From: a virus | Length of the DNA stretch: 64,000 bases | Virus record (IMG/VR): IMGVR_UViG_3300027635_000001 | Location: 1-64,000 of that record | Direction: 5' to 3' (one strand) | Shown: in pieces, positions 1 through 64,000 of the stretch | How positions within the stretch are numbered: the first letter of the stretch is position 1 | How the letters are laid out: each line of letters begins with the position of its first letter | The notes under the pieces: model-generated | What the model saw: the letters and a program-made list of their open reading frames with translations, nothing else | What the model was told of the DNA's origin: nothing | Databases searched by the model: none | Translations under genes and position numbers: made by a program

Positions 1-1
1 C

Positions 2-235
2 GCCGCGCTAAAGTCCGCAAATAACAGCGGCGACAAGACGGAGAAGAGCCTTACGGAGGCGATCCGGGCCGTCGAGAAACAAGTGGCGGACCTGCGGGAA
101 CGGCTGTCCGACAAGCTCTCTCGCGACAAGGGCGGAGAGGATACGGTCGGGAGGCAGTTATCGCTGGGCGCACTGGCGGTGTCCGTGATCGTCGCTATCG
201 TCGCCGTGCTGGCGCTATTTCTACATAAAGGCTGA
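2..235 (+). CDS. C-terminal fragment of a coiled-coil, tail-anchored membrane protein (5' end outside window)
   Basis: Open frame from the window edge to TGA 233-235. It reads ...EKSLTEAIRAVEKQVADLRERLSDK... and ends in the hydrophobic LSLGALAVSVIVAIVAVLALFL. Same architecture as the next ORF. Confidence 0.4.
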   Translation, partial: AALKSANNSGDKTEKSLTEAIRAVEKQVADLRERLSDKLSRDKGGEDTVGRQLSLGALAVSVIVAIVAVLALFLHKG

Positions 236-293
236 ATACCTGACACAATGGAATGGTTCCAGTCAGCAAGTCCTAGGTCAAGGGATCAATGAC

Positions 294-671
294 GTGGACG
301 AGGAACGAGACAATGAAGATGATATGCGTGCGCCGCTCAGAGACGAGCTAAATCATGAGATGAAACGCCGGATCGACAAGCTAGAGAGATGGCAGATTGC
401 GGCAGACCTGATGATCAAGGATCAACAATATCGCCTCGGGCAGTTTGAAGCGCACATGACGAATGAATTCAAGGATCAGAACACAGACATAAAGAGGAAT
501 TTCGACACCTTGAATAACAAGCTTGACAACGTGATTTCCGATCAAATGACTTGGGCGATCGTTCGCAACGTGTTCAAGTGGCTGGCGGTCGCGCTTGGTT
601 CGATCACTGCCGGGGCATGGGCTATATTTCAGTTTGCCTACGACCATTATCACCACAACGGCGTCAAATGA
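294..671 (+). CDS. hypothetical coiled-coil protein with C-terminal transmembrane anchor
   Basis: 125-aa ORF with a GTG start in a visibly lower-GC stretch. Charged heptad-like N-terminus; C-terminal VFKWLAVALGSITAGAWAIFQFAY hydrophobic helix. Confidence 0.55.
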   Translation: MDEERDNEDDMRAPLRDELNHEMKRRIDKLERWQIAADLMIKDQQYRLGQFEAHMTNEFKDQNTDIKRNFDTLNNKLDNVISDQMTWAIVRNVFKWLAVALGSITAGAWAIFQFAYDHYHHNGVK

Positions 672-757
672 CCGCCCGCCTGCTCCTGCCGGCGCTGGCG
701 GTCGCGTTCGCGCTGGCGTGGTGCGCGGCGAACTGGTGGGCGTGGCGGGGAGGCTGA
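668..757 (+). CDS. 29-aa hydrophobic peptide (MTARLLLPALAVAFALAWCAANWWAWRGG)
   Basis: ATG 668 overlaps the upstream stop (ATGA). Single hydrophobic helix. Below the ORF-track size cutoff as an independent start. Confidence 0.3.
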   Translation: MTARLLLPALAVAFALAWCAANWWAWRGG

Positions 758-825
758 ACGGGTGATTTTTCGGCATTAAAAACGGATTAATATTCCCATT
801 ATTATTCCCGCCCGCCCCGCCGCGC

Positions 826-853
826 CCGCCCCGCCGACCGGGCGGTTTGCGTT
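826..853. terminator. possible bidirectional intrinsic terminator between convergent genes
   Basis: CCGCCC (826-831) / GGGCGG (840-845) stem with an 8-nt loop, followed by TTTGCGTTT. It sits between the plus ORFs ending at 757 and the minus ORF ending at 854. Confidence 0.35.
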
Positions 854-1105
854 TCATGGGCTGGCCAGCGCAGCGTCGATCATGGCCATCCATGCGCGTC
901 GAATGATATGCGAATAGGTCGGCCTATATTTTTCGTGTTCAGCGAATCCAGCATCCATCATATGTGCGGTCGGCTCGCGCATCGCCTCGATCGCGGCGCG
1001 GGCGGCATTATCCCAGCTAAAGGGCTTATTCACAGTTTCGGCTTGCATCGCCTTCGCGACGCGCCCGATCATTTCTCCGGTCATGCCGTTATCCATATTA
1101 TTCAT
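854..1105 (-). CDS. hypothetical protein (83 aa)
   Basis: Clean ORF with protein-like composition (MNNMDNGMTGEMIGRVAKAMQ...). No family recognised. Confidence 0.5.
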   Translation of the reverse strand: MNNMDNGMTGEMIGRVAKAMQAETVNKPFSWDNAARAAIEAMREPTAHMMDAGFAEHEKYRPTYSHIIRRAWMAMIDAALASP

Positions 1106-1245
1106 GTTGTGCCGAGAAAGGTGACGACGCGAAACCGCTTTTGTTGCCGCAAATGCGCGGCTTGCGTGTCTTGCGCTAAACTATAAGCCATTGAAATTGC
1201 GGCGGTCGCCATGTCTAGAGGGCGATTTCGGCCGGTACGGCAACG

Positions 1246-1287
1246 GGTTTTCAAGACCGCTGCCTTAAACCGCTCGGCCATCCTTCC
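1246..1287 (-). other. tRNA-Ser(UGA) 5'-half-like segment (no 3' half); candidate att core
   Basis: The minus strand reads GGAAGGA-TG-GCC-GAGCGGTTTAA-GGC-A-GCGGT-CTTGAAA-ACC. This gives an acceptor 5' strand, a class-II D-arm, the anticodon stem 5' strand and a loop with anticodon TGA. Downstream there is no complementary stem strand, T-arm or acceptor 3' strand. Confidence 0.6.
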
Positions 1288-1319
1288 CACGCTATATTCT
1301 TCTAGGCGTTCCGTCGATT

Positions 1320-1670
1320 TCATGTTGACGAAACCGCTTGGGCTGTGCCGTCTTTTGTGTCGTCAGCACGCCGCGCCATCCTTATCGCTTCCGCCGTCTC
1401 TGGCGTACCCATCGGATGCCCGGCCCTGCGATTGCCCACCATGAAGGCGAGAGTCCGCATAGGGATCGAGACTGCCCCAAAGGCAAGCGCCAACTCACGC
1501 TTCGATATGGCAATATCATAGTGATCGCCCTGAAACCACTTCCGAGCGATACCGATCCGAGCAGCCATAGCGTGGAGTTCATCGTCGGTGTCGGCGATCA
1601 TATGCGACATTTTCATGCGCCCGAATTGTCCCATCGGATATTTGTGCATATCGTCGACGTAAACGCTCAT
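1320..1670 (-). CDS. DUF4031-family protein
   Basis: The 116-aa sequence MSVYVDDMHKYP...MSHMIADTDDELHAMAARIGIARKWFQGDHYDIAISKRELALAFGA matches my memory of the DUF4031 signature. Its start overlaps the integrase stop (ATGA at 1667-1670). Confidence 0.7.
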   Translation of the reverse strand: MSVYVDDMHKYPMGQFGRMKMSHMIADTDDELHAMAARIGIARKWFQGDHYDIAISKRELALAFGAVSIPMRTLAFMVGNRRAGHPMGTPETAEAIRMARRADDTKDGTAQAVSST

Positions 1671-2683
1671 GCCGCCCTCCCTTTCTTCGCCGCGTCCGCC
1701 TCGGCTGGCGTCAGGAACGCGAGGTAATGATCTTCGGTCGTCTTGACGCTGGTATGGCCTAAGTGTTTGGAAAGCGTATAAATGTCCATCCCGTCGCGCA
1801 GCGCCTCGACGGCGAAAAGGTGGCGCAAGTCGTGGAAACGAAAGCGCCGAAAGCCCTTGTCGGCGTGCTCCACGATCCGCCGGACGTGGCAGAAATCGCT
1901 TGCCGCTGCGACATAGCCGACGCCGCCCGGGAGACAGAAAATCAGGTCGCCCCCGAGCGTGCGCGGCTGTGCCGATAAATGTGCCGTCGCCGCATCGGAT
2001 AGCTCGAGCGTCCGGCGCTTGTTTCCCTTGCCGATAACTTCGAGCGTCCGCGCGCGTGCGTTGAACTGGCGCCAAGTCGTGCGCACGAGTTCGTCCTGCC
2101 GGCAACCCGTTAGCCACGCCGCTCGGATGAAGCTCCCGAATCGAGGCGAGGCGGCGGCGATGACGCGCTCGATGTCGGCGTGGTCGGGCAGCGCGATCGG
2201 ATCTCGGCGCTCTTTCACGGTGCGGCGCTTCGATAGGGTCGGGTTGCCTTCGCGCCAGTCCATACCCTCGGCAAACGTCAGGACGCGGCTCACGGCGGTA
2301 AGGTCGCGTCGGATGGTGGCATTCGACGCGCCTGCCGCTCGGCGCCCTTGTATCAACGCCGCAATGACCTTCCCGTCGATCTTGGCGATATCTATCTCGA
2401 TAAGGAAGGGCTCGCATTGCTTGAAGCTTACGGCGTAGCGCTTGGCTGTCGTCTGGGCGATCTGTCCAGCCTCATGCTCATGCCACGCCGTTACGGCGTC
2501 GCGCCATGGCCGGCGGACCTCGTTGTGCCACGCCGCGTCTTTGAGTTCCTTGATCTTTTCGTCCCGGAGCTTCCGAGCATGCTTCGCATCGCTTGTTCGT
2601 AGGCTCTCGCGGCGCTCGTCTCCGTCGACGGTAATCCGAAGCCACCAGACTCCGCCTCGCTTGAACATGTTCTTTTCGGGCAT
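1667..2683 (-). CDS. int: tyrosine recombinase / phage integrase
   Basis: MPEKNMFKRGGVWWLRI... N-terminal SAM-like domain. C-terminal catalytic motifs ...AAWLTGCRQDEL..., HDLRH, LGHTSVKTTEDHY. GGAGGA lies about 7 nt upstream of ATG 2683. The upstream part of the 432-aa track ORF is Arg-rich and is rejected. Confidence 0.93.
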   Translation of the reverse strand: MPEKNMFKRGGVWWLRITVDGDERRESLRTSDAKHARKLRDEKIKELKDAAWHNEVRRPWRDAVTAWHEHEAGQIAQTTAKRYAVSFKQCEPFLIEIDIAKIDGKVIAALIQGRRAAGASNATIRRDLTAVSRVLTFAEGMDWREGNPTLSKRRTVKERRDPIALPDHADIERVIAAASPRFGSFIRAAWLTGCRQDELVRTTWRQFNARARTLEVIGKGNKRRTLELSDAATAHLSAQPRTLGGDLIFCLPGGVGYVAAASDFCHVRRIVEHADKGFRRFRFHDLRHLFAVEALRDGMDIYTLSKHLGHTSVKTTEDHYLAFLTPAEADAAKKGRAA

Positions 2684-2880
2684 GCCGCTTCCTCCCGTTC
2701 GATAACGTAGGCGGTGATTTTCGCTACGTCGAACGTCCACAACTTGCCGATTTGGGCCGCCCCTGGCAACTTGCCCTTGGCAGCCATCCACTGGACCGTC
2801 CTCGCCGCGACGCCGAGGATGCGCGCGGCGGCTGCGGTCTGGACGCGCTCGGCTTGCGTGACGGCGGCGGGGCGTCTCAC
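2491..2880 (-). CDS. excisionase/AlpA-like helix-turn-helix protein (3' end uncertain, frame runs about 190 nt into int)
   Basis: N-terminus TAAAARILGVAARTVQWMAAKGKLPGAAQIGKLWTFDVAKI resembles the excisionase-family HTH. It lies directly upstream of int. Confidence 0.6.
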   Translation of the reverse strand: MRRPAAVTQAERVQTAAAARILGVAARTVQWMAAKGKLPGAAQIGKLWTFDVAKITAYVIEREEAACPKRTCSSEAESGGFGLPSTETSAARAYEQAMRSMLGSSGTKRSRNSKTRRGTTRSAGHGATP

Positions 2881-3074
2881 GATACCGACCTCTGTTCCTG
2901 ATGGCAGACCACGAGATAATCCACGATAGCGTTAGCAGCCTTCGCCGCCTGCCTCGGGCTCGCATGAGCGGTTTTCATGATGATTCTAGCGATAACCGCC
3001 GCGTCTATTTCGATGATCTTTGGCGCAGATGGCGATGCGTTGATGGCGACTTCGATGTCTTCGGCCATGCTCAC
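2877..3074 (-). CDS. hypothetical protein (65 aa)
   Basis: ORF whose stop overlaps the Xis-like start. No family recognised. Confidence 0.45.
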   Translation of the reverse strand: MSMAEDIEVAINASPSAPKIIEIDAAVIARIIMKTAHASPRQAAKAANAIVDYLVVCHQEQRSVS

Positions 3075-3457
3075 TCCCCCTTCGCGGATAGCTTGGCGAG
3101 AACGGCGCGGGCCTTGTCCCGATATTCTATCGCGAGAGCCAAATATTCCCGCTCGTGCGGACGCTGGCCATCCTCCATGTCGGAGACGTGGTCGGTGATG
3201 AAATCCTCCGTTTCGGTCAGCGCCTCGCGCACCGCCGCCAGATCGGCGGATAGCCGGGCGATCGTGACGTCTCGCACCGCGATGGCAGCGCGTTGGATAT
3301 CTGCGTATTCTACCATTTCGTTGATCACCTCGACAGGAGTCTTGAACGAGTCTTCGATCTCCAGCGCGTGAACGATGGCGTCGAGTTGGCTAAGGGCGTC
3401 TGTTTCGGCCGGCGGCTCGACCTTCTCGATGGATTTGCCGTTGCGGAGGATTTTCAT
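3071..3457 (-). CDS. hypothetical protein (128 aa)
   Basis: Internal start MKILRNGKSIEK... at 3457 overlaps the upstream stop. The N-terminal Arg-rich extension in the track ORF is rejected. Confidence 0.55.
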   Translation of the reverse strand: MKILRNGKSIEKVEPPAETDALSQLDAIVHALEIEDSFKTPVEVINEMVEYADIQRAAIAVRDVTIARLSADLAAVREALTETEDFITDHVSDMEDGQRPHEREYLALAIEYRDKARAVLAKLSAKGE

Positions 3458-3660
3458 CAATGCCTCATCCTCTTGGTCAGCCAAATTTCTGTGCCCAGCC
3501 GAGCAAAGTTGCGCGTGTCGACGCTGACGGAATCGACATACAGGTGCGTTTCTTCCTCCAATTCGTAGAGCGCGCGCCTGATCTTTTCTTCGGCGGACTT
3601 GACTGCCCCGCGTTGGAACGGGGTAAGGTCGTGGTCGTAAATCAGGTCTGTGTCGCTCAC
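3457..3660 (-). CDS. hypothetical protein (67 aa)
   Basis: ORF with start/stop overlaps to both neighbours. Confidence 0.5.
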   Translation of the reverse strand: MSDTDLIYDHDLTPFQRGAVKSAEEKIRRALYELEEETHLYVDSVSVDTRNFARLGTEIWLTKRMRH

Positions 3661-4895
3661 CCCCGCCCTCCCGCCGCACGTCCCCGCTCCGCATCCGCCG
3701 CCTTCGCCGTCTCGTGCCAGGACGAAGCCAGCGTCGGGCTCACAAGGTCCGCCTCGCGCGTCCGGCGCAGGCCTTCGAGATAGTCCGCCAGCGCCGCAGT
3801 CCCGGCCGCTGCGCGCGCGGCGCCGTCCTTACGGATTTCGGCTTTGCGGATCCTGATGAGGTCTTCCATAGGATTTTCGTTCAGCGCTGCGCCAGCCGCG
3901 AGGTCGGAAGGCGCCGCAGCCCCGGGGGGAGAGACCGCGACGCCTTCCAGCGGCCCCACTGCCGCCTCCGCAGGACCGGGAGTCCCGCCCGCGGGTTCCG
4001 TGGCCGCGCCGGGGGCGGGGGTGTCTTGCGCCTCGCCCTCGTGCGGGGAGAGGGGATTGTCTTCGGCGTCACCGTTCTCTGGCTGCGGCTCGTCTGGCTC
4101 GCCGTTCGTCACGCCCGCCAACGCATCCAGCCTCGCGCCTAGCGTCTTCGGCGGCGCGGTCAGCCGCTTGTCGCTTTTGCCCTCGAGGTCATACAATTCA
4201 TCGTCACGACGCAACAAATCGTCCAAATCGGTTGACATCGGCAGCACTTTCGAGTGGCGCCTTGCGACGGTCTTCTTCGCCATCTCGTCATACGATTTGA
4301 CCCAGGCGCCGGAAAATTTCCCGTCTCGGTCGCGTTTCGAATAAGTGTCGCGGACATAGTCGACCTCGCTGCGGCTCATGACGTCGCGGGTCTTCTCGCC
4401 GGATTTCAGCACGGCCACCGAATAGACGGCGACCATGGCGCCGCGATCGCCGAGAAACGGCCGATGCTTGATGAAAGGATCGTCGCCTAGCTCAAACTCG
4501 AAATGATCCTTTTCGTGGACCGTGTGAACATCCCACGTCGCGATAGTGTCGGAATTGCGAACCTTCTTTCTGATGCCGGCGATCATCGGCATCCACGAGA
4601 CTTTCGCGATCCATTCGCTGGCTACCTTCGTCTTATAGATGACGAGCGCGCCTTCGCGATTGTCCGGCAGCAAGCCATCCGTCGCGGCCTTCATCGCCGA
4701 TGTGAACAGCGAAGCACGATCGGCTTTCAGCAATTCTGGATTTAGTTGGCATGCCGTCAGGATCACGCGGATGAAGCGCTCGACGGGGATATGCGCGGGG
4801 AGCCCCGCATGGAACTCGGCTTGCCGATCTATGAACTGCGTTTTGAGCTTGATCAGCGGATGGCTGGCGGGCTCGACGTTGGTTATGGCGTTCAT
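3657..4895 (-). CDS. recT: RecT-family single-strand annealing protein with low-complexity C-terminal extension
   Basis: The stretch ...SLFTSAMKAATDGLLPDNREGALVIY...WMPMIAGIRKK...HEKDHFEFE...SYDEMAKKTVARRHSKVLPMS is RecT-like. The last 130 aa or so are Pro/Ala/Gly-rich. Confidence 0.85.
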   Translation of the reverse strand: MNAITNVEPASHPLIKLKTQFIDRQAEFHAGLPAHIPVERFIRVILTACQLNPELLKADRASLFTSAMKAATDGLLPDNREGALVIYKTKVASEWIAKVSWMPMIAGIRKKVRNSDTIATWDVHTVHEKDHFEFELGDDPFIKHRPFLGDRGAMVAVYSVAVLKSGEKTRDVMSRSEVDYVRDTYSKRDRDGKFSGAWVKSYDEMAKKTVARRHSKVLPMSTDLDDLLRRDDELYDLEGKSDKRLTAPPKTLGARLDALAGVTNGEPDEPQPENGDAEDNPLSPHEGEAQDTPAPGAATEPAGGTPGPAEAAVGPLEGVAVSPPGAAAPSDLAAGAALNENPMEDLIRIRKAEIRKDGAARAAAGTAALADYLEGLRRTREADLVSPTLASSWHETAKAADAERGRAAGGRG

Positions 4896-5932
4896 GCTGC
4901 TTTCACCTTGATTGTTCGATAGGTTGACGGGTTGACCATGTATCCCTTGCGGTGCGTCGTCGGCGCTTCAATCAGACGGCCATCAGCTAGGCGCCCGCGC
5001 GCGGCGTTGCCTAGCATGTTGATGATTTCCGCATCGAGAGACTTCCGCGCCTTCTCGGCTTCGCTGCCGTTCTTTTCGGTCGCCTTGTATCCGTCTCGCT
5101 TGGCGAGCAGTTCGGATATGCGATTATTACCGCTGAGATCTACTTCGGCGCCGGCTTCGGCCTCGCTATAAATCTGCGCGATCATCCATCCATCACGGTC
5201 GAAATCTGGCGAGTAAGGATCATTCTCGGCAATCCTGCGCCAGAAATCGGCTACGAGCTCGCGCGCCTTGACCATCAACTGAGGATGCAGCGGAACCTCG
5301 ATCAGATAGAAATCGATGTTGAAGTTGGCCACGAATGCGCCGACGTAGGCGAAAGCACAGTCCGACAGCGTTGCGTCGTCTATTGCCTGGATCGCGGCCG
5401 AAAGCGGCGGCACGATCTCGCCGTCCTGTTTCCACTCCCTGTCGAAAACCATCTGCGCCATCGACTTGATTTGAAGCGTGCCCTTTTTACCGGGCCGCGC
5501 AGGGTCCCATAGAAACGTGTCGGGGGTCGACGACATCCTGGCTTGCTGATCGACATAGACGCATCCGCCGCCGGGGACCGGATTTGGCGACACTGTCCAT
5601 GTCGGGCGAAGTAGGCGCATGCACTCGATCGCATCGTCCTCAAAGAGGTTGCCGCGCCCGGTCGGCGGGATGCAAACGCTATTCTCGCGTATCTCGATCT
5701 CTGGAAACTCGCGCTTGGCTAGACCGGACTTCTCAGCAAACAGGGCGTAGGCGCTCTGATGCTTGCTGACGCCGAACAGCGACGGCAATTCGCTCCCGCC
5801 AACAGTCGTCATCTTCCCGGCAAGCCATTCCTCACGAGACGATGGCCTGACGATCTCGATCGCGCGCGTCGGCTTGAGCCCGGCGACGATTCCGGCGGAG
5901 ATGTCGCCCAACTTCTCGAAATTGTCGCGCAT
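4892..5932 (-). CDS. YqaJ-like (lambda Exo-type, PD-(D/E)XK) recombination exonuclease
   Basis: The N-terminal SSREEWLAGKMTTVGGSELPSLFGVSKHQSAYALF matches the YqaJ motif. It lies directly upstream of recT and overlaps it. Confidence 0.7.
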   Translation of the reverse strand: MRDNFEKLGDISAGIVAGLKPTRAIEIVRPSSREEWLAGKMTTVGGSELPSLFGVSKHQSAYALFAEKSGLAKREFPEIEIRENSVCIPPTGRGNLFEDDAIECMRLLRPTWTVSPNPVPGGGCVYVDQQARMSSTPDTFLWDPARPGKKGTLQIKSMAQMVFDREWKQDGEIVPPLSAAIQAIDDATLSDCAFAYVGAFVANFNIDFYLIEVPLHPQLMVKARELVADFWRRIAENDPYSPDFDRDGWMIAQIYSEAEAGAEVDLSGNNRISELLAKRDGYKATEKNGSEAEKARKSLDAEIINMLGNAARGRLADGRLIEAPTTHRKGYMVNPSTYRTIKVKAA

Positions 5933-5936
5933 CTGC

Positions 5937-6209
5937 CTACTCCCCGTCCAATTCGATGAACTGCCGTTCCGGGTCGCTGTCTTCGCCGACGTAGCTGATC
6001 CAGCCGGCGGCGTTGATCGCCTCGCGGATCACCGCATCGGTCGTGTTGAACGCGGTTGCGGCTTGGGCGACGCTGATGCGCACGGCGACTTGGAAGTTCA
6101 TGCCCGACCAAACAGCGAGCGCGGGGCCGAGGTCGCCGATGCTGATGCCGGTTTCGCCGTCTTGTTCTTCTTCCGATGAGAGGAACATTTCGCGTGTGAA
6201 AATAGACAT
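5937..6209 (-). CDS. hypothetical protein (90 aa)
   Basis: ORF in the early-left operon, acidic. No family recognised. Confidence 0.5.
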   Translation of the reverse strand: MSIFTREMFLSSEEEQDGETGISIGDLGPALAVWSGMNFQVAVRISVAQAATAFNTTDAVIREAINAAGWISYVGEDSDPERQFIELDGE

Positions 6210-6517
6210 TATGCCGCCTCACCAGTTTGCGCCTCTCCCCGCGCGCCCTCGACCTCGGAAAAGTCCGGCTCACCTAGGTCCGGTTCTCCAGTCACCATCT
6301 TCCCGCTCGCCAACCGCACCCGCTTGATCCGCGTGGCCACTTCCTCGAAGGCGTCAGCCAAATCCAGATCGGCGCGGGTCAGCGCGGCCTCGACATCCTC
6401 GACCTTCAAGCCGACCATGCGGATGTGCGCGACGCGACGTTCATAGGCGCGGCATTCGGCCTCGGTTGCGTGCAACACGCCGTCGAAGGCCGCGTATTTT
6501 GTGAGAATTTTCATCAT
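6209..6517 (-). CDS. hypothetical protein (102 aa)
   Basis: ORF whose stop overlaps the next start. No family recognised. Confidence 0.5.
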   Translation of the reverse strand: MMKILTKYAAFDGVLHATEAECRAYERRVAHIRMVGLKVEDVEAALTRADLDLADAFEEVATRIKRVRLASGKMVTGEPDLGEPDFSEVEGARGEAQTGEAA

Positions 6518-6521
6518 CGCC

Positions 6522-7673
6522 TCAGTATGTGATCGAAATCGCAGGAATCTTCCGGCTCGCGATCAGCGTAACGGCCAGCGTCGCCGCTTCCTCGACCATG
6601 CCGCCCGCGACCAGTGCATCGCGCGCCTTTCGGTTCACGGCGGCGGCGTGCCGCTTGTTCGCCTCGCGGCGCTCGGCTTCGGCCTTCGCACGGACGGCTT
6701 GTTCGGCTACTCGGCGCTCGGAAGCCGCAGCTGCTTCCGCAATCTCTCGCTTCGCCCGCGCATCGGCTTCGGCCGCGCGTCGCTCGGCCGCAGCTGCTTC
6801 GTCGCGCAACGCCTGCTCGCGGCGAGCGGCAACATCGCGCTCTTGCTGCGCTGCACGCTCGGCGGCCCGCGCGTCGTTCTCGCGCCGCTCACGCTCTTTC
6901 TGGGCGTCCGATTCCGCTTTCAGTCTGGCGCGCTCAGCGGCCTCGGCGGCGATCGTTGCCTCACGTTCCTTTCGCTGGCGCTCGCGCTCCACCGCCGCTG
7001 CGGCTTCCGCCTCTTTCTTGCGGATAGCCTCGCGCTCGGCTTCTGCGGCCCGTAGGCGGGCGTGTTCGGCTTGTTCGGCTTCCTGCTGCTGACGAACAAA
7101 GAGGGCTGCCCTGAGCGAGCGCAGTGCGCCGTCTTTAGCGCGCGCGTAATCGGACTCGAATTCCTCACAAGCGGCCGGGCTGATCCCGATCGCCTCGACG
7201 GCGGCAATCTGGGAGAGGAAGTCTACCGAACTAAAGCCCCCCGGAAGTCCGGCATTCGGAGCGATCGTCATCTCCGTCAAAAGCCTCAACTGGTCTTGGT
7301 GACGATCAGTCCTCGCCTTTTCTGCGACCTCCCACTCCGTCAGCGGCGCGCGGACCTCGGCCGCCCATGCGTCAAGCGTCGTGTTGATCCGGCGCCGGCT
7401 CGCGTCAATCTTGCCGGGGATCAGCTTCGCTTGGGCCGCCAACTCCTTCCCGACTTTCTCAAGCGCGGTCTTGCTACGCACCACCTTGAAAGCGAAGGAT
7501 GCGATTTCGTCGCGACCTTTTTTCGTCTTCACATCTGGGGCAACCCAAGCGTCGATTTTCTCGCGGACTTCGGCGAGGAGCGGGTCTAAGTCTTTGCCGC
7601 CATCTGACGTGAACAGCGCAAGGGCGGTCCCGGGATGCGACGGGATTGTTACGAGTTCGGTTTCCATTACCAT
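6522..7673 (-). CDS. coiled-coil protein with long Ala/Glu/Arg-rich central segment (possibly DUF1351-like)
   Basis: 383-aa ORF with a globular N-terminal part. About 150 aa of AEAEREAIRKKEAEAAAAVERERQRKERE...-type low complexity follow. Confidence 0.6.
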   Translation of the reverse strand: MVMETELVTIPSHPGTALALFTSDGGKDLDPLLAEVREKIDAWVAPDVKTKKGRDEIASFAFKVVRSKTALEKVGKELAAQAKLIPGKIDASRRRINTTLDAWAAEVRAPLTEWEVAEKARTDRHQDQLRLLTEMTIAPNAGLPGGFSSVDFLSQIAAVEAIGISPAACEEFESDYARAKDGALRSLRAALFVRQQQEAEQAEHARLRAAEAEREAIRKKEAEAAAAVERERQRKEREATIAAEAAERARLKAESDAQKERERRENDARAAERAAQQERDVAARREQALRDEAAAAERRAAEADARAKREIAEAAAASERRVAEQAVRAKAEAERREANKRHAAAVNRKARDALVAGGMVEEAATLAVTLIASRKIPAISITY

Positions 7674-7779
7674 AAATCTCCCTGGTCTTGATCTATGTCA
7701 GCGCAGCAAAGCCAAACCCCAAGCGCGATCAACGCGGCAACGACTGTGATTGCGGCGACGATACGAAGCGGATCGATGG

Positions 7780-7986
7780 TCATGGCTTAGCTCTGGCCTG
7801 CTTGATGGCGCGTCCGTTGGGACAGATGCAGTAAAACCTGCCGCCGCACTCGACCCCTGCCGGACTGTAGATTTTGCCACGAGTATCAATGAACCCATGA
7901 TTTCCGCATAGACCGCATAAGTCTTTAACCACGAACTCTTGTAGCCACATATCGGAGAACTGAGACTTGGTTATCGGTTTTGTCAT
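7780..7986 (-). CDS. small Cys-rich protein (68 aa)
   Basis: MTKPITKSQFSDMWLQEFVVKDLCGLCGNHGFIDTRGKIYSPAGVECGGRFYCICPNG. CxxC plus CxC suggest metal binding. The internal start overlaps the upstream stop. Confidence 0.5.
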   Translation of the reverse strand: MTKPITKSQFSDMWLQEFVVKDLCGLCGNHGFIDTRGKIYSPAGVECGGRFYCICPNGRAIKQARAKP

Positions 7987-8177
7987 CACGCCCTCCGCAC
8001 ACAAATCGCGCGCTTCCCATCGACCCACGCCTCGAAACTCCCCGGGCACAGCCCGAGCCGGGGCAGCGGAACGCGGTCGTCGCTCTTGCCGGGCCAGCGT
8101 GTCGGCGCCGGGCGGGGCTCGCGGTCCGTGTCGGCGGTCGGGAGCAGCATCGAGCAGGTGACGAGGAGCCATTTCAT
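7986..8177 (-). CDS. small protein with hydrophobic N-terminus (63 aa)
   Basis: MKWLLVTCSMLLPTADTD... is signal-like. The start overlaps the upstream ORF stop (ATGA). Confidence 0.35.
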   Translation of the reverse strand: MKWLLVTCSMLLPTADTDREPRPAPTRWPGKSDDRVPLPRLGLCPGSFEAWVDGKRAICVRRA

Positions 8178-8347
8178 GCCTGATCCTCGATGCATGCGGA
8201 CAAGATAAACCTGTCTTGTTTGTTTACGCGCCGTAACTCTTTCAGTTTCTTGATTGCGTCATCGAGAGAGCAGCGCGCGATCCATTCAACCTCATAGACG
8301 GATTTTCTCGCGACTGCGCTGAACACGTCTTTGACGATGATAAACAT
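8174..8347 (-). CDS. hypothetical protein (57 aa, below ORF-track cutoff)
   Basis: My own translation is MFIIVKDVFSAVARKSVYEVEWIARCSLDDAIKKLKELRRVNKQDRFILSACIEDQA. Lower-GC stretch; coupled to both neighbours. Confidence 0.4.
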   Translation of the reverse strand: MFIIVKDVFSAVARKSVYEVEWIARCSLDDAIKKLKELRRVNKQDRFILSACIEDQA

Positions 8348-8445
8348 CACAGCCGCCTCCCTTGGATCGCGACGCTGACGGCCACGATCGCGAATGCGAC
8401 GGCTAGGACGGCGAGGGTGAGGGCCATTAGGGCGGTCTCGGTCAT
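8347..8445 (-). CDS. 32-aa hydrophobic peptide
   Basis: MTETALMALTLAVLAVAFAIVAVSVAIQGRRL. The start overlaps the upstream stop (ATGA). Confidence 0.35.
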   Translation of the reverse strand: MTETALMALTLAVLAVAFAIVAVSVAIQGRRL

Positions 8446-8732
8446 TTTGAACCGTCCGAAAGAAAATCCTCGTCGCGCGTGGCGACAGGCTGAACGCGCT
8501 CGACCTTCAAGGCGCGTATGAGGCGACCAGCGATAATCGCGTTGTAAGGTCCGTCGCGATTGCACTGGTCGACAACGTCGGCGGCCCGTTCAAGGCCGAA
8601 CTCGTGTCCTAGGGAAAACGCCTCGTCCAAATCGCCTTTGATCGTCTGGAATGTGAGATCGTCGCGCTTCTCCCGAACCAGCGTCAACCACCACTTGCGG
8701 ACAATGTCGCTCAGTCGCATCGAGGGAGTCAT
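8442..8732 (-). CDS. hypothetical protein (96 aa)
   Basis: ORF in the operon. No family recognised. Confidence 0.5.
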   Translation of the reverse strand: MTPSMRLSDIVRKWWLTLVREKRDDLTFQTIKGDLDEAFSLGHEFGLERAADVVDQCNRDGPYNAIIAGRLIRALKVERVQPVATRDEDFLSDGSK

Positions 8733-8926
8733 GCCGTCACCCTCGCCTTCGCCCGCAACTCACGGCGCACCCAGTTCGCGCTTTCCGTCAGCATCGCAAT
8801 ATGCCCCGCGTCGGGAGCGCCGTACGGGATGACGTGCTTGAGCCAATGATCAACCGTTGCAAGGATGTCGTAGGCCGCGGCGTCGAGAGGCGGCGGGGTG
8901 TTCTGTACGAATATTTGTTGTCTCAT
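8729..8926 (-). CDS. hypothetical protein (65 aa)
   Basis: Internal start MRQQIFVQNTPPPLD... The upstream part of the track ORF is rejected on composition. Confidence 0.45.
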   Translation of the reverse strand: MRQQIFVQNTPPPLDAAAYDILATVDHWLKHVIPYGAPDAGHIAMLTESANWVRRELRAKARVTA

Positions 8927-8927
8927 G

Positions 8928-9206
8928 TCAGTATGCCTCGGGTCCGCGTTCGTCCAACTTCCGATCGTAATCTTCGTCCAACGCTCGGTCCGCGTCGGCC
9001 CATCCCTGCGCCCAGTCGATATTTTCCAAACATTCGAGGATGCCGTCGTAGGGGTTTTCGTCGAGAGGCCGGAGGTCGTTCCGCGCGTCATGGCCGAGCG
9101 CATAGGCTTCGCATTCTGGCGGCGCTGTGGGGGCAATCGGGTCGCGGGGGAAGATCAGAGGATTCCGCTTGAGGAGACCGCGGTTGATGGCGATTTCGTG
9201 TTTCAT
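8928..9206 (-). CDS. hypothetical protein (92 aa)
   Basis: Acidic ORF. No family recognised. Confidence 0.5.
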   Translation of the reverse strand: MKHEIAINRGLLKRNPLIFPRDPIAPTAPPECEAYALGHDARNDLRPLDENPYDGILECLENIDWAQGWADADRALDEDYDRKLDERGPEAY

Positions 9207-9209
9207 CGG

Positions 9210-9572
9210 TCAGGCTCCCGTTGCCTTGTCGAGCGCGGAAACCGCCGCGTCGCGTACATTCTTGAAGTAGCGGCCGAAGTCGCTATTCGGGCCGCATGCG
9301 TTCCACTGTTTAACAAAGAGTTGGAGTGCGGCCCTGATGGCGGGATCGCCTGCGGGGGCGGGAAACACTCGGTTGAGAAAGTCGCGCATAGCGACCAAAT
9401 CATCCTTCGCCACATTCTGAAACCTCGTCGTTCCAGAATCCTCCTCGTGCGGCTCATAGTCGAGGGCCTCATCGTTGAAGGCGATGTAACCGCTTCCGTC
9501 GGCTTCGCCGTATCCGGTCGTTTTCACCGTGAGCGAGCCGTCGTGGAAGCAAAAGGCCTCGCTGGTTTTCAT
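9210..9572 (-). CDS. hypothetical protein (120 aa)
   Basis: ORF with globular-looking composition. Confidence 0.55.
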   Translation of the reverse strand: MKTSEAFCFHDGSLTVKTTGYGEADGSGYIAFNDEALDYEPHEEDSGTTRFQNVAKDDLVAMRDFLNRVFPAPAGDPAIRAALQLFVKQWNACGPNSDFGRYFKNVRDAAVSALDKATGA

Positions 9573-9820
9573 AGCTGCGCATCCACTTTCTTGAGAACGA
9601 CTTGGGCGACCAGACTGCCTGTCGACGCCAGCAATTGCAGCGCAATCAACATGCCGGAGTATTTGCTCGCCTCGACGATGACGAGGCCATGCTTGGCGAG
9701 ATGGTGCTTGAGATAGAACGCGTTCGAATGCCCCTCACCGTCGCAAATCGCGTCGTACATCGCGGTTTTTATTTCGTCGTCGTTGGCTTCGGCTGCGTCG
9801 GACGTTGCGTGATCGTTCAT
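9569..9820 (-). CDS. hypothetical protein (83 aa)
   Basis: Internal start MNDHATSDAAEANDDE... at 9820. Confidence 0.5.
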   Translation of the reverse strand: MNDHATSDAAEANDDEIKTAMYDAICDGEGHSNAFYLKHHLAKHGLVIVEASKYSGMLIALQLLASTGSLVAQVVLKKVDAQL

Positions 9821-9824
9821 GGCG

Positions 9825-10019
9825 TCAGCCTCCCATTGTCGGGGCAATGTGGAACCGCTCAACCGGGTCGATATCGTCGTTGACCCACATGGCGATCAGG
9901 CGGACGGTTTGGGCTGCGAGTCCCTGCTCGGCTGCAATATGCTCCGCATACCCGTAGAGCAGCTTTCTGAGTTGCTTCAGGTCGCGTTGCGACAAGTTGG
10001 GAACCGGATTGCTCGGCAT
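9825..10019 (-). CDS. hypothetical protein (64 aa)
   Basis: ORF in the operon. Confidence 0.45.
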   Translation of the reverse strand: MPSNPVPNLSQRDLKQLRKLLYGYAEHIAAEQGLAAQTVRLIAMWVNDDIDPVERFHIAPTMGG

Positions 10020-10061
10020 CTTCGTTGCTCCCGGAAAGGGGAGGAGCTTTCGCCCCTCGGG

Positions 10062-10286
10062 TCAGGCCAGCGCGGCGCGGAGGGCGTCGAATTTGGCGTC
10101 GGTGGAGAGGTCGGCCTTTGCGGCGAGATGGCGAGCGGCGAAATCGAGAGCGCGATCGGAGGCGGCTTCGCCGGAGAAACCGGCGATGTGTTCGTCGTCG
10201 CTGTTGCGGACTTCGAAGCCGAGATAGTCGCCGACGACGCAGCATCCGAGATGGCCGTCGGCGTCGGGAATGATGAAAACTTCCAT
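10062..10286 (-). CDS. hypothetical protein (74 aa), first gene of the leftward early operon
   Basis: ORF immediately downstream of the left operator-like cluster. Confidence 0.5.
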   Translation of the reverse strand: MEVFIIPDADGHLGCCVVGDYLGFEVRNSDDEHIAGFSGEAASDRALDFAARHLAAKADLSTDAKFDALRAALA

Positions 10287-10334
10287 GGTCTCTGTCCCCG
10301 GTAGGCCAGCGCGTCGGCTGGCGTGGGGAGATGA

Positions 10335-10374
10335 TTATAGGAATGCCTATTGCGTGTCAATAGGCGTTATAGGC
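10335..10374. promoter_or_regulatory. operator-like cluster (left): 4 copies of the (T)TATAGG / CCTAT(TG) half-site
   Basis: TTATAGG 10335-41, CCTATTG 10346-52, CAATAGG 10358-64 (a perfect 7-bp dyad with the previous site), TTATAGGC 10367-74. Confidence 0.45.
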
Positions 10375-10569
10375 AAAACTATGCCGGTATCGAAAATAAT
10401 TGTCGCGCGCCCGCGATGCCCAACAATGGGCATGGGATGCGCAAAATTTATCCGTTCAATCGCGAACTCGTGATTGTGCGGTCCGCCGCGCCTACGTGTT
10501 ACCTTCGGGGGAAAGGTCGGGAGGATGTCACGACAACAATTTGTGGTTATGCCCGGACAGACCGTGAAG

Positions 10570-11028
10570 CTATCTATGAGATTTTGGCCGCGCTTGACGG
10601 ATCGCTTCGCCCAATTCCCACCGCACTAGCCTTCGGATCACGTCTTCGCGCGACATCCCACGGGGCACGGGAGGATGCGCGGTTATTATTAGCTGAATCG
10701 TTGAGGCGATCTTTGTACTGTCATCGTCTGAGAATTCGGCAAGCGTGAACGCCTCGTGCACCGCAATGAAGACAAGGCCATCTCCGACCGGAGGACGATC
10801 TTCTGGCGGCGCGGCTGCTGCGTTGGGAGGCAGAGCGTAAATGGCGTCGAAGTCTACGAGCGCGCGCCCGAGCGCGGCTGCAATCTCGGGAAGTTTGCGG
10901 GAGGTCTGCTGTTCTCCCGACTCCAGGTCCGAAATCACGGCTTGGCTGACACCGGCCGCCTTGGCGAGCTTGCCCTGGCTCATCCCAGCCGCCTTCCGGA
11001 ATTCCTTGATTTTGGCTCCGATTTCCAT
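10570..11028 (-). CDS. CI-like repressor (XRE-family HTH)
   Basis: MEIGAKIKEFRKAAGMSQGKLAKAAGVSQAVISDLESGEQ is a classic XRE HTH. It is divergent from a Cro-like gene. The start was chosen at M21 of the track ORF. Confidence 0.8.
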   Translation of the reverse strand: MEIGAKIKEFRKAAGMSQGKLAKAAGVSQAVISDLESGEQQTSRKLPEIAAALGRALVDFDAIYALPPNAAAAPPEDRPPVGDGLVFIAVHEAFTLAEFSDDDSTKIASTIQLIITAHPPVPRGMSREDVIRRLVRWELGEAIRQARPKSHR

Positions 11029-11035
11029 ACCGAAA

Positions 11036-11114
11036 TTATAGGCGAAGCTTTTCCTATAATCGCCTTCATTTGCCCTATTGACTTTCATAGGCGTTCCTAT
11101 ATCGTGCGCCTATG
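11036..11114. promoter_or_regulatory. operator-like cluster (right): 6 copies of the same half-site in the repressor/cro intergenic region
   Basis: TTATAGGCG 11036-44, CCTATAA 11053-59 (7-bp dyad), CCTATTG 11074-80, CATAGGCG 11086-93, CCTATAT 11096-102. CGCCTATG 11107-14 forms an 8-bp dyad with 11086-93 and overlaps the cro-like ATG. Confidence 0.5.
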
Positions 11115-11369
11115 GAAGCGATCAAAAAACTCATCGAAGACGCCATCGTGGACTTCGGCACCGAGGCCAAACTAGCCGCTGCTGCCGGGGTTTCACAGCC
11201 CGTAATCAACGATGCGAAGCGCACCGGCAAGGTCGGCCCGAAGCTGGCGATGGGGATCGAGGCCGCGACGGGTGGCAAGATTTCTCGATGGCAGCTGCGC
11301 CCGGACTTGTGGGAACCGCCCGAGGCTGGAACGTCGCAATCGTCGGAGACCGGGGTCGCTGCAGAATGA
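11112..11369 (+). CDS. Cro / YdaS-like HTH regulator
   Basis: ...EAKLAAAAGVSQPVINDAKRTGKVGPKLAMGIEAATGGKISRWQLRPDLW resembles the YdaS/Cro family. It is the first gene of the rightward operon. Confidence 0.72.
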   Translation: MEAIKKLIEDAIVDFGTEAKLAAAAGVSQPVINDAKRTGKVGPKLAMGIEAATGGKISRWQLRPDLWEPPEAGTSQSSETGVAAE

Positions 11370-11479
11370 GCGCGATCGCCCTTCACATCCTCGCGGACCT
11401 TGCCGTCTGGGCCGTTTTATCCGTGGCGCTCGGCCTGTTCGTCGGGGCGTTCATTCGGGTGGGAGGGTCCTCGCAATGA
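11366..11479 (+). CDS. 37-aa hydrophobic peptide
   Basis: MSAIALHILADLAVWAVLSVALGLFVGAFIRVGGSSQ. ATGA overlaps at both ends. Confidence 0.4.
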   Translation: MSAIALHILADLAVWAVLSVALGLFVGAFIRVGGSSQ

Positions 11480-11784
11480 GCGATTGTCGCAGGGTCGGAC
11501 AGGCCGTCGTATGTATCGACAACACGATTGGCGACGAGGTCAGGCATCTCGTCGATTTGACGAAGTTCATGATCCCGCAATGCGGGCCTGTTTATACGAT
11601 TAGAAGCATCGTAGAGCGGGACGGGTTTATCGGGCTTAGACTGCATGGAATCATCAACCCGGTCTGGGGGCCAGATGAAGCTTGGTTCGATTCAGAACAC
11701 TTCCGCCCGGTTGTCGAGTCCGACATCTCCGTTTTCACCGCGATCCTCGATCGTCTCCCCAAGCGCGAGGTCGTCGACGCATGA
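11476..11784 (+). CDS. hypothetical protein (102 aa)
   Basis: MSDCRRVGQAVVCIDNTIGDEV... GGGAGGG lies upstream of ATG 11476. Confidence 0.6.
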   Translation: MSDCRRVGQAVVCIDNTIGDEVRHLVDLTKFMIPQCGPVYTIRSIVERDGFIGLRLHGIINPVWGPDEAWFDSEHFRPVVESDISVFTAILDRLPKREVVDA

Positions 11785-11924
11785 GCGCGCGCCCCGCATG
11801 CTTTCCATCATCTGAGCTCGCCATCGCCTTCCCTCCCGGGTTCGATGGCGTGACTGGCGCGGCCGTCCGGGCGACGGTCGTGTCTTTTTCTTATCCAGCC
11901 TGAGTTTCGGTTCCTGCGCGGCCC

Positions 11925-12353
11925 TTGCAGGGGCTGGCGCGGGTGGGTTTGTTTGTGTGTGCAATGTTTCCTTCCTTCCATGCTCAATCAAAAGCATGGG
12001 AGCCATCCGTGAAGGTGGAAATTTCATCCAGGAACGTGGAAATGGGTGCGAGCGCCGAGGCGTCTGATTTGTTGAAGCGTCTAGCCGAACCTAGTCCGGC
12101 CGGCACGCATATCGAGACGCTCATTCGAGACGTTGCGTTGAAGATGCGCATGCCGTTCCGGCGCGCGAAGGCGCTCTGGTATCGCGAGGCGGCGCGGGTG
12201 GATTCGGAAGAAATGGACGCCTTGCGCGCTGCTGCGCGGGCGAGAGGCGAGGCCGAAGGTGTGGTCAGACGGGAATATCAGGACGTCATCGCAAGGATCG
12301 AACAACTCGAGCGGCGGCTGGACGCGACGGGTCCGCACATGGGCGGCGCGTAA
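11925..12353 (+). CDS. hypothetical protein (start uncertain; alternative ATG at 12042)
   Basis: The C-terminal 100 aa look protein-like (LLKRLAEPSPAGTHIETLIRDVALKMRMPFRRAKALWYRE...). Confidence 0.45.
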   Translation: MQGLARVGLFVCAMFPSFHAQSKAWEPSVKVEISSRNVEMGASAEASDLLKRLAEPSPAGTHIETLIRDVALKMRMPFRRAKALWYREAARVDSEEMDALRAAARARGEAEGVVRREYQDVIARIEQLERRLDATGPHMGGA

Positions 12354-12464
12354 GTGCCTCGAGGTAGCCGCAGCGATCGCCCAGCTGGCCTGCTGGATCG
12401 CGCCGTGGATCGCCGACGAGCCGCCGGAAAAGCCGCGCGTGCATACAAAGATTTGGGGGCTGTG

Positions 12465-13004
12465 ATGACGAAACCGCTTCCCCCGGAAATGCGCAAACGC
12501 AGTCCCGACCGCGTCGACTGGAGCGAGTGGCGGCTCGCAATGCTACGCCGCATGTGGCCGGACAGCGGCATCGGCTGCCCTGAAATTGCCCTTGCCATCG
12601 GATGCGGCGCGACCCGGAACGCCATCATTGGCAAAGCTCGTCGGCTAGGACTTGGGCCTAAGCCATTAATCTCAGGCCAGAGCCACCAAGCCAGGGGCGG
12701 CGCGACCAAACGGGCGAAGTCCGAACAGCAGCGCGTCGTGTCGATGCAGGCGCTGGCCGAGAGGCGCAAAGCGATCTCATCCCCGCAAGCTCTCGCCGAG
12801 CACCGCGAGAAGCAAGCCGCCGCAGGGCCAGCCGCCATCGCGGCGGTCGAGCTCGCGCTGATCAATAATCCGCGGTTCGTCGCGCGGGTCGAGAAGCCAG
12901 CGGACCTCTACGCGCACATGAGAAGCGACAAAGGTTATCAGGACGCCTTGGCCGCGCTGTCGCGCGACAGGAAAACGGGAGAAATATTTCATGGGCGAGC
13001 CTAG
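12465..13004 (+). CDS. GcrA-like cell-cycle regulator homologue
   Basis: WSEWRLAMLRRMWPDSGIGCPEIALAIGCGATRNAIIGKARRLGLGPK matches the GcrA N-terminal DNA-binding signature (W..LW..G.S..qIA..LG.vTRNAVIGK.hRLGL). Confidence 0.75.
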   Translation: MTKPLPPEMRKRSPDRVDWSEWRLAMLRRMWPDSGIGCPEIALAIGCGATRNAIIGKARRLGLGPKPLISGQSHQARGGATKRAKSEQQRVVSMQALAERRKAISSPQALAEHREKQAAAGPAAIAAVELALINNPRFVARVEKPADLYAHMRSDKGYQDALAALSRDRKTGEIFHGRA

Positions 13005-13524
13005 GAAAATCCAGCAACCGCGCGCGGGGACGAACGGCTTCGACCCGGACGTGCTGCATGCGCTCGTGGATCGTATCGAAGGCGTAGTCGAAGATCTGCT
13101 CAGCGAGCGCGGCTCTTATATGTCCAAGTGCCGATCCATGCGCGAGGATATCGCCAATATCTACGACGAGGCGAAGGCGCGCGGCATTCCGACGAAGCCG
13201 CTCAAGAAGGCCGTGAAGGCGCGGGAACTGACGCGCAAGATCGAGGCGCTGCGCGTAGATTTCGACCTCATCGAGCGCGAGACTTACGACCAAATCCGCC
13301 ACGCGCTCGGCGATCTAGCGGACACGCCGCTCGGCGAGGCGGCTGCGAAAGGCTCCCCTGGCGCGCCGGATGACGAGCCGGATGTTCGGCCGGGGTTCCT
13401 GAAGGACAAGGATGCCGAGGCTTCGGCGGCCAACGCCGAGGCCTTGAAGGGGATCAAGCCCTTGAAGTCGAAGGGCCCCAAGGTCGGCGGGGACGTCGAG
13501 GGTTCCTATAAGGCCGTCAACTGA
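12991..13524 (+). CDS. GapR/DUF2312-like protein with extended C-terminus
   Basis: LHALVDRIEGVVEDLL...REDIANIYDEAKARGIPTKPLKKAVKAREL resembles the DUF2312 core (IeRiErLeeEk..i..dikevYaEAKgnGfDvK.LrkvV). There is an insertion relative to that core. Confidence 0.5.
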   Translation: MGEPRKIQQPRAGTNGFDPDVLHALVDRIEGVVEDLLSERGSYMSKCRSMREDIANIYDEAKARGIPTKPLKKAVKARELTRKIEALRVDFDLIERETYDQIRHALGDLADTPLGEAAAKGSPGAPDDEPDVRPGFLKDKDAEASAANAEALKGIKPLKSKGPKVGGDVEGSYKAVN

Positions 13525-13525
13525 G

Positions 13526-14431
13526 ATGATTGCCTCTGGCGACAAGTTTGGTCGTTTGACGGCTGTCTCGCCAATAGGCGGGGGCCGATGGTCGTTTGTT
13601 TGCGATTGCGGAACCGCGAAAGGCATCCGCCACAACAAGGTCCGGACCGGACATACGCAAAGCTGCGGATGTCTGAGGCTTGACTCCTTGAAGCGTACAA
13701 ACGCTCTCAGGGCAGTCCCTGATCTTACAGGGCAAAGGTTCGGTCGGCTCGTGGTCACGAAGATGGTCGCGAAGGTAGACAACCACACATATTGGGATTG
13801 CCGCTGCGATTGTGGCGTCGTGACGTGCCCCTCGGCGAACAAGCTGCGAAACGGATCAACCGTTAGCTGTGGATGCTACAAGCGTCACATGCTGGGGCAC
13901 CGAACGCGCGGGATGGCGCATCCTGGCGGTCGGCCGAACTCGGAAGTGCTGACACTTGAGAGATTGAAGCATCTGCTGATCTTAGATGAATCGTTAAATC
14001 TATTTCGGGGGCGGTTTACGCGCGGCGGCCGCCCAGCCGGCGAGATTGCTGGGCATCAGCGAGGGGATGGCTACTGGATCGTCTGCCTAGACCGAAAGAA
14101 ATATGCTGTTCATCGGCTGATTTGGTTCTGGCATCACGGAACGTGGCCAGTTGAATTGGACCATGACGATTTGGATCGCGGCGCCAATGCGATGAACAAT
14201 CTCCGTGAGGCCACGCGTACGTTGAACAACGCCAATCATCCGTGCCGGAGAGACAGCAGGCTCGGCGTGAAGGGAGTTTTCCAAAACAAGGGATGTGATC
14301 GGTTCTATGCAAGGATATCTTGCAGTGGACAAAGGTATTCTCTGGGCGGCTTTGCGACGCGCGAAGAGGCTAACGAAGCGTATTTTCGAAAGGCCAAAGA
14401 ACTATTTGGCGACTTTGCGAGGGCCGCGTGA
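13526..14431 (+). CDS. HNH endonuclease with AP2-type DNA-binding C-terminus and duplicated N-terminal Zn-knuckle modules
   Basis: FGRLTAV...CDCG...SCGC appears twice. Then HRLIWFWHHGTWPVELDHDDLDRGANAMNNLREAT (HNH_3-like), and finally GVKGVFQNKGCDRFYARISCSGQRYSLGGFATREEANEAY (AP2-like). Confidence 0.75.
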   Translation: MIASGDKFGRLTAVSPIGGGRWSFVCDCGTAKGIRHNKVRTGHTQSCGCLRLDSLKRTNALRAVPDLTGQRFGRLVVTKMVAKVDNHTYWDCRCDCGVVTCPSANKLRNGSTVSCGCYKRHMLGHRTRGMAHPGGRPNSEVLTLERLKHLLILDESLNLFRGRFTRGGRPAGEIAGHQRGDGYWIVCLDRKKYAVHRLIWFWHHGTWPVELDHDDLDRGANAMNNLREATRTLNNANHPCRRDSRLGVKGVFQNKGCDRFYARISCSGQRYSLGGFATREEANEAYFRKAKELFGDFARAA

Positions 14432-14967
14432 TCATCATGGCTATCGACCCCGCAACTATTTTAGGATGGGCGCTAGGCGAGCCGGGGACTATCCCTCGCT
14501 CCGGAGCCGTGCGTTTGAAGGCGCCCGACGACGATCGCGACGTCGCGGCGTTCAACGCGATGTGTTTTCTCATCGACACATGGACGCTCGACAAGCCTGA
14601 CTTCGTCTGCGTCGAGCATTTCATGAACCCGGCGGCGCAGAAATCGGCGGACGCGATCATCCTTCAAATCGAGGTTTACGGCGTCATCGTCGCGATGTGC
14701 CGGCGCTATGGCATCCGATACGCGGCGCCGCAGCGGTCGACGGTAGTCACGCATTTCTGTGGGCCCGGCGCGCCGCGTGACCGTGATTCGCTCAAACGCG
14801 CCGTGGTCCAGCGGGCGATCCTGCTCGGCTACATGCCCAAAGGCGTGAGAGACGACAACCGCGCCGACGCGTGCGCGCTGTTCGATTGGGCCTCTGCGCA
14901 CCACGGGCGCACGCCGCCTCGCGAGCTGCGGCTGTTCGGCGAGCGGGCGGGGACGAGATCGGCATGA
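14428..14967 (+). CDS. RuvC-like Holliday junction resolvase
   Basis: IMAIDPATILGWAL..., VCVEHF..., ...NRADACALFDWA fit the RuvC Asp/Glu motif pattern. GTGA overlap with the HNH gene. Confidence 0.72.
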   Translation: MIIMAIDPATILGWALGEPGTIPRSGAVRLKAPDDDRDVAAFNAMCFLIDTWTLDKPDFVCVEHFMNPAAQKSADAIILQIEVYGVIVAMCRRYGIRYAAPQRSTVVTHFCGPGAPRDRDSLKRAVVQRAILLGYMPKGVRDDNRADACALFDWASAHHGRTPPRELRLFGERAGTRSA

Positions 14968-15887
14968 ATGCGCTCGCCAGATACGATGCAGCCCGCACAG
15001 CCCTCGCTGAGGCTCATAGGATTGATGAGGTCAAGGATATTCGCGACAAGGCCATCGCTTTGGAGGCCTACGCTCGGCAGGCAAAAGACACCTCTTTGAT
15101 TCGGCACGCCACCGAAATCAGATTGCGCGCGGAGCGAAGGGCGGGAGAATTGCTGGCCAAGATTCCGAAGGCGAAGGGCGGCCAGCCCTATCAGAATCCT
15201 ACCCCCTCTCGACCGCAAGCAGTAGGCGCTGAGGTCGCAAAGCCAATGACGCTGGCCGAGATGGGCGTGACAGACACGCAATCGGTCAAATGGCAACGCC
15301 TTGCCGCTCTCTCCGAGGACAAGTTCGAGACCCGTGTGGAGCACGCGAAGGCGCGTGTAACGGATATGACGACGAGTTCGCCGAGCTATTCCAAGGCGAT
15401 CTTCACTGGCGAAAACGAGTGGTATACGCCCGCCGAATATGTCGAGAGAGCGCGTGAAGTCCTTGGAACCATTGATCTCGATCCAGCTTCAAACGAAATC
15501 GCTCAGGAATGGATCAAGGCCGTTACGTTTTTCACCATCGCCGATGATGGATTGACGCGAGAATGGTTCGGAAGGGTTTGGCTCAATCCCCCCTATGCTC
15601 GCGCCACGATGGAGCCGTTCGTTGAAAAGCTTCAGTCTGAGTACCTCGCGGGGCGAGTTACAGAGGCTGTATTATTGACCCATAATTACACCGACACGGG
15701 ATGGTTTCACACAGCTGCCATTTCGGCTTCGGCTATTTGTTTGCTTCGCGGTCGCGTCAGGTTCGTGGCTCCGTCTGGCGAGGAGTGCTCCCCAACACAG
15801 GGGCAAGTGTTCTTCTATTTCGGCGCAGATTCGCGACGGTTTCAGGAGTCGTTCTCACAGATCGGCTTGATTGTGAGGCCCGCATGA
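14964..15887 (+). CDS. DNA N6-adenine methyltransferase (phage Dam / PF05869-type)
   Basis: EWYTPAEYVERAREVLGTIDLDPASNEIAQEWIKA...DDGLTREWFGRVWLNPPYARATMEPFVEKL. ATGA overlap with the RuvC-like stop. Confidence 0.88.
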   Translation: MNALARYDAARTALAEAHRIDEVKDIRDKAIALEAYARQAKDTSLIRHATEIRLRAERRAGELLAKIPKAKGGQPYQNPTPSRPQAVGAEVAKPMTLAEMGVTDTQSVKWQRLAALSEDKFETRVEHAKARVTDMTTSSPSYSKAIFTGENEWYTPAEYVERAREVLGTIDLDPASNEIAQEWIKAVTFFTIADDGLTREWFGRVWLNPPYARATMEPFVEKLQSEYLAGRVTEAVLLTHNYTDTGWFHTAAISASAICLLRGRVRFVAPSGEECSPTQGQVFFYFGADSRRFQESFSQIGLIVRPA

Positions 15888-16519
15888 GTTCGCTGCATGA
15901 CCGCGAGGAATTCAAACGCGGCCGGATTGGCGAGAGGATCGTTGCGCTGATCATGCGCAGCTGCGGATATTTCGTAATTCCGTCCTATGACTACGGCGGC
16001 TCTGACGGCAACAAGGCTCCGAAGATGCAGGGGCCTAAGCTGGCGCTTGTCATCCCTGATTTGGACATCGTCAGGGGCGGGAAACGGCACTGGGTCGAGG
16101 TCAAGACGAAGGATCATGCCGACTTCACGCGAATCACGGATCAGTTAGAGCATGGCATCGACCTTCGCCATTTCGAGCACTATCAGCGCGTCGAATCCGA
16201 AAGCGGTTGCGATGTTGTTGTTTCCGTATTCGAGGAATCCACGGGAGACGTGCTGGCGTCAACGCTTCGACGGATAGCGAAGGTTGGGCGCCTGTCTCCC
16301 CGCTTCAACTGCGGACGTGGTGGTTATTTCTGGCCTCGATCCGTGATGACGCAAATTGCTTCGGTGAGCAGGAACGGAGCCGTTTACGATATCTGCATCC
16401 TGGCGAGACTTGCCGCAAATCCTGGCTTCAGGTGGATTCCAATAAGGGAAGATTTTGAGGGCCTGAAATTTCGAGTTACTGATCGCCCACGCGGACAAGC
16501 TTCGCTGGTGGCCTCATGA
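15884..16519 (+). CDS. PD-(D/E)XK-like nuclease-fold protein, function unknown
   Basis: RIGERIVALIMRSCGYFVIP...LVIPDLDIVRGGKRHWVEVKTK fits a D-x(n)-E-x-K core. ATGA overlaps on both sides (Dam-type MTase upstream, C5-MTase downstream). Confidence 0.5.
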   Translation: MSSLHDREEFKRGRIGERIVALIMRSCGYFVIPSYDYGGSDGNKAPKMQGPKLALVIPDLDIVRGGKRHWVEVKTKDHADFTRITDQLEHGIDLRHFEHYQRVESESGCDVVVSVFEESTGDVLASTLRRIAKVGRLSPRFNCGRGGYFWPRSVMTQIASVSRNGAVYDICILARLAANPGFRWIPIREDFEGLKFRVTDRPRGQASLVAS

Positions 16520-17388
16520 CCGCCCTCCCCCGCATCGCCGCGAACCAGCGCCTGGCCGAGGATCGCAGGCCGCTCGCTGTGGACCTTTTCTGCGGCCTCG
16601 GCGGCTGGTCTGAGGGCTTGCTCGCAGAAGGCTGGGACGTCATCGGCTTCGACATCGAGCAGCACGTCTACGGCGAACATCGCTACCCCGCGCAGTTGGT
16701 CATTCAGGACGTACTGACGCTGCACGGATCGCAGTTCGGGGGCGCCAATCTGATTGTTTGCTCGCCGCCGTGTCAGGAATATTCGTACATGGCGATGCCT
16801 TGGTCGCGCGCGAAGGCGAAGGCCGCGGCGATCCGCGCCGACGCGACGGGCAAGGAACTAGAGCGGCTAAATCGTCTGTTCAACGCCTGCTTTCGGCTTC
16901 AACGCGAGGCTTGCGAGGCGGCTGGGCGGCATATTCCCATGGTGGTCGAGAATGTGCGTGGCGCGCAGGAATGGGTCGGCGCTGCGCGCTGGTCGTTCGG
17001 CTCGTTCATGCTTTGGGGCGATGTTCCCGCGCTCATGCCGGCTACGGTCAGGGCGAGCAAGGTTCCGGGATTCCGCTTCGACGGTAGCGGGCGTTCGTTT
17101 CAATCGGCGAGTGTTGCGGAAACCGGGATCAAGGGCGCGGGGCCGTCATGGGACGCCGCCAAGGGCTGCGGCGCCCACGGGATGGCGCGTTGGACCAACC
17201 CCGCCGAAGGCCGCAAAGGCGCAGGCGCAGGCGCAGGCGCAGAATGGTTCGATAAGAACCTATGTCAACTACCGAGCGCATCGCCGCGGCGCAAAGCCGC
17301 CAGCGCCATGATCGCGAAGATACCGGAGCCGCTCGCACGTTGGATCGCCCGTTGTTTCCTGCCGCGCGCATCGGAGGCCGCAGCGTGA
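16516..17388 (+). CDS. DNA (cytosine-5)-methyltransferase
   Basis: Motif I DLFCGLGGWS, motif IV CSPPCQEYS, motif VI MVVENV, in the standard order. Confidence 0.88.
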   Translation: MTALPRIAANQRLAEDRRPLAVDLFCGLGGWSEGLLAEGWDVIGFDIEQHVYGEHRYPAQLVIQDVLTLHGSQFGGANLIVCSPPCQEYSYMAMPWSRAKAKAAAIRADATGKELERLNRLFNACFRLQREACEAAGRHIPMVVENVRGAQEWVGAARWSFGSFMLWGDVPALMPATVRASKVPGFRFDGSGRSFQSASVAETGIKGAGPSWDAAKGCGAHGMARWTNPAEGRKGAGAGAGAEWFDKNLCQLPSASPRRKAASAMIAKIPEPLARWIARCFLPRASEAAA

Positions 17389-17663
17389 CCTACGACACAG
17401 CGGCCAGATCGGAAGCCAAGAAGGCGCAGTGGCGCGACCCCGCCATCAGGGCACGGTGGATCGCAGGCATGCTCGCGTCATGGGACGATCCCATGCGTTT
17501 GGCGCTAGCTCGCAAGGGGTTTCGGTGTGGTCACGCCGATATCGAGGATGACGCTCGGACAGCCCGCGGCGATGGATGCCGCCTTTGCACCCGCGAGCGT
17601 CAGAAGCGATGGCTGCGTCGCATGAAAGCTGCGGGCGTTGCGGGCGGGCGTGGGGAGGGCTGA
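17385..17663 (+). CDS. hypothetical small protein (92 aa, GTG start)
   Basis: GTGA overlap with the C5-MTase stop. Contains ...FRCGH...DGCRLCTRERQKRW (possible Zn site). The upstream part of the track ORF lies inside the MTase and is rejected. Confidence 0.4.
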   Translation: MTYDTAARSEAKKAQWRDPAIRARWIAGMLASWDDPMRLALARKGFRCGHADIEDDARTARGDGCRLCTRERQKRWLRRMKAAGVAGGRGEG

Positions 17664-18752
17664 ATGGGCGCTGTTTCTTCGATAGAATGGACCGAGGCGA
17701 GTTGGACTCCGATCCGCGCGCGCAACAAGGCGACAGGCAAGGTAGGCTGGCATTGCGAACATGTGACTTCTGGATGCGAGCATTGCTATAGCGAGTCGAT
17801 CAACAAGCGCCTCGGAACCGGACTGCCGTTCAAGCCAGGGCATCGCGGCGATATAGAAATTTTCCTCGACGAGACGATGCTGCTCGCGCCGCTGCGCTGG
17901 AAGCGGCCACGACGGATTTTCGTCTGCTCTATGACCGATCTATTCGCTGATTTCGTCTCAGACGAGTGGATCGATCGCGTCTTCGCGGTGATGGCGCTCG
18001 CGCCGCAGCACACTTTTCAGGTGCTCACGAAGCGCTCGGCGAGGATGCGCATCTATATCGATGACGACTGGACCGTCAATCGCGTCGGCGAGCAAATGTT
18101 CGATATCTCTCCACTCGATCGCTCTGCCCTCAATTGGCCGCTCCCGAACGTATGGCTCGGCGTCTCTGCCGAAGACCAGCGCCGCGCCGACGAGCGCGTG
18201 CCCGATCTGCTCGCGACCCCGGCCGCGGTGAGGTTCGTCAGCGCTGAGCCGCTGCTCGGGCCGATAGATTTCCGCGCCTTGGATTTAAAGCACGAAAAGT
18301 GGGTCAATCTGAAACTGGACGCGCTGACGGGCGCGCATTCTGGAATCGTGGCCGCGCCTCCGTACAAACCCGGATTTGAACTTGGCCCGTCGCTTCCCCA
18401 AAAACTTCCAGGTCTTGACTGGATCATAGTTGGTGGGGAGAGCGGACCGGGAGCAAGGCCCATGCATCCGGATTGGGCTGCTTCGATAAGAGATCAGTGC
18501 AGCAACGCATTTTGCCCGTTTTTCTTCAAGCAATGGGGCGCTTGGAAAAACGGCAGCGACTTTGCGCCAGACGCCAAGGCGGTCCTGCGCGACGGGCGCG
18601 TAATGGAGCCGACGCAGGAAGCCATGCGTAGGGCCGATCGCGATTCGCCAGTTCCGCCGCACCGACCGACGATGATGCGACTGGTCGGCAAGAAGGCTGC
18701 TGGTCGGGAGCTAGACGGCCGCACGCATGACGCCATGCCGGTGACGCCATGA
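17664..18752 (+). CDS. DUF5131 / phage Gp37-Gp68 family protein
   Basis: SSIEWTEASWTPIRARN...WHCEHVTSGCEHCYSE...IFVCSMTDLFAD...VLTKR matches the family N-terminus, including its three-Cys cluster. Confidence 0.8.
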   Translation: MGAVSSIEWTEASWTPIRARNKATGKVGWHCEHVTSGCEHCYSESINKRLGTGLPFKPGHRGDIEIFLDETMLLAPLRWKRPRRIFVCSMTDLFADFVSDEWIDRVFAVMALAPQHTFQVLTKRSARMRIYIDDDWTVNRVGEQMFDISPLDRSALNWPLPNVWLGVSAEDQRRADERVPDLLATPAAVRFVSAEPLLGPIDFRALDLKHEKWVNLKLDALTGAHSGIVAAPPYKPGFELGPSLPQKLPGLDWIIVGGESGPGARPMHPDWAASIRDQCSNAFCPFFFKQWGAWKNGSDFAPDAKAVLRDGRVMEPTQEAMRRADRDSPVPPHRPTMMRLVGKKAAGRELDGRTHDAMPVTP

Positions 18753-20200
18753 CCGTCTTCTCGATCGCCGCCGGGCGCGCGCCGGCCGATCCGCGGCCGA
18801 TGCCGGGAAGCGCGGATGCGGAGCAAGCCTTCCTCGGCGCCATGCTGGTGCAGAACGACGTCTACGCCCACGTCGCCGGCTTCCTCGCCGCCGAGCATTT
18901 CAGCGCCGAGATCAACCGCCGCGTCTTCACCATCGCCGCCGAGATGATCGGCTCCGGTCGGCTCGCGAGCCCGATCACGGTCCGCCCATACCTCGGCGAC
19001 CACGACCTCGGCTCCGGCACGACTTGGCCCGCCTATCTCGCGCGCCTCACGGCCGAGGCCGGGCCCCCGATCGCGGCGCGCGACTACGCCATGACGATCC
19101 GCGACCTCGCCGTCCGGCGGTCGATGATTGCTGCGGCGCGCGACCTCGAAGCGCAGGCCTACGACGCGCCGGTGGATATGCGGCCGGCGGAGATCGCGAG
19201 CGGGGCGCTGGATCGGCTCTCCGTGCTCTCCGAAGACCCATCCCAGACCAAGCGCGTCGCGGCTGGCGCCAGCGCGGCGAGGCTGGTCGCCCGGGCGCAA
19301 GAGATCATGTCCGGGGCGGAAGTCGCCAGCGGCGTCTCGACGGGCTTCACTGACCTCGACGATGCGACCGGAGGCTATCGGCCCGGGGCGTTATGGATCG
19401 TCGCCGGACGCCCGGGGATGGGAAAGTCGATCATAAGCGGGACCAGCGCGACGAAGGTTGCGAACAAGGGCAATGGCGTGCTCGTGTTCTCGCTCGAGCT
19501 CGCCGAGGAGGAGTTCGCCGCGCGGCTGCTCGCCGACCTCGCCTATAGCGCGCGGCGCCCGATCGCGTTCTCCCAGATCATGCGCGGCTCCCTCGACGAG
19601 GAGGAGTTGTGGACCGTCAGCGACGCCCAGCGCCGGCTCGAGCGAATGCCGCTGACGGTCGATTATTCTTCGAGGCTGTCTGCCGCGGAAATCAAGGCGC
19701 GGATCCACGTCGAGGGCAAAAGACTTCGAGCGCATGGCAAGCGGCTCGGCGTCGTGTTCGTCGACTATCTCAAGTTCGTCGCGGCGTCTGACAGATACAA
19801 GGGCAATCGGGTTTATGAAGTCGGCGAAATCAGCGCGGCGCTCAAAGCGGCGGCGAAAGACGAGGGCGTGTGCATCGTGCTGCTGGCGCAACTCAATCGG
19901 GCGCTCGAATCGCGAGAGGACAAGCGGCCTGGGCTTTCAGATTTGCGCGAGTCCGGCGACTTGGAGGCTGACGCGGATGTCGTCGCGTTCATCCATCGGG
20001 ATCACTACTATCTCGAAAAGGGCGTCAAGAGCCGATCGCCAGATGACGAGATGACGGTCAAGCTTGAGGAGTCGCGGAATCAGGCGGACCTAATCCTCGG
20101 TAAGAATCGAAGTGGGCCGTGCAAGACGATTCCGTTGTTCTGCAACGTCGGGTGTTCGACGATGGCGACGCGGAGTCAGTATGGGGAGGCGCCCTTCTAA
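18749..20200 (+). CDS. dnaB: replicative DNA helicase DnaB
   Basis: N-terminal DAEQAFLGAMLVQND..., Walker A GRPGMGKS, ...FVDYL..., LAQLNRALESREDKRPGLSDLRESGDLEADADVV. Confidence 0.92.
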   Translation: MTVFSIAAGRAPADPRPMPGSADAEQAFLGAMLVQNDVYAHVAGFLAAEHFSAEINRRVFTIAAEMIGSGRLASPITVRPYLGDHDLGSGTTWPAYLARLTAEAGPPIAARDYAMTIRDLAVRRSMIAAARDLEAQAYDAPVDMRPAEIASGALDRLSVLSEDPSQTKRVAAGASAARLVARAQEIMSGAEVASGVSTGFTDLDDATGGYRPGALWIVAGRPGMGKSIISGTSATKVANKGNGVLVFSLELAEEEFAARLLADLAYSARRPIAFSQIMRGSLDEEELWTVSDAQRRLERMPLTVDYSSRLSAAEIKARIHVEGKRLRAHGKRLGVVFVDYLKFVAASDRYKGNRVYEVGEISAALKAAAKDEGVCIVLLAQLNRALESREDKRPGLSDLRESGDLEADADVVAFIHRDHYYLEKGVKSRSPDDEMTVKLEESRNQADLILGKNRSGPCKTIPLFCNVGCSTMATRSQYGEAPF

Positions 20201-21480
20201 TGGCTCGCATTCGGAGCATCAAGCCGGAATTCTGGACTGACGAGAAGGTCGTTCATCTGCCGTTCGCGGCGCGCCTATTGTTCATAGGGATGTGGAATTT
20301 TGCCGACGACGAGGGGTTTCTCGAAAGCCAACCCGACCGGTTGAGATTGCAGATATTACCGAACGACGACGTCGACGTCGAGCTTTACGTCGACCTCCTA
20401 TGCGCAGCTGGACTGATCGATCGCATAGAACTTTCCGATGATCGCGAAATAATTTCAATCCCGAACTTCGCACGCCACCAAAAAATCTCTCACGTCACCA
20501 AAACCCGCTTTCCGGTAAACGCCGGAAAGAAGCGCATCATCCCTCTCGAAACGAGACGCTCGGTCGCCGTCAAGTACGGATGCAAGCCCGGAGGCGAGAA
20601 GGATGTGGAATGTTATTTCTGCGGAGCGAAGGGAAGCATCTGGTGGCCGACGACGAGAAAGGGGCGCCCATCGTCGTGGGTAGCGTTCTCCGGTGTGGAA
20701 TTGGATCATTTCATTCCGGAAAATACCGGAGGGACAGAAACCAATGAAAATATGGTCTTATCTTGCCGTTATTGCAACCGATCAAGGGGTAGCGGCGACG
20801 CTATCGGCTTTGCGCTCCGGAAAATACCGGAGGCTACAAAGAGCATTCCGGAAAATACCTGCTCAGTGAGCATTCCGGAAAATACCGGAGCGCTCCGGCC
20901 TGAAGGGAAGGGAAGGGAAGGGAAGGGAGAAGAGGATGAAAAGAAAGAATCCACTCTTGCTCATTCCGAATCCTCAGCCGCGCGAGAAGCCTCGACGAAA
21001 GAACGTGAAAAAGACGAAAGCTTGATTTCGAAATGCCGAAACTTGGTCGGCATGGAGCCGTGCAGCCAAGCTGAAGATTTTCACGAACTCGAGAGAATTG
21101 CTAGGGAAAACGGATGGACCGAAGTTGATATCCTCGCGGGGATAGCAACCGCCCTGCGCCGCGGAACCCAGCGCTTCAGCGCTTGGCAGAGTTTTGAGAA
21201 CTGGATCAGGAACGAGGTCAAGACCAGATTGGCGCGCATTCCCCGATCGGCTCAGCCCATCACCAGCGCACCCTCCGACGACCCGGTAATCGACCTTGGC
21301 GCCGTCCGAGACATCCAGTCGAAAATCGTCAACGCCATCCAGAAAATCGGGTGGGCGGGCTATGCCGGATGGGCGGAAACCGAGTTTGGCAGCGTCGAAA
21401 AATTCCGCGCCGCCATTGCCTCCCACGCCCCGCACCTGATGAAATTCTGGCCCGACGAACCGACGAGGGCGGTACGATGA
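20200..21480 (+). CDS. replication-initiator-like protein with central HNH motif and internal iterons
   Basis: The N-terminus MARIRSIKPEFWTDEKVVHLPFAARLLFIGMWNFADDEGF is a type I recall next to phage helicase genes. CYFCG...ELDHFIPENTGG...NMVLSCRYCNRSRG is an HNH. TAATG overlap with dnaB. Confidence 0.6.
   Translation: MARIRSIKPEFWTDEKVVHLPFAARLLFIGMWNFADDEGFLESQPDRLRLQILPNDDVDVELYVDLLCAAGLIDRIELSDDREIISIPNFARHQKISHVTKTRFPVNAGKKRIIPLETRRSVAVKYGCKPGGEKDVECYFCGAKGSIWWPTTRKGRPSSWVAFSGVELDHFIPENTGGTETNENMVLSCRYCNRSRGSGDAIGFALRKIPEATKSIPENTCSVSIPENTGALRPEGKGREGKGEEDEKKESTLAHSESSAAREASTKEREKDESLISKCRNLVGMEPCSQAEDFHELERIARENGWTEVDILAGIATALRRGTQRFSAWQSFENWIRNEVKTRLARIPRSAQPITSAPSDDPVIDLGAVRDIQSKIVNAIQKIGWAGYAGWAETEFGSVEKFRAAIASHAPHLMKFWPDEPTRAVR
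20714..20898 (+). repeat. four 17-bp iterons TTCCGGAAAATACCGGA (plus one partial copy)
   Basis: Copies at 20714-30, 20815-31, 20846-62 (variant ...CCTGC) and 20873-89, with a partial GCGCTCCGG at 20890-98. Each contains a TCCGG-N6-CCGGA dyad. Confidence 0.75.
20902..20950 (+). repeat. polypurine tract with (GAAGG)x5 pentanucleotide repeat
   Basis: GAAGGGAAGGGAAGGGAAGGGAAGGGAGAAGAGGATGAAAAGAAAGAA lies directly 3' of the iterons. Confidence 0.8.
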
Positions 21481-21656
21481 CCACGAAACGCCTACGCCGG
21501 GAATACCGCCGCCGCGCCGTCCAGTCGGTCGGTGATGCCCGCAAGAGGACGGGGCGCAAGGGTTGCGGATTTTCAAAAGCTTACGAGATCGGCATGCGGA
21601 AATACGGTTTCGCCAGACGACCAGAATCCTACGTGATCGACGAGTTGCTGCGATGA
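21477..21656 (+). CDS. hypothetical basic protein (59 aa)
   Basis: MTTKRLRREYRRRAVQ... ATGA overlap with the upstream stop. Confidence 0.4.
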   Translation: MTTKRLRREYRRRAVQSVGDARKRTGRKGCGFSKAYEIGMRKYGFARRPESYVIDELLR

Positions 21657-21880
21657 CCATTCCCCCCGATCAATCCGAACATCTCCGCAAATACGGCGCA
21701 ATCGACCACGCGCCGGTCCGCAAGCCCAAGCCGCGCGACCGGCTGTTCACCGACGCCGAGGTCGAGGAGATGCGCCAGTTCGAAGCGCTCAAGCTGACGG
21801 GGTATCTCGTCGGGCGCGAGTCTGAACCATGCGCGCCGATCGAGATCACGGCCGCATGCGATTTGGAGAAACTCGCCTGA
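21653..21880 (+). CDS. hypothetical protein (75 aa)
   Basis: MTIPPDQSEHLRKYGAIDHAP... ATGA overlap with the upstream stop. Confidence 0.45.
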   Translation: MTIPPDQSEHLRKYGAIDHAPVRKPKPRDRLFTDAEVEEMRQFEALKLTGYLVGRESEPCAPIEITAACDLEKLA

Positions 21881-22518
21881 TGCTCGCCACCCTCGACGCC
21901 GGCGGCCCCCGCGTCTCAGTCGACCGCACCGCGGCGCGGCTGTGGTACACGCTCAGCGTGATCCCGCAATCGCAAGCCCGCGTCTGCCAGCGCGCCCGCG
22001 AGCTCGGGATCGAAACCTACGCGCCGATGAGCCGCACGCCGCCAATGGTGCGCAAGTTCGGGCGCAAGCGCGTCGCCGAGGCTCAAGTGCGGCCGTTGAT
22101 GCCGGGGTATGTGTTCGTGTCGCTGCCGACCGTCGGCGCGAGGTTCGATGTGTTCGATCCCGCCAGTAGCGGCCCGGAGGCCATACGGGGCTCGCTGGGC
22201 TTCATCTGCGCGCGGCAGGGCGAATGGGACGAGCGGAGCCCGATGGCCGTCAGTGAGGCTGTAATCGCCAGCATGAGGCTACGTGAAGCGTCGGGAGAAT
22301 TCGACTTAACCGGCAAAACCGACCACGGCCGCCAATTCGTCGCCAAATGGGTAAAACGCGGCGTGCGGGTCCAAGTCGTGGAAAACTGCCCGTTCGCATA
22401 TTTTTTCGGCAGGATCGAGAGAGTCAGGAGCGCCAAGCTGATCACGGTCGCACTCACGCTTTTCGGCCGCGAAACGATGATGGACATGCCGTTGGATTTC
22501 ATCCGATGGGCTGGATAG
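21880..22518 (+). CDS. NusG-like (NGN + KOW) transcription antitermination factor
   Basis: LWYTLSVIPQSQARVCQRARELGIETYAPM...RPLMPGYVFVSL is NGN-like. The C-terminal GVRVQVVENCPFAYFFGRIERV...LFGRETMMDMPLDFI is KOW-like. It is the last gene before the late operon. Confidence 0.72.
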   Translation: MLATLDAGGPRVSVDRTAARLWYTLSVIPQSQARVCQRARELGIETYAPMSRTPPMVRKFGRKRVAEAQVRPLMPGYVFVSLPTVGARFDVFDPASSGPEAIRGSLGFICARQGEWDERSPMAVSEAVIASMRLREASGEFDLTGKTDHGRQFVAKWVKRGVRVQVVENCPFAYFFGRIERVRSAKLITVALTLFGRETMMDMPLDFIRWAG

Positions 22519-22740
22519 CCACTTGCGCCCGTGCAAAAAACATGCAAAAGGCGTCCGTCCATTCTGGGAAATAAACCGCTCGGCAATGACGACGGCCCAG
22601 ATTGAGCTCGGCTTGCGGGCCGGCAACGCATTGTCAAATTCGAATTCGGCGCGCGGGCTTAACGAGGTCCGATCTGGCGCAAGCGGGTCGGATCGAGCCG
22701 AACGGCAACGCCGGCTTGGACGCGCGCCGAGCCTTGGTGC

Positions 22741-22791
22741 GGGGGCGTGTTGGTCGGCAGCATCGTGGCAGTTCGAGTCTGCCCGCCCCAT
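22741..22791 (+). other. tRNA-like acceptor-stem + T-arm minihelix (no D or anticodon arm)
   Basis: GGGGGCG-(19 nt)-GGCAG-TTCGAGT-CTGCC-CGCCCCA-T. The T-arm is perfect, with a GTTCGAGTC-type loop. 6 of 7 acceptor pairs form. Only 19 nt occupy the place of roughly 40 nt of D and anticodon arms. Confidence 0.45.
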
Positions 22792-22941
22792 CCTAGCTGC
22801 TGATCGTCATAATCCCGCATCACACCCGCGATAAAGCCGCACATAATCGCCCATCGCGCAGGTGGCGGATAACAGCGCGAAGATGGCGGCGCGTGCAAAC
22901 CTCGTCGCGCGGGCGCCATCGTCAACCTCGAGGCGATTACC

Positions 22942-23481
22942 ATGTTCGGCCTCGTCACGAACTCCCAACTTCTCGCCAAGCTCAACGCGATCGCCGCGGG
23001 GCAGGCGACTCTGCTCGCCGACGTGCTGGAGATCATCAAGCTAGTCACTCCACCTGCAAGCGAGGCTGTGAAAATAAGGTTGGCTCTACCGACGATAACC
23101 AGAAAGGGTGTCATCATGGCAAACTATCCACTCCCGAATGACGAGGTCGTAACGATCGCGATTTTGACCGACGATCTCGCCGGCAATCCGGTCGCGCCGC
23201 CTCCAGGAGACACTTTCACGGTCGTATCGAGCATCCCGGCGAGCCTCGCTGCGACGGTGAATGGGACGAACGTCGTCATCAACGCCCTCGTCGCCGGGCA
23301 TCTCAACCCGCCTGCGCCGGCGGCTCCCGATCTGTTCATTACGGTCAGCGACAGCGCCGGGCTGCAAACCTTCGTCCAGGTCGTCGATATCGTCGCGGAT
23401 ACGGCGCCGAAGCAGATCACTCTCGACCTCGCCCACGCGACCGTGACCTCGCAGCCGGTTCCGACCGCGCCGGGGCCGTAA
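22942..23481 (+). CDS. hypothetical protein, C-terminal Ig-like-looking domain
   Basis: 179-aa ORF. ...VVTIAILTDDLAGNPVAPPPGDTFTVVSSIPASLAATVNGTNVVINALVAG...ITVSDSAGL resembles bacterial Ig-like repeats. Confidence 0.5.
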   Translation: MFGLVTNSQLLAKLNAIAAGQATLLADVLEIIKLVTPPASEAVKIRLALPTITRKGVIMANYPLPNDEVVTIAILTDDLAGNPVAPPPGDTFTVVSSIPASLAATVNGTNVVINALVAGHLNPPAPAAPDLFITVSDSAGLQTFVQVVDIVADTAPKQITLDLAHATVTSQPVPTAPGP

Positions 23482-23511
23482 GGCCAATTTCTACAGTAGA
23501 TTTAATTAGAA

Positions 23512-23874
23512 ATGGCCACCCGCGGAAAGAAGCCTGGAGCAAAAAAGACGGGTGGCCGCGTAGCTGGAACTCCGAACAAGGGTACTCGCGAAATCAAGGA
23601 GATAGCTCAACTCTACAGCCGCGAAGGCATAGAGCAGGCCGTCAAGATCATGCGGTCGCGCGCTCCAGCATCGGTTCGGCTTGTGGCTATCGAGAAAATC
23701 CTTGAGCGCGCCCACGGAAAGCCATCGCAGGCGCATCATCACTCTGGCGCCGTCGCTGTGGGCTCCTACGACTTGAGCAAGCTGCCGGATGACGAACTCG
23801 AGCGTGCATACGAGATTCTCAGCCGCGCCGCCACCGCCCCTCTCGGACTTCCTGGCGGAGATAGCGAGGCGTAA
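23512..23874 (+). CDS. putative terminase small subunit
   Basis: Basic N-terminus MATRGKKPGAKKTGGRVAGTPNKGTREIKE... then a helical region. It sits immediately upstream of TerL and overlaps it. Confidence 0.55.
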   Translation: MATRGKKPGAKKTGGRVAGTPNKGTREIKEIAQLYSREGIEQAVKIMRSRAPASVRLVAIEKILERAHGKPSQAHHHSGAVAVGSYDLSKLPDDELERAYEILSRAATAPLGLPGGDSEA

Positions 23875-25168
23875 GGCTGAGCGCCAGCGCGGCACAGAGG
23901 AGTGGCTCTGGTCATGGCGGCGCATCGGCCGGCCAGAGCAGCAGCCGCCGCCGGGCGATTGGCTCGTATGGCTGATCCTCGCCGGCCGTGGCTGGGGCAA
24001 GACTCGGACTGGCGTCGAGCATATCCGCGCCGAGGTCGAAGCCGGGCGCGCAAGCCGCATCGCCATCGTCGCCGAGACGGCGGCCGACGCGCGCGATGTC
24101 ATCGCCGAAGGTCCGTCCGGGTTTCTGTCAGTCGGGCCGCCGGAAAAACGGCCGCTCTACGAAAGTTCGAAACGCCGGCTGACTTGGCCGAACGGGGCAA
24201 CTGCGACGCTCTACAACGCGACCGAGCCGGACCAGCTTCGTGGACCTCAGTTCGATGCGGCCTGGTGTGACGAATTGGCGAAGTGGGGCTATTCCAAGCC
24301 CGGCAGTTCAGCCCGCTCGCTAGGCCAAGAGACATGGGACATGCTGCAGTTCGGCTTGCGGACCGGCTCGGCTCGATGCGTGGTGACGACGACGCCGCGG
24401 CCCGTGCCGCTGGTCAAGGCTCTGCTGGCGGCGCCGCGCACGCATGTCACGCGCGGTACGACGATGGACAACGCGGCGAATCTCTCGCCGGAGTTCATCA
24501 AGAAAATCCGCGATCGTTACGCGGGCACGCGGCTCGGCCGGCAGGAACTGAACGCCGAGGTTCTCGACGACGTTCCCGGCGCGCTGTGGACCGGCGCGAT
24601 GTTCGACGAGCGCGGCTTTCGCGTCGGCCCGGCTCCGGATATGGCGCGCGTCGTGGTCGCGATCGACCCGAGCGGCGCGCGCGGCGCGGATGACGATGGC
24701 GCGGACAGCATCGGGATTGTCGTGGCCGGCCGCGGCGTCGACGGCCGCGGCTACGTGCTCTCGGACCTGACTTGCCGCTTGTCGCCGATGGGATGGGGGC
24801 GGGTCGCGGTGCAAGCCTATCGCGACTTCGGGGCAGACCGGATCATCGCGGAGCGCAACTTCGGCGGCGCGATGGTCGAGCATGTCATCCGCTCGATCGA
24901 CAAGAACGTCAGCTATTCCGAGGTCACGGCCTCGCGCGGCAAGATCGTCCGCGCCGAACCGATCGCGGCGCTCTACGAGCAGAAGCGCGTTTCACATGTC
25001 GGCCCGTTCGATGGCTTTGAACTCCTCGAGGCGCAAATGTGCGCGATGACCTCGAACGGCTACATCGGCGAGGGCTCGCCGGACCGGGTTGACGCGCTGG
25101 TGTGGTGCCTGACTGAGTTGCTATCGACGGGATCGACGTATGACCACAGCCTCAGCTGGGTTGAATGA
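23789..25168 (+). CDS. terL: terminase large subunit
   Basis: Walker A LILAGRGWGKTRTG, ...RIAIVAETAADARDV..., PQFDAAWCDELAKW, and a C-terminal nuclease region VVAIDPSG...GIVVAG. The true start may lie downstream of 23789, which overlaps TerS by 86 nt. Confidence 0.9.
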   Translation: MTNSSVHTRFSAAPPPPLSDFLAEIARRKAERQRGTEEWLWSWRRIGRPEQQPPPGDWLVWLILAGRGWGKTRTGVEHIRAEVEAGRASRIAIVAETAADARDVIAEGPSGFLSVGPPEKRPLYESSKRRLTWPNGATATLYNATEPDQLRGPQFDAAWCDELAKWGYSKPGSSARSLGQETWDMLQFGLRTGSARCVVTTTPRPVPLVKALLAAPRTHVTRGTTMDNAANLSPEFIKKIRDRYAGTRLGRQELNAEVLDDVPGALWTGAMFDERGFRVGPAPDMARVVVAIDPSGARGADDDGADSIGIVVAGRGVDGRGYVLSDLTCRLSPMGWGRVAVQAYRDFGADRIIAERNFGGAMVEHVIRSIDKNVSYSEVTASRGKIVRAEPIAALYEQKRVSHVGPFDGFELLEAQMCAMTSNGYIGEGSPDRVDALVWCLTELLSTGSTYDHSLSWVE

Positions 25169-25305
25169 GCGACTACTGGCGTTTCGTAGCGTGGTTAGCC
25201 ATCGGTTGCCTTGCTGTCGGATTCGTTTCCGGATTGCTGGGATTTGGCCCCCAGGCTGTCCTATGGCTGCCAGCATGGCAGATACGGTTTGGGGCTACTG
25301 AATGA
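25165..25305 (+). CDS. 46-aa hydrophobic peptide (below ORF-track cutoff)
   Basis: My own translation is MSDYWRFVAWLAIGCLAVGFVSGLLGFGPQAVLWLPAWQIRFGATE. ATGA overlaps with the TerL stop and the next start. Confidence 0.4.
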   Translation: MSDYWRFVAWLAIGCLAVGFVSGLLGFGPQAVLWLPAWQIRFGATE

Positions 25306-25535
25306 ACATCACAATCATTCCAGGCGAGGCCGAAGAGTACGCGCCCGCCAAGGACATCCGCACCGAGGCCGAAAGCGATGCTGATTATCGTAGGCGGCTG
25401 CTGCTCGATCCGGATGTTTTGCGGCACGACACGGACCAGGAAGCCTCCCTCAAGGCCATGCAGGGAGAGGTGCTGGACGCCCTCGGCGCGAGGCATCATC
25501 TGATCCGCATCCACACGTATATCTCGCCGCGATGA
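25302..25535 (+). CDS. hypothetical protein (77 aa)
   Basis: ORF coupled (ATGA) to both the upstream peptide and the portal. Confidence 0.45.
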   Translation: MNITIIPGEAEEYAPAKDIRTEAESDADYRRRLLLDPDVLRHDTDQEASLKAMQGEVLDALGARHHLIRIHTYISPR

Positions 25536-27085
25536 GCCTCGTCACCGGCGTAACCGACGCCTATCACCGCATCGGCGACACCCTCATCAATCTGATCACC
25601 GGGCTCGGGACGGCGAAGGACCCGCGCACGTCCTCGCATTTCGTATTCCGCGAGCTCGACCGCCATATCCTGGAGAAGATGTATCGCTCCGACTGGCTCG
25701 CGCGGCGCATCGTCGATCTTCCCGCACAGGACGCGACCCGCGAATGGCGGCAGTGGTCGGCGTCTCGCCCACAGCTGGAAAAGATCGACCTGCTCGAAAA
25801 GCACCTGCAGGTGCAGAACAAGATGCGGATGGGTCTGATCCGCGCGCGGCTCTACGGCGGCGGCGCGCTGGTGCTCGGCGTGGACCAGGGCCAGCCGGAA
25901 GAGGAACTCGACCTCGATGGCGTCGGGCTGAATGATTTGAAATTCGTGGTGGTGGTCAACAGGTACGAGCTCGCCGCCGGCCCGCGCATCTATAACGTCG
26001 ACTCGCCCTATTACACCCGGCCGGAATACTATACCGTCGCCACCCCCATGTTCGGTTTCTTCGGTGAAGGCGGGGGCGCCTTCCCTGCCACGCCCAGCCA
26101 GGGCGGCGCGCCCCCGATCCTCAGCGACCCCGGCAGGCAGGTGCAGCCTGGCTACGGCATGGTGCGCGTGCACCCGTCTCGGGTGATCGAGTTCAGCGGC
26201 AACGAGCTTCCCGACTGGCGTCTGGCCCCGCTCGGCGGCGGCTGGGGCGATAGCGTGCTGCAGACGGTCGACGACGCGCTGCGCGATTTCTCGATGATCA
26301 CGGCGGGCTTGGCCAGCATGGTCAACGACATGAAAATGGATGTCGTCAAAATCCCGGAATTGACGAGCAAGCTGTCGACCGCCGATCGCACCCAATTGCT
26401 GCTGAAGCGGTTCACTGCCGCGAACATGGCCAAGTCCTCGATCAACACCCTCCTGCTCGACACGGAAGAGGAGTGGAACCGCATAACGACCAGCTTTGGG
26501 AGCACTCCCGAGTTGATCAAGGTCGCGATGACTGTGGCCTGCGGCGCCGGCGGAATACCCGAATCCCGCGTCATGGGCTCCTCGCCGGGCAAGGGGCTAG
26601 CGGGAGCCGGCGGCAGCGGCGGCGAGGTCGATATTCTCAACTACAACAACGACATCGCCTCGAAGCAGAAGACCGAATACAAGCCTATCATGTACGCGCT
26701 GGATCGCTGCATCACGCAATCGGCGATCGGACGCTACGACCCGCACATCGATTACGAGTGGAACCCGCTTTCCCGGCCAACCGCGGCGGAATTGGCGGAT
26801 GTCGCGCTCAAGAAGGCGCAGGCGACACAGATTTACGTCGCCAGCGGGCTCTTCAATGAGGACATGCTGCGCGACTCCATCATATCGCAGCTGACCGAGG
26901 ACAACGTGTATCCCGGCATGGAGAACGCGCTTGACGAACATGGCGCTGAGCCCGAGGAGCCAGACGTGCCGCCGCAGGGGACTATGCCGCAGGGGCAACT
27001 CGGCTCCAACCCGTTCGAGGCGCTAAAGGGGCAGGCTGCGGCCAAGGCTGGCTTGCCCCCGCCGGGGGGCAAGCAGACGCCATGA
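25532..27085 (+). CDS. portal protein (DUF1073-type)
   Basis: 517 aa, directly after TerL. ...NLITGLGTAKDPRTS..., WLARRIVDLPAQDATREW, ...SINTLLLDTEEEW... resemble the DUF1073 portal family as I recall it. Confidence 0.8.
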   Translation: MSLVTGVTDAYHRIGDTLINLITGLGTAKDPRTSSHFVFRELDRHILEKMYRSDWLARRIVDLPAQDATREWRQWSASRPQLEKIDLLEKHLQVQNKMRMGLIRARLYGGGALVLGVDQGQPEEELDLDGVGLNDLKFVVVVNRYELAAGPRIYNVDSPYYTRPEYYTVATPMFGFFGEGGGAFPATPSQGGAPPILSDPGRQVQPGYGMVRVHPSRVIEFSGNELPDWRLAPLGGGWGDSVLQTVDDALRDFSMITAGLASMVNDMKMDVVKIPELTSKLSTADRTQLLLKRFTAANMAKSSINTLLLDTEEEWNRITTSFGSTPELIKVAMTVACGAGGIPESRVMGSSPGKGLAGAGGSGGEVDILNYNNDIASKQKTEYKPIMYALDRCITQSAIGRYDPHIDYEWNPLSRPTAAELADVALKKAQATQIYVASGLFNEDMLRDSIISQLTEDNVYPGMENALDEHGAEPEEPDVPPQGTMPQGQLGSNPFEALKGQAAAKAGLPPPGGKQTP

Positions 27086-27423
27086 GCGATTTTACGATCG
27101 GCCACGGAACCCCGGTGCAAAATCGGATTCCGCAGACGTTTATTCAGCAAGCTCACGAAGTCGCCAAGCGGGGACTCGCGATATCGTCGATGAATGGCTG
27201 GCGCTCTATTGAAACGGCACCGAAGGACGGAACGCGCATCCTCGGGTTTGGGCTATGGGCCGGGGAAATCAACGGCATCGAAACGGTCCCCGAGATGCTC
27301 GCCATCGAGTACGGCGCGGGCGGGGATTATCCGGGATTTGACTGGATCGTCTGCGGAACCGATGCGTATGCCGCATGGATGAAGCCGACGCTCTGGCATC
27401 CGTTGCCGAATCGCCCGGACTGA
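27082..27423 (+). CDS. DUF551-like protein
   Basis: NGWRSIETAPKDGTRILGFG... and the C-terminal KPTLWHPLPNRP match the DUF551 pattern (W.sIe.aPkDG..vL ... THWmPLP). Confidence 0.55.
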   Translation: MSDFTIGHGTPVQNRIPQTFIQQAHEVAKRGLAISSMNGWRSIETAPKDGTRILGFGLWAGEINGIETVPEMLAIEYGAGGDYPGFDWIVCGTDAYAAWMKPTLWHPLPNRPD

Positions 27424-28577
27424 TGGACACGTTCGACCCCGCCGGCCTCGGCGACATCCGCGCCCGCTTCGATCGCGAGACGACACGCCGCTGGACAAAG
27501 ACCGCGCGCGCCGTCAAGCGCGCCATCGTCGCGGACGACGCGCTCGGCATTGGCCCGAAGGCGCCGCGGATGGCGCAACCGGTCGCCGACAAGGCGTCGA
27601 TGTTCAAGCGCTGGCTCGACGAGCAGCTGATGATCGGCGTCGTCGGCCATGACGCCGGGTGGCTCGGGCCGCATGTGCAGGCGGCGGCGGCGCGGGCGTT
27701 GGCTCTGGCGATCAAGGATTACGACCCGGACGAGCCGCGCGACGAAAGCGGCAAGTGGAGCAGTGGTTCCGGAGGCCTGGTTTCTGGCGTCGAGCGCGCG
27801 GCCTTTCCGCCGCATATCCAAGCGCTGAAACTGCCGCCGGCCTGGACTGATGTCCGGATCAATCCGAACCCCGACGCCGATCTGCTGGCGATTGGCAAAG
27901 ACAAAAAGGGTCGCTCGCAATACGTATATTCGGCAAAGTTCCAAGGCGACCAGTCCGCGCAGAAGTTCAACCGGATCGCCGAACTCGAAAGCAGCGCGCC
28001 GGGGATCGCCGCCAAGAACGATGCTAACCGGGCATCGTCGGACCCAACTCTGGCCGAACATGCCGACGCGCTGCATCTCATCATGCAGACGGGCGTGCGA
28101 CCTGGCAGCGAGGACGACACTGGCGCCGACAAGAAAGCCTACGGCGCCACGACGTTGGAGGGTCGCCACGTAACCGGCTCTGGCGCTGATACGGCGCTGC
28201 AATTCGTCGGCAAGAAGGGCGTCTCGCTAAATCTGCCAATCACCAACGAGAGCGTGGCTTCGATGCTGGCATCCCGCGCCGCGAACGCAGGGCCGAACGG
28301 GCAACTGTTCCCGAACGTCAGCGACGCCAGCCTCCGCGATTATGTTCACGGCGTCGCCGGCGCTGGGGTCAAGGTCAAGGACTTCCGCACCCTGGTCGGC
28401 ACATCGACCGCTCGCGCGGAAGTCGCCAAGATAGCCGCGCCAAAAACGGCGGCGGATCGCAAAAAGGCTATAATGTCCGTCGCAAAAGTGGTATCCTCCA
28501 AGCTCGGCAACACGCCGACGATCGCATTGCAGAGCTACATTCATCCGAACGTGTTCGGAGGTTGGGGAAATGGCTGA
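27423..28577 (+). CDS. type IB DNA topoisomerase domain fused to a ~125-aa N-terminal domain of unknown function
   Basis: LPPAWTDVRINPNPDADLLAIGKDKKGRSQYVYS, TGVRPGSE, YGATTLEGRHV, LQFVGKKGVSLNLPI, KVKDFRTLVGTSTA, LGNTPTIALQSYIHPNVF. These supply the Arg/Lys/Arg/Asn/Tyr catalytic set of bacterial/poxvirus-type TopIB. Confidence 0.8.
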   Translation: MDTFDPAGLGDIRARFDRETTRRWTKTARAVKRAIVADDALGIGPKAPRMAQPVADKASMFKRWLDEQLMIGVVGHDAGWLGPHVQAAAARALALAIKDYDPDEPRDESGKWSSGSGGLVSGVERAAFPPHIQALKLPPAWTDVRINPNPDADLLAIGKDKKGRSQYVYSAKFQGDQSAQKFNRIAELESSAPGIAAKNDANRASSDPTLAEHADALHLIMQTGVRPGSEDDTGADKKAYGATTLEGRHVTGSGADTALQFVGKKGVSLNLPITNESVASMLASRAANAGPNGQLFPNVSDASLRDYVHGVAGAGVKVKDFRTLVGTSTARAEVAKIAAPKTAADRKKAIMSVAKVVSSKLGNTPTIALQSYIHPNVFGGWGNG

Positions 28578-28746
28578 CGAGTTGCCGAAAATCCACATCG
28601 GGAGTGTCGACGAGAAGTCGGTCGACTTGGACGATCCTGCGACGGCGAGGGATGGCGAGCCGGACAACGACGCGCAGGATGACGACAAGCAAACGCCGCC
28701 TTGGGTGAAGGCGGCGCTGGGGTTTGATCCGGCAGACGCGGCTTAG
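28570..28746 (+). CDS. 58-aa acidic protein (below ORF-track cutoff)
   Basis: My own translation is MADELPKIHIGSVDEKSVDLDDPATARDGEPDNDAQDDDKQTPPWVKAALGFDPADAA. It overlaps the TopIB 3' end by 8 nt. Confidence 0.35.
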   Translation: MADELPKIHIGSVDEKSVDLDDPATARDGEPDNDAQDDDKQTPPWVKAALGFDPADAA

Positions 28747-28749
28747 TCG

Positions 28750-29058
28750 TCACTCCGTAAGTCGTATAATTCGGCAGCCTGAACTGCAGGCTGCGCGCAC
28801 CGCGTCCGGAGTATTGCCCCAAGCCTCTATGCCGTCTCCCGGCATATAACGCGGCCCTATCGCGATAAAGCACAGGTGGGAGTCGAACGGCCCCATGCGA
28901 GAGATCGGCAGGGCAGCGCGCCTGGTGATCACGGGTTGAGGCACGGTCATCAATGGCGCATCGAGCCAGTCTAGGCGCTTTACCGGCTCGTCCCATTCAG
29001 AGACAATCCGCATGAGCGCTTCTGTCTGAATTGAAGGAGCGTGAAAAATATCGGTCAT
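28750..29058 (-). CDS. hypothetical protein (102 aa), antisense insert in head module
   Basis: Internal start MTDIFHAPSIQTEALMRIVSEWDEPVKRLDW... It is the only minus-strand gene between the portal and the MuF-like gene. Confidence 0.5.
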   Translation of the reverse strand: MTDIFHAPSIQTEALMRIVSEWDEPVKRLDWLDAPLMTVPQPVITRRAALPISRMGPFDSHLCFIAIGPRYMPGDGIEAWGNTPDAVRAACSSGCRIIRLTE

Positions 29059-29194
29059 AGTCAGGCGTCCTCTATCTCGTCTATCGGAACCAGCGGCCAC
29101 TGCCACTGGCCTACGTTGATCCATTCGTCGGCTGAGCGCCATCCGGCAAGCCAAGCTCGTGCCTCGGAAGTGGGGTGCATAAGTCAAGAACTAA

Positions 29195-29911
29195 ATGCAC
29201 TCGCGGGGTGCTTTTGAGATGTCCTCCAGCCAAGCCAATCCATCGGCTGCGGCATGTCACGCGGCGTCGGTTTCTCACCTCGCTGACATCTGCGATTACG
29301 TGAGCCAGCGCGCGCACGAGATTGTGTCTGCGGCCCTCCTTTCGCGGCAGCGTCCGGCACAGATCGGCCGCCTCCTCGACCGCGCCTTCGGGGAAGGGCT
29401 GCGGCGGTCGCGGATGCTCGCCGAGCACGCGGTCACCCAGGCTTACAGCCAAGCGGCGCTGGACGCGCTCGAAGCGCGCGGCGTGACCCATGTCGGGACG
29501 GTGAGCGAGCGCGCGGCGCGGAAAGCGACAACGATCGCCGATCTCGCCGACGAAATGCGCTTCACCCCGCAACCGCAGCATCCGCGCACCGGCCGCTTCG
29601 CCGAGGAGCACGTCGTTGCACGTGAAACGCGCCGCAGTCCGCGCACCGGCCGGTTCCGCCCGCAGGGCATCTCGCTGGCGCAGCGGCGCAAAGAGGAGCG
29701 GGCCGAAGCGGCGTTCGCGAAGGTCAAGGGGAAAGTGGATATTCTCACTGCGGAAGACGATAAGGTCTGCGCGCGTTGTGAAGAAGTGTCGGAAAACGGG
29801 CCGTATACGATAAATAAAGCTAGATCGCTGATTCCGTTGCATTTTCACTGCCGATGTCAATTTGTCGCTGCTGGGTCTATGGCGATGGATACTGTGGCCA
29901 CGGCAGGATGA
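29195..29911 (+). CDS. head morphogenesis protein (SPP1 gp7 / Mu F-like)
   Basis: The C-terminal DDKVCARCEEVSENGPYTINKARSLIPLHFHCRCQFV is the MuF signature. Two PRTGRF motifs are present. Alternative start at 29219. Confidence 0.7.
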   Translation: MHSRGAFEMSSSQANPSAAACHAASVSHLADICDYVSQRAHEIVSAALLSRQRPAQIGRLLDRAFGEGLRRSRMLAEHAVTQAYSQAALDALEARGVTHVGTVSERAARKATTIADLADEMRFTPQPQHPRTGRFAEEHVVARETRRSPRTGRFRPQGISLAQRRKEERAEAAFAKVKGKVDILTAEDDKVCARCEEVSENGPYTINKARSLIPLHFHCRCQFVAAGSMAMDTVATAG

Positions 29912-29946
29912 CCGACGCCCCCGACCTCCGCACCTGGGATGCCTGA

Positions 29947-30789
29947 ATGCCCACCCTCGAGATCACCACCAACATCGGCTGTCCGCTGATGTGCGCATAC
30001 TGCCCGCAAGCCAAGCTGAAGACCTCTTACGGCAAGAACATGAAGTGGTTGTCCTTCACGGACTTCGTGGCTATTCTGGCGAAGGTTCCGCGATACGTGC
30101 GCATCGACTTTTCCGGTATGTCGGAGCCTTGGATCAACAGCGAGTGCACGGCGATGCTGCGCCATGCGCTGCGCCGCGGATACAACGTCGCGCTTTACAC
30201 GACGCTGGTCGGATTGACCGACCCCGACGACGTGATCGGATTGCTGAGGGGGCACCGCGAGCAAGTCGAATGCGTCGTAATCCACTTGCCGGACGATCAA
30301 GGCAATATGCTCGGCTTCATCCCCACCGGGCAATATGACAGGGCTCTAAAGGCATTCATAGCCTTCGATGCAGAAGGCGGGACGAAGTGGTTCCGGTGGA
30401 TGGCGATGGGCGCCGCTGTTTCTCGCAATGATGTCGCTACCACCATGGAATGGATCGCCAACGATCGCGCTGGCTCGCTATCAGGCGAGCGCGTCGAGCC
30501 GGTGCAGCATGAGACGCCGGTGAGCTGTTCGTTCACGCCGTTCTACGATCAGAATGTGCTGCTGCCGAATGGCGATGTGGTGCTGTGCTGCATGGACTAT
30601 GAACTGAAGCACAAGATCGGGAACTTGCTGACGGACGACTATTTCGCGCTGTTCGCATCGCCCGAGATGGGACGGCTCCGCGCCGAGAACACCAAGTGCG
30701 GCGGCGACGGCTCGATCTGCAAGCGCTGCGTGCGGGCGACGCGGTACGAGGTTTCGCCCGGGTTCAAGCAGTTTTGGGCAGCGGCATAG
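29947..30789 (+). CDS. radical SAM enzyme with C-terminal SPASM/twitch-like Cys cluster
   Basis: CPLMCAYC (CxxxCxxC) at aa 12-19. C-terminal ...LPNGDVVLCCMDYELKHKIGNLL...NTKCGGDGSICKRCVRAT. Confidence 0.82.
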   Translation: MPTLEITTNIGCPLMCAYCPQAKLKTSYGKNMKWLSFTDFVAILAKVPRYVRIDFSGMSEPWINSECTAMLRHALRRGYNVALYTTLVGLTDPDDVIGLLRGHREQVECVVIHLPDDQGNMLGFIPTGQYDRALKAFIAFDAEGGTKWFRWMAMGAAVSRNDVATTMEWIANDRAGSLSGERVEPVQHETPVSCSFTPFYDQNVLLPNGDVVLCCMDYELKHKIGNLLTDDYFALFASPEMGRLRAENTKCGGDGSICKRCVRATRYEVSPGFKQFWAAA

Positions 30790-31018
30790 CCGCATCCTGC
30801 CAATCAGCAAGACGTTTGCCGACCCATTGGCTCGCCAACTGTTTGAACATTCGCTCAGCGTGTTCGCGCGACCCTTGGATGTCGACGACGGTAAGCAAGT
30901 CTATCAGACTGTCGGGCGTCGCACGCTCGAAAGGGTTCGGACCCGTGTAGACATGAGCCAGAACCTTGATCCTTGTGCCTGCGTCTTCGAATGAGTGGTC
31001 CGGTCCCCATTGTGACAT
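30764..31018 (-). CDS. hypothetical protein (84 aa)
   Basis: ORF downstream of the ParB-like gene on the minus strand. It converges on the radical SAM 3' end and overlaps it by 26 nt. Confidence 0.5.
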   Translation of the reverse strand: MSQWGPDHSFEDAGTRIKVLAHVYTGPNPFERATPDSLIDLLTVVDIQGSREHAERMFKQLASQWVGKRLADWQDAAMPLPKTA

Positions 31019-31073
31019 TTGCGCGTCCTTTCATCGTTTTGGTCGCCGGGTTCAAGCAGTTCTGGCAGGCGGC

Positions 31074-31955
31074 TTAGAATGTCAAATCTATGGGAAGCTT
31101 GTTCCCCTCTCGCAGGCCCTTGTTGATCGCATTCACGAACCCGCTAGCATACACCTTTGCGCCTCCCCTTGCGAACACGGCGGCTACTTTGCTTGCTTCG
31201 CGCAAAAGCATATCCACCCCCACGGCAAAAATCCTGGCTGCCCATCGCTGATCTGACAGCGACGAGCCTTCCGGCATTTTCGATTCAAGATAAAGAAGAC
31301 CGTGGATGATCCGCTCATGCATAGGCTCGCCATCACATAGTTTTACGATGACCGGCCATATGCGAACTAGATCGGCCCTTCGCTCGGTCGCCGCAGCCAT
31401 TAAACTGCCCACACACGCGACGGTTGTCGAAGATTGTTGTTTCTTAGGTTCCCGACCAGCTTGAGCTATAAGACTATTTACGAACATCGCCGTTTCGTCA
31501 TGTGAGCACAACAAAGCGCGAAATGACTGAACCGAAGTAAGAGGCTTTCGGTTTGCGTTGACCCGATAGAAACCACGAGCTTCAGCTTCCTGGTCTTTAA
31601 CTTTAAAAACCATTGATGGAATCGTGACAATATCGGGGCGTATCTTAGCCGCCTCGACTCGATGCATACCGTCGACTACGTAGTAATCACCGTTACGGTC
31701 GGCAACGACTATGCTACCGCATGCTACCCAAGACCAAGTCTTCGCCATGAGAATGATCTTGCGCTTGCTATCCTGGTCTCGCTGATAGGCCGGATCGCCA
31801 CGCAATTCGAACTTGTCGATTTCCTCGAACACACCCCGTTGATCGGGCGTGATGTCCAGTACGAGTTGCCCCACACGTAGTTGTTTCTCGCTACCGTTGT
31901 TTCGAGAGTCAACGGACGTCAAGATGTTGTGTTCAAGAGAGAGTGAAGCGGCCAT
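31074..31955 (-). CDS. ParB/Srx-fold N-terminal domain protein (ParB-like nuclease/NTPase domain)
   Basis: ...IVVADRNGDYYVVDGMHRVEAAKIRPD... is the DGxHR ParB-N motif. GGAGGAG lies 9 nt upstream of ATG 31955. Visibly lower GC than its flanks. Confidence 0.62.
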   Translation of the reverse strand: MAASLSLEHNILTSVDSRNNGSEKQLRVGQLVLDITPDQRGVFEEIDKFELRGDPAYQRDQDSKRKIILMAKTWSWVACGSIVVADRNGDYYVVDGMHRVEAAKIRPDIVTIPSMVFKVKDQEAEARGFYRVNANRKPLTSVQSFRALLCSHDETAMFVNSLIAQAGREPKKQQSSTTVACVGSLMAAATERRADLVRIWPVIVKLCDGEPMHERIIHGLLYLESKMPEGSSLSDQRWAARIFAVGVDMLLREASKVAAVFARGGAKVYASGFVNAINKGLREGNKLPIDLTF

Positions 31956-32128
31956 TTGTAAGTCTCCTCCGCGGTCCGGCCCGATCAAGCCTGGAGCGCG
32001 AGCACAAGGGTCACATAAAAGCGACGACCGGCCGCAGAGAAGTTCGGAAATGGCGCCGCACTGCAAATCGCGTTGATCGCCGCGAAGCCCGAATGTGAAC
32101 ACGTCAATCAATAGGATGTCAACCACAA

Positions 32129-32371
32129 ATGTTCGCTTATGAAGAGCCAAGCGCCTCCCCTCCTTCCGACATGCTCGCCGCACTGCAGAAGGGCGTGAGG
32201 CAACCGGCAGACATGACGGCGATTGACAATTCCGGGTTCACCTTCCTGTGCCGAGTGCTCTGGTTCATCGACTTAAGCCTTTATCCCCAAGAGGCCGAAC
32301 GAATCGCCACGCGCTGCAAAACCGACGCTCGCTTACGCGCCGTCATAGACGCCCATAGACGACGGGGCTAA
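32129..32371 (+). CDS. hypothetical protein (80 aa)
   Basis: ORF divergent from the ParB-like gene. Confidence 0.4.
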   Translation: MFAYEEPSASPPSDMLAALQKGVRQPADMTAIDNSGFTFLCRVLWFIDLSLYPQEAERIATRCKTDARLRAVIDAHRRRG

Positions 32372-32374
32372 CCC

Positions 32375-32602
32375 ATGCGCAAACCGCTCGCCGTGACCGA
32401 CGCCGACGCGATTGAGGTTAGCGAATTCAGCCCAGAATCCGCTGGATGGATTCGCGTCCCTGGAAGGCCTCGTACATGGGAGAAGCCAGACGGCACTCTG
32501 TATGAATTTTCCCCTCGAGCACGCGAAGTCCTCGTGGCCCCAAAAGAAAACCTGCCCGCGATGACGCGCAGGATCGCCAAAGAGAGGGGGCTGAGCGAAT
32601 GA
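32375..32602 (+). CDS. hypothetical protein (75 aa)
   Basis: ORF whose stop overlaps the next start. Confidence 0.45.
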   Translation: MRKPLAVTDADAIEVSEFSPESAGWIRVPGRPRTWEKPDGTLYEFSPRAREVLVAPKENLPAMTRRIAKERGLSE

Positions 32603-34350
32603 GGCGCGCATCACCTATCGCGGTCACAGATGCCGACGGCCGCTCATGGACCCGCGCGCTCGCTCTGTCTGACCGCGAGACCATACTCGACGGCGTCACC
32701 CGTCATCGCGACGGCTATCTGATCGCCGACGCCCGCGTGGCCCGCGTGGGCACGCAGACCTACAAGGGCTTCGAGGTAGGGCTTCCCGATCGCGAGCGCG
32801 TGACGCTCTACCGGCCGCCGGAGGAGGTCTTCGCCACCGACTCGATGCGCAGCCACGCCAACAAGCCTGTCACGCTGACGCACCCGAAGCGGATGGTCGA
32901 CTCGACGACGTGGGGCAAGGTCGCCAAGGGATTCAGCGGCTCCGACGTCGTCAGGGACGGCGATTATGTCCGCGTGCCGCTGATGCTGACCGACGCGGCG
33001 GCGATCGATGCTTATGAGACTGGGAAGGCCCGCGAACTCTCCGTTGGCTATACGACCGACATCGACTGGACTGCAGGCGCGACGCCGGACGGGAAGGCCT
33101 ATGACGGCGTCCAGCGCGATATCCGCGTCAACCATCATGCGTTCGTTCCGGTCGCGCGCGGCGGCGAGAACCTGCGCTTCGGAGACGCCATGAGCACCAC
33201 GAAGTTCTGCAAGGACTGCGGCGGCGCGATGGCGATGAAAGACGGGCAGTACAGCTGCAAGGGTTGCGGCGGCGGCCAGATGCGCGATGGCCTGAATTTC
33301 TGTTCGAACTGTGGCAGCGGCTTGACTGGCGATGACCAGATGGCCTGCCCGACCTGCGGCTTCGATCTCAAGCCCACGCCGCGCAGCAACGACGACGATC
33401 CGATGGAAGACGACGACGACATGATGGACCGGTTCACCGTGGATCGCGACGGCCGTCTGATCGCCGATACCTCGTTCACCGCCGAGGAGCGGCGCGATCT
33501 CGCCAAGCGCGGGCTAGCGAAGCCGGACGGGAGCTACCCGATCAGGAACAAGGAAGACCTGAAACACGCCAAGGAAGCCTACGCGCGGGGCGGCGCGACC
33601 GCATCCGACAAAGCGTGGATCAACAAGCGGGCCAAGGCGCTTGGAGAACCCCTACTTGGCGAAACTGACGCCGCAGACAACGGCATTTCAAGGAGCAGTG
33701 TCATGCCTATCACCAAGACGTTCGACGGCGTCCCGATCCAGTTCGTCGACGAGATTTCCGCGGCCGCGATGACCCGCGAGGTCGCGCGCTTGCAGGGGGT
33801 CATCGACGCTGCGGCAAAGGCGAAGAAGAAGGACGATGACGACGACGCCGACGAGGAGATGGAGCGCGAGAAGAAGGAGCGCGGCTATCAGGACGCGATC
33901 AAGGCCAAGGACGGCGAAATCGCGGTGCTGAAGAAGCAGGTCGCCGATGCGACGCTGACCGACGCCCAGATCGACGCACGTATCGAAGAGCGCGTGCGCG
34001 TGTTCGACGCCGCCAAGCCGCATCTTGCGAAAGATTTCAATCCGGCCGGCAAGAGTTTGTCCGACATCCGCCGCGCGACGGTGGCCGTCTCGCTCGGCGA
34101 CGCCGCGATCAAGGACTGGGACGACGCGCAGGTCTCCGGCGCGTTCGCCGCCGTGACCGCGGCTGGCGTCAAGAAGGGCGGCGCGACCCTGCTGGCGGAC
34201 GGTATGTCTGATGCCATGCGCATGAATGCCGGCCGCATTGGCGGGGCTTCCTTGGCCGACGCCGAGGCCGACGCAGCCAAGGCGCACGCCGAATACGTCA
34301 AGCGGCTGCAGGACGGCTACAAGACGCCGATCGGCTCGGCGAGGAATTGA
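32599..34350 (+). CDS. DUF2213-type prohead protease/scaffold protein with Zn-ribbon insert and coiled-coil C-terminus
   Basis: The N-terminus GYLIADARVARVGTQTYKGFEVG...VTLYRPPEEVF...ANKPVTLTHP...ELSVGYT resembles DUF2213. Three CxxC pairs lie in the middle. The C-terminal half is charged and helical. Confidence 0.68.
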   Translation: MRRASPIAVTDADGRSWTRALALSDRETILDGVTRHRDGYLIADARVARVGTQTYKGFEVGLPDRERVTLYRPPEEVFATDSMRSHANKPVTLTHPKRMVDSTTWGKVAKGFSGSDVVRDGDYVRVPLMLTDAAAIDAYETGKARELSVGYTTDIDWTAGATPDGKAYDGVQRDIRVNHHAFVPVARGGENLRFGDAMSTTKFCKDCGGAMAMKDGQYSCKGCGGGQMRDGLNFCSNCGSGLTGDDQMACPTCGFDLKPTPRSNDDDPMEDDDDMMDRFTVDRDGRLIADTSFTAEERRDLAKRGLAKPDGSYPIRNKEDLKHAKEAYARGGATASDKAWINKRAKALGEPLLGETDAADNGISRSSVMPITKTFDGVPIQFVDEISAAAMTREVARLQGVIDAAAKAKKKDDDDDADEEMEREKKERGYQDAIKAKDGEIAVLKKQVADATLTDAQIDARIEERVRVFDAAKPHLAKDFNPAGKSLSDIRRATVAVSLGDAAIKDWDDAQVSGAFAAVTAAGVKKGGATLLADGMSDAMRMNAGRIGGASLADAEADAAKAHAEYVKRLQDGYKTPIGSARN

Positions 34351-34394
34351 AACAAACGGCAAGAGAGGCGCAGCTCTAGCCAAAGGAAACCGAA

Positions 34395-34907
34395 ATGCTC
34401 ACCCCTCTCCCGTTGCAGACCACCTATCAGCAGTATGAGACCGTCGCCCAGAACGGGATGCCCGCGAGCATGACCGGCTGGGACGCCGACAATCGCATCG
34501 CCGAGGACCTCGGCAGCGGCATTCCCTTCGGCCGCGCTGTTTGCCAAGGCACCGCATCCGACAAGGCGGCAACGCTCGGCCAGCTTTCGGGCGGCGAGTT
34601 CATCGGAATCACGATGCAGGATGTCACGCTGCCGCTTTCGACCACGCGGCCGGTCGATACCTATGAGGATACCGACAACATGGCGGTGATGGTGCGCGGC
34701 GACATCTGGGTGATTCCGCTCGGTAACGTCGTTGCCGGCGCCCAGGTCTATTATGACAGCGTGACCGGCCAGCTCGGGCCGTCGACCGTCGCCAACGCCG
34801 TGCTGATCACGCACGCGCGGTGGCAGACCAACCTTCCTGACACGGCCCAGCCGCTCGTCAATTTCAATGGCCTGGCGGTCGTACGACTAGGCGCTTCCGC
34901 GCAGTAA
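34395..34907 (+). CDS. putative head decoration/cement protein (DUF2190-like)
   Basis: 170-aa beta-rich ORF between the scaffold and the major capsid. GEFIGITMQDVT...MAVMVRGDIWVIPLGNVVAGAQVYYD resembles the family as I recall it. Confidence 0.5.
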   Translation: MLTPLPLQTTYQQYETVAQNGMPASMTGWDADNRIAEDLGSGIPFGRAVCQGTASDKAATLGQLSGGEFIGITMQDVTLPLSTTRPVDTYEDTDNMAVMVRGDIWVIPLGNVVAGAQVYYDSVTGQLGPSTVANAVLITHARWQTNLPDTAQPLVNFNGLAVVRLGASAQ

Positions 34908-34944
34908 CCAATCAAGGCGTTCAATCAAGTCTGAAACCCCTGGC

Positions 34945-34970
34945 GTCGCCGTGTGAGGCGCGACGGCGAC
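34945..34970 (+). promoter_or_regulatory. 8-bp perfect hairpin immediately 5' of the capsid gene ribosome-binding site
   Basis: GTCGCCGT-(10 nt)-ACGGCGAC, followed directly by AGGAGA (34971-76) and ATG 34983. Confidence 0.35.
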
Positions 34971-34982
34971 AGGAGAACCTTC

Positions 34983-35927
34983 ATGCGGCATTCACTCTAC
35001 GACAACCAGCAGCAGCTCGGCTTCCTGCTGGCTCAGACGACCTATATCGAGTCCCAAGTCTATCGGATTCAGTACCCGGAGATCATGTATCCAAAGCTGA
35101 TGCCGATCGACACATCGGCATCGGAATGGGCCAAGTCGATCACCTATTACTCGATCGACCGCGTCGGCAATGCCGATTGGTACGACGGCCAGGCGACCAA
35201 TATCCCGATGGCCGACATCAACCGCGACAAGCGCGAGCAGGGCGTAGAGATGGCCGCGATCGGCTATCGCTACAACCTCGAAGAGATCGGCGTCGCGATG
35301 ATGATCCCGGGCATGAACCTGAGTTCGGAGCGGGCCGAGGCTGCGCGGCGGGCCTACGAGGAATTTATCGACCGCCTCGTGCGCGTCGGCGATACTCGCA
35401 AGAAGATCACGGGCCTGTTCAACAATCCATTTGTGACTCGGACCACGGCGATTGCCGACGGCTCGGGCTCCTCATCCTTGTGGATCAACAAGACTGGCGA
35501 CCAGATGATCGCCGACGTCACCGGCGCGCTGACAGCAGTCTATCAGGGATCGAACACGGTCGAGATGGCCGACACGGTCCTCTTGCCGATCGCCAATCTG
35601 CAACTCCTGGCCAACACGCGCATCGCCAACACCTACGGCAACGTGCTCGACTATCTGATGAAATACAACCTCTGGAAGCAAACCACCGGGCAAGACCTGA
35701 CGATCCTCGGCGTGCTCAGTCTCGACACGGCCGGGATCAATGGGAGCGCGCGGATGGTGGCTTATAGGCGCGATCCGCAGGTAATTAAGTTGCATTTGCC
35801 GATGCCTCATCGTTTTCTGCCCGTGTTTCAGACAGGGCCGATGACTTATGACATTCCTGGCATCTTCCGCGTCGGCTCGGTCGAGGTCAGGCGACCCGGC
35901 GCGGTACAGTATGTTGATGGGATTTAG
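34983..35927 (+). CDS. major capsid protein (DUF2184 / encapsulin-like type)
   Basis: 314 aa. YIESQVYRIQYPEIMYPKLMPIDTSASEWAKSITYYSIDRVGNADWY... matches my memory of the DUF2184 N-terminus. Strong SD. Position fits, after scaffold and decoration genes. Confidence 0.78.
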   Translation: MRHSLYDNQQQLGFLLAQTTYIESQVYRIQYPEIMYPKLMPIDTSASEWAKSITYYSIDRVGNADWYDGQATNIPMADINRDKREQGVEMAAIGYRYNLEEIGVAMMIPGMNLSSERAEAARRAYEEFIDRLVRVGDTRKKITGLFNNPFVTRTTAIADGSGSSSLWINKTGDQMIADVTGALTAVYQGSNTVEMADTVLLPIANLQLLANTRIANTYGNVLDYLMKYNLWKQTTGQDLTILGVLSLDTAGINGSARMVAYRRDPQVIKLHLPMPHRFLPVFQTGPMTYDIPGIFRVGSVEVRRPGAVQYVDGI

Positions 35928-36092
35928 CTGCGAGCGGGCTGGCTAGGGTCATTTACTTACCGTCACGCTGTCCGGCTTTCGCCGTCGTGGAGTTGAACCA
36001 CAAATCACCAGACTTAAGCGCTCGCCCCAGTTACGGCATGCGCGGCCCGCTCGCGAGGGCATAGTTACTCGCGGCATAGGAGAAACGCAAGC

Positions 36093-36422
36093 ATGCCGAC
36101 CCCAAACGACGAAGCCCCGGCCCGCGTCGGCCGCGCCATATTCCCCGAGCCCGAGGGATTCCTATGCCGCATCGCCAATCCGAGCCAGCGCGCGCGCGTG
36201 ATCTACGACGGGATCAAGAACGCGAAGCCGATCCACATTCCGCCTGGCAACACCATCGAGCCCATAGTCCTATCGAGGGCGCGCATCGAGCAGCTTCGCG
36301 CCGAGGAGTTCGCAAATCCTGAAGACCCAGACCTGAAGGTGGTCGAACTCGGGCCCGCACGCGAGGACGCTGATCATCGCGCCCAGGCCGCGCCAGGCAA
36401 AGCTCCCACCACTCGCCCATGA
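36093..36422 (+). CDS. hypothetical protein sharing an ARVIYDG...PI.I.PG.T segment with the N-terminus of the 59720 giant protein
   Basis: RARVIYDGIKNAKPIHIPPGNTIEPIVLSRARIEQLRAE here, compared with GARVIYDGLANLRPIPIAPGATLRGVDLSDSAANRIRRE there. Confidence 0.5.
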   Translation: MPTPNDEAPARVGRAIFPEPEGFLCRIANPSQRARVIYDGIKNAKPIHIPPGNTIEPIVLSRARIEQLRAEEFANPEDPDLKVVELGPAREDADHRAQAAPGKAPTTRP

Positions 36423-36631
36423 AGAGGTTGGCCGCAAGGTCAATGGCGCGAACGGGCGCCGGCCCGTCATTCGCTGACGCGCCTCCTAGCAGAAGCCGGA
36501 ACCGGCGTCCGTTCGTCTCTCCCGCAGCGTACCATCGAGGAGCGCATCATGAAGAAGCAGCGGCCTGCCGGCGAAGGCGCGATTCGATAATGGAACCCCG
36601 TTCGCGCAGCCTTGAATGAGGAGGCAATAAG

Positions 36632-36736
36632 ATGACTGTGGTTGGCATCGCAATCATCATAGGGCGAGGCATTCAGCTAGCCTGTTTGGTCGTGATAGCC
36701 GTCGCGATCGTAATGCGCATTGTCACAGCACCGTAA
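36632..36736 (+). CDS. 34-aa hydrophobic peptide (below ORF-track cutoff)
   Basis: GAGGAGG lies 7 nt upstream of the ATG. MTVVGIAIIIGRGIQLACLVVIAVAIVMRIVTAP. TAATG overlap with the next gene. Confidence 0.45.
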   Translation: MTVVGIAIIIGRGIQLACLVVIAVAIVMRIVTAP

Positions 36737-37065
36737 TGTTTTCGAAGCGAGAGCGCGAGGGCTACGTGCTGATCGACCACCGCGAGAGCCCTGGATTTAC
36801 CTGCGACGAGGCGCCGGCGGCGTATCGCGCTGGCATCCCGGTCGGGCCCGGCGCGTTCTTCGAGGGCGCGACCAATACCTGTTCGCATTGCAATCGAGTG
36901 GTCGTCATGAACCCTGACCGCACTCGCCAGCGCGCATGGTGTGGGGCCTGCGATCACTACATCTGTGACGTGTGCGGCGCGAGGATGAAACTTACGGGCG
37001 TCTGCGATTCGTTCACCAGGCGCGCTGAGGCGGAAATTGAACGAGCAATCAAAGCAGGAGCATGA
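36736..37065 (+). CDS. small Cys-rich protein (109 aa)
   Basis: ...NTCSHCNRVVVMNPDRTRQRAWCGACDHYICDVCGARMKLTGVCD suggests Zn binding. Confidence 0.55.
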   Translation: MFSKREREGYVLIDHRESPGFTCDEAPAAYRAGIPVGPGAFFEGATNTCSHCNRVVVMNPDRTRQRAWCGACDHYICDVCGARMKLTGVCDSFTRRAEAEIERAIKAGA

Positions 37066-37071
37066 AACCAA

Positions 37072-37590
37072 ATGGCACGCAGAATCGTATCCGTCACCAC
37101 CCTCCCCCCAACCGCCACGGCGGACGCGACCAACCTCGTCGACGCGACCTATCCCTTCCTTTTGCAGGGCGGCTCGACGACGCAATTGAACCGCATTCAC
37201 GAGATTTCGATCTCTGGCCAAGCGGCCTCCTCCTCGTCCCCCACATTCATGCTGCTGGCCCGAGATTCGACACTCGCGAGCGGCACGAACACCAACGGCG
37301 CGGGCCAGACAGATGCGCCGATGGACGTCGCATCTGCTGCGCTCGGCGCGCCCGTCATCACCGGCAATTCCAACGCGACGACCAAGCCGCAGCGCTCTGC
37401 CACGCTCCACTTGATGAATTGTTCGCTGAACGCCTTTGGCGGCGTGTATTTTTGGAGGGCAAACAAAGTTGATGAATGCCCAAGCCTTTACGGCAGCGCT
37501 ATCGCCTCCGTCAGCGAAGTGTCGCTGTCGGCGTTCACAGGAGGTACGCCCGGGGCCTGTGGGTTCCATATGGTTTATGAAAGTTTGTGA
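37072..37590 (+). CDS. hypothetical virion-module protein (172 aa)
   Basis: Ser/Thr/Ala-rich, beta-looking ORF. Confidence 0.5.
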   Translation: MARRIVSVTTLPPTATADATNLVDATYPFLLQGGSTTQLNRIHEISISGQAASSSSPTFMLLARDSTLASGTNTNGAGQTDAPMDVASAALGAPVITGNSNATTKPQRSATLHLMNCSLNAFGGVYFWRANKVDECPSLYGSAIASVSEVSLSAFTGGTPGACGFHMVYESL

Positions 37591-37621
37591 GTGACAGCAA
37601 GGACTTAGTCTGATATTTCTC

Positions 37622-37650
37622 TTGTCATAATCTGGTTGATGCCCTAGATT
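37622..37650 (+). promoter_or_regulatory. sigma70-like promoter candidate TTGTCA-N17-TAGATT
   Basis: TTGTCA at 37622-27, an exact 17-nt spacer, TAGATT at 37645-50. It lies in an AT-rich gap 24 nt upstream of ATG 37674. Confidence 0.4.
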
Positions 37651-37673
37651 CCGTTGATGAGCAGATCAGAAAA

Positions 37674-38054
37674 ATGCGGTGTCTACCAGATTATATGCGT
37701 CCCGACGGGCAAGCGGTATATTGGGTCGAGCGTCGGAATATACACGCGCTGGACATTTGCAAGGCTTGCCGCGCCGTCAAGTACGCATCTCAAACTATTG
37801 ACCAAAGAAAGGCTCGCCTAGTGGCGATCGGAGTTAGATATTCGCGCCGCGCACAAGAAACTCCAGAATGTCATAGAGCATGGTTGGACGCCAGGAATGC
37901 TTATTATGATCAGACCAGACCGCCTTCCGTGAAGAAGCGTCAACTGGTAGGCACGCCATGGCTTGATGCTGGCGTCAGTAAAACGACTTGGTATCGTTGG
38001 AAGAGAGAACGGTATGAGCGACCCGATCACCAACTCAGGACAGATGTTTTTTAG
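37674..38054 (+). CDS. hypothetical protein (126 aa), low-GC moron candidate
   Basis: Visibly lower GC. The C-terminal ...GVSKTTWYRWKRERYE looks HTH-like. Confidence 0.5.
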   Translation: MRCLPDYMRPDGQAVYWVERRNIHALDICKACRAVKYASQTIDQRKARLVAIGVRYSRRAQETPECHRAWLDARNAYYDQTRPPSVKKRQLVGTPWLDAGVSKTTWYRWKRERYERPDHQLRTDVF

Positions 38055-38373
38055 AAATGACACTCAGGAGCGGGGGCCCGAACAGCCCACCCACGAGAGG
38101 ATCGAACAAATTGCGGCCGCCATAGCTGAGAATGACAGGGTAACCTGTCGATGGTGTTTCGAGCGGTTTGATGTTGAATTGCAAGTGCGTTCGATTCGCG
38201 AACGAGGATATCTGCGCAGCAATTTGTTTATGCTTGACCAAGGCCGCGAGGTAGTGTGTTGCTCAGAGTGCTGGCAGGGCGCAATCGGCGCGCGCGTCCT
38301 GATCCAAGGCCGCGTCGTGCCCGGCGATCCGAACGTGATCGACAACCCGCTGCTGCTGACGATAGGCAAATGA
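38014..38373 (+). CDS. hypothetical Cys-containing protein (119 aa)
   Basis: Internal start MSDPITNSGQMFF... Contains CRWC...CCSEC. It overlaps the previous ORF by 41 nt. Confidence 0.45.
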   Translation: MSDPITNSGQMFFRNDTQERGPEQPTHERIEQIAAAIAENDRVTCRWCFERFDVELQVRSIRERGYLRSNLFMLDQGREVVCCSECWQGAIGARVLIQGRVVPGDPNVIDNPLLLTIGK

Positions 38374-38411
38374 TCGGCAGATCGGCCCGGACGACTGGCG
38401 AGGCCGCATAG

Positions 38412-39782
38412 ATGGCGCTCGCGCTCGACGGGCACGCCGGCAACGCCAGCAACAGCACGACGCAGTCCGCCAGCCTTACGACGACAAGCGCCGATGACAT
38501 CATCATCGCCGTCTGCACCAATTTTTCCAACCAAACGTCTACCCAAAATGGCATTCAGGGCGTCAGTGGCGGCGGCCTGACTTGGGCATGCCGTAGCCGC
38601 CAACAGATTACCACGACCGTCAGCTCTTTCATCATGTATGTCGAGACGTGGGTCGCTCATGCGCCCACCGCGCTCGTCTCACAGACGATCACAGCAACCG
38701 CCGGCGCGCAGGGATCGGTCAATTATTTCAGCCTAGAGCTTTTCGCCGTCTCCGGCGCTGACCTGGATAACATTTTCGATACGAACGCGGCGCTCCCGGC
38801 CAGCTCTGCTATTGCCGGTAGCGGCGGCACATCATCGCACCCGGTCAGCGGCATATCGACCACAAACGCCAATACCTTCGAGTTTGCTGCGCTGGCGACG
38901 GAACTCGGCGGGAGCGGCTCCGCCGCAGCGGACAGTGGATTTAGTCTACTCGACAATCTGTGGGCTAATGCCTCATTCGGGAGCCTTCAAACCGAATACA
39001 AAATAAACTCATCTGGGGTGTCGAGCGTCAGCCAGAACGTGTTCTCAAGCGTATCTACCGTAAGCACTAATTACATTGCCCTCGTAGACGCTATAATGGC
39101 GGCTGGCGCGACACGGTCAGGTCCGGTGTTCGTAAACTCGGGCGGCGGCATCACGAATATTGCCACTTCCCTTACGCCATCGTTGCCGGGGTCGCGGGTG
39201 AACAACAATATGCTGCTTGCGCATTGTTCGATTACGTCGTCGACGGCCAGCCCGACATGGTCATCCGGTTGGAATGTCATAGAAACGTGGACCATAGGCA
39301 CACAGATCGGCACGAAGGCGTGGCGCTATGTAACTGGGTCGGAGACAGCTCCGACAATAGATTGGACACCGGACGGAACTCGCGCTTGTATGGCGCAAGT
39401 GGTGCAGATCAGCGGAGTCGATCAAACTAGCCCAATCGGAAGTTCTTCGCACAATTCAGCCAGTAGTTCATCGGTGACCTGCTCTGTGGTCACGACGACG
39501 CGCAATAACAGTCTTGTCGTCAATTATCTCGATGTTGGAACTACCTATCGCCCAGAGATAGCTCCGAGACCGTGGCGGCCACGGTCATCGGGGGCTTCCA
39601 TCACTGGTAGCGCTAACGGGTCATGGCAAGTTTCCGACGAGTTTTTGGCGACGTCCGGCGCCGCCAGCGACAGCGTTGGCATAACACTGCAAGCGTCTAA
39701 TCCATGGCTGAACTTCACGACGGAAATTCTTGCGCCGCTGTCCGCGCCTTCGTTGCCGCCCTCGGCGCTGGTTTTTGTCTGA
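38412..39782 (+). CDS. Ser/Thr-rich protein built of two similar ~200-aa halves
   Basis: Both halves show ...A.C(T/S)...S...W......W....T.......SG(A/V)D-type patterns. No family recognised. Confidence 0.55.
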   Translation: MALALDGHAGNASNSTTQSASLTTTSADDIIIAVCTNFSNQTSTQNGIQGVSGGGLTWACRSRQQITTTVSSFIMYVETWVAHAPTALVSQTITATAGAQGSVNYFSLELFAVSGADLDNIFDTNAALPASSAIAGSGGTSSHPVSGISTTNANTFEFAALATELGGSGSAAADSGFSLLDNLWANASFGSLQTEYKINSSGVSSVSQNVFSSVSTVSTNYIALVDAIMAAGATRSGPVFVNSGGGITNIATSLTPSLPGSRVNNNMLLAHCSITSSTASPTWSSGWNVIETWTIGTQIGTKAWRYVTGSETAPTIDWTPDGTRACMAQVVQISGVDQTSPIGSSSHNSASSSSVTCSVVTTTRNNSLVVNYLDVGTTYRPEIAPRPWRPRSSGASITGSANGSWQVSDEFLATSGAASDSVGITLQASNPWLNFTTEILAPLSAPSLPPSALVFV

Positions 39783-39809
39783 GGCCGAGAGACCGCGAGG
39801 CGATGGTGA

Positions 39810-40079
39810 ATGGCATCCTGGATGCCTCCGTTCTACGCCGGCGCCCCGTTGGCGCTCACTACTCATCCCGCCAATAACAAGCCGTTCGAGGTCGGATGGT
39901 TTGCAATGGCAGCGCCAGAGCCGGCGTCGTCGAACGTTCCCCGCCCGTCTCCTCTATTCGCCACGGCCGCGGGAGATTTCAGGCTCGCGCTCATAGGGAA
40001 CGATGTGAATTGGGCACTGAACCATGCGCCGGAGCCTCTCTGGCGACCGGCGCTGAGGCGGCCGAATGGCGTTCTTTGA
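39810..40079 (+). CDS. short paralogue/fragment of the Trp-repeat protein
   Basis: VPRPSPLFATAAGDFRLALIGNDVNWALN here matches VPAPSPLFATGAGDFVFALVGTDINWALN inside the next gene. Both genes start M..(W/F)..P.FY. Confidence 0.4.
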   Translation: MASWMPPFYAGAPLALTTHPANNKPFEVGWFAMAAPEPASSNVPRPSPLFATAAGDFRLALIGNDVNWALNHAPEPLWRPALRRPNGVL

Positions 40080-42486
40080 GCCATGGGCGCCTTCGTTCTA
40101 TGTGCCGCCACCCGCAACGGACGGCCTATGGAGCGGATCGTCGGTAAGCCAGCCGGCGATAATCGCCTATCTGACCGAAACGAGGTTCTTCAATGCCGGT
40201 GGCCAGGTTCCAGCGAAACAATGGCGCTGGGACCAGGTTCCCGCGCCCGATTGGATCGGCGTTCCGATCAGTTCCGCCGTCCTATCCGCCTTCACGGCGA
40301 AGAAATTCTTTGCCGCAGGCGGGCAAGTCCCGGTTAAGCAATGGCGCTACGATTACGCCCAGGGCGCAGACTTCTGGGCCGGCGCGCCGATCGAACAAAG
40401 CCCGATCATCTCTTTTCTCACGGTGCAGAAGGAATTTGGCGGCGGCGGACAAGTCCCGGCCAAATTCTGGCGCTGGGATCACGTGCCGGAGCCTGTCTGG
40501 GCTGGCGCGCCCGCCGCGCAGCCGGTCATCGTCGCCAACCTCACGGCGCTGACCAATTTCGCATTGACCGGGACGCCGTGGCGCGTCGAGTTCCTGCAGG
40601 ACGTCGTCTACACCTTCGCCTGGGTTTCGGCGCCTGTGCTGGCTGCGGATGCGCTGAACGCACTGGCCCTGGGGACTCCTCCGACGTGGAGTTCTGGCGT
40701 CGCTGCTGAGCAGGCCGTTTGGGCTTGGACGCCCCCGACGAGCAATGCCGTCATCCAGCCGGCGGCCTCCTACTATCCCTCCGCGCGCCAATTCTGCGCG
40801 CCGCGCGCCGCGCCGGTGGATATATGGGCATGGGCGCCCCCGTCGCTGCTTCTAGCCGAACTGAGCACCTATCCGTTCTCGAAGACGTGGCACTACGATT
40901 ACAGCGCGGAGGCCATCTGGCAGGGTGCCCCAGAACCATCTCTGGCGCTGACCGATTTCAGCGGTAGCCCATTTGCAGCAGTGTGGCGATGGAATCACGT
41001 GCCCGAGCCGGTCTGGCAAGGTGCTCCGACAACATCGCCGATTATCGCGGACCTGAGCGCCACGCCGTTCACAAGCCCGTGGCGGCCGAGTCTCAGTGAG
41101 CCGACGGCGTGGATCTGGAAGCCTTCGGCGCCTCAGAGCGCCGCAAATCCATTTGTCAATGCGTGGCTCTTTAGTGCTGTCCCTGATCCAGTGTGGTCGA
41201 ATGTTCCGGCGCCGTCTCCTCTATTCGCCACAGGCGCCGGTGATTTTGTCTTTGCCCTTGTCGGGACCGATATCAATTGGGCGTTGAACCTCGCCGAGTT
41301 GACGTCGTGGGCTTGGTCGCCGCCGAACCGGCTCGTTTATGAACCAACCACGGGAGAACCGTTCTCAAAGCTGTGGCGCTATGATCTGGCTGTCGAGGCT
41401 ACTTGGCAGGGGAGCCCCGGCGCGTCGCCTGCGCTGGCAGATTTCGCCGCCAAGCCCTTCAACGCTGCATGGCGCTATGACCTAGCCGAGGTCTCGTCTT
41501 GGGCGTGGGCGCCCCCTCCGCTACGCGGCGCGACCCCATTCGCCAGGGCGTGGCGGGCCGACCTCGTCATCGACGCCGTCTGGCAGGGCGCGCCTGCCAT
41601 CGCGCCTGCCCTGGCCGATTTCGCGGCCAAGCCGATCGCGATATCGTGGCAGCCGAATCTCGCCGAGCTGACGGGGTGGGCATGGGAACCGCCTAGCCGC
41701 CTCGGTTACGAGCCGACGACCGGAGAGCCCTTCGCGCACCTATGGCGTTACGACTTCTCAGTTGAAGCCATCTGGCAAGGCGCTCCGGATGCTTCGCCCG
41801 TCATCGCGGATTTCTCTGGCCGGCCTTTCACGGCGTCCTGGCAGCCCAACCTCGCAGAGCCTGTGGCGTGGGCATGGATGGCGCCGAAGCCGCAGGCTAG
41901 CAGCGCACCATTCACGAGGCTCTGGCATTACGATCTCGGCGTCGAGGCTGTTTGGCAAGGAAGCCAGGGGGCCTCTCATGCCCTGGTGGATTTCAACGCC
42001 GCGCCGTTCGCGACGAGGTGGCAATCAGCCCTCACCGAGGTCTCAGCTTGGGCGTGGACGGTCCAGCCAAGGGTGGCCATCGCCGAACTTGCGATCGTCG
42101 AACCATTCGCAAGGTTGTGGCGATATGACCTTGCAGTAGAACCCGTCTGGCAGGGAGCCCCGTCGCCATTTTTTGCCATTGGCGATTTTGCATTGACCCT
42201 CGTCGGGACTGACACAAATTGGGCGCTCAACTATACGCCGGAAGCCGTCTGGCAGGGGATCCCGGAGACGACGTCCGCGGCGCTCGCCTACCTCACGGCG
42301 GGTCAAGCTCCGACTAAAACGTGGCGATCTGACCACATCCCGGAACCGGCCTGGCAAGGATCTCCGATGAGCATCGCGACATCGCTGGCCACATTTGTCG
42401 CCAACATGATTCGCCGGATTGTCCGCCTGCGCGGCCGTCAGGACAAGACCGACCTCAAAGGCCGCAAGGGCGGCGAGAGCCTCTGA
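40066..42486 (+). CDS. 806-aa tryptophan-rich tandem-repeat protein
   Basis: By my count there are 9 WQG, 2 WAG, 7 WAW and 1 WIW motifs in about 30-35-aa units such as PF..LWRYDL.VE.VWQG(A/S)P.ASP..ADF and PF...W.P.L.E...WAW.PP. Basic C-terminal tail. Confidence 0.7.
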   Translation: MAFFEPWAPSFYVPPPATDGLWSGSSVSQPAIIAYLTETRFFNAGGQVPAKQWRWDQVPAPDWIGVPISSAVLSAFTAKKFFAAGGQVPVKQWRYDYAQGADFWAGAPIEQSPIISFLTVQKEFGGGGQVPAKFWRWDHVPEPVWAGAPAAQPVIVANLTALTNFALTGTPWRVEFLQDVVYTFAWVSAPVLAADALNALALGTPPTWSSGVAAEQAVWAWTPPTSNAVIQPAASYYPSARQFCAPRAAPVDIWAWAPPSLLLAELSTYPFSKTWHYDYSAEAIWQGAPEPSLALTDFSGSPFAAVWRWNHVPEPVWQGAPTTSPIIADLSATPFTSPWRPSLSEPTAWIWKPSAPQSAANPFVNAWLFSAVPDPVWSNVPAPSPLFATGAGDFVFALVGTDINWALNLAELTSWAWSPPNRLVYEPTTGEPFSKLWRYDLAVEATWQGSPGASPALADFAAKPFNAAWRYDLAEVSSWAWAPPPLRGATPFARAWRADLVIDAVWQGAPAIAPALADFAAKPIAISWQPNLAELTGWAWEPPSRLGYEPTTGEPFAHLWRYDFSVEAIWQGAPDASPVIADFSGRPFTASWQPNLAEPVAWAWMAPKPQASSAPFTRLWHYDLGVEAVWQGSQGASHALVDFNAAPFATRWQSALTEVSAWAWTVQPRVAIAELAIVEPFARLWRYDLAVEPVWQGAPSPFFAIGDFALTLVGTDTNWALNYTPEAVWQGIPETTSAALAYLTAGQAPTKTWRSDHIPEPAWQGSPMSIATSLATFVANMIRRIVRLRGRQDKTDLKGRKGGESL

Positions 42487-42848
42487 TGGGCGCTTTGCTG
42501 CAGAACTTCTCGGTCAGCAGGAACAACGACGAGGCGCTCGGCGTCACCGTGGAGTCGGACATCGTCGGCGACTCGCTGGCGGGCGCGACGATCGAGTGGG
42601 AAGTGTTCGAATCGGTCTATGGCGTGCCGCTGCCGAGTCCGATCCTGATCTCCAAGACGACGGTCGACGGCAGCATTGTAATCCCTGGATCGCCGGAGCT
42701 GTTCTTTGTCATCAACCTCGCCAAGGCCGACACGTCGGCGCTGGCGCTCGGCTATTTCTACCATGAAGCGACCGTTGTCGATAATGTCGGAAACAGAACG
42801 ACTATCATGTACGGGTCGATGGCGATCACGCTGAGTTTGGGGACATGA
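42486..42848 (+). CDS. hypothetical beta-rich protein (120 aa)
   Basis: ORF whose start overlaps the upstream stop. Confidence 0.5.
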   Translation: MGALLQNFSVSRNNDEALGVTVESDIVGDSLAGATIEWEVFESVYGVPLPSPILISKTTVDGSIVIPGSPELFFVINLAKADTSALALGYFYHEATVVDNVGNRTTIMYGSMAITLSLGT

Positions 42849-42852
42849 AGCT

Positions 42853-43212
42853 ATGGCGCAGATCTCCGCGCATTCAATTAAAATGAAATTTCCGGAGTTC
42901 ACGGATGTGCCGTCGACACAAATCGAGTTCGCAATCGAAGAGGCCGCGTTGAACGTGGACTCGACCTGGGGAACTCGGCAAGTTCTCGGCCTGCTGTACT
43001 GGACGGCGCACATCCTGATGTTCGCCATCTCGCGCGCCGCCAGCGGCACAGGGCAGCAGATCGCCTCGGAAAGCTTCGCGGGCGTGATGTCGATCACCTA
43101 TCAGAACGCCCCGCCGCTCGACGCGGACCAGGACGACCTCTCCGCCACGCCATACGGCCTGCGCGTGCGGGCGCTGATGGAAGCCCAATTCCCGGCCGTT
43201 GCGATCATCTGA
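42853..43212 (+). CDS. DUF4054-like head-tail connector/adaptor
   Basis: IKMKFPEFTDVPSTQIEFAIEEAALNV...LLYWTAHILMF fits the DUF4054 pattern as I recall it. Confidence 0.6.
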   Translation: MAQISAHSIKMKFPEFTDVPSTQIEFAIEEAALNVDSTWGTRQVLGLLYWTAHILMFAISRAASGTGQQIASESFAGVMSITYQNAPPLDADQDDLSATPYGLRVRALMEAQFPAVAII

Positions 43213-43595
43213 TGCCGATCTCTCTGCGCGGCGGCATCCCCGCCTTCCAAGCCACGCGGATGCAGGGCGTCGTCGACCGGCAGATCAAGCGCGTCGGGAT
43301 GCAGGCGACCTTGCGGCGCGCGTCGGGCGACAGGACGTGCTTCATGTTCTTCTCGCAATGGACCGCCAAAGACCTGATGGGAGGCCTGATCGATCCGCTC
43401 GATCGGCTCGTTATCATCTCGGCCGCCGATCTCGCGGTGGCGCCAGATCACACCCAGGATCGGCTCATCACGTGGGTGCAGCCGTATGACCGCGACAATC
43501 CGGTGCAGAGCGAACTTCTGCACATCCAGAGGCAGCCAGAGCGCATCGCCCCGGCTGGCGTCGTCCTCTGTTGGAAGGTTTCGGTGCGCGGATGA
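43212..43595 (+). CDS. hypothetical head-tail joining protein (127 aa)
   Basis: Call based on position only. Confidence 0.45.
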   Translation: MPISLRGGIPAFQATRMQGVVDRQIKRVGMQATLRRASGDRTCFMFFSQWTAKDLMGGLIDPLDRLVIISAADLAVAPDHTQDRLITWVQPYDRDNPVQSELLHIQRQPERIAPAGVVLCWKVSVRG

Positions 43596-44071
43596 CGCTC
43601 GCGACGCGAGAGCAAATCCTGACCCAGATCGAGGCCGTGCTGGCGTCGATATCCGGCGTCGCGACCTGCGCGCGCAACCGCGGTTTGCTGACTGCGGACG
43701 AGAGACCCGCGATCATCCTGCTCGACGGGCGCGAGGATATCGTCTCGACCGTCGTGCCGCAGAAGACCGTGCGCATGCCGCCAGCGATCTTTCGAATGCA
43801 GCCCCAGATCTTCGCGATACTGCAGCAACGCGACGACGCCACCAACGCCACGATCAACGGGATCTCTAAGCCTGTCGGGGCTGAGATCAACTTCTGGCGC
43901 GATGCGATCCTGAGCGCGCTGATCAATGACGATGCTCTGATAGAGATGCTGACTACGACGGGTCAGATAGTGTTTAAAGGGATGGAAACTGACCTCCAGA
44001 CGGGAGGGACAATTCAGGGGCAGCTACGGCTTTTTATCGACTTCCATTATGTTTGGTCGCCGCCAGCCTAA
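43592..44071 (+). CDS. hypothetical tail-completion-position protein (159 aa)
   Basis: Internal start MTLATREQILTQIEAVL... with an ATGA overlap. Call based on position only. Confidence 0.45.
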   Translation: MTLATREQILTQIEAVLASISGVATCARNRGLLTADERPAIILLDGREDIVSTVVPQKTVRMPPAIFRMQPQIFAILQQRDDATNATINGISKPVGAEINFWRDAILSALINDDALIEMLTTTGQIVFKGMETDLQTGGTIQGQLRLFIDFHYVWSPPA

Positions 44072-44082
44072 ACGATAGCGAC

Positions 44083-44298
44083 TCAATGGAGGCTATGTCT
44101 GCCAAGCGAACGGTAGAATGCGAGGTTGCTTGTCCGCTCGGACGCGCTCGCAGCCCAGCGGATATTTCCTGGCGCAAATTCAAGGCCGTCGCGGTTGATC
44201 ATCGTTAGCTGACTGAGGGCTTCCCATTCCCGCTCTGTCAGCGACTTGTCGCCGGCAAATTTCATCATGGCTTGCCATGCTTTGCGTTCATTGGTCAT
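44083..44298 (-). CDS. hypothetical protein (71 aa)
   Basis: MTNERKAWQAMMKFAGDKSLTEREWEALSQL... ATGA overlap with the upstream minus-strand gene. Confidence 0.5.
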   Translation of the reverse strand: MTNERKAWQAMMKFAGDKSLTEREWEALSQLTMINRDGLEFAPGNIRWAASASERTSNLAFYRSLGRHSLH

Positions 44299-44819
44299 TT
44301 GGCCGCCCCTCGACGGTTGTGTCGCCGTTGCAGCGGGGTAGCCCACCGGCAATTGCCGGGTTCATAGTTTCCTTCCGGGTTCGGCCAGCGATCGAGGCTT
44401 GCCCCAGGGGGCCTCGGTCCCATTTCGGCGAGGAAAGTTTCAAAGATATGCCAGCGTTCGGCGACGGTGATGCCTGCGCCGCCATAGGCGGCATATTTCG
44501 TGTGGTTCGACAGATAGCAGCGCGCCATCATCGCGTTCCATGAGTTGTACTCAGGCGAAGCTTTGCGCCCAACGCGTAGATTGCCTGCTTGCCCGTGCTT
44601 CGTTAGCCTCGCTTTGCCTCTTCGTCCGGAAGCTTCGGCTCTGAGGCAGCCACAGCTTGTTGAAACGCCTCTGACGAGACTTGGCGAATAGACGGTCGTC
44701 GTAGCACCGCAATCGCAGATACACACAACGTAACGCTTGCGATCAGGCGATGGGTTCAGTGCGGTGAGCCTGCCGAAGCGCCTGCCGATCAAACTCGAAA
44801 TACGAGCATAAGCCATCAT
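44295..44819 (-). CDS. free-standing endonuclease-like / DNA-binding protein with Zn-knuckle module
   Basis: FGRLTALNP...CICDCG...STSCGCLR is the same module as in 13526..14431. Then ...EYNSWNAMMARC...YGGAGITVAERW..F..FLAEMGPRPPGASLDRWPNPEGNYEPGNCRWAT. AAGGAG SD. Confidence 0.6.
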   Translation of the reverse strand: MMAYARISSLIGRRFGRLTALNPSPDRKRYVVCICDCGATTTVYSPSLVRGVSTSCGCLRAEASGRRGKARLTKHGQAGNLRVGRKASPEYNSWNAMMARCYLSNHTKYAAYGGAGITVAERWHIFETFLAEMGPRPPGASLDRWPNPEGNYEPGNCRWATPLQRRHNRRGAAK

Positions 44820-44962
44820 CCGATCTCCTTCGGTTGGCGGTTGAGGGAGCGGCCAGCGTTCCAAGCGCTCGCCGCTCCCGCACACTAAAGCAGTCCGCGG
44901 ATTGCTTCAACAGCTACGCCATTTGAGCGTGGCATCACACCAAACAAATTGGAGCATCCCAC

Positions 44963-45520
44963 ATGCCTACAGTCGCACCAGGCCTAGCCTCGCCGAACAT
45001 CGGAAACTATTTCGTCGGAAGAGGTTATTTGCAAATGCAACTTCAAGGTGAGACGAGCTTCACCGATATGGGGAACGTAACTAAATTCACGTTCCAAGCA
45101 AATCCAACCAAGCTCGACCACTATTCGTCGCGCATCGGCGTCCGCAAGAAGGACCTCACCGTCGTCACCCAGCTCGACGCCAAGTTGGAGATGACGCTGG
45201 AAGAAGTGACTGTACGCAATATATCGGCGTATTGCTTGGCCAATCCGCTTGAAAGCGGCTCGGACTCCCTCAACATCATGAGCGAGCCACTCTACTATTG
45301 CGCGCTGAATTTCATAGCGACGAACGTCGTCGGCCCGCAGTGGAACGCGCATTTCCCGCTCGTGCTGCTGACGCCGACGAATGCGTTCTCGCTCATTTCA
45401 GAGGGTTCCGGCTCGTGGGGAACCATGGAAATGACTGGCGACGTTCAATTCGACTCGGTAAGCGGACAGTTCGGCTGGCTGTATTCATCGAGCTTCAACC
45501 CGGCGAGCGGCGTTCTCTAA
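44963..45520 (+). CDS. major tail tube protein
   Basis: 185-aa beta-rich ORF directly upstream of the frameshifted chaperone pair and the TMP. The call is positional plus size/composition. Confidence 0.62.
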   Translation: MPTVAPGLASPNIGNYFVGRGYLQMQLQGETSFTDMGNVTKFTFQANPTKLDHYSSRIGVRKKDLTVVTQLDAKLEMTLEEVTVRNISAYCLANPLESGSDSLNIMSEPLYYCALNFIATNVVGPQWNAHFPLVLLTPTNAFSLISEGSGSWGTMEMTGDVQFDSVSGQFGWLYSSSFNPASGVL

Positions 45521-45560
45521 GCGCAATCCGCCAATCAACAAAGAGGCGCGACCTTCGGCA

Positions 45561-46097
45561 ATGACAGAACCCATCAGCCTGCTCGACCTACGCAGGAAGA
45601 CGAAGATCATCGAACTCGGCAGCGGCCAGTCCATCAAGATAGAAGGCCTGACGGCGCGCCAGATATGCGACCATCTCGACAAATATCCGGTCCTGCGAGT
45701 CATGTCGATCGAAGGCACCATGTCGATGACCGAGGCCATTGCCGGGGTTCCTGGCGCCTTGGCGGCGTGGGTGGCATCGGCGTGTGGCATGCACGGCAAC
45801 CCGGAAGCCGAAGAGGCCGCGACCAACGAGATGACCATCGAAGATGCCTCCGAGATCGTAGGGCAGTCGATGGCGTTGACCTTCTCACGAGGATTCGGCC
45901 CTTTCTCGGCGCGGCTGGCGGTGCTTCTCGGATACATCACCGTCGGTCGCACAACGGTCCCGGCGCCGAGATCGCCGAGATCCTCGTCGCATGCGGCGTC
46001 CCCGCCGACGACCGACCATGGGACCTCACCCCCCGACAACTCGCAGCTAAGCTCTACTTCGACGAGCGAAGACGCCTCCGCGCCAATGCCGACATGA
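45561..46097 (+). CDS. tail assembly chaperone (G-like, 0-frame product)
   Basis: Sits between tube and TMP. After about aa 115 the frame turns P/S/T-rich, while the -1 frame becomes protein-like. Confidence 0.55.
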   Translation: MTEPISLLDLRRKTKIIELGSGQSIKIEGLTARQICDHLDKYPVLRVMSIEGTMSMTEAIAGVPGALAAWVASACGMHGNPEAEEAATNEMTIEDASEIVGQSMALTFSRGFGPFSARLAVLLGYITVGRTTVPAPRSPRSSSHAASPPTTDHGTSPPDNSQLSSTSTSEDASAPMPT

Positions 46098-46177
46098 TCC
46101 ACGCCTCGTTTCTCGGGGCGCGGGCAAAAATAGACAGCGTAAATGATCGCCTCGAGGATATCCGGAGGCAATTGTGA
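45561..46177 (+). CDS. tail assembly chaperone frameshift product (GT-like; join 45561..45905,45905..46177)
   Basis: The -1 frame C-terminus ...AEIAEILVACGVPADDRPWDLTPRQLAAKLYFDERRRLRANADMIHASFLGARAKIDSVNDRLEDIRRQL looks like real protein. Confidence 0.5.
45899..45905 (+). promoter_or_regulatory. candidate -1 programmed frameshift heptamer C CCT TTC
   Basis: XXXYYYZ pattern in the correct phase (codons GGC CCT TTC). The -1 frame is open from here to 46177 and has no ATG/GTG/TTG start of its own near the protein-like part. Confidence 0.5.
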
Positions 46178-46656
46178 GCCTGCTCGTTCGCGCCGAGGTC
46201 GCCCCCAGCGACATCCCATACGTCCCCAATCTCATCAACCGGGCGCAACGGGCGCTCAAGGAGGCAGTTGAAGAGGTCGGCAAGGAAATCGAGACCAAGG
46301 GCCGCGCCGACATCGCGGCAGCCGGCAGTTTTGGCGCTCGATGGACTGAGGGCTTCACGGTGCAAGTCCTGGCCGGCGGGGATTATGCCGATCTCGACGT
46401 GACCGAGGATGTTCCCTACTGGACCGTCTTCCAGTTCGGCGCGACCATCCAGGGCCGGCCGCTGCTGTTCTTCAAGCCGACCAAGGCCGTCGGCGGCCTC
46501 ACGGGCATGGGAAACAACATGCCGATGCTGATTTCAAAGCATTCGGTTACGATCCCGAAGAAGTTCCATTTAATAGAAATCGCGACCGAGGAGGCCGAGA
46601 AAGTGCCGCTGTTATTCCAGCAAAAGATCAAAGAGGCCGGGCCTGCGGCGGATTAG
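46174..46656 (+). CDS. hypothetical tail-module protein (160 aa; weak HK97 gp10-like motif)
   Basis: GTGA overlap with the GT-like stop. ...VPYWTVFQFGATIQGRPLLFFKP... Confidence 0.45.
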   Translation: MSLLVRAEVAPSDIPYVPNLINRAQRALKEAVEEVGKEIETKGRADIAAAGSFGARWTEGFTVQVLAGGDYADLDVTEDVPYWTVFQFGATIQGRPLLFFKPTKAVGGLTGMGNNMPMLISKHSVTIPKKFHLIEIATEEAEKVPLLFQQKIKEAGPAAD

Positions 46657-46936
46657 ATGAGATTTTGGCCGATCTCGCAGCCAAAATACAGCCCCATATG
46701 ACGCCGATCCAGCCGCCGACGATCACGCTGAAAACCCACATATCAATCCACCAGTACAGGTTCTTGATCTGATCCTCCGTCCACCTGTCGGGACCTGCGC
46801 GCAAGCCCCGCTCGAAGGGGACCCAGAAGTCAGCGAATGCCCAGGCGGCCGAGAAGCCAAAGAGGGAAGCGATCCAGTCCATCGTCACCAAAGCCAGCAA
46901 AAAGACGAACGCGATCGATAAAATTGGCGGTTTCAC
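46628..46936 (-). CDS. integral membrane protein (3 predicted TM helices), antisense insert before TMP
   Basis: GTG start with AGGAG 9 nt upstream. MKPPILSIAFVFLLALVTMDWIASLFGFSAAWAF...WVFSVIVGGWIGVIWGCILAA. Confidence 0.6.
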   Translation of the reverse strand: MKPPILSIAFVFLLALVTMDWIASLFGFSAAWAFADFWVPFERGLRAGPDRWTEDQIKNLYWWIDMWVFSVIVGGWIGVIWGCILAARSAKISSNPPQARPL

Positions 46937-46993
46937 GGTTTTCGGCTCCTACAAAAGGCACATGTAATCGCATGATAGCAGAATTTTCACCCT

Positions 46994-49900
46994 ATGGCTG
47001 ACGTCCTTAACGTTTCATTCAAGGTCGACACTTCTGGCCTCGAAGCCGATGCGGCGGCCGCCGGCAAGTTGGCGGCGGCTGGATTCCAACAGGGCTTCGG
47101 CAGCGTCGATCTCAAGACGCCGATGGCGAAGGCCGCCGAGGCTGCGCAGAAGCAGGCTGCCGCAATTGGAGCGGCGCTTCAGGGCGCGGCCGTAGGGCAG
47201 CATGCCGCGCCGGCCGCGCCAGCAGCGGAACCCATTGCGCATCGCGCGCCGGCAATGCCCACTCATGGCGAGGAGTCGGAAGCAGGCGGCACGCACCACG
47301 AAGGGCATGAGCCCAAGCTTTCCGGGTTCGAGAACGCGGTGCGCGGCATCGGCGCGATGCGCCTCGCTTTCGAGGGTCTGAGTCAATTCCTCGAAAAAGG
47401 CTCACTCGCCGGGGCGGCAAAGACCATCGGAGAGATCGGCGAACGCGCGGCTGAATCGGCGGAAAAGGTCGGCCTCATAGGTGAGATGGGCCTGAAAATC
47501 GGGGGCGTCGCCACGGCCGTCGCCGGAATGGCGCACTTTCTCGGCAAGGAAGCGGGCGAGTATTCAGAGGACGCCCAAGAGGAGGTTTTGGGGCTCGACG
47601 CCACCACGAAGATGAGCGGCATGCCGACGGAGCGCCTGCTCGGCCTGAAGGAACTGTTCGCGAGCAAAGGCGCCGAAGCACGGCCTCTCATGCGCGGCCT
47701 CTCGATCATGAACCTTCGGCAGCAGCAGCAGCGGGCCGGCCTCGAGCGCGAATTGAGCGAAGAGCCGCTCGACCGCGCCGACCAATCGGAGAAGGTCGCT
47801 GGGGCCTATCGCAAACGCGAGGACGCGGCGGATTCGCTGGCGACGGCCGAAGAGAAGATCATCGGAACCCGCGCGCGGGAAGCCGTGACCCTCTCCGGCG
47901 CCGCGATCCGGGATCAGATCGCCAAAGAACGCGGCCCGATGGACGTCGTCGCTGCTGCGCTCGGCCTGGGCGAGGCGCAGGAAGGCCAGCGGTCCGACGC
48001 GGCACTATCGCCGCTCAACATCGCCTCGGCGCAGAAGCGTCTTGAAATGGCGCATCTGGGGCCCGAGCGTGAAGACCTTCAGTTCGCGGAGGCGAAAGAG
48101 GGCGTTCGCGGTGCGCAGGTCAATTATGGTACCGCAATAATTCAGGCCCGAGCTGCCGATATTGCCGACCGAGAAACCCATGGCGAGCGCGTCGGCAACG
48201 CTGAGAAGCAGCAGCTGAGAATGGATGCCGCCGATCAAGCCTCGACGGCCGCATGGGAGCATGTGCGTGAAGCCGGGCTCGCCATCACAGCAGCCAAATT
48301 CCATCAAGAGGAAGTCGGGACCAGCGCTGGCGCCGCGCAAATAGACATTGGCAAGGCGCTGCAAGAGCTGATCCACATACAGAGGGAGGCGGTTCTTCAG
48401 CAGCGGGCCGACCGATTGAGGGTTCAAGGCGCGGGCATCGGCGTAAGGACAGCTGACGTCACCGAGAAAGAGCGGGAGGCCGCGGCCGGAGCCGGAGCAG
48501 GCGAGCAGGGGCCGGAATCGCTCACGCCCGAGATGCAGCGGCAGCGCGCCGCGCGCGAGACCGCAGCGGCCCTGCGGCAGCGCGCTGCGGCAGGCGGGGC
48601 CATCGGGACCGCCGAAAGAGACGCCATTCGCGAAGAGCACATCCAGGATTTGCAGCCCCAGACGCAACCCGGACAGGTCGCCGAGGCGCTGGCGGGGACG
48701 TACAAGGGCAAGTTCCCGATCGATCTGAAAAGCACCGAGGGCCCCGTCATCGGCAAGGCCCTCACGGCGATGGGCCAGGGCGAGAAATACAGCGGCCCGG
48801 AAGGCGCTGGCACTCTCGGCGCGCTCCAGGACGTTATCAAGCGTTTCGCCGAGGACCGGAGCATGGATTCCGTGATCGTCACGGCGGCGAAAAGCCTCTT
48901 CGGCGGACGCAACGCCAATCCGAACGATGAGAGCGGACGAAGCACCACCGCCTTTATCCGTGCGCTGACGCTCGCGACGAAAGAGGAACTGGCCGACGCG
49001 TGGCAGCACAAGATGACGCCAGAGGAGACGGAAAAGTTCGGCCCGGAAAACACCGCCGCGATGCAGAAAGCGGCTGCGGCGGATGTCATCAAGCGCCAGT
49101 CGGACGAGGAAAACAAGGTTCTCGTAGGATCGGAGGCCACGCCGGGCGCCACGAAGGCGACTGAGGCCGAGGGCGAATTTGGCAAGCTGGTTGCACCGTT
49201 CATAAAGGACGTCCTCGGGCCAGTATCGGATCTCATCGGCTTGGGTGCTCAAGCCGGAATCTGGGGCGCCAAGCATGTCGCCGGCGCCATAACCGCGGGC
49301 AATGAGGCATTGAGTGGCGGCGTTTCGCAAGGCGAGCCCGTCTCCGCTTGGGACCGCGCTGTGCCGGCCGACAGCGACAAAGAAAGGGAAGAAAGGGCGC
49401 ACACCCTCGGCAAGATCGAGGCGCTTGGAACTACCGCGCTGGTAGGCGCTGGCGGCATCTTCGCGGGAGTGAAAGGCGCCCAATATCTCTACGGCGCGAG
49501 CGGGCGCGCCTTCCGAAAATGGGCCGGAACCGACAAGGGCGCCGCAGAGGCTCCCGCGCCGGAAGCCGCCCCCGAAGCAGCGCCGCCGGTCGAGGCCACC
49601 CCTGTACCCGTCGAGGCAGCGCCAATCCCAGTCAAGGTAGTGGGGCCGACACCGGCGCCAATTGAAGCCGCGCCCGCCACAGCCGTAGCGCCCGCGCCGA
49701 CAGCGGCCGTCGCCCCGGAGGCAGCTACGGCCCCTGCCGCAACTCCCACAGGCCCATCGGCCTACGAAAGCGTCGGAGGCCCATTCGCGGCGGTCCTTCC
49801 CGCCCTCTCGCTGTTGCAGGCCGCGCAATCGGGCTTGGGCGCGGCGAAGAGCGCGTCCCTCGGCGCCGCAGAGGCGGAGGGCCCGATCACGCCCGCACAA

Positions 49901-51628
49901 ATCGAGCAGATGAAGGCGTTTGCGGGGCCCACTGAGAGGCCCGCTGAGCGAGTGCCCGCGACTGAGAGCGGGGAGCGCGCGCCACCATCTGCGCCTCCCG
50001 CGCCAGCAGTGCAACCGGCTGGAGGCTCAGCCTTCGCCAGCGCAGCGTCGGCGATCGGCGCGGCCGCAGGAACGCTGAGCGGGGCCGGCGGCTCATTGCA
50101 AGGCGCGGCCTCTGCGCTACAATCGGCAGCCTCCGCCCTCAGCGCCGCCGCAAACTCGAAACAGGCTCAGGCGCCAGCAACTTCAGGCGGCCCGGCCACT
50201 GCAACCGAAGAGCATGCCGATGGCGGCCTGATCAGCGGCGCCGGGTCCGGCGCCAGCGACAGCAATCTAGCCTGGGTCTCTCATGGCGAGTACATCGTCA
50301 AGGCCGACAGCGTGCAGAAGCTCGGCGTGCCGTTCCTCGACCAGCTCAACGCCGGCAAGTTCGCGCTCGGCGGCATCGTGCGCGGCTTCGCCGAGGGCGG
50401 CACGGTCGATGACGATCAGGCGAAAACAAAGGCGGCCCTGGAGGCGCTCCGTCTGAAAATGCCGCTTTTCGGGCGCGGCGTATTCGACGACCCGGACTGG
50501 GCGACGCCGCTCGGCGACAAGATACGGCTCGAGCATGCCGACAAGATCAGGCCCCCAGCCGAAGCCGGGGGAGGCGCGGACGATGCGGCGTCCCCGCCAA
50601 GCCTCCCGATGCAAAGAGCCGAGATGTGGCGAAGCCGATCTATTCGTTCTCATCCCGCCGTCGAGCCCCAATCCCCTGACCAGCCGAAAGGCGGGAACTT
50701 CGGCGAACTGTCTGACATCAAAGAGATGGCCGATGTTTCCGTCGACTATGGCTGGGGCAATAAGAAGACGTTCAAGGTTCAAAAGAGCCACGGGCCGGAG
50801 CGGGAGAGGGGGCCCGAACTTGCTGGGCAGGATGGACAGCAGGACCCAGAAGCCTTTGCATTGATGTTCGGTGACCAGCGCAAAGCCCCGCCCGCGCGGG
50901 CGCGACCTCACCAGCAGCCCCACGGCTTGGAAACCCCATTCGAGTCCGTGCCGGCGGTTCATGCGGATGAAGAAAGCCACAACCGACCGATCAGAATTCC
51001 CGGCGCGATCCCAGTCGGCTCGGGCAGTCGGTCAGCCACTCCGGACTATTCCAACTACCGATGGGACGGCGGGCGCCTGCTCAACAAGTCTGGGAACGAG
51101 TTGGACCCATCGGGAGGCGAGGAAGTCCACGCCCCGCATAGGAGCCGCTCGTCGAAATTCGGCCTTTCAGATGAAGAGGAAATCAAGAGGGATAACCTAT
51201 CCGAGTGGCGAAGGGTTCACGGCGATCCGGAATCCGAGCACAAGAAGCCTGACGAACGCTATTGGCAAGGCTTCAAATTCGGCGGCCTCATCCCGGGCTT
51301 CGCGTCCGGCGGTCTCGCGCGCGTCTCCAACGGCGAATATCGGATCGGCCCTGCTGCGGTGACGAAATACGGCGCGCGCCTGATGGAGCATCTCAACCCC
51401 GGCCGCTTCGACGACTGGGGCAACGGCATCTCGCGCGGGCTCTCCGCGAGCCTGCCGCCGGGGATCAGCACGCAGGACCATGGCGGCAGTTCGCAGCACA
51501 CGCTCGATCTCGTCACCAGCGCCGGGCAGTTCCGAATGCACGCGTCCGCCGATACGATCGAGGCGATTCGCGCGTCGGCGATCGGGCAGAAGCTGACGAG
51601 CGCGGGGCAGAAGCCGAGTTGGTATTGA
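46994..51628 (+). CDS. tail tape measure protein
   Basis: 1544 aa, in position after the chaperones. Long helical/Ala-rich regions. Two C-terminal GGLI.G..SG......NGEY.......K.G...L..LN.G(K/R)F motifs. Confidence 0.88.
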   Translation: MADVLNVSFKVDTSGLEADAAAAGKLAAAGFQQGFGSVDLKTPMAKAAEAAQKQAAAIGAALQGAAVGQHAAPAAPAAEPIAHRAPAMPTHGEESEAGGTHHEGHEPKLSGFENAVRGIGAMRLAFEGLSQFLEKGSLAGAAKTIGEIGERAAESAEKVGLIGEMGLKIGGVATAVAGMAHFLGKEAGEYSEDAQEEVLGLDATTKMSGMPTERLLGLKELFASKGAEARPLMRGLSIMNLRQQQQRAGLERELSEEPLDRADQSEKVAGAYRKREDAADSLATAEEKIIGTRAREAVTLSGAAIRDQIAKERGPMDVVAAALGLGEAQEGQRSDAALSPLNIASAQKRLEMAHLGPEREDLQFAEAKEGVRGAQVNYGTAIIQARAADIADRETHGERVGNAEKQQLRMDAADQASTAAWEHVREAGLAITAAKFHQEEVGTSAGAAQIDIGKALQELIHIQREAVLQQRADRLRVQGAGIGVRTADVTEKEREAAAGAGAGEQGPESLTPEMQRQRAARETAAALRQRAAAGGAIGTAERDAIREEHIQDLQPQTQPGQVAEALAGTYKGKFPIDLKSTEGPVIGKALTAMGQGEKYSGPEGAGTLGALQDVIKRFAEDRSMDSVIVTAAKSLFGGRNANPNDESGRSTTAFIRALTLATKEELADAWQHKMTPEETEKFGPENTAAMQKAAAADVIKRQSDEENKVLVGSEATPGATKATEAEGEFGKLVAPFIKDVLGPVSDLIGLGAQAGIWGAKHVAGAITAGNEALSGGVSQGEPVSAWDRAVPADSDKEREERAHTLGKIEALGTTALVGAGGIFAGVKGAQYLYGASGRAFRKWAGTDKGAAEAPAPEAAPEAAPPVEATPVPVEAAPIPVKVVGPTPAPIEAAPATAVAPAPTAAVAPEAATAPAATPTGPSAYESVGGPFAAVLPALSLLQAAQSGLGAAKSASLGAAEAEGPITPAQIEQMKAFAGPTERPAERVPATESGERAPPSAPPAPAVQPAGGSAFASAASAIGAAAGTLSGAGGSLQGAASALQSAASALSAAANSKQAQAPATSGGPATATEEHADGGLISGAGSGASDSNLAWVSHGEYIVKADSVQKLGVPFLDQLNAGKFALGGIVRGFAEGGTVDDDQAKTKAALEALRLKMPLFGRGVFDDPDWATPLGDKIRLEHADKIRPPAEAGGGADDAASPPSLPMQRAEMWRSRSIRSHPAVEPQSPDQPKGGNFGELSDIKEMADVSVDYGWGNKKTFKVQKSHGPERERGPELAGQDGQQDPEAFALMFGDQRKAPPARARPHQQPHGLETPFESVPAVHADEESHNRPIRIPGAIPVGSGSRSATPDYSNYRWDGGRLLNKSGNELDPSGGEEVHAPHRSRSSKFGLSDEEEIKRDNLSEWRRVHGDPESEHKKPDERYWQGFKFGGLIPGFASGGLARVSNGEYRIGPAAVTKYGARLMEHLNPGRFDDWGNGISRGLSASLPPGISTQDHGGSSQHTLDLVTSAGQFRMHASADTIEAIRASAIGQKLTSAGQKPSWY

Positions 51629-51636
51629 GGTAGGCA

Positions 51637-52125
51637 ATGCCCGCGCCCCTAACCCTCGTAAACGGCACCCTGCTAAGCCTCACGCCGCTGTCCGGCGCGA
51701 TGACGCCCGTGCTCACGCCGTACTCGGCGAGGGGCCTCACGGAAGTGCGCGAACTGATCTCTGGCCCCGGGGGAGGGAGTCAAGGGCAAACGGCATGGCT
51801 GCGCCGCGATGTGAACGGCTATCTGAGAGATACGTCTGACATCAGGTTCAGAAAATATCGCCTGACCGTGAGTTGCCGCGACGGTGAATCGCCCTGCTTG
51901 GATGACAGTTGGATCGGCACAGAAGTGTCCGTCAGCTGCGCCAGCGAACTCAGTTATCCCGTAGGCGGATCGCCCGCTCGGGCCGTGGTGTCTGGATCCG
52001 AGCGCACACAAGGAAACGTGATCTACTATCGGCCAGCACTGACCATGCTCATTGCCGCGATCCGCGATTCATCGCAGGAATACGCGGCTCTATACAGCTG
52101 GGACATGACGCTGGACGAGTTCTGA
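51637..52125 (+). CDS. distal-tail-position protein (162 aa)
   Basis: Call based on position directly after the TMP. Confidence 0.45.
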   Translation: MPAPLTLVNGTLLSLTPLSGAMTPVLTPYSARGLTEVRELISGPGGGSQGQTAWLRRDVNGYLRDTSDIRFRKYRLTVSCRDGESPCLDDSWIGTEVSVSCASELSYPVGGSPARAVVSGSERTQGNVIYYRPALTMLIAAIRDSSQEYAALYSWDMTLDEF

Positions 52126-54809
52126 TGGCTTCTTCGCTGACGTTCTATTTCGCCTGGGTCAATCAAACAGACATCGTCTTCTCGCCTGCTTTCGCACGCT
52201 TCGACGAAAACGTCTTCAGCATCGAGGTCGCCGCCGACGAAGGCCAAATCCCAAAGCTGATGATCGAAGTCATCAACCCACGCATCGGCCCGCTCGCCCC
52301 TGGGCGCCTCTACTGGGCATGGCTGAGCATGAGCGAGGACGGCGGCGCGACGCTGGTCCCGCTGTTCTTCGGCCGCATCGTGGGCATCCCACAATCGATC
52401 CTCTACAACACCGTCAAATACGTGCTGATCGCCCGCTCGCCGACGTTCATCCAACAAAAGCAGTTGGTAGCAGAAACGCTGAAGACGCTACCGAATTACG
52501 ATCCGATATTCTTCGACGTGCAGAAGCGCGACGATCCCGACGCCATCCTGGAAGGCTGGTCGTCTCTTTACGCCATCGACCGAGTCACCCTAGAGGTCAG
52601 CGCCAGCGACATCCTGGTCGGCGAAGACGGCACGCTCGTAATTGCCGCCGAAGACACTTTCTATGACCCCGACGATATGAAGCTCCTGCAAAGCCCGCTG
52701 GTCGCGGTGAGCGTACAGGCCGAAGTAACCTGGGAGCAGCAATACACCGGATACTTCTTTGTCGGGCAATGGGCCTATCCGACGATGGGCAACGAGCCAT
52801 TCGTAGGGGATTGGCCGAAGAGCGGGCAGAACATCGGCGGCGGCTACAGCGGCGCGATCTGCTGGTCCGGCATCCGCGACCCGTACATCCAGATTTTGAC
52901 CGCCAGCAACATCAACATCACGTATAACTGGAAGAACACGGCGAGGCACCACCAGCAAGGCGACGTGATGTCGATCGACGCGTCGTCTTCGTTCCCGGCG
53001 CAGCCGATGAGCCTGATCCTCACCCACAATTTCAACCAGATCGGCATAGTCGACCCGAGCACCGTCGACCCGGATGGCTATCCCGACCCGACCAATATCC
53101 CGGCGATCTCGCAGCAGACCTATTTCGGCATCCGCACCTTCGCCCTCGACTATGCGGGGCTGGAGGCGATCGGCGTGATGGGGCTGCGCTACGACGCCAA
53201 CAGAAAGCGGTCGGAGCGGCTCCAGGTCACTGTCCAGGCCGACGTGCAGCCGATTCTGGTCGACCCGCTGGTCACCGAGGACACCGAGACCATCACGCTG
53301 AAGAGCGGCGACTTGGCGCTGCCAGTGATCGATCTCTTGAACTGGTCCTCGATCTCCGGACAAGCGGTCTCCCAAGGCCAGATAATTTTCCCCGACAACC
53401 CGCTGGTCGCCGGTCAGACCTCGTCGCAAATCTGCGTCACGGCCGGCACGGCCGGAATCATCGAGCCGACCTTCAGCAATATCGCCGGGGTTACTACCGC
53501 CGACAACACCGTGGTCTGGTCCTCGCTCGGATCGACGCAGCCGACCGAGACCGCGCAGGATTGGGTCCAATTCAGCCCGGTTTCGCTCGGAACGTTGATC
53601 ATCCCAAAGCCGCTGATGGGCTGCGCCGACCGCACCGCCTATCTCGCTCCCGGCAACCTGAACAACCCGCCGATGGGAGTGCCCACGGCGAAATACGTCG
53701 TGATCGCCGAGAACATGGGCTTCCCCGGCGATACGATGCTGCAATGCACCGCGGCCGGCATTTTCGGCGGCCTGACCGCCGCGCAGGCGACTTTCCAGAC
53801 ATTCATCAACCCTAGCGGGCAATCGCTCTATATCTGCGTCCAGGCCGGGATGACCGGCGAATTTCACACCACATTCAACGAGACGCCGGGGGCGCTGACC
53901 CACGACGGTCTGTCTGGCAATCAAGTGATATGGCAGTGCATCGGCAAGGTCACGCTGCCGATCGGCGGCTGGCCCGGCTCGACGCCTGCCTCGTGTTATT
54001 TCCCGACCGATCGCGGCCAGCAATCGCTGCAGCACATGATCGCCAGGGCGCGGGCCAAGCTGCGGCGGCGCGCGCGGGCGGTGCAAGTCAGCTTCCAGTG
54101 TCGCCTCGAGGCGGTCGCCGCCAATATCTCGCTGCGAATGAACGCCTCGATCACCGACCCGCGCCTGCCAGGCGGGACCGCGTCCGGCAAGGTGATCTCG
54201 TACAAGCTGAAGCGCGACGGCGACTCAGGCATGACTTTCGCCGAAGTGACGATCGGTTGCACTATCGGCAACGCCAATCCGGTCAATCCGTCGGTCGGCG
54301 GCACACCGACTTATGTCGCTGCAGGCTATGTCACCTCGGGCTACCAAGTCGAAGCCGGGTCGACGGTCCCTGTCGGGTCGGCGTCGGGCGGCGACATCGG
54401 CTACACCCCGCCGGTCCAGCGAGTGGTCGACGACGGGCTGGTCTTTCCGCTCTACGGCACCGGCGACGTGATCCTGACCAGCCAATGGCATGGCGTGGCC
54501 TCGACCATCAATCCGGAGAACATCAGCGACTACCAGGCCCAGGTCAACGCAGCGATAGCCGAAGGCGTCGCTTCCAGCGCAAATGCATCGAGTGGCTTGG
54601 AAATCACCGGTGGAATAACCAACGAGGCGCAGTTGCAGGCTCAGATCATCCAGCGCCTCAACGCCTCCGTCTTTCAGGGGACCTTCCTCTGGTACGAACT
54701 GTGCCTGAAGAATTTACAGGGTGGCCCTTACGCGGATAGCTATGTGGTGAACACCACTCCACTGTTCATGCCGAAGACGATCGACTTGTCCGCAGCATCA
54801 TCGGGGTAG
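52125..54809 (+). CDS. large tail tip / host-specificity-position protein (894 aa)
   Basis: Internal start MASSLTFYFAWVNQTDIVFSP... with a TGATG overlap. Call based on size and position. Confidence 0.6.
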   Translation: MASSLTFYFAWVNQTDIVFSPAFARFDENVFSIEVAADEGQIPKLMIEVINPRIGPLAPGRLYWAWLSMSEDGGATLVPLFFGRIVGIPQSILYNTVKYVLIARSPTFIQQKQLVAETLKTLPNYDPIFFDVQKRDDPDAILEGWSSLYAIDRVTLEVSASDILVGEDGTLVIAAEDTFYDPDDMKLLQSPLVAVSVQAEVTWEQQYTGYFFVGQWAYPTMGNEPFVGDWPKSGQNIGGGYSGAICWSGIRDPYIQILTASNINITYNWKNTARHHQQGDVMSIDASSSFPAQPMSLILTHNFNQIGIVDPSTVDPDGYPDPTNIPAISQQTYFGIRTFALDYAGLEAIGVMGLRYDANRKRSERLQVTVQADVQPILVDPLVTEDTETITLKSGDLALPVIDLLNWSSISGQAVSQGQIIFPDNPLVAGQTSSQICVTAGTAGIIEPTFSNIAGVTTADNTVVWSSLGSTQPTETAQDWVQFSPVSLGTLIIPKPLMGCADRTAYLAPGNLNNPPMGVPTAKYVVIAENMGFPGDTMLQCTAAGIFGGLTAAQATFQTFINPSGQSLYICVQAGMTGEFHTTFNETPGALTHDGLSGNQVIWQCIGKVTLPIGGWPGSTPASCYFPTDRGQQSLQHMIARARAKLRRRARAVQVSFQCRLEAVAANISLRMNASITDPRLPGGTASGKVISYKLKRDGDSGMTFAEVTIGCTIGNANPVNPSVGGTPTYVAAGYVTSGYQVEAGSTVPVGSASGGDIGYTPPVQRVVDDGLVFPLYGTGDVILTSQWHGVASTINPENISDYQAQVNAAIAEGVASSANASSGLEITGGITNEAQLQAQIIQRLNASVFQGTFLWYELCLKNLQGGPYADSYVVNTTPLFMPKTIDLSAASSG

Positions 54810-54812
54810 CTA

Positions 54813-55049
54813 ATGTCGACTTTCGAGGACGCCGTGCGGCCCTACCAGCTGCCGCAGACCGCGAACGCGCAACTCTATCTCTCGCAATACGCGATCGTGA
54901 CCCAGCAGCCCGTCTTGCTCACGCCCGGGTTCGGCGGTTCCGGCGCCGGCGGCTTGCCGCCGATCATCACCGGCAGCGCCAGCGCTTCGCAGGTCGTCAC
55001 CAGTTATCTGCCCCAGGCATCGGTCGAGCAAACAGCCAATGAGGACTAA
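54813..55049 (+). CDS. hypothetical protein (78 aa)
   Basis: ORF in the tail module. Confidence 0.45.
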   Translation: MSTFEDAVRPYQLPQTANAQLYLSQYAIVTQQPVLLTPGFGGSGAGGLPPIITGSASASQVVTSYLPQASVEQTANED

Positions 55050-55054
55050 TTGAA

Positions 55055-56596
55055 TTGTCCCTGACCTTCCGCACATCAGGCGCCTGGGGCCCAGGCACGG
55101 GAGCCAATCTCGCCCCGGCCGACGTCGACAACAATTTCTGGCAGCTGGTGCAGATGGTCGCGGCCAAGGCGACGCAGGGCGTCGGGCTGGTCGCGTTCAA
55201 CATCGTCGGTAACGAGTTGTGGGCGACGCTGAGCGACCACACCATTCTCGGGCCGTACATCCTGCCGGTCGTCCAAATCCAGTTTGTCCCCGGCGGCTGG
55301 CAGCCCAACACGCAATATTACGTCAACCAGATTTTCAGCATCAACGGCTCGACCTACATCGTGCTGGTCAACCACGTCAGCGCCGCCAGCTTCGATCCCG
55401 GGGCCAATGACGGCCATGGCAACGACTATTACGGCCTCCTGCTCTCCAACCCGGGGAACGCGCTGCCCACCGGCGGCGCGGTCGGGATGGTGCTGGAGAA
55501 GGCGACCACAGTCGATTTCGCTGCGGCGTGGGTATGGCCGACGCTCGCCGGACTTCACGACGTGCTCCAGTCGCCGGGGCCGACAACCGGCCAACTGGTG
55601 GAATGGCAGGGCTCGTCGTTCGGCTACGTCTCGCCCAGCGCTCTCGTGGCGGCGCCGCAGAGTCTCTTGGAGCTGACCGACGTTCTGCCGTCGCCAGGGC
55701 CGACCACGGGGCAAGTCGTGACCTGGAACGGATCGGCGTTCGACTTCGAGACGCCAGCCCCCGGCGGCTCCACGACCTTCCAAGGACTGACCGACGTTCT
55801 GCCGTCGCCAGGGCCGACCACGGGGCAAGTCGTCTACTGGGACGGCAGTAACTTCACCTACGAGAGTCTCACCACCAGCCTGCTGACCGACTACGACCAG
55901 CTCACTACTCCTGTCCATCAGTGGGACGTCTTCACCTACGACCTGTCGAACACGCGATGGGAAAATCGTCAGCCGCTGGTCTATAACAGCGGCCACGCCG
56001 GCACCTTCACGCTCGGAATCTCCGACGCTCAGAACCTGATCGACATCGCCACGGGCGGCGCGATCACGATCCCGACCAATGCCACGCTCGCTTTCGCTGT
56101 CGGCAATTTCATGCTGATCAGGCAGAGCGGCTCGATATCATCGCCGTTCTCATTTGCCCCTGCTGGCGGGGTCACCCTCAACGTCGTTTCGGGCAGGATA
56201 GCGCAGCCGCGCGCCATCGGTTCGATCGTGATGCTGCAGAAGATCGGGACTGATGCCTGGGAGGTCTCTGGCGATCTCGCATTTGACAGCTCAGCGTCGG
56301 CGCTTGCCGGCACCGGCACGATCAGTCTCAACCCGCTGGCGGCAGACGTCGAAGTCTTCACCAGCACGCCCGGAGCGAGCCAGACGATCAACGCCAGCGC
56401 CTCACCCACCTATGGGCAACGGATGGTCTTGGTCGTCACCACTTCAGGGACTTCCTCCTGGACGCTGACTTTCGGCACCCATTTCAAGTCCACTGGGACG
56501 CTGGCGACCGGAACCGTATCGGGCAAGGTATTCACCATCATGTTCATCGGCGACGGGACCAACTTCAACGAGATTTCGCGCACCACGGCAATGTAA
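55055..56596 (+). CDS. tail fibre protein with 38-aa repeats
   Basis: TTG start. Repeated L(T/H)DVL(P/Q)SPGPTTGQ(V/L)V.W.GS.F units, typical of fibre shafts in alphaproteobacterial phages and GTAs as I recall. Confidence 0.68.
   Translation: MSLTFRTSGAWGPGTGANLAPADVDNNFWQLVQMVAAKATQGVGLVAFNIVGNELWATLSDHTILGPYILPVVQIQFVPGGWQPNTQYYVNQIFSINGSTYIVLVNHVSAASFDPGANDGHGNDYYGLLLSNPGNALPTGGAVGMVLEKATTVDFAAAWVWPTLAGLHDVLQSPGPTTGQLVEWQGSSFGYVSPSALVAAPQSLLELTDVLPSPGPTTGQVVTWNGSAFDFETPAPGGSTTFQGLTDVLPSPGPTTGQVVYWDGSNFTYESLTTSLLTDYDQLTTPVHQWDVFTYDLSNTRWENRQPLVYNSGHAGTFTLGISDAQNLIDIATGGAITIPTNATLAFAVGNFMLIRQSGSISSPFSFAPAGGVTLNVVSGRIAQPRAIGSIVMLQKIGTDAWEVSGDLAFDSSASALAGTGTISLNPLAADVEVFTSTPGASQTINASASPTYGQRMVLVVTTSGTSSWTLTFGTHFKSTGTLATGTVSGKVFTIMFIGDGTNFNEISRTTAM
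55673..55833 (+). repeat. two identical 47-bp direct repeats 114 bp apart inside the fibre gene
   Basis: CTGACCGACGTTCTGCCGTCGCCAGGGCCGACCACGGGGCAAGTCGT occurs at 55673-55719 and 55787-55833. A diverged third copy lies near 55556. Confidence 0.85.
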
Positions 56597-57519
56597 TGGC
56601 GGCGGCGCGCAAGGCCCACGTCTATCGGATATATCCGACCGACGACAACGACAACATCACCGATACGAACGTCTGGCTCGACGTCATGCGTATCGACCAA
56701 TGCACCTTCAACGACCAGCGCGGCGTTCCGACCGGCGCGACGCATCAGGATCGCATCTATGTCGTCCTCTGGGGCGACAACACCGTCGCGATGGGGCCTT
56801 CGCCTCCAGGGCCGTCAAGGCGCACATACGAGCCGCTGACAGTCACGGAGCCGTCACCCGGCGGCGATCCTACCGACCCGTCGCTGCAGACCATCAACAT
56901 CCCCCTCATCAAAAAGACATGGTTCACTTTCCGTGGCTCACCGCAGGGCGTGAAAAACCAGGAAGTCCAGTGGGTTTTCCGCAACAACGCCACGGGCGAC
57001 GACACCCAGCAGACCGGGCGTGAGGCAACGACCCTCCGGATCACGAATAACGATCTTAATAACGAGATCACAATGCCGGCCGTAAATGTCGGCGACCCCT
57101 CCCCCCAAGTGCCAAAATCCCAACAGATCGACTGGGCCGACTACGCCCAGGCGCTGCAGGACGGCGCGATCGACGACAGCCAATACGTCGACATATCGGT
57201 AACAGATCGTTTCCCGATCCGCTTCCCGCCGGCGCCGTTCGATATCTCGGTCGGCCAGCAGGGAATCGTCATCACCTATGTGATGGTCAACAAGCAGCGG
57301 TCACCATCTGATCCGCTTGGGATCGAGGACTTGTTTCAGTCGCCGCCGGACGACTCCGCGTCAAACGTTGGGACAAACAAGCCTGGGGGGCTCTTTCGCA
57401 CCGATCCGTTCCAGGCCATCGTGAACGTCAGCTGGGGCGGGCTGGCGGTGGAGTTCGGCGACAAGGCGCAGGACTCGCCGAACGACGGCAGCAACGCCCC
57501 GACCGGAGGGGGATCGTAA
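56596..57519 (+). CDS. hypothetical tail-associated protein (307 aa)
   Basis: ORF whose start overlaps the fibre gene stop. Confidence 0.5.
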   Translation: MAAARKAHVYRIYPTDDNDNITDTNVWLDVMRIDQCTFNDQRGVPTGATHQDRIYVVLWGDNTVAMGPSPPGPSRRTYEPLTVTEPSPGGDPTDPSLQTINIPLIKKTWFTFRGSPQGVKNQEVQWVFRNNATGDDTQQTGREATTLRITNNDLNNEITMPAVNVGDPSPQVPKSQQIDWADYAQALQDGAIDDSQYVDISVTDRFPIRFPPAPFDISVGQQGIVITYVMVNKQRSPSDPLGIEDLFQSPPDDSASNVGTNKPGGLFRTDPFQAIVNVSWGGLAVEFGDKAQDSPNDGSNAPTGGGS

Positions 57520-59171
57520 TGAGCTACCTAAACCTGCCAAACGGTCTTCCCGATTTCACCAAAGCGATCATCTCTTTTTGGTTCAGGGTGCCCTTGAAAA
57601 CCTTGCAGAAAGCTCGGGACGCCTATGCAACCTTTAATTTTCCAAATATACCATTCAGTGTAGATGGCAACCTTACTAACGGTGGTGTTCGATACACCAC
57701 GATGGCGGGGATAGTACCGCTGGTGACTTTCGGGCGGCCTCAAACCACCAATTTTTATAGCACGCCACCCGTCGCGGCAGGTTCCTACACCAACACCACA
57801 TATCGTTGGAATGGGTCGGGGCCAGGGGGTGAATTTAATCCAGGCCCGTGGGTGGTCCTCTCTTCGGTTACCTCATCGTATAGTACGCAGCCCGCTGCTT
57901 TGGCTTTGAGCGATTGGCAGCTGCCGCCGTGTTACATAGGGGTGGAGTGCATTCCAGCCGCTGATGCTAGCGGCGAAGATTTATATACCCTCAAGATTCA
58001 CCTGCAGATGGATAAATCGGACAGTTCGAACAGAGTCGGATTGGCTTACTCAGAGGCCTCCGCCACCGTTCCTGACCCGTTTACACAATACTCTGCGGAA
58101 GGCTTCTCGTCGGGCGGATTTCATGGTCCAGGCTTTGAAAAAGATGGGGCGTGGGGACATTATCTTTGGACTAACGATGAACATCTAATTATAGATGGAT
58201 ACACACCCCCCTTGACTGACCAATACTTCCCAACCTTTTGGCCCCCGCTTGCGACTAATACTTTTACCTCGAACTATGAGGACGTTTCAAACACGGACCT
58301 CGCGCCAGAGTTTTTTGAGCTCGGAGGGCAGGAATCTTCAAGGTCCACGGATACCTGGGCGCTGGCGATCACGCCGGATCATTGGCACCACGTGCTGTTC
58401 TCAATTGACCTGAGCAACGAAATCAACACACACGGGCGAACCTGGAGAGAGGCCAACGACGGAGCGCCCCCAGACCCAGCGTCGAACACAACCAGCGCGA
58501 CGCAGGCTTGGATCGCGTTGGACGGGGTGAATATCGACAAGGATGGGATGTCGGAGTTCTGGCCGAACGGTCTGACTACCGAGTCTCCTGGGTACTCGGA
58601 CCCGAACGCACTGCTTTCTGCGTATGCGTACTGGACTACTCAAACGGTGGCGAGATTCCACAGCCAAAGTGTTCTCTCCGGGAACAACAGCTATGTGATA
58701 GAGAACAACACCGGCATCGTGAAGCCGACGTTCTCCTACACTTCGGCCGGCCTTCCTTCGGCCATGGCCGCGATGGGCTTCCCGGCCACGCCAGACCAAG
58801 TGGACAACATCTACAATATCGAACTGGCTGAATTTCAGATGTTCACCGGCATCGCCCTCGACACCAGCGACCCTACGAAGCTGCGCCTTTTCATCGACGC
58901 AAACGGCAAACCGGTTCCACCCAACCAGAAGACGAACCCAGATACGGGCCAGACTTCCGGCTCTATAGAGGGATTGGGCCAGCAGCCGGACATCATGTTG
59001 CACGGCAGCAGCAATTGGAAGCAGGGGACGAACACCGGCAGGACCGGGGTTATGATAGATCCAGACACAGGCAAGACTGTAGCCAACCCCAAAGGCCAGT
59101 TCACCCCAACAGCGCTGATCACTCCGTACAAGCCAGACCCTAGCTTGCATGGCCCCCAGGGACCGACATGA
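57519..59171 (+). CDS. hypothetical distal tail protein (550 aa), possibly LamG/ConA-like
   Basis: Lower GC in the 5' half. N-terminal ...FTKAIISFWFRVP... resembles LamG-type lectin-fold starts (weak). Confidence 0.5.
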   Translation: MSYLNLPNGLPDFTKAIISFWFRVPLKTLQKARDAYATFNFPNIPFSVDGNLTNGGVRYTTMAGIVPLVTFGRPQTTNFYSTPPVAAGSYTNTTYRWNGSGPGGEFNPGPWVVLSSVTSSYSTQPAALALSDWQLPPCYIGVECIPAADASGEDLYTLKIHLQMDKSDSSNRVGLAYSEASATVPDPFTQYSAEGFSSGGFHGPGFEKDGAWGHYLWTNDEHLIIDGYTPPLTDQYFPTFWPPLATNTFTSNYEDVSNTDLAPEFFELGGQESSRSTDTWALAITPDHWHHVLFSIDLSNEINTHGRTWREANDGAPPDPASNTTSATQAWIALDGVNIDKDGMSEFWPNGLTTESPGYSDPNALLSAYAYWTTQTVARFHSQSVLSGNNSYVIENNTGIVKPTFSYTSAGLPSAMAAMGFPATPDQVDNIYNIELAEFQMFTGIALDTSDPTKLRLFIDANGKPVPPNQKTNPDTGQTSGSIEGLGQQPDIMLHGSSNWKQGTNTGRTGVMIDPDTGKTVANPKGQFTPTALITPYKPDPSLHGPQGPT

Positions 59172-59494
59172 AAGTGAGGTTCCGAACAATGCCGAGCAAC
59201 GACCTGCGCGAGTCTCTTGCCAAGCGCGACGCCTTGTTCCGCAACCCGACGCTGGATGCGGCGATGGCGCACTATGGGCCGCTGGCACCGCTGGCGATGG
59301 CTCACAAGGCCCGGCTGCAATGGCTCGATGCGACCGACCCGATGCTTGCCGAGAGCCGAGCCTGGCTGAAGGAAAACGGCTACGAGGCGACGCTGCGCGG
59401 TGGCGCGCCGTTGACGCCAGCGAGCCGCGACGTTCAGCGCATCCAGCGCGGCATGCCGCCGCTCAGCCCCGCGAGAAAGGAAGCCGACGCATGA
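59168..59494 (+). CDS. hypothetical protein (108 aa)
   Basis: ORF with an ATGA overlap upstream. Confidence 0.45.
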   Translation: MKVRFRTMPSNDLRESLAKRDALFRNPTLDAAMAHYGPLAPLAMAHKARLQWLDATDPMLAESRAWLKENGYEATLRGGAPLTPASRDVQRIQRGMPPLSPARKEADA

Positions 59495-59775
59495 CCGTCA
59501 AGGAACCCATCTTGCACTTGGCCAAGCGTGGCGTGAAGCAGCCGGAATCGCTGAAAGCAGGCGAGATCAAGCGGCTATCCGAATGGGTTGTGTTGGCCTT
59601 TCGCCAGCATCAGCGGGAGGCGGCCCGACTAGTTGGCGAGGACTTTGTCAGAGCGAATCGCGTAGTCGAGAACACCGATAGCGTCTTCGAAGAGCCATTC
59701 CCGTTCCACCGAAAGAGCGATGCTGAAATCTCGGAGAATGTACGAGACGGTATCGCGCGCCGCAGTGAGATATGA
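59491..59775 (+). CDS. hypothetical protein (94 aa)
   Basis: Internal start MTVKEPILHLAKRGVKQPE... with an ATGA overlap. Confidence 0.45.
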   Translation: MTVKEPILHLAKRGVKQPESLKAGEIKRLSEWVVLAFRQHQREAARLVGEDFVRANRVVENTDSVFEEPFPFHRKSDAEISENVRDGIARRSEI

Positions 59776-62700
59776 CCTGACCAACCGGATGCGCGGCGCC
59801 CGCGTGATCTACGACGGGCTGGCGAACTTACGTCCGATCCCGATTGCTCCCGGCGCCACATTGCGCGGCGTCGACCTCAGCGACAGCGCGGCCAACCGCA
59901 TCCGTCGGGAGGGCGAGCTGCAGATCAGCGAGGTCGATCCGCCCGTCTCGGTTGCGGCGGTCGATGGGCAGAAGCCTCCCTTGGTCGTGGTCGGCATGTG
60001 GGGCATCGGCGATAACCTGCACCAGCGCGCCGTCGTCCGGGAGCTGATGAAAACCCGCGATGTATGGTTGGAAACATGCCACTATCTGCTCTACCATGAT
60101 CTCGTCAAACAGGGCCTGAAGCTGCTCTTCCGGCCGACGAGCCTCCGAGCGCAGGCCAAGACGATAGCGCGCGAGCGCGGCATGTTTCCGCGTTCCCCAG
60201 AGCCGCCCCGTAGCGCCCGGCGCATCAAGCTTTGGTATCACCGAAAGGAAATCGAACGAGACGGAAGTATCGTCGAGACCATGATGGCCGAGGGCGGCGT
60301 TGGCGGCGTCAAGCCCGATTTCAGCCTTCCCATTCCTCCCGAGTGGCGCACTGCGGCGCTGCAACTCATCAGCCGATGGGAGATGAAGGGGAAGCCCTTG
60401 ATGGTCTATCGGCCGATCGTCTTGCGCAATGAGTGGAACGGCGCGATGCGCAATCCGGATGAGAGCGCCTACGCCGCTTTGTTCCAACGCATCCGGGATC
60501 TGTTCTTTGTGGTCAGCATCGCCGATCTGGAACCCGGGAAGGAATCCATCGTCGGGCCGGAGCAGGACGCCGACGTCAAGTTGCACCGCGGCGAACTGGA
60601 TTTCCAGACCATGGCTGCGCTCTTCGCCGAATCTGCTCTTTTCTTCGGCAATGCCGGATTTGGCCCCGTGCTCGCCCAGGCCGTCGGAACGCCGCTCGTC
60701 GTCGTCTATGGCGGCCGGGAGAGCTATCTCACCACCGAGCGAGGCGGCGCGCATCTCGCTCCGACGCTCGGAATTAACCCGGACAGGCCCTGCGACCAGC
60801 ACAACGATTGCAAGCGCGACGTGACAGTGAAAACGCCAAACGCCGGGATATGCCCCTGCGACAAGACCATCACGCTAGAGCCGGCATTTGCGCGCTTGGA
60901 CGATTTCCTCGCCAAGCACATTCGAGGCAAGGCCAACACTTTGATCTTCGGCACCGCTTACGTCGATTCGGACCATCGCGTTGCTTTGATGGGCTACTGG
61001 ATCACGCTCACGGAAGCGCTCAATCCGGATTGCGACCTGCTGATCGTCGACAGCGCCTCTCCGCGAATGAAGGAGGTTGCTGGCATCTCCAGTTTTTTGC
61101 CCTACGTCGGCACTGCCAGGGCAAAGCGTCGCATCTTCGACTTTGGCGACAACGTCGGGCATCTGTCGCGTCGGGGGCGGGATGGCTGGGGCCGCGCTTT
61201 CTGCTATGGCCTGCAGGCGGCGATCGACGGCGGGTACGAATATGTCGCCCACATAGAGGGTGATAGCCTGTTCCGGCTGCCAGTGCGCGACGTCATAATA
61301 GAGATGGCGCGCGACAAAACCAAGGTCGTGTCTACGCCCGTCATCGGCACGGATCGCAGTTGGCCCGCATGGCTGGAAACTGGGCTGATGTTCTTCAGCG
61401 TCGATTATCTTCGCACTTGCAATTTCGCGCAAAAATATGATTGGCCAAGCCGCCCCGTTGCGCCGACGCCGGAGGTCGTCGTGCGGCAGATCGTGAGCGC
61501 CAATCTGAAAATGATGGGCTGGCGCGCATGGCGCGGCGACAAGAACCAGATCAGCCGCGATAATGTCGAGGCGCTGGACCTGGATTGGGTGACGCACTGC
61601 CACAGCGATATAGAGGTCTATTCCAGGTTTCTACGCAAGGCCCTCAGTGGAAGGGAGGTAATGCGAAATGACGTGGGACCCGACCAAGCCGTTGATAGGA
61701 CCCGATCCGACCTTGTAGCGTCGCCAGCCGTCAAGCTGAACTTCGGTTGTGGGAGCAACAAGCTCGACGGCTGGCGCAACATGGACGCTGAGATCGACAT
61801 CGAGAAGCCGCTGCCGTTCGAGAGCAACTCGGCGGATGCGATCTTCTCCGAGCACTGCATCGAGCACGTCGACTATTATGCCGCGATCCGTTTTTTCGAG
61901 GAGGCCTTCCGGGTGCTGAAGTCGGGCGGCCTGATCCGGATCACAGTGCCGTCGCTCGAACAGATAATGGACAATGGCGACGAGGAGTATTGGAGGTTTA
62001 CGACCAAGTGGCAGACGATCGGCGCGACCCGGCGCGGGGCGATGCACGCGATCCTCTACGCCCACGGTCATAAGACCGCATGGACGGCCTCGCTGCTGTG
62101 CGCAACGCTGTGCTACGCTGGCTTTGAGAAGCTGGCGAGGCAAGCGCCGGGGCAATCCGACTTTGCCGTCCTGCGCGGCCTGGAGGGCCACGGCAAGGTC
62201 ATCGGCGAGAAGTTCAATGCGATCGAGTCGCTGTGTTTCGAAGGGATCAAGCCGGATGGGATACGACATGAAAATCTCGGAGGAGAAGTTTCCAAGGCGA
62301 TTCTTCCCGCCCAGGCCGCCGCTGTTATCGAACCAATATCCGAACGGGCCGGGGGGATTCGATCCGTACAGACTTTGGGCGAGCAACGAGCGGCACCCCT
62401 CATCTTCGCCACCACCTACGTCGACAGCGACGCCAGCCAAGCCGCGATAGATCAGCCGCTAGTTTTCGTGGACTCGGCGAAGGTCGCGGTCGTTATCGGC
62501 GGCGCGGCTTCGGTCATCGAAGAGATGGCGGCCACTGACGCGCTGCTCGCAGGAACCGGCGTCACGCCGACCTATTTCGTCATCAACGACATGATCCCGC
62601 GCTTCGAGCGGCCATGCCTCGCCATCAGCCTGCATCCGCAAAAGTTGGCGGTATGGCTAGAAGAGCGCAAAGCGGCCGGCTTCCCCGATCCGGGGCAGGT

Positions 62701-63016
62701 CTGGGCGCACGTCAAGCACAAGTCTTACCCCGCCGTGACGCATTCGACCGAGGACTGGCGCGGCTCCTCCGGCCTGTTCGCCATCGCCGTCGCCCGACAA
62801 CTCGGTTTTGAGCGCATAATTTTGTGCGGCGTGCCGATGACGGCACTGGCCGGGCATGTCGTGCGCGGCCCGGCTTTGTGGCGCCCGGCTGAGCAATTCC
62901 TCGGGGGATGGCGCATCCGCAAGGTTTCCATCGCCCCGTATGTGCGGTCGTGGTCGGGCTGGACCGAACAGGCATTCGGACGGCCGGCGCTGGATTTCCT
63001 AGAGGTTGGCGCATGA
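59720..63016 (+). CDS. 1098-aa multidomain protein: RVIYDG-like N-domain + GT-B/GT9 (heptosyltransferase)-like + possible GT-A-like + class I SAM methyltransferase + MptE/DUF115 (Maf)-like domain
   Basis: aa 86-345: VVVGMWGIGDNLHQRAVVREL ... FFGNAGFGPVLAQAVGTPLVVVYGG (GT9-like). aa 668-750: VKLNFGCGSNKLDGWRNMD...FSEHCIEHV...RVLKSGGLIRITVP (MTase). aa 893-1045: ...VVIGGAASV...GSSGLFAIAVARQLGFERIILCGVPM (DUF115-like). Start uncertain (59720, 59738 or 59789). Confidence 0.68.
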   Translation: MLKSRRMYETVSRAAVRYDLTNRMRGARVIYDGLANLRPIPIAPGATLRGVDLSDSAANRIRREGELQISEVDPPVSVAAVDGQKPPLVVVGMWGIGDNLHQRAVVRELMKTRDVWLETCHYLLYHDLVKQGLKLLFRPTSLRAQAKTIARERGMFPRSPEPPRSARRIKLWYHRKEIERDGSIVETMMAEGGVGGVKPDFSLPIPPEWRTAALQLISRWEMKGKPLMVYRPIVLRNEWNGAMRNPDESAYAALFQRIRDLFFVVSIADLEPGKESIVGPEQDADVKLHRGELDFQTMAALFAESALFFGNAGFGPVLAQAVGTPLVVVYGGRESYLTTERGGAHLAPTLGINPDRPCDQHNDCKRDVTVKTPNAGICPCDKTITLEPAFARLDDFLAKHIRGKANTLIFGTAYVDSDHRVALMGYWITLTEALNPDCDLLIVDSASPRMKEVAGISSFLPYVGTARAKRRIFDFGDNVGHLSRRGRDGWGRAFCYGLQAAIDGGYEYVAHIEGDSLFRLPVRDVIIEMARDKTKVVSTPVIGTDRSWPAWLETGLMFFSVDYLRTCNFAQKYDWPSRPVAPTPEVVVRQIVSANLKMMGWRAWRGDKNQISRDNVEALDLDWVTHCHSDIEVYSRFLRKALSGREVMRNDVGPDQAVDRTRSDLVASPAVKLNFGCGSNKLDGWRNMDAEIDIEKPLPFESNSADAIFSEHCIEHVDYYAAIRFFEEAFRVLKSGGLIRITVPSLEQIMDNGDEEYWRFTTKWQTIGATRRGAMHAILYAHGHKTAWTASLLCATLCYAGFEKLARQAPGQSDFAVLRGLEGHGKVIGEKFNAIESLCFEGIKPDGIRHENLGGEVSKAILPAQAAAVIEPISERAGGIRSVQTLGEQRAAPLIFATTYVDSDASQAAIDQPLVFVDSAKVAVVIGGAASVIEEMAATDALLAGTGVTPTYFVINDMIPRFERPCLAISLHPQKLAVWLEERKAAGFPDPGQVWAHVKHKSYPAVTHSTEDWRGSSGLFAIAVARQLGFERIILCGVPMTALAGHVVRGPALWRPAEQFLGGWRIRKVSIAPYVRSWSGWTEQAFGRPALDFLEVGA

Positions 63017-63198
63017 CCGTAGCTGAGTTGATCGAGAAACTGCAGGCCATGCCGCAAGATATGCCGGTCTACCGCTGGGATAGCGAGCGCAGCGCGGATG
63101 GAACCGAGACCGTCCTGGTGACAACCGCTGAGTTGGAAGAGGTTGGCGGGCAAGGCCCGCTCGAATGCGCGCGCGAAACGCGCGTGGTGATAATCTGA
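63013..63198 (+). CDS. hypothetical protein (61 aa)
   Basis: [23 protein letters not shown]... ATGA overlap upstream. Confidence 0.45.
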
Positions 63199-63386
63199 TG
63201 AGCCGCCCGCAGATATTGGTCTACGGCGACGTCATGCTCGACGTGCTGGTGACGGGAAGCTGCAAGCGGGAGAGCCCCGAGGCCCCCGGTGTGCCCGTGC
63301 TGCTGTCCGACAAGATGGTGATGCGACCGGGCGGAGCGGCCAACGTCGCAGTCAATCTGGCGGCTCTCGGCGCGGCCCAGACATGA
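63198..63386 (+). pseudogene. N-terminal 62-codon remnant of an HldE/RfaE-type (PfkB) heptose-7-phosphate kinase
   Basis: [54 protein letters not shown] matches the HldE domain-I N-terminus. The frame stops after 62 codons, whereas the normal domain is about 300 aa. Confidence 0.62.
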
Positions 63387-63400
63387 AAGGAACAGTCACC

Positions 63401-63769
63401 ATGAAAAAGTGGCTTGGCGCCCCGTTCGCGCTGCTGTGGATGTCGTCACCGGCCTTAGCCGGCGGCAGTTCATTCGATGTGGAGCAGCAGGGCTCTGCAG
63501 CCTTCGCCGCGACCCAGGTCAGTTGCGCTTCGACCGCGACGTCGTTTCTCTCGGCGCGAACCGGCGCATCTGGCACGGCCAGGATTTCGGCGACGATCGA
63601 AAACACCGGGACCACTGCGGTTTACGTCGGCGCATCTGGCGTCACCACATCGACCGGCATGCTGCTTCCTGGCATTGTCGGCGCAAGCCTGACGATCAAC
63701 ACGACCGCGGCGCTCTACTGCATCGTGGCGACCGGCACGGAAACCGTGACCGTGCTGGAGACCTATTGA
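63401..63769 (+). CDS. secreted protein with signal peptide (122 aa)
   Basis: MKKWLGAPFALLWMSSPALAGG signal-like N-terminus; AAGGA upstream of ATG 63401 (the track start 63383 is less likely). Thr/Ser/Ala-rich mature part. Confidence 0.55.
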   Translation: MKKWLGAPFALLWMSSPALAGGSSFDVEQQGSAAFAATQVSCASTATSFLSARTGASGTARISATIENTGTTAVYVGASGVTTSTGMLLPGIVGASLTINTTAALYCIVATGTETVTVLETY

Positions 63770-64000
63770 TGGCGCGCTCCTGGTTGCTGGCATCCTGCGC
63801 CGCGCTCGCTCTGCTGGCGCCGGCATGGGCGGATGGACTCTCCGCGCCGATCGCCGTCGGTCCGATCGGGCAGTCTAGTGCGGCGGTGCGCTTCCCGCCG
63901 CAGTCTAGCGGCGGCGCCGGATGCCCCACTTCCGCGACATTCCTCGCCCGCACCAGCGGCCTCTCAGGCACGCAAATCAGCGCTTATCAGATCATGATCT
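63769..64000 (+). CDS. secreted protein, 5' fragment (runs off window)
   Basis: TGATG overlap. MARSWLLASCAALALLAPAWADG signal-like N-terminus. No stop before the window end. Confidence 0.45.
   Translation, partial: MARSWLLASCAALALLAPAWADGLSAPIAVGPIGQSSAAVRFPPQSSGGAGCPTSATFLARTSGLSGTQISAYQIMI

Follow-up and report, generated by a model that had tools for sequence, protein, structure and literature searches.

The N6-adenine methyltransferase gene and the gene directly downstream of it, coding for a middle protein called MID here, very probably form the conserved unit of the region at 14964-18752, rather than the set of five genes to which they had been assigned. This methyltransferase-MID pair may well be a previously unannotated restriction-modification-like (R-M-like) pair of phages. 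The window, i.e., the whole stretch of 64,000 nucleotides that was analyzed, derives from a temperate phage of alphaproteobacterial type.

Operon context of the five genes

Five open reading frames were confirmed on the (+) strand of this region, all in frame, and their coordinates as well as their start and stop junctions match those of the first-pass annotation (Table 1). The junctions read ATGA at 14964, 15884, 16516, and 18749, GTGA at 17385, and TGA followed by ATG at 17663/17664. However, all genes from 12991 to 20200 are joined by overlaps or by gaps of at most 1 nt, so the tight junctions do not delimit a set of five. Inside the region, no promoter-like or terminator-like sites above chance were found. 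The five genes do not form one system but lie next to each other in an early (replication) operon, which is long and tightly packed. Among the other proteins of the phage is one similar to GcrA.

Table 1. Genes of the region and its two flanks in the window.
Feature	Position	Strand	Evidence
RuvC-like Holliday junction resolvase (flank)	14428..14967	+	phrog_159, E 7.5e-15
N6-adenine DNA methyltransferase (Dam-type)	14964..15887	+	PF05869, E 5.7e-15; phrog_111, E 7.7e-39
MID, predicted Hjc-like PD-(D/E)XK nuclease, 211 aa	15884..16519	+	AF2 model and Foldseek; no family match
C5-cytosine-methyltransferase-like protein	16516..17388	+	PF00145, E 5.7e-5, N-terminal part
Small Cys/His protein, 92 aa, GTG start	17385..17663	+	6 homologues
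DUF5131 (phage Gp37/Gp68) protein	17664..18752	+	PF07505, E 7e-85
DnaB-like replicative helicase (flank)	18749..20200	+	PF03796, E 4.8e-68

The five genes had been regarded as one cassette, but none of the relatives examined retains their order, not even those with 95-96% identity. Relatives of 96% identity keep the Dam-type methyltransferase and MID and diverge after them. In the locus L033, DnaB follows directly after MID, and L232, whose MID is 95% identical, carries a different C5-like methyltransferase and two extra small genes, without DUF5131 at this position. Furthermore, MID or the small gene was found in 0/80 loci with the C5 family, DUF5131 being located within 5 kb in 7/80, and the five-gene arrangement occurs in none of the 19 DUF5131 loci.

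The methyltransferase-MID pair and its relatives

The 128 loci were reduced to 94 distinct MID cores, of which 88 were informative and six are located at a contig edge. In 87/88 informative loci an N6-adenine methyltransferase gene lies directly upstream and ends at the MID start. This methyltransferase is of the Dam-type for 46 and of the MT-A70 type for 41 of the distinct cores, and one core is without a methyltransferase. The genes overlap in 84/90 distinct pairs (33 as NTGA) and are separated by a gap of at most 20 nt in five; in the window, the stop of the methyltransferase gene overlaps the MID start as ATGA. Elsewhere, the partner methyltransferases belong to PF05869 or PF05063 (MT-A70), carry NPPY or DPPW and in some cases ParB_N, and MT-A70 also precedes remote MID members at 26-33% identity. 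The genes flanking the pair are unrelated, with distinct clusters for 27/28 downstream genes and 25/25 genes upstream of the methyltransferase, and the Pfam-annotated contexts likewise differ between loci. The pair is found in replication/recombination modules, near DnaB, primase-helicases, and DEAD helicases, and in L006 near terminase genes.

In the loci L233-236, a MID with 86-88% amino acid identity to that of the window is located behind a ParB_N+MT-A70 methyltransferase, and the nucleotide similarity to the window begins at the MID start. Dam-type and MT-A70 partners are interleaved in the MID tree. The methyltransferase has thus been swapped even beside nearly identical MID genes. The sole MID without a methyltransferase (L220) is truncated and lacks the N-terminal helix bearing the catalytic Glu, and in L036 the Dam gene is frameshifted and MID is truncated. 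Each of the two methyltransferase families also occurs frequently in phages that have no MID: Dam-type homologues are present in 797 and MT-A70 homologues in 496 isolated-phage records, whereas MID was found neither in these records nor in 72,556 plasmids. A pattern-limited scan of 185,579 species genomes gave four MID matches. Nearly all members of the family, which comprises 1524 cluster representatives, stem from uncultured viral contigs. The earlier suggestion of stacked methylases beside an unrelated nuclease is contradicted in its latter part, since no other gene is linked as tightly to an adenine methyltransferase as MID.

The nuclease-fold core noticed before in the middle protein was borne out by structure prediction. 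The AF2 model of MID (pLDDT 85, pTM 0.83) has its best Foldseek matches among the archaeal Hjc resolvases (2wcw, E 3e-6, target TM 0.73); further top matches are RecU and viral ‘Holliday junction resolvase’ proteins, and the restriction enzymes HincII and NhoI were matched with E > 0.01 only. The predicted catalytic residues are E17 (15932-15934), D59 (16058-16060), E72 (16097-16099), and K74 (16103-16105), forming the motifs E17, P58-D59, and E72-V-K74. Among 104 diverse MID members, P58, D59, E72, and K74 show no variation, nor does E17 in the closer set. Compared to Hjc, to which the sequence identity is ∼14%, MID has an extra conserved insertion of 25 aa and a C-terminal beta-rich extension; the insertion is conserved as VIPSYDYxGxDGxKAPK at aa 31-47. 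No family match of MID was found in Pfam (E < 0.01), PHROG, NCBIfam, or PADLOC. The Pfam Hjc model (PF01870) matches 1/104 members at E 0.002 and leaves the window protein unmatched, and a PDB profile search with MID gave Hjc ST1444 at E 0.2. The protein consists of a single compact nuclease domain, in which no m6A-reader domain (winged helix, SRA-like, RAMA) was detected. Based on its model, MID can confidently be predicted to be a small Hjc-like PD-(D/E)XK nuclease from a previously unannotated family.

The identification of the upstream gene as a Dam-type adenine methyltransferase held as well. Its catalytic domain (aa ∼150-305) is of the PF05869 ‘Dam’-type with NPPY at aa 208-211 (15585-15596), and its N-terminal ∼145 aa represent a mobile domain (phrog_33995). 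The protein is above the Pfam cut-off of PF05869 (55.8 vs. 28.1 bits) but below the equivalog cut-off of NCBIfam TIGR01712 (49.8 vs. 97 bits), and GATC specificity is therefore not transferable to it. The methyltransferases are at most ∼40% identical to any characterized enzyme. The PF05869 members T1 Dam and HP1 Dam are GATC-specific. Among MT-A70 methyltransferases, those of Serratia phage BZS1 and Tn1549 are GATC-specific (PMC7556043). As characterized phage members of both families methylate GATC, this sequence is, by analogy, a reasonable guess for the target site of the pair. In alphaproteobacterial phages of the phiLM21 group, orphan GANTC-specific methyltransferases are located beside replication modules (Decewicz et al., 2017, PMC5537653). 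The window methyltransferase resembles them as a small NPPY-type m6A enzyme upstream of DnaB and replication genes in the same phage architecture, but it has a coupled nuclease, and its comparison with the phiLM21 GANTC methyltransferase (p027) gave no similarity.

Possible restriction-modification and alternative functions of the pair

An R-M-like module had been proposed for all five genes. It is the best-supported mechanism for the Dam-type methyltransferase and the nuclease, but not for the five genes, whose order is lost. We infer that the pair resembles in its action a Type II restriction-modification system of minimal size, with MID as poison and the methyltransferase as antidote. The methyltransferase would be translated first and mark the phage DNA with m6A, and MID would cut DNA without the mark, either that of the host, following induction or infection, or that of competing elements. 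A phage that lost the methyltransferase would then be selected to lose MID as well. Type II features present in the pair are a methyltransferase with intact catalytic motifs, an adjoining nuclease with an intact predicted active site, and the dependence of the nuclease gene on the methyltransferase gene.

Chlorovirus R-M pairs degrade host DNA, and prophages carry Type II systems. As in such viral and prophage systems, the methyltransferase adjoins a small PD-(D/E)XK nuclease and often occurs alone, which the nuclease never does in intact form. In addition, MID decays where the methyltransferase is lost, and the methyltransferase families are interchangeable beside the conserved nuclease, which is also Type II-like. 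EcoRI and MunI are related nucleases with methyltransferases of different classes. The repeated swapping requires, as is assumed here, that both methyltransferase families protect against the same nuclease. The proposed logic, own DNA being marked and nucleases destroying unmarked DNA, is also that of T4, which combines hydroxymethylcytosine as self-mark with the endonucleases II and IV. Unlike in T4, the mark would be ordinary m6A, set after replication by one methyltransferase, and the nuclease is unrelated.

Several features differ from Type II systems. The order of the overlapping genes is strictly methyltransferase before nuclease, a C-protein is missing, and the pair is located inside phage early/replication operons. 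Typical R-M systems are widespread in cellular genomes, whereas the near restriction of MID to uncultured viral contigs, together with the lack of plasmid matches, argues against the R-M reading. The same applies to the modeled fold of this unannotated family, which is closest to Hjc junction resolvases and not to known restriction enzymes.

The top fold matches and the location in replication/recombination modules favor a less probable explanation, in which MID is a structure-specific (Holliday-junction/branch) nuclease that removes intermediates of replication and recombination ahead of packaging, and its adjacency to the methyltransferase reflects a shared ‘DNA maturation’ slot. Phage ParB-methyltransferase-terminase loci, which were predicted to modify DNA for packaging (Iyer et al., PMC4738411), are in line with this. 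MID shares with archaeal Hjc (PF01870) and bacterial RecU (PF03838) the fold (target TM ∼0.7), the core size, and the E...PD...ExK constellation. It is set apart from them by its low identity, its escape from the Hjc model, the insertion and C-terminal extension absent from Hjc, and its obligate linkage to an adenine methyltransferase. Furthermore, resolvases are present in the same operons: the window phage already encodes a dedicated one, the RuvC-like protein, immediately upstream of the pair, a RusA gene is located just upstream of it in L120, and L119 carries DUF1064 and YbcO. A function as resolvase also leaves unexplained the methyltransferase linkage (87/88), the gene overlap (84/90), and the decay of MID without the methyltransferase.

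It is unlikely that MID reads the methyl mark as a methylation-dependent or hemimethylation-directed nuclease (DpnI-/MutH-like), nicking or cutting marked phage DNA for the start of replication or recombination, for the timing of packaging, or for strand discrimination. The strict linkage to adenine methyltransferases fits any function requiring a mark, and there are precedents: Dam methylation is required for pac cleavage in P1, MutH is a PD-(D/E)XK nuclease directed by the GATC methylation state, and GcrA of Caulobacter, of which the window phage encodes a similar protein, responds to m6A. However, a phage that cleaves its own marked genome would destroy itself unless the cleavage is tightly restricted, and MID shows no m6A-reader domain. 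A MutS or MutL partner was not found among the window ORFs or the annotated neighbor loci, and toxicity is the simpler account of the decay of MID where the methyltransferase is missing.

Slightly less probable still is a methylation-gated branch/junction nuclease, i.e., an Hjc-type resolvase licensed or vetoed by the m6A of its partner. The phage would thereby be able to distinguish its replicating DNA from that of the host or of competitors while it processes recombination and replication intermediates, which would represent a new coupling of an epigenetic self-mark to DNA-structure processing.

In the dcm-vsr system of E. coli, the methyltransferase gene overlaps at its 3′ end with a small gene coding for a PD-(D/E)XK-like endonuclease. 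The MID gene has the same position relative to its DNA methyltransferase gene and is co-translated with it, but a role as repair nuclease correcting damage by its partner is very improbable. The partner is an adenine and not a cytosine methyltransferase, and N6-methyladenine does not give rise by deamination to a mutagenic mismatch of the kind seen with 5mC to T, leaving no mismatch-repair rationale. Moreover, MID has no similarity to Vsr (summarized in PMC3424549), and the only putative cytosine methyltransferase of the window follows MID and is not conserved beside it.

Accessory genes between MID and DnaB

The C5-like methyltransferase, the small protein, and the DUF5131 protein are encoded by separately exchangeable mosaic accessory genes. 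The C5-like protein matches PF00145 with 23.1 bits (cut-off 22) and at aa 22-92 only, and its PDB match is likewise confined to the N-terminal part. The motifs I (FCGLGG), IV (PPCQ), and VI (ENV) are present, and the C-terminal half is divergent and unrecognized. The earlier assignment as a C5 methyltransferase is weakly supported, while those of the small Cys protein and the DUF5131 protein stood. The C5-like protein is an independent, putative orphan phage methyltransferase outside the conserved unit.

The small protein shows 67-99% identity to its homologues, and the invariant residues C48-x-H50...C65-x2-C68 suggest that it probably binds zinc. In L130 and L131 its homologues are located among other small early genes, without an adjoining C5 or DUF5131 gene.

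The DUF5131 protein covers the positions 2-243 of 243 of the PF07505 profile and contains a Cys31-x6-Cys38-x2-Cys41 motif that is invariant in 22/22 relatives. DUF5131 is listed by RadicalSAM.org as a subgroup of the radical-SAM superfamily (PMC9477430); its motif is Cx6Cx2C and not the canonical CX3CX2C. The AF2 model (pLDDT 86.5) shows a weak fold resemblance to spore photoproduct lyase, a DNA-repair radical-SAM enzyme, which was the best PDB match by Foldseek (E 0.02, TM 0.3) in a search without significant matches.

A cooperation of all five genes, either in a double-methylation R-M system or in a hypermodification pathway with the DUF5131 protein as radical-SAM enzyme, is the least probable reading: the contiguous, overlapping genes of the window, the three-Cys motif with the lyase resemblance, and the adenine methyltransferases within a few kb of several DUF5131 loci speak for it, but it is largely refuted by comparative genomics, the small-gene homologues occur in other contexts, the overlap chain runs well beyond the five genes, and no hallmark hypermodification enzyme was found among the annotated window ORFs. 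The multi-step hypermodification pathway considered in the first-pass annotation finds no support, and its component genes showed no conserved co-occurrence across the relatives examined.

Finally, six proteins, those of the five genes and the RuvC-like gene, were scanned with PADLOC models. None of them matched PDC-M30A, PDC-M41A, or TcmP, and the DUF5131 protein matched PDC-M41B (E 6e-68) and PDC-M30B (E 3e-65).

Gene layout of the early region

The window belongs to a temperate phage whose layout resembles that of phiLM21. Genes for an integrase, RecT, a RecE-like exonuclease and a repressor are followed by a rightward early operon, in which GcrA-like, GapR-like, HNH-AP2 and RuvC-like genes precede the five genes analyzed here, and DnaB, an HNH-containing replication initiator and a NusG-like gene come after them. 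The direct neighbors of the five genes are thus a RuvC-like resolvase and DnaB, and the terminase and portal genes are located beyond the early operon. When the region was compared with isolated phages at the DNA level, similarity was confined to the DUF5131 gene, and therefore no close cultured relative was identified.

The five ORFs lie where the first-pass annotation had placed them, and all of their junctions were confirmed by reading the sequence (Table). The domain assignments hold as well, whereby the profile support for the C5 methyltransferase (MTase) is weak and N-terminal (23.1 bits at a cut-off of 22, aa 22-92 only). The overlapping start and stop codons were rejected as the boundary of a cassette, since all junctions from 12991 to 20200 are overlaps or gaps of at most 1 nt, and are therefore not special to the five genes. 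Promoter- or terminator-like sites were not found above chance within the region.

Table: Features of the early region, with positions in the window
Feature	Position	Strand	Remarks
Strong terminator-like hairpin	11856-11884		12-bp stem and T-run; after the first early ORF
GcrA-like gene	12354-13004		PF07750, E 8e-10
GapR-like DNA-binding protein	12991-13524		PF10073, E 7e-6
HNH_3 + AP2 homing-endonuclease-like gene	13526-14431		between GapR-like and RuvC-like genes
N6-adenine MTase, PF05869 'Dam'-type	14964-15887	+	E 5.7e-15; NPPY aa 208-211; phrog_111 E 7.7e-39
N-terminal domain of this MTase	14964-15398		~145 aa; phrog_33995
Middle protein (MID)	15884-16519	+	211 aa
C5-MTase-like gene	16516-17388	+	motifs I, IV, VI
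Small gene	17385-17663	+	92 aa; invariant C48-x-H50 ... C65-x2-C68
DUF5131 gene	17664-18752	+	full-length, E 7e-85
Replication-initiator-like gene	20200-21480		HNH domain; downstream of DnaB
NusG-like gene	21829-22518		last of the early operon
ATGA junctions	14964, 15884, 16516, 18749
GTGA junction	17385
TGA directly abutting ATG	17663/17664

The terminator-like hairpin and the NusG-like gene hint at antitermination control (compare the phiLM21 annotation). The proteins encoded just upstream of the adenine MTase by the GcrA-like and GapR-like genes are homologous to factors of the cell cycle and the nucleoid in Caulobacter, and related phages repeatedly carry GcrA-like genes. GcrA acts at m6A-marked promoters.

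Genes between MID and DnaB

The five genes had been read as one DNA-modification cassette, which is not supported, as this arrangement was absent from all relatives compared. In the closest relatives (loci L001-L003 and a 61-kb contig) Dam and MID are 96% identical to those of the window, and past this pair unrelated genes follow, among them a DEAD-box helicase; no C5 MTase, small gene, DUF5131 or DnaB was found at that position. Locus L232 encodes a MID with 95% and a small gene with 85-90% identity to the window, together with a different C5-like MTase (34% identity), two additional small genes and a 96-aa ORF that replaces DUF5131 ahead of the DnaB junction, and in L033 DnaB is located directly downstream of MID. 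Given this varied gene content, the interval between MID and DnaB is a mosaic slot that takes up accessory genes.

The C5 MTase, the small zinc-type protein and DUF5131 are independent mosaic genes. The C5-like MTase belongs to a family of phage MTases that stand alone and are widespread, with 132 relatives in the viral collection. In 80 viral loci with this family (50-82% identity) neither MID nor the small gene was present, and a Dam-type gene or DUF5131 was found anywhere within 5 kb in two and seven of them, respectively. The arrangement of the window was likewise missing from all 19 loci with close DUF5131 relatives, and the DUF5131 genes of the cultured phages phi3LM21 and AmM-1 are surrounded by unrelated genes.

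The small protein is encoded by a real gene, for which a protein search returned six homologues (67-99% identity), and the pattern C-x-H...C-x2-C is invariant in them; going by this pattern, it is probably zinc-binding. These six are the only database proteins in which it is conserved, and all of them lie in phage early regions, amid other small early genes. A pattern scan of viral contigs gave no relatives.

The DUF5131 family is very large (at least 8000 candidates scored, all at E <= 1e-10), and the nearest named relatives among the matches listed belong to Hyphomicrobiales, e.g., Bosea, Mesorhizobium, Methylobacterium and Bradyrhizobium. The motif Cys31-x6-Cys38-x2-Cys41 is invariant in all 22 relatives aligned, as is Cys279 outside of it. 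DUF5131 is listed as a subgroup of the radical-SAM superfamily (PMC9477430). Its AlphaFold2 model is confident (pLDDT 86.5), a fold search yielded no significant PDB match, and the only recurring weak match was spore photoproduct lyase, a radical-SAM DNA-repair enzyme (E 0.02-0.03, TM ~0.3). Furthermore, the protein gave a match to gene B in each of the PADLOC candidate systems PDC-M30 and PDC-M41, the partner gene of which was absent among the six proteins scanned. A literature search for DUF5131, Gp37/Gp68, TcmP, PDC-M30 and PDC-M41 returned no functional study.

A nuclease family coupled to adenine methyltransferases

The description of MID as PD-(D/E)XK-like was confirmed by an AlphaFold2 model with an Hjc-like fold and by its catalytic residues. 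The model, built from 42 sequences, is confident (pLDDT 85.3, pTM 0.83), and in the PDB it is closest to archaeal Holliday-junction resolvases of the Hjc type (E 3e-6, target TM 0.73), followed by the SPARDA nuclease domain, the SSV nuclease D212 and RecU. The restriction enzymes NhoI and HincII match only at E > 0.01, and the viral structure matches are uncharacterized phage proteins and annotated resolvases. The constellation E17 ... P58-D59 ... E72-V-K74 is fully invariant in the close set, and P58, D59, E72 and K74 are invariant in 104 diverse members. MID is alike to Hjc in fold, but fails the Hjc profile test, as a profile search of PDB sequences reached only the Hjc ST1444 at E 0.2. In comparison with Hjc it has two additions, namely the insertion VIPSYDYxGxDGxKAPK at aa 31-47, which is strongly conserved, and a variable extension at the C-terminus.

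No match for MID was obtained in Pfam, PHROG, NCBIfam or PADLOC. A word-indexed search detected 83 homologues, and an exhaustive profile search delivered 1524 cluster representatives (clusters at 50% identity), of which 1001 score E <= 1e-10, so that MID stands for a sizeable nuclease family without annotation or model in these four collections. The family occurs almost exclusively in uncultured viral contigs. Searching with tblastn gave no match in 50,697 phage records and none in 72,556 plasmids, and a pattern-limited scan of 185,579 species genomes gave only four, all in MAGs.

Viral contigs, species genomes and metagenome contigs, together with contigs retrieved through exact protein matches, yielded 128 MID loci, among which 94 MID cores are distinct. 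Directly upstream of MID, a PF05869-type (NPPY) MTase was found in 46 cores and a PF05063 MT-A70-type (DPPW) MTase, sometimes fused to ParB_N, in 41; six cores are located at a contig edge and one has no MTase. The two genes overlap in 84 of 90 distinct MTase-MID pairs (as NTGA in 33), five pairs are separated by at most 20 nt and one is degenerate. The same holds for remote members, which share 26-33% identity with the window protein. The surroundings of the pair almost always differ from locus to locus, with 27 distinct clusters among 28 downstream genes and 25 among 25 genes upstream of the MTase, both counts being based on rough ORF picking. Pfam-annotated contexts are equally diverse and include DUF1064 with a primase-helicase, RusA with a second MTase, Prim-Pol and terminase. 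Further nuclease and MTase genes thus gather near the pair in relatives. In L119 (8495-8818) DUF1064 lies directly downstream of MID, and in L120 (5884-7106) an N6_N4 MTase and RusA lie directly upstream of Dam-MID, an order that mirrors RuvC-like/Dam/MID of the window with a non-homologous resolvase.

Both MTase families are interleaved on the MID tree. In loci L233-L236 a MID with 86-88% identity to that of the window is located behind a ParB_N-MT-A70 MTase, and the nucleotide similarity to the window starts exactly at the MID start codon, so that here the MTase was recently exchanged for a non-orthologous one, with the adjacent nuclease left almost unchanged. This dependence is one-way: homologues of the Dam-type MTase are present in 797 and those of the MT-A70 MTase in 496 records of isolated phages, and MID in none. 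Judging by this genomic behavior, MID would depend on adenine methylation.

The sole MID without MTase (L220, 92-kb MAG contig JADHED010000161.1) is truncated and lacks the N-terminal helix bearing the catalytic Glu. In L036 (CAVXHJ010000019.1) Dam is frameshifted and MID truncated. These two are the only MID copies on long chromosomal MAG contigs, and, both being degenerate, they look like decaying prophage remnants.

Possible functions of the pair

A nuclease with an intact active site is thus linked to an adenine MTase from one or the other family; this linkage is obligate, overlapping and one-way, and the nuclease decays where the MTase is absent. With about an even chance of being right, we infer that the pair forms a minimal restriction-modification-like, poison/antidote module. 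The MTase would be translated first and mark the phage DNA, the antidote being made first because the pair is translationally coupled, and MID would cut unmarked DNA, which could be that of the host chromosome once the phage is induced, or that of competing elements. In its logic, such a pair resembles virus- or prophage-borne Type II restriction-modification systems. The near-confinement of MID to uncultured viral contigs, its absence from plasmids and, in the pattern-limited scan, its near-absence from species genomes count against a classical system of this kind.

PF05869 enzymes, e.g., the Dam proteins of T1 and HP1, are GATC-specific. The same specificity was described for the MT-A70 MTases of Serratia phage BZS1 (p32) and Tn1549 (PMC7556043). 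At a sequence identity of no more than 30-40%, GATC might only be guessed as the target common to both families, which would explain their mutual substitution. A transfer of the GANTC specificity of phiLM21 p027 to the window MTase was rejected, as no similarity was detectable. Compared with the expectation from base composition, GATC is found above and GANTC below the expected number in the phage; neither count discriminates between the hypotheses.

Alternatively, MID could be a plain junction or branch resolvase, in agreement with its Hjc-like fold and the location of the pair. This is considered unlikely, since such an enzyme would be redundant with resolvases that the operons already contain (a RuvC-like one in the window and RusA in L120) and its dependence on an MTase speaks against it. 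Still less probable is a methyl-directed nuclease following the logic of DpnI, MutH or P1 pac. The gene architecture of the pair resembles dcm-vsr; that MID is a Vsr-like repair nuclease is very improbable. An integrated system of all five genes has the poorest prospects, and the view of the locus as a five-gene modification pathway should be given up, which corrects the original claim.

In the literature and in Pfam, PHROG, NCBIfam and PADLOC, neither a paper nor a curated family was found that describes this Hjc-like nuclease family or its coupling to Dam or MT-A70 MTases. The pair is of moderate interest to phage and restriction-modification specialists. If MID is restriction-like, the replication operon of phages with Dam-less hosts contains a compact weapon of two genes, some 'orphan' phage MTases would be explained, and a new family of enzymes, possibly useful as reagents, would be at hand. 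Nearly identical nucleases next to MTases of two families offer a clean handle, as cross-protection can be compared directly.

The phrog_33995 domain of the window MTase is a mobile module, which is joined to catalytic domains of the MT-A70 type in L014-L016 and also occurs in ORFs 0.4-2.3 kb downstream of DUF5131 (L132-L136, L142, L145), forming the N-terminus of Dam-like MTases in L132 and L145. A distant MID subfamily (alignment A3; e.g., P0131 at locus L123) carries a C-terminal cysteine cluster past the nuclease core, with C137, C139 and C148 invariant and C142 present in at least 90%, which suggests a zinc-ribbon DNA-binding add-on. The sampled member of this subfamily is likewise located downstream of an MT-A70 MTase.

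Follow-up and report, generated by a model that had tools for sequence, protein, structure and literature searches.

Type IB topoisomerases (TopIBs) perform their chemistry without ATP or Mg2+, and that of poxviruses is a virion-core component with a supporting role in early transcription. To our knowledge, poxviruses are the only viruses from which an encapsidated TopIB is known, and no tailed phage is known to have a topoisomerase in its particle. Phage heads can carry other proteins – the T4 ADP-ribosyltransferase Alt, the N4 virion RNA polymerase and the Dar proteins of P1 are delivered with the DNA and act in the host within the first minutes (PMC5512222) – but their folds and activities are unrelated to those of TopIB, and none of them alters DNA topology.

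Fusions to MuF or portal proteins were recognised as marks of packaged, injected effectors by Iyer, Burroughs, Anand, de Souza and Aravind (Iyer et al. 2017, PMC5512222), whose polyvalent proteins, like relatives of the protein described here, carry their cargo on MuF or portal and are encoded next to virion genes. They have ADP-ribosyltransferase, NUDIX, InPase and 2H domains in common with relatives of our TopIB. A classical polyvalent protein, however, comprises 2-15 domains, whereas ours consists of a carrier fragment and one enzyme and so falls short of the multi-domain build. In the main text of that paper, the word 'topoisomerase' occurs once, in a reference title, and there is no domain of the tyrosine-recombinase fold, no mention of linkers, glycine or low complexity, and no acidic TopIB-linked peptide. 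The MuF polymorphic toxins (Jamet et al. 2017, PMC5576092) likewise combine a MuF-type N-terminal carrier with a variable C-terminal enzyme, in the head module of temperate phages and with a small downstream gene; TopIB is absent from the main text of their description. Phage-encoded TopIBs with the same tyrosine-recombinase-fold catalytic domain are found in jumbo phages (ORF108 of Ralstonia phage phiRSL1 and relatives; PMC7824862), although ORF108 is only 22-24% identical to the clade described here and lies among genes of NAD and nucleotide metabolism rather than in a head module, with no annotated portal or MuF gene in the region shown. Finally, Forterre and Gadelle (2009; PMC2647321) proposed that bacterial TopIB derives from a viral group of these enzymes that was 'not yet discovered'.

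The locus analysed here lies in a 64,000-nucleotide stretch of the IMG/VR virus record IMGVR_UViG_3300027635_000001 (positions 1 to 64,000; 'the window'), which belongs to a temperate phage. Its TopIB gene stands in a same-strand run that leads from the terminase through the portal and a 113-aa ORF to TopIB, within a head-morphogenesis block laid out as follows:

23789..25168, + strand: large terminase subunit, where the block starts (Terminase_6N, E=3e-21; Terminase_6C, E=4e-8)
25532..27085, + strand: portal protein of the Phage_portal_3 type (PF06381, E=1.5e-77; phrog_146, E=2e-101)
27082..27423, + strand: 113-aa ORF between portal and TopIB, whose stop overlaps the TopIB start as TGATG
27423..28577, + strand: TopIB fusion gene (384 aa), running from a MuF-N-like carrier through a junction motif to TopIB
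28570..28746, + strand: gene for a very acidic 58-aa peptide, sharing 8 nt with the end of the TopIB gene; a GGAGG precedes its ATG by 8 nt
28750..29058, - strand: putative 102-aa ORF lying after the acidic peptide gene and before the MuF remainder, gene-called in public assemblies
29195..29911, + strand: apparent rest of a split MuF-like minor head protein (middle part 29267-29509; Cys-rich C-terminal motif 29735-29866)
32599..34350, + strand: head maturation protease of the DUF2213 type (PF09979, E=8.6e-46; phrog_530, E=2e-76)
34395-34907, + strand: cement protein (Phage_cement, E=1.3e-25)
34953-35927, + strand: major capsid protein (Major_capside, E=1e-77), where the block ends

The first-pass annotation had placed the gene between portal/DUF551 genes and a MuF-like gene, away from the replication genes. 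Its position between portal and MuF-like gene holds, as does the separation from replication and recombination functions, since DnaB, RecT, the integrase and the methylases are all encoded elsewhere. The DUF551 label for the 113-aa ORF does not: this ORF has no match in PHROG, in NCBIfam or, searched to E<=10, in Pfam. The start of the TopIB gene itself can be set at the ATG at 27423 or at 27375, which would give a 400-aa protein (27375..28577, + strand); relatives align from residue 5 of the 384-aa form, so both starts are possible. Within that form, used for numbering throughout, the parts are:

27435..27731, + strand: carrier segment (aa 5-103), a homologue of the N-terminal part of MuF-like minor head proteins
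27720-27758, + strand: junction motif YDPDEPRDESGKW, followed by Gly-rich SSGSGG at 27759-27776 (together 27720..27776)
27783..28574, + strand: TopIB proper (aa 121-384), a small N-terminal beta domain and a catalytic domain, supported by Pfam, PDB alignments, AlphaFold2 (AF2) and Foldseek
28098-28100, 28212-28214, 28386-28388, 28509-28511 and 28536-28538, + strand: codons of the catalytic residues R226, K264, R322, N363 and Y372

That this protein contains a TopIB with its catalytic Tyr near the C-terminus, as had been read from the letters alone, is borne out by profile, sequence and structure comparisons. The Pfam profile Topoisom_I (PF01028), whose failure to match had been named beforehand as refuting the reading, matches at E=5.5e-20 (72.2 bits against a cut-off of 23.7), and Top1B_N_bact (PF21338) at E=8e-9 (35.5 bits against 27), the latter over only the last 29 of the 49 profile positions. 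A PDB sequence search finds the Deinococcus radiodurans enzyme (2f4q, E=5e-23) and variola TopIB (2h7f, E=1e-7). The AF2 model has a pLDDT above 95 for residues 121-384 and begins with three strands followed by helices; its best Foldseek matches are 2f4q/3m4a (E ~3e-15) and variola TopIB (TM 0.67), the top 22 are all TopIBs, and the N-terminal domain of vaccinia TopIB (1vcc) is matched weakly. Model and matches thus show the two-domain clamp, a beta domain joined to an alpha-rich catalytic domain. The catalytic pentad – R226 (VRPGS), K264 (VGKKG), R322 (KDFRT), N363 (LGNTP) and Y372 (QSYIH) – aligns with the corresponding motifs of the D. radiodurans and variola enzymes and is unchanged in all 71 IMG/VR relatives examined, which argues for selection on catalysis. 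On this sequence evidence, the window encodes an apparently active and complete type IB topoisomerase.

TopIB shares its chemistry and catalytic fold with tyrosine recombinases and protelomerases, and the model does give weak Foldseek matches to XerH and to the P2/HP1 integrases (E ~1e-2), which might suggest a site-specific recombinase or a hairpin-telomere resolvase processing the genome ends. This reading can be dismissed almost entirely: TopIB structures score about 13 orders of magnitude better than recombinases, both TopIB profiles exceed their Pfam cut-offs, the N-terminal beta domain is of the TopIB type, and the phage encodes a separate integrase at 1667-2965. We reject it on profile and fold scores.

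Among characterised enzymes, the cellular bacterial TopIB of D. radiodurans (2f4q/3m4a) is the best match in both sequence and structure, and has the same R-K-R-N-Y set, the Asn variant of the active site. The poxvirus enzymes of vaccinia and variola (PDB 2h7f, 3igc and 1a41) are likewise small two-domain proteins with the same catalytic positions, which we take to be R130, K167, R223, H265 and Y274 in vaccinia. They are only 21-22% identical to the phage enzyme, however, which – as in bacterial TopIB – has Asn in place of the general-acid His, and whose virus is a tailed phage with a bacterial host. We know of no poxvirus counterpart either of the head-protein carriers with their junction motif or of the acidic peptide gene. 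Cellular TopIBs, including those of Rhodobacteraceae (L107-L114), are 26-30% identical to the phage type, compared with 44-61% within the phage clade; their genes are stand-alone, with neither junction motif (0/9) nor acidic peptide (0/9), and all nine carry a C-terminal tail of 31-55 aa that the phage type lacks.

What distinguishes the phage gene is its apparent attachment to a head-protein segment. The first-pass annotation had noticed an N-terminal domain before the TopIB, and residues 5-103 indeed match the MuF-TopIB fusion P0013 (aa 20-146, E=2e-11 in BLASTP; alignment A5), making this segment homologous to the N-terminus of a MuF-like head protein. The fusion in the window thus consists of a MuF-N-like segment of about 100 aa, recognised through this single pairwise match and with no Pfam MuF or portal match at E<=10; the AF2 model of the segment is helical, at low confidence (pLDDT 42-72). 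A word-indexed search with the N-terminal 105 aa gave a single match, P0121, and an exhaustive HMMER search, whose profile spanned all 616 positions of P0013, was dominated by TopIB and so informs family size rather than the N-terminal domain.

The product of 29195..29911 continues the similarity to P0013, at aa 155-236 (E=1e-9) and at aa 247-292 (59% identity over 46 aa, E=1e-18), the latter being a Cys-rich motif (CxxC...CRC) in the P0013 carrier region. By this alignment, a MuF-like protein appears to be split in the window, its first ~100 aa being fused to TopIB and the remainder encoded at 29195-29911. The name MuF-like, given to this gene from the start, is itself weakly supported: minor-head PHROG families match weakly (phrog_115/2841/758, E=1e-5) alongside the similarity to P0013, but TIGR01641 reaches only 17.9 bits against a cut-off of 39.65 (E=0.003), and the Pfam MuF profile PF04233 gives no match even at E<=10. 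In contrast to the MuF toxins, the enzyme here is fused to no more than the first ~100 aa of the MuF-like protein, and the Pfam MuF core is in a separate gene or undetected.

Carrier and enzyme are joined by a motif that turns out to be widespread. The linker first described as PRDxxGKW does recur, standing between cargo domains in relatives of the portal, MuF and polyvalent types. The form seen here, PRDESGKW, belongs to a family-wide motif, (E)HPRx3-8GxF/W with a Gly-rich stretch after it. Of 288 relatives, 179 have this motif within 60 aa ahead of TopIB, where shuffled sequences predict 2.9; it is also visible in the consensus of alignments A1/A6. The two PRTGRF motifs reported in the neighbouring MuF-like gene are likewise there:

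29582-29599, + strand: junction-like motif (Q)HPRTGRF
29639-29656, + strand: junction-like motif SPRTGRF

Both fall within an insert of about 70 aa that sits between the middle and C-terminal MuF parts and is missing at the equivalent position of P0013. The DUF2213 protease (32599..34350) is a candidate processing enzyme for the junction motif, although the motif is kept across phages with different portal and protease families, a poor fit to a site specific for one protease.

Relatives of this TopIB are encoded at no fewer than 190 IMG/VR loci, and about 1,400 clusters, formed at 50% identity, came from a protein search. Among 71 non-redundant ORFs, TopIB is fused to a portal in 26, and these involve three portal families (22 Phage_portal_3, 3 Phage_portal_2 and 1 Phage_portal), and other fused domains comprise MuF (3), DUF2213 (1), NUDIX (8), InPase (4) and ADP-ribosyltransferase (1). 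Independent gene callers produced the same portal-TopIB and MuF-TopIB fusions (P0029, P0032, P0070, P0071, P0101 and P0017). In nearly all relatives, TopIB forms the extreme C-terminus of the ORF, behind N-terminal extensions of 20 to more than 1000 aa; many are free proteins of ~300 aa or belong to very long polyvalent proteins; multi-domain relatives include P0097 (NUDIX-ART-TopIB) and reach 2365 aa. The genes next to them tell a similar story: neighbours with a Pfam match include some 10 terminases, 9 portals, 4 MuF and 4 InPase proteins upstream, and 9 MuF, 7 DUF2213, 5 ADP-ribosyltransferases and 2 S78 proteases downstream, with no replication family on either side, and TopIB is also found after HK97-type and Mu-type portals. 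A survey of TopIBs in other phages' head modules had been suggested together with the idea of a virion-borne enzyme; among these relatives, 26 of 71 are fused to portals, and the Pfam-matched neighbours are mainly terminase, portal, MuF, prohead-protease or effector-type genes. This pattern – portal, MuF and DUF2213 fusions among head-type neighbours – is the signature of packaged and injected proteins described by Iyer et al. (2017; PMC5512222), and lends that idea strong comparative support: to judge from gene structure, the particle probably contains TopIB and delivers it along with the DNA.

The same neighbourhoods bear on a plainer account, in which TopIB is an ordinary late enzyme of DNA metabolism that happens to be encoded in the head operon, is absent from the particle, and relaxes or resolves replicating or concatemeric DNA before packaging. 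The TopIBs found here in cultured phages (22-28% identical) do lie in non-structural regions, as with phiRSL1 ORF108 and with top1E of Bacteroides phage BS162P1, which stands among small hypothetical genes, and Iyer et al. (2021; PMC7824862) treat the jumbo-phage TopIB under DNA topology and recombination. A cytoplasmic replication enzyme would nevertheless hardly be expected to be fused repeatedly to portals of three families, to MuF and to the prohead protease, the Pfam-matched neighbours include no replication family, and in the window phage DnaB, RecT, integrase and methylases are all placed elsewhere, so that we regard this account as very improbable.

We propose instead that the catalytically competent enzyme predicted here travels as virion cargo and acts on the incoming phage DNA, a reading we hold with rather more confidence than doubt. 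TopIB would be transcribed and translated late, along with the portal gene, and would enter the procapsid by way of its MuF-N-like segment and junction motif or, in many relatives, through direct fusion to portal or MuF. It would then lie in the head beside the packaged DNA and enter the next host cell together with the genome. There it would serve as a swivel independent of ATP and Mg, opening a 3'-phosphotyrosyl nick at Y372 and removing positive and negative torsional stress from the incoming DNA during internalisation, first transcription and circularisation. This action on incoming DNA is proposed by analogy with the encapsidated poxvirus enzyme, which promotes early transcription and of which TopIB would be the phage counterpart. 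As portal C-termini point into the capsid interior, the portal fusions put TopIB inside the head. Against delivery, TopIB is a folded clamp of ~30 kDa, which would need to unfold on its way through the tail channel.

In another reading, TopIB is never injected, but stays tethered at the portal crown, directly or via MuF, relieving twist of the DNA spool during packaging and ejection and remaining behind in the empty head. The 26 of 71 fusions to the portal C-terminus, with nothing but a flexible Gly-rich linker in between, would place up to 12 copies at the point of DNA entry and exit; an enzyme that needs neither ATP nor Mg2+ could work within a capsid, and the portal-protease neighbourhood of the gene fits as well. 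Yet the same junction motif precedes ADP-ribosyltransferase and NUDIX domains, which have no plausible capsid role and so suggest a common delivery route, many relatives are free ~300-aa proteins or long polyvalent ones without a portal, and nearly all well-studied phages package their DNA without such an enzyme. We consider a capsid-bound swivel improbable, if less so than the purely cytoplasmic enzyme.

A more serious competitor of delivery for the benefit of the phage DNA is delivery against the host, with TopIB relaxing or nicking the host chromosome, or defeating a topology-dependent defence, to bring about shut-off or anti-defence, and with the small acidic peptide protecting the producing cell as an immunity factor or inhibitor. 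TopIB occurs in the same polypeptides and neighbourhoods as domains presumed to be host-directed or to counter defence (ADP-ribosyltransferase, NUDIX, InPase, 2H phosphoesterase, Zeta-toxin kinase, Acb1 and NADAR), and one relative, on a 226-kb contig, lies among ADP-ribosyltransferase, NADAR and Acb1 genes with no recognisable head module, which also counts against cargo status. The small conserved gene directly downstream resembles a toxin-immunity layout, and, like conflict cassettes, the unit is exchanged between unrelated phages. Against this, a few TopIB molecules per particle would need to outrun host gyrase across an entire chromosome, this analysis identified no defence system that relaxation is known to counter, and sequences 50-60% identical are more conserved than one would expect of an arms-race effector. 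The peptide, moreover, is often in frame with TopIB or heads the next cargo protein, which is unusual for an immunity protein and sets it apart from those of the MuF toxins. On balance, we think a host-directed role unlikely, though not negligibly so, and prefer action on the incoming phage DNA.

Whichever its target, the enzyme is closely linked to the acidic peptide. Members of this family of ~50 aa have the consensus LPDVHFG..DWR..DPDDEEL..TP.DV.AMLGFDP (alignment A7) and are encoded directly after TopIB at 61 or more of 76 IMG/VR loci; conversely, a degenerate DNA pattern for the peptide alone recovered 14 loci, all of them with TopIB directly upstream. In many relatives, the peptide is in frame with TopIB or is the opening part of the cargo protein that follows. 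The AF2 model of one natural TopIB-acidic-tail fusion (P0077) gives the tail a pLDDT of 43-73 with only a short helix, and its docking is not confident. The peptide is most likely a partner of TopIB, and may silence the DNA-binding clamp while it is still in the producing cell or the capsid, or tether the downstream cargo to TopIB.

Both genes also recur together on an otherwise unrelated phage, L016. Compared by blastn, the window and L016 have only one substantial match, 81.6% identical over 967 bp:

27768..28733, no strand assigned: shared ~0.97-kb segment comprising Gly linker, TopIB and acidic peptide gene, read as a mobile cassette

The two TopIBs are 90% identical in amino acid sequence, whereas their portals and terminases are not similar (E=0.19 and 0.003), and the carrier differs, being the MuF-N segment in the window and the portal C-terminus in L016, with the breakpoint at the junction motif. 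TopIB thus behaves as an exchangeable cargo unit. An all-against-all megablast of 80 IMG/VR loci gave no further informative cassette-only pairs, so that the window and L016 are the single clear case. From it, one might extrapolate to a mobile cassette of TopIB and acidic peptide that inserts at head-protein junction motifs across very different tailed phages; the swivel would commonly be injected by uncultured phages in the first minute, the peptide would be a largely disordered DNA-mimic inhibitor or adaptor, and the clade would be the viral TopIB group of Forterre and Gadelle. This fuller picture is tentative, and we would sooner expect it to fail in some part than to hold as a whole.

Our literature search on phage, virion or portal TopIB found no description of this family. 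With the window protein and the relative P0117 as queries, the 50,697 phage records deposited in INPHARED yielded no gene of this clade; the matches obtained were only 22-28% identical (Bacteroides phage BS162P1, phiRSL1, BCSR5 and one uncultured phage), and none lies in a head module. As no cultured phage with the clade was found, the family has likely escaped study. If the enzyme is packaged, DNA topology would join the things that phages control at entry, and delivery by polyvalent, portal and MuF proteins would be extended by a kind of cargo new to it, together with a conserved junction motif and a candidate TopIB partner or inhibitor; the clade would also offer a specific candidate for the viral source long proposed for bacterial TopIBs, whose distribution is patchy (PMC2647321). 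For attempts to load proteins into phage heads by engineering, the portal-TopIB fusions and the junction motif could serve as guides.

Some smaller observations concern the window itself. Poxvirus-type YCCTT sites are neither enriched nor avoided (170, against 177 +/- 12 expected), and a promoter and terminator scan of 23000-36500 gave counts no higher than in shuffles. The minus-strand ORF at 28750..29058 has no Pfam match at E<=10, and its longer 145-aa form (28750-29187) has a GC3 of 0.60, compared with 0.72-0.84 in the neighbouring head genes; its coding status is uncertain. The identical TopIB protein is present on 8 metagenomic contigs, each of ~73 kb.

The putative topoisomerase and the two genes discussed with it lie at the following positions:

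27423–28577 (+): TopIB gene, 384 aa (MuF-N-like carrier, junction motif, TopIB)
28570–28746: acidic peptide gene, 58 aa
29195–29911: remainder of a MuF-like gene

The first belongs to an open reading frame that is indeed present (27375..28577, +), and its proposed start at 27423 overlaps the preceding stop codon as TGATG. The first-pass annotation had read the C-terminal part of the product as a type IB topoisomerase (TopIB), an identification borne out over ~265 aa by Pfam, PDB sequence matches and AlphaFold2 structure matches. Both Topoisom_I (E=5.5e-20) and Top1B_N_bact (E=8e-9) exceed their curated cut-offs, and sequence matches include D. radiodurans TopIB (E=5e-23) and variola TopIB (E=1e-7). 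These two enzymes are also the best structural matches of the AlphaFold2 model – in which residues 121–384 have pLDDT >95 – with tyrosine recombinases ~13 orders of magnitude worse. The catalytic positions (R226, K264, R322, N363 and Y372) are invariant among 71 relatives.

A word-indexed search returned 1,483 relatives, nearly all aligning over the TopIB part only, at 47–61% identity; many bear portal (PF06381), MuF, NUDIX, ADP-ribosyltransferase, Zeta-toxin or 2H domains. Exhaustive searching with HMMER gave 1,375 clusters at E<=1e-30, and of the 150 listed, nearly all owed their match to the TopIB section of the profile; the proteins are as long as 2,365 aa. Relatives are encoded at 190 of 203 pattern matches in IMG/VR; in nearly all of the best 80 IMG/VR loci, the TopIB domain occupies the extreme C-terminus of its ORF, behind N-terminal extensions of 20 to >1,000 aa.

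Fusion partners in a Pfam scan of 71 non-redundant TopIB ORFs
Phage_portal_3: 22/71
Phage_portal_2: 3/71
Phage_portal: 1/71
NUDIX: 8/71
InPase: 4/71
MuF: 3/71
DUF2213: 1/71
ADP-ribosyltransferase: 1/71

Neighbouring genes with a Pfam match are mainly terminases and portals upstream, and MuF, DUF2213 or S78 proteases and ADP-ribosyltransferases downstream; no replication families were found among these Pfam-matched neighbours on either side. Separate locus look-ups placed TopIB immediately 3' of HK97-type and Mu-type portals as well. As portal C-termini point into the capsid interior, the 26 portal fusions would put TopIB in the head. That it serves there as a portal-tethered swivel for packaging and ejection, never itself injected, seems to us quite improbable, and the idea of a late enzyme working outside the virion is very improbable indeed, the fusion pattern arguing strongly against it.

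The PRDxxGKW linker of the window protein exemplifies a family-wide junction motif, other forms being (F/W)xE(S/x)EHPRxxxGKFxxGGGG and longer variants (e.g. EHPRGQPENAGQF). In 179 of 288 relatives, the motif occurs within the 60 aa ahead of the TopIB domain, where shuffled sequence predicts 2.9. Multidomain relatives carry it ahead of every cargo domain – as in P0079 (ART, TopIB), P0097 (NUDIX, ART, TopIB) and P0026 – and free TopIBs of ~300 aa bear it as an N-terminal tag. Given this recurrence across the family, its multidomain proteins and the free enzymes, the tie originally drawn between the linker and the PRTGRF motifs of the neighbouring MuF-like protein was right.

The N-terminal part of the window protein can be understood through P0013, a 616-aa relative in which a MuF-like carrier region is followed by TopIB. 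Residues 5–103 of the window TopIB align to P0013 residues 20–146 (E=2e-11), while in the product of gene 29195–29911, residues 25–105 align to P0013 155–236 and residues 179–224 to P0013 247–292, the latter at 59% identity and spanning a Cys-rich CxxC...CRC motif. The two window genes thus match successive parts of one carrier, and the MuF-like gene is therefore split in the window phage: the first ~100 codons now run into YDPDEPRDESGKW, a Gly-rich stretch and then TopIB, and its remainder begins anew 0.6 kb downstream. An insert of ~70 aa in this remainder holds both (H)PRTGRF motifs. As for the labels first given to the neighbours, MuF for 29195–29911 stands as a tentative name, weakly supported by its sequence, and profile searches give no support for DUF551 in the ORF upstream of TopIB.

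The acidic peptide gene, a feature that the first-pass annotation did not include, overlaps the TopIB stop codon and has GGAGG 8 nt ahead of its ATG. Its product belongs to a conserved, very acidic family (consensus LPDVHFG..DWR..DPDDEEL..TP.DV.AMLGFDP) and is a previously unreported, probable partner peptide; AF2 models most of it as disorder, ending in a short helix at the C-terminal end. At least 61 of 76 IMG/VR loci have the peptide after TopIB, the motif at its C-terminus turning up just 72 times in the 1.59 million six-frame residues of these loci, and a reverse search with its DNA pattern found 14 loci, all 14 with TopIB immediately upstream. In some relatives (P0077, P0117, P0220 and others), TopIB runs in frame into the peptide at its C-terminal end; elsewhere, the next protein begins with the peptide and continues into another junction motif and another cargo domain. 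A host-directed or anti-defence effector held in check by this peptide as its inhibitor is, in our judgement, an unlikely description of the pair.

The pair is shared with an unrelated phage, on IMG/VR contig L016 (IMGVR_UViG_3300048502_000003). The sole substantial nucleotide similarity of this contig to the window is a 967-bp segment of 81.6% identity (window 27768–28733), reaching from just 3' of the junction motif to just before the stop of the acidic ORF. The L016 TopIB is 90% identical in protein to that of the window and is joined to the C-terminal end of a portal ORF by a different junction form, FDESKHPRGHGGEF; the portals and terminases of the two showed no detectable similarity when compared. 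From this shared segment, the dissimilar portals and terminases and the different carriers, we conclude at the sequence level that TopIB and the acidic peptide are an exchangeable cargo unit with its 5' breakpoint at the junction motif. A Castellaniella contig (NZ_DASVGN010000031, L095) is another candidate carrier of this cassette. The portal–junction–TopIB frame of L016 (3653–6014) is broken ~190 nt into TopIB and resumes in another frame; this apparent frameshift may stem from an assembly indel, or it may be genuine and part the portal from most of TopIB.

Poxvirus TopIB is encapsidated, and we propose the delivered phage enzyme as its analogue. In the window phage, the MuF-N fragment would carry TopIB into the head, from which the enzyme would enter the host with the phage genome and could provide the incoming DNA with a swivel that needs no energy source. 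We infer this encapsidation, ejection and substrate, and likewise the parts that the junction motif and acidic peptide play. According to Iyer et al. 2017 (PMC5512222), proteins that are packaged and injected can be recognised by their fusion to portal or MuF and by their place among virion genes; by this logic, delivery appears the most economical reading; to that extent, the original interpretation of a virion-borne topoisomerase delivered with the DNA is supported. TopIB would then be a new type of cargo inside the known portal/MuF/polyvalent delivery framework.

We found no description of head-module or portal-fused phage TopIB in the open literature searched. The word 'topoisomerase' appears once only in Iyer et al. 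2017, inside a reference title, and TopIB is unmentioned in the main text of Jamet et al. 2017 (PMC5576092). Iyer et al. 2021 (PMC7824862), where they treat DNA topology and recombination, note that a few jumbo phages have a phage-specific TopIB; the jumbo-phage example we examined is of a distant lineage and differs in gene context from the window clade. The cassette behaviour of TopIB and the acidic peptide is likewise unreported in the literature searched. The phage clade is a candidate for the 'not yet discovered' viral TopIB group from which Forterre and Gadelle (2009, PMC2647321) proposed that bacterial TopIB came. Among 50,697 deposited phage records, TopIB matches reach 22–28% identity only (Bacteroides phage BS162P1, phiRSL1, BCSR5 and one uncultured phage), none in a head module. 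In GTDB genomes, phage-type TopIB (44–54% identity) occurs on MAG contigs only, across many phyla; true cellular TopIBs, 27–30% identical to the window protein, come with neither the junction motif nor the acidic peptide, and their C-terminal tail is longer than that of the phage type.

Several observations stand apart. Portal (PF06381)–TopIB fusions such as P0032 carry the NCBI name 'anti-CBASS Acb1 family protein', which looks like an annotation transferred from the portal-family model rather than one that refers to TopIB. On L014, a jumbo-phage-sized contig of 226 kb (JGI 3300055493 Ga0556689_000001; 2003–5817 and 8001–9359), the TopIB (P0117) has an acidic tail fused to it and is found close to genes for ADP-ribosyltransferase, NADAR, Acb1 (anti-CBASS) and a SNF2 helicase of 1,666 aa; portal and capsid genes are absent to a distance of 8 kb, a context unlike the head modules of other relatives. 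YCCTT occurs in the window at chance frequency. At 20903–20927, inside the ORF of an HNH-domain protein (20119–21480), AAGGG is repeated perfectly five times in tandem; its complement, CCCTT, is the pentamer cleaved by poxvirus TopIB. The repeat encodes EGKGREGKGE and is probably a coincidence of the coding sequence.

Eight metagenomic contigs encode a TopIB protein identical to that of the window; seven measure 50–200 kb (73,072 and 72,986 bp in two cases), and the window is therefore part of a ~73 kb phage genome that has been assembled repeatedly. Its portal is <=34% identical to any portal of deposited phages. The head block is complete (large terminase, Phage_portal_3 portal, DUF2213 protease, cement protein and major capsid protein), and with an integrase, RecT and DnaB also encoded, the phage looks temperate. 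Further genes include:

12354–13004: GcrA-like cell-cycle regulator (E=8e-10)
14871–15887: Dam-type N6-adenine methyltransferase
16516–17388: C5-cytosine methyltransferase
21829–22518 (+): NusG-domain protein ahead of the terminase region (PF02357 as publicly annotated on the same contig)
29947–30789 (+): radical-SAM/SPASM protein (SPASM E=8e-8; Radical_SAM E=3e-5, below cut-off)
31074–32183 (-): ParB-like DUF6551 protein
32599–34350 (+): DUF2213 head protease, 583 aa
59720–63016 (+): 1,098-aa protein of the tail/late region with a SAM-methyltransferase domain (Methyltransf_11, E=6e-9)

The GcrA-like gene points tentatively to an alphaproteobacterial host; with the two methyltransferase genes, it suggests phage interference with methylation-dependent cell-cycle control in such a host. 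The NusG-domain protein may serve in antitermination of a late operon. The radical-SAM/SPASM gene and the oppositely oriented DUF6551 gene, which lie within the head block with the MuF remainder on one side and the protease on the other, are unusual among head-module cargo. The protease itself has a double zinc-ribbon-like segment at aa 220–260 (a weak match), and its long C-terminal half, which is acidic/Ala-rich, may be a fused scaffold; the 1,098-aa methyltransferase-domain protein could be another virion-associated enzyme.

Follow-up and report, generated by a model that had tools for sequence, protein, structure and literature searches.

A twitch-type radical SAM enzyme among the late genes of a temperate phage, a candidate sugar-tailoring enzyme

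The gene at 29947-30789 of the window (the whole 64,000-nucleotide stretch of phage DNA analysed here) is predicted from its sequence to code for a real, intact and functional radical SAM enzyme. We propose that this enzyme is an accessory, late-expressed, sugar-tailoring component of a phage glycosylation module, a proposal to which we give an even chance; the sugar substrate, the chemistry, the partnership with a large polyprotein encoded further downstream and the acceptor are the parts of it that we infer. Sugar tailoring is considered likelier than crosslinking of capsid proteins or peptides because the enzyme resembles known sugar enzymes and because its relatives are found in the company of glycosyltransferases and methyltransferases.

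Cysteine motifs and closest structures

The gene and its two predicted iron-sulfur sites are as follows.
29947..30789, plus strand: radical SAM enzyme gene with a twitch-type auxiliary-cluster domain, 280 aa (ORF and translation, Pfam, AF2, Foldseek)
29980..30003, plus strand: Cx3Cx2C motif, C12, C16 and C19, the predicted SAM-cleaving [4Fe-4S] site (sequence, alignments)
30526..30729, plus strand: twitch domain C194-x14-G209-x4-C214(C215)...C258-x2-C261, with one predicted auxiliary [4Fe-4S] site (Cys conservation, BtrN profile alignment, Pfam SPASM)

The open reading frame, with CPLMCAYC at residues 12-19, is as an earlier, sequence-only reading had described it. It starts with ATG, about 9 nt downstream of a weak GGGA Shine-Dalgarno-like element, and the identical 280-residue protein is encoded by eight public metagenomic contigs (up to 73 kb). 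A scan for promoters and terminators around the gene gave none exceeding the shuffled expectation. Conservation was followed in two alignments, one of 27 close homologues and one of 21 distant homologues (30-49% identity; viral, bacterial and archaeal). In the distant set, down to 30% identity, C12, C16, C19, C194 and C214 never vary, and C215, C258 and C261 are retained in at least 90% of the sequences; C16 and C19 are also invariant among the closer homologues. The GGE-like SAM motif (D54 F55 S56 G57 .. E60 P61, within FSGMSEP at residues 55-61) is conserved as well. The check proposed by the sequence-only reading, namely conservation of the Cys motifs in homologues, therefore came out in its favour, the Cx3Cx2C motif and four C-terminal cysteines being kept to about 30% identity. 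The C-terminal cluster that it had pointed to was partly right: C194, C214 (or C215), C258 and C261 are conserved, but C251, in KCGGDGSIC, is not, in either the 27 close or the 21 distant homologues. The possibility of a pseudogene or inactive remnant was rejected because the full set of catalytic and cluster residues is kept.

The full seven-Cys SPASM motif, CX9-15GX4C-gap-CX2CX5CX3C-gap-C, is not found in the protein, which has neither the CX5CX3C block nor the trailing Cys; the conserved C-terminal pattern corresponds to the first half of the SPASM motif followed by a CxxC. A twitch domain has been defined as a truncated SPASM domain with one auxiliary [4Fe-4S] site, which in the BtrN type has four Cys ligands (PMC9012708). 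C194, C214, C258 and C261 are accordingly the predicted ligands of a single, fully Cys-ligated auxiliary [4Fe-4S] cluster. Since there is only one auxiliary-cluster motif, the enzyme is assigned, by prediction, to the twitch subclass (BtrN/MoaA type, here BtrN-like) and not to the two-cluster, seven-Cys SPASM subclass.

Profile searches are in agreement with a radical SAM enzyme. Pfam SPASM matches residues 201-261 (E 8.4e-8, 32.8 bits, cutoff 21.5), and Radical_SAM (PF04055) matches residues 10-146 with a score just below its cutoff (E 2.7e-5, 24.9 bits, cutoff 29.5); both families are annotated on many of the homologues. NCBIfam returned partial, far sub-threshold matches only and no subfamily could be assigned: TIGR04085 is absent from the matches at E <= 1, TIGR03942 (anSME) reaches only E 0.04 in the C-terminal region, and the N-terminal part has weak matches to QueE (2.2e-4) and NrdG. 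PHROGs and PADLOC searches with the enzyme gave no meaningful match. That the protein is a radical SAM enzyme carrying an auxiliary Fe-S domain, as read earlier, is thus borne out by the conserved cysteines, the Pfam SPASM match and the fold matches described below, whereas its assignment to a SPASM type with several auxiliary clusters is contradicted by the single auxiliary motif and by the HMM result for TIGR04085.

When a family profile was compared with all PDB sequences, BtrN was the sole match below E 1e-3, via the twitch domain, followed by a weak match to DesII. The profile alignment places C215, C258 and C261 onto C187, C232 and C235 of BtrN. The AF2 model (mean pLDDT 81.5, pTM 0.82) is poorly defined only at residues 161-183. 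Used as a Foldseek query against the PDB, it also finds BtrN first (4m7t, E 1.2e-9, TM 0.66 normalised to BtrN), then anSME (2.5e-6), DesII, BlsE, SuiB (3e-5), MoaA, AbmM and viperin, with MoaA and viperin at 1e-4 to 1e-3 and EpeE at 3e-3; the top 40 matches are radical SAM enzymes throughout.

BtrN, the 2-deoxy-scyllo-inosamine dehydrogenase of the butirosin pathway, is like the phage enzyme in its small size (250 aa, compared with 280 aa here), in its Cx3Cx2C motif at the extreme N-terminus and in its one Cys4 auxiliary cluster (predicted here) in a truncated SPASM (twitch) domain. It carries out a two-electron oxidation of a sugar-like carbocycle, for which the auxiliary cluster has been proposed as the electron acceptor (PMC9012708). 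The phage enzyme differs from it in the insertion at residues 161-183, of low model confidence, in its viral setting and in overall similarity, with an identity of merely 12-14% and a TM of 0.59-0.66. The low identity, together with the phage structural and glycan gene neighbours, rules out a BtrN orthologue (DOIA dehydrogenase), and none of the neighbourhoods, of the phage enzyme or of its relatives, contained an aminoglycoside cluster. The low identity to BtrN also counts against a sugar substrate, as do the good fold matches to anSME and SuiB, which act on proteins. DesII and BlsE are the best fold matches among small-molecule enzymes after BtrN. Their substrates are TDP- and CMP-linked sugars, in keeping with the NDP-sugar epimerase/dehydratase and DegT genes found next to homologues, although they are longer (about 330-480 aa) and only 10-12% identical to the phage enzyme.

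The sequence-only reading had put the emphasis on peptide or protein maturation, that is, a SPASM-type maturase introducing a thioether or C-C crosslink, an epimerisation or a formylglycine into a virion protein or a small peptide. SPASM maturases (anSME, SuiB, PqqE, AlbA) have a C-terminal Fe-S domain of common ancestry with that of the phage enzyme, which matches Pfam PF13186 above its cutoff, and anSME, SuiB and EpeE are among its fold matches. The late-operon position, the protein-directed folds of the putative partner domains (TibC, UGGT, glycogenin; see below) and a TPR protein that adjoins the Roseiarcus homologue would also suit such a role. Maturases of this kind, however, carry a seven-Cys motif binding two auxiliary clusters, and the phage enzyme has a single auxiliary motif without the SPASM CX2CX5CX3C block. 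In those that act on RiPPs an RRE is usually present at the N-terminus, and the precursor is encoded next to the enzyme. For the phage enzyme, no N-terminal RRE/PqqD-like domain was detected by Pfam or NCBIfam, there being no room for one because the radical SAM motif begins at residue 12, and there is no conserved adjacent precursor gene; TIGR04085 and all RiPP maturase models are absent from the matches or negligible. The small or Cys-rich ORFs at 32129, 32375 and 36736 that had been suggested as substrates have no homologue in more than 160 loci with a relative, and when small ORFs 32129, 32375, 36093 and 36736 were compared with all loci none was found to adjoin a homologue. Likewise, neither the three viral context groups (see below) nor the genome neighbourhoods share a small ORF next to the radical SAM gene. 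An anSME identity in particular was rejected on the marginal TIGR03942 match, the one auxiliary motif and the lack of a sulfatase among the annotated neighbours. With one auxiliary motif, no RRE and a sugar dehydrogenase, BtrN, as the best match by both sequence and fold, a maturase is improbable.

The head-gene locus

The window is that of a temperate phage, with genes for an integrase, RecT, DnaB, a NusG-like protein, Dam and a C5-methylase. The genes around the radical SAM gene are listed in order.
23789-25168: TerL
25532-27085: portal
Between the portal and Topo IB-like genes: 113-aa ORF
27375-28577: Topo IB-like gene
29195-29911: MuF-like gene
29912..32598, no strand assigned: variable cargo slot from the MuF-like gene to DUF2213, holding the radical SAM gene, the 84-aa ORF, the ParB-like/DUF6551 gene and two small ORFs (GC, other phages)
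30764-31018, minus strand: 84-aa ORF
31074-32183, minus strand: ParB-like/DUF6551 gene
Between the ParB-like/DUF6551 and DUF2213 genes, plus strand: two small ORFs
32599-34350: DUF2213 protease/scaffold
Between the DUF2213 and major capsid genes: cement protein gene
34953-35927: DUF2184 major capsid protein

The location among late, virion genes is as first read. A plus-strand operon running from the MuF-like gene to the scaffold and capsid genes had also been described; it is true that the gene comes after the MuF-like gene, on the plus strand, but two minus-strand genes precede the scaffold and capsid genes, so that it ends a plus-strand unit and there is no uninterrupted operon. The GC content is 58-59% in the radical SAM gene and 51-54% in the ParB-like gene, compared with 62-67% in the flanks. 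By capsid protein, the closest isolates are the Rhizobium RHEph phages (43-44% identity), which have the same head module and no radical SAM gene; in Rhizobium phage RHEph04 the slot between the MuF-like and DUF2213 genes is occupied by an SGNH esterase and hypothetical genes. In the metagenomic phage P0018 (54% identity) the slot contains a radical SAM gene and five other small genes, and the radical SAM gene lies directly upstream of the DUF2213, cement and major capsid genes. P0018 is the only other phage found with the gene at an equivalent position. The GC dip and the differing contents of the slot in RHEph04 and P0018 indicate a variable cargo slot, of which the radical SAM gene is an accessory passenger.

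Co-occurrence with the DUF2213/DUF2184 head module had been put forward as a check. TerL, portal, DUF2213 and MCP genes were sought within 8 kb of the relatives, and the module was found at none of 80 viral loci; a general linkage to it was therefore rejected, and apart from P0018 the gene looks largely like the sporadic insert that the sequence-only reading had itself named as speaking against its idea. The position in the head module is thus incidental, and we regard the enzyme as dispensable cargo and not as a factor of head assembly; that no role in head assembly has been described for such an enzyme, as was remarked at the outset, still holds.

Some of the genes in this region could suggest an enzyme modifying nucleotides or DNA (QueE-, viperin- or MoaA-like, or involved in DNA hypermodification), protecting the packaged DNA or acting against host defence. 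There are ParB-like/DUF6551 and Topo IB-like genes near the radical SAM gene, the weak QueE and NrdG profile matches and the MoaA and viperin fold matches could be read in this sense, and phage glycosyltransferases can hypermodify DNA (bioRxiv 10.1101/2023.12.21.572611). All of these profile and fold matches, however, span the generic radical SAM core only. QueE and viperin, moreover, are not known to have a Cys4 twitch cluster. None of the ParB-like/DUF6551, Topo IB-like and small or Cys-rich ORFs recurs beside homologues at more than 160 loci, the methylases of the phage (Dam and C5) are ordinary ones, no deazaguanine genes were seen among the ORFs scanned, and PADLOC gave no match. This role is highly improbable.

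Glycan-related neighbours and the polyprotein

The enzyme belongs to a large, uncharacterised family present in viruses, bacteria and archaea. A search at E <= 1e-3 collected 1013 protein clusters, the best non-identical one at 57% identity, and nearly all members are 270-330 aa long and unnamed. Relatives were found on 177 IMG/VR contigs, of which 80 were fetched for neighbourhood analysis, and in 88 species genomes; among isolated phages, tblastn gave just four distant matches (about 32% identity). The closest cellular relatives are from acidophilic Alphaproteobacteria (Xanthobacteraceae, Roseiarcus, Rhodopila, Rhodoblastus), which hints at the host of the phage.

A glycosyltransferase, a sugar-nucleotide enzyme or a methyltransferase is encoded within three genes of the relative at 74 of the 80 viral loci and at no fewer than 35 of 72 genome loci. 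About 65 of the 80 viral loci belong to two marine lineages, so that they are not independent samples. In both counts the annotation covered clustered neighbours, representatives of which were verified with Pfam. The neighbour families include GT2, GT10, GT1, NDP-sugar epimerase/dehydratase, DegT, LicD, MptE-like, FkbM and Methyltransf_11/12. These glycan-gene contexts are independent across T4-like marine phages, a second marine phage group, temperate phages of HK97, lambda and DUF2184 types, Desulfobacterota, Lachnospiraceae and archaea. Clustering of the neighbouring genes gave three viral context groups. Group A contains the closest relatives (49-56% identity), from temperate-type phages, next to large Methyltransf_11-containing proteins and FkbM methyltransferases. 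Group B consists of T4-like marine phages, with RecA/UvsX-like and Methyltransf_12 genes, a cytidylyltransferase and a mannose-6-P-isomerase cupin, as well as NDP-sugar dehydratases, a 2[4Fe-4S] ferredoxin, a MazG-like gene and a second radical SAM gene. In group C the neighbours are a GT10 fucosyltransferase-like gene, FkbM-like and GT2 genes and an Anp1-like glycosyltransferase. Individual arrangements include glycosyltransferases, FkbM, GT2, the radical SAM gene and an SDR (P0087); a TibC-like GT9, a TPR protein and the radical SAM gene (P0024); the polyprotein described below, the radical SAM gene, a methyltransferase and an RmlD-like epimerase (P0004); and, in the HK97-type P0011, the MCP, three small genes, the polyprotein, a 123-aa gene, the radical SAM gene, a 58-aa gene and head closure. 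The gene clusters that hold the more distant relatives, from Desulfobacterota, Lachnospiraceae, Anaerolineae and archaea, also contain GT2, GT10, GT1, DegT, LicD, MptE-like, FkbM and NDP-sugar epimerase genes. The homologues from Acetobacteraceae/Rhodopila have housekeeping surroundings, with no glycosyltransferase nearby, which speaks against the sugar reading. In the closest clade the radical SAM gene recurs inside structural operons, beside a glycosyltransferase/methyltransferase protein, which leaves room for a virion-directed role exerted via glycans.

A protein of this last type was found in the window itself by searching it with the neighbour clusters, and is strongly similar to the large methyltransferase proteins of group A.
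59720..63016, plus strand: likely partner polyprotein, 1098 aa, directly after the tail-fibre genes (Pfam, AF2, Foldseek)
59972-60919, plus strand: domain A, GT9 heptosyltransferase-like, residues 85-400 (Foldseek)
60935-61639, plus strand: domain B, GT-A/GT8-like, residues 406-640 (Foldseek)
61730-62251, plus strand: class I SAM methyltransferase, residues 671-844 (Pfam Methyltransf_11, 6.3e-9)
62480-63001, plus strand: conserved C-terminal domain, residues 921-1094

The exact 1098-aa sequence has no existing record. One of the tail-fibre genes before it contains a CBM_5_12 domain, its N-terminal stretch of about 45 aa is also present in a 109-aa ORF after the capsid gene, and in some phages its domains are separate genes. 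Searches of domains A and B against Pfam and PDB sequences found nothing, and hhalign against the TibC-like GT9 gave a merely suggestive 56% probability. Residues 85-640 were then modelled with AF2, using 29 homologues, at a pLDDT of 91. With this model Foldseek matches domain A to WaaF (1psw, 7e-10), TibC (4e-8) and WaaC, and domain B, at about 1e-5, to the UGGT catalytic domain, glycogenin, WrtF and alpha-1,3-galactosyltransferase, which supports GT9-like and GT8-like folds, respectively, for the modelled domains. Several homologues carry the JGI name 'ADP-heptose:LPS heptosyltransferase/SAM-dependent methyltransferase'. The window thus has phage glycosyltransferases and a methyltransferase in a late/structural operon, which is the gene content of a structural-operon glycosylation cassette.

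Homologues of the polyprotein adjoin the radical SAM gene at loci L001, L002, L006-L009, L011, L012, L083 and L167, and of the 15 viral loci with the closest radical SAM genes no fewer than 10 have the polyprotein on the same contig. Conversely, at 52 viral polyprotein loci the gene comes right after tail-fibre genes or a major capsid gene (lambda gpE-, HK97- or capsid_4-type), often with an FkbM methyltransferase next to it, and a radical SAM gene lies within 10 kb at nine of them. The glycosylation module therefore does not require the radical SAM gene, as is also seen in a Mesorhizobium opportunistum prophage, where the polyprotein directly follows gpE and there is no radical SAM gene; a mobile glycosylation/methylation module, resident in late operons, has here acquired the enzyme as an optional extra. 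The distance between the two genes in the window, which have moved 29 kb apart, goes against the sugar reading, as does the observation that most phages with the polyprotein are without a radical SAM gene within 10 kb.

The same sugar chemistry could serve a glycan of the host envelope (LPS core, O-antigen or capsule), and so bring about lysogenic conversion or exclude superinfecting phages. In favour of this are the temperate nature of the phage (integrase, RecT), the GT9 fold, which is also found in WaaC and WaaF, both of them LPS heptosyltransferases, and the location of cellular homologues in gene clusters of O-antigen/capsule type (ABC exporter, O-antigen-ligase-like gene, DegT, LicD); modification of the host O-chain has also been proposed for pelagimyophages (PMC7029224). 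The genes are, however, part of late structural operons, in which they come straight after those for the major capsid protein or the tail fibres, and are distant from the integrase/immunity region, which is the usual place of conversion genes, and neither a flippase nor GtrA/GtrB-type genes were found in the window (phmmer with cluster representatives only). A host-envelope acceptor is unlikely, although still to be reckoned with.

Proposed role and phage precedents

In the sugar-tailoring role that we propose, the 5'-deoxyadenosyl radical would take a hydrogen from a carbon of a sugar, either nucleotide-activated or already transferred as a glycan residue. The resulting substrate radical would most simply be resolved by a BtrN-type two-electron oxidation, the auxiliary cluster accepting the electron; a dehydration or deamination of the DesII/BlsE type, or an epimerisation, are alternatives. 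The tailored sugar may then be used or further decorated by the GT9-like/GT8-like/methyltransferase polyprotein. As final acceptor, virion proteins (capsid or tail fibres) would be favoured over the host envelope because the radical SAM gene and the polyprotein gene are both in late (structural) transcription units; the adjacency to capsid and fibre genes, the protein-directed folds and the mycobacteriophage precedent lean the same way. Since TibC, UGGT and glycogenin folds act on proteins, the substrate could also be one close to a protein.

Virion glycosylation is documented mainly in mycobacteriophages, where it alters antibody recognition. We know of no radical SAM component described in the mycobacteriophage glycosylation cassettes, and to our knowledge radical SAM chemistry has not previously been tied to virion glycosylation. 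In mycobacteriophages, glycosyltransferase and O-methyltransferase genes of the structural operon modify capsid and tail-tube proteins (PMC11600133, which cites Freeman 2023). These cassettes (Che8/Corndog type) likewise have glycosyltransferase and methyltransferase genes in the structural operon, and the position of the polyprotein directly after the major capsid gene in relatives is comparable. The present case differs in its glycosyltransferase families, which are fused in one polyprotein, and in its proteobacterial hosts, and here glycosylation of the virion is a prediction.

Phage radical SAM genes are known and mostly unexplained, one having been listed as an 'antibiotic synthesis' gene (PMC12801897), and in the literature examined their occurrence beside glycosyltransferases is mentioned only in passing: in pelagimyophages and cyanomyophages, glycosyltransferase genes share the host-recognition clusters with radical SAM cassettes, to which no function was assigned (PMC7029224). 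The T4-like marine locus L019 and its relatives are like those clusters, with a member of the present family near a methyltransferase, an RfaE-like/cupin gene, an NDP-sugar dehydratase, a ferredoxin and a second radical SAM gene. These members differ in being about 45% identical to the window protein and in belonging to lytic marine myoviruses.

Taken one step further, the radical SAM enzyme and the polyprotein might together constitute an undescribed, horizontally mobile virion-glycan pathway, in which an oxidised, deoxygenated or epimerised, methylated and possibly heptose-derived sugar would be attached, late in infection, to proteins of the capsid or the tail fibres. Temperate alphaproteobacterial phages that are not related to one another would have this pathway in common, and the host-recognition clusters of marine myophages would hold cousins of the enzyme. 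We put this forward tentatively, as a picture that is possible but, taken as a whole, doubtful.

Even if the family acts otherwise, its likely mis-annotation as a SPASM peptide maturase is still corrected. If it does tailor sugars, a function would be provided for a large unannotated radical SAM family of more than 1000 clusters from viruses, bacteria and archaea. This would represent new sugar chemistry in the remodelling of the phage surface or the host surface, and would account for the many unexplained auxiliary 'radical SAM' genes in marine and soil phages.

Genes in and around the head module

27375-28577, +, type IB topoisomerase-like gene, with matches to PF01028 at 5.5e-20 and to the bacterial Top1B N-domain at 8e-9
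29195-29911, +, MuF-like protein, 238 aa
30764-32183, -, low-GC (51-54%) cassette of an 84-aa ORF and a ParB-like/DUF6551 gene
32599-34350, +, DUF2213 protease/scaffold protein, 583 aa
36736-37065, +, Cys-rich ORF, 109 aa (only weak zinc-finger-like matches in Pfam)

The plus-strand late operon is broken by the minus-strand cassette, in which the 3' end of the 84-aa ORF overlaps the stop of the radical SAM gene and the ParB-like/DUF6551 product has a weak GmrSD_N match. This cassette lies beside no radical SAM homologue in the other loci. The Cys-rich ORF, which the sequence-only reading had listed among candidate substrates, has no homologue across all loci with a radical SAM relative, and is therefore not a conserved partner. 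The DUF2213 protein is longer than that of the P0018 phage (455 aa), a metagenomic phage that also carries the radical SAM gene, and a double zinc-ribbon-like Cys segment is inserted at approximately residues 220-260 of the window protein.

The MuF-like protein aligns (3e-66) with part of a 1693-aa NUDIX/DUF7178 protein from a related phage (L084, 488-5569), which therefore has a MuF-fused cargo domain; this domain is absent or split off in the window phage. The type IB topoisomerase-like gene is flanked by the portal and MuF-like genes, an unusual site for such an enzyme, and its product could be packaged or ejected.

A shared module and the phage lifestyle

36093-36422, +, 109-aa ORF shortly after the major capsid gene
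59720-59920, +, N-terminus of the glycosyltransferase-methyltransferase polyprotein
1667-2965 and 3657-4895, -, and 14871-15887, 16516-17388, 17664-18752 and 21829-22518, +, together: integrase, RecT, Dam methylase, C5-cytosine methylase-like gene, DUF5131 (Gp37/Gp68) protein (strong match, 7e-85) and NusG-like gene

Some 45 aa of the post-capsid ORF recur in the polyprotein N-terminus, with 42% identity and a pairwise E of 2e-9. This module is likewise N-terminal in the polyprotein homologues of L001 and L002 and might be a common docking segment. The presence of integrase and RecT shows that the phage is temperate.

Neighbourhoods of radical SAM homologues

In T4-like marine viral loci (L019-L062), the homologue lies near a second radical SAM protein, whose N-terminal segment is SPASM/twitch-like, and near a MazG-like gene, two NDP-sugar dehydratase/epimerase genes and a 2[4Fe-4S] ferredoxin gene, whose product is a possible reductant. 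In Rhodopila/Acetobacteraceae genomes (L105-L119), the homologue (40-42% identity) occupies a conserved chromosomal neighbourhood, judged by eye to contain trpC-like, folK-like, NYN-domain and molybdopterin-oxidoreductase-like genes. There are no glycosyltransferase genes in this neighbourhood, and the glycan association is therefore not universal.
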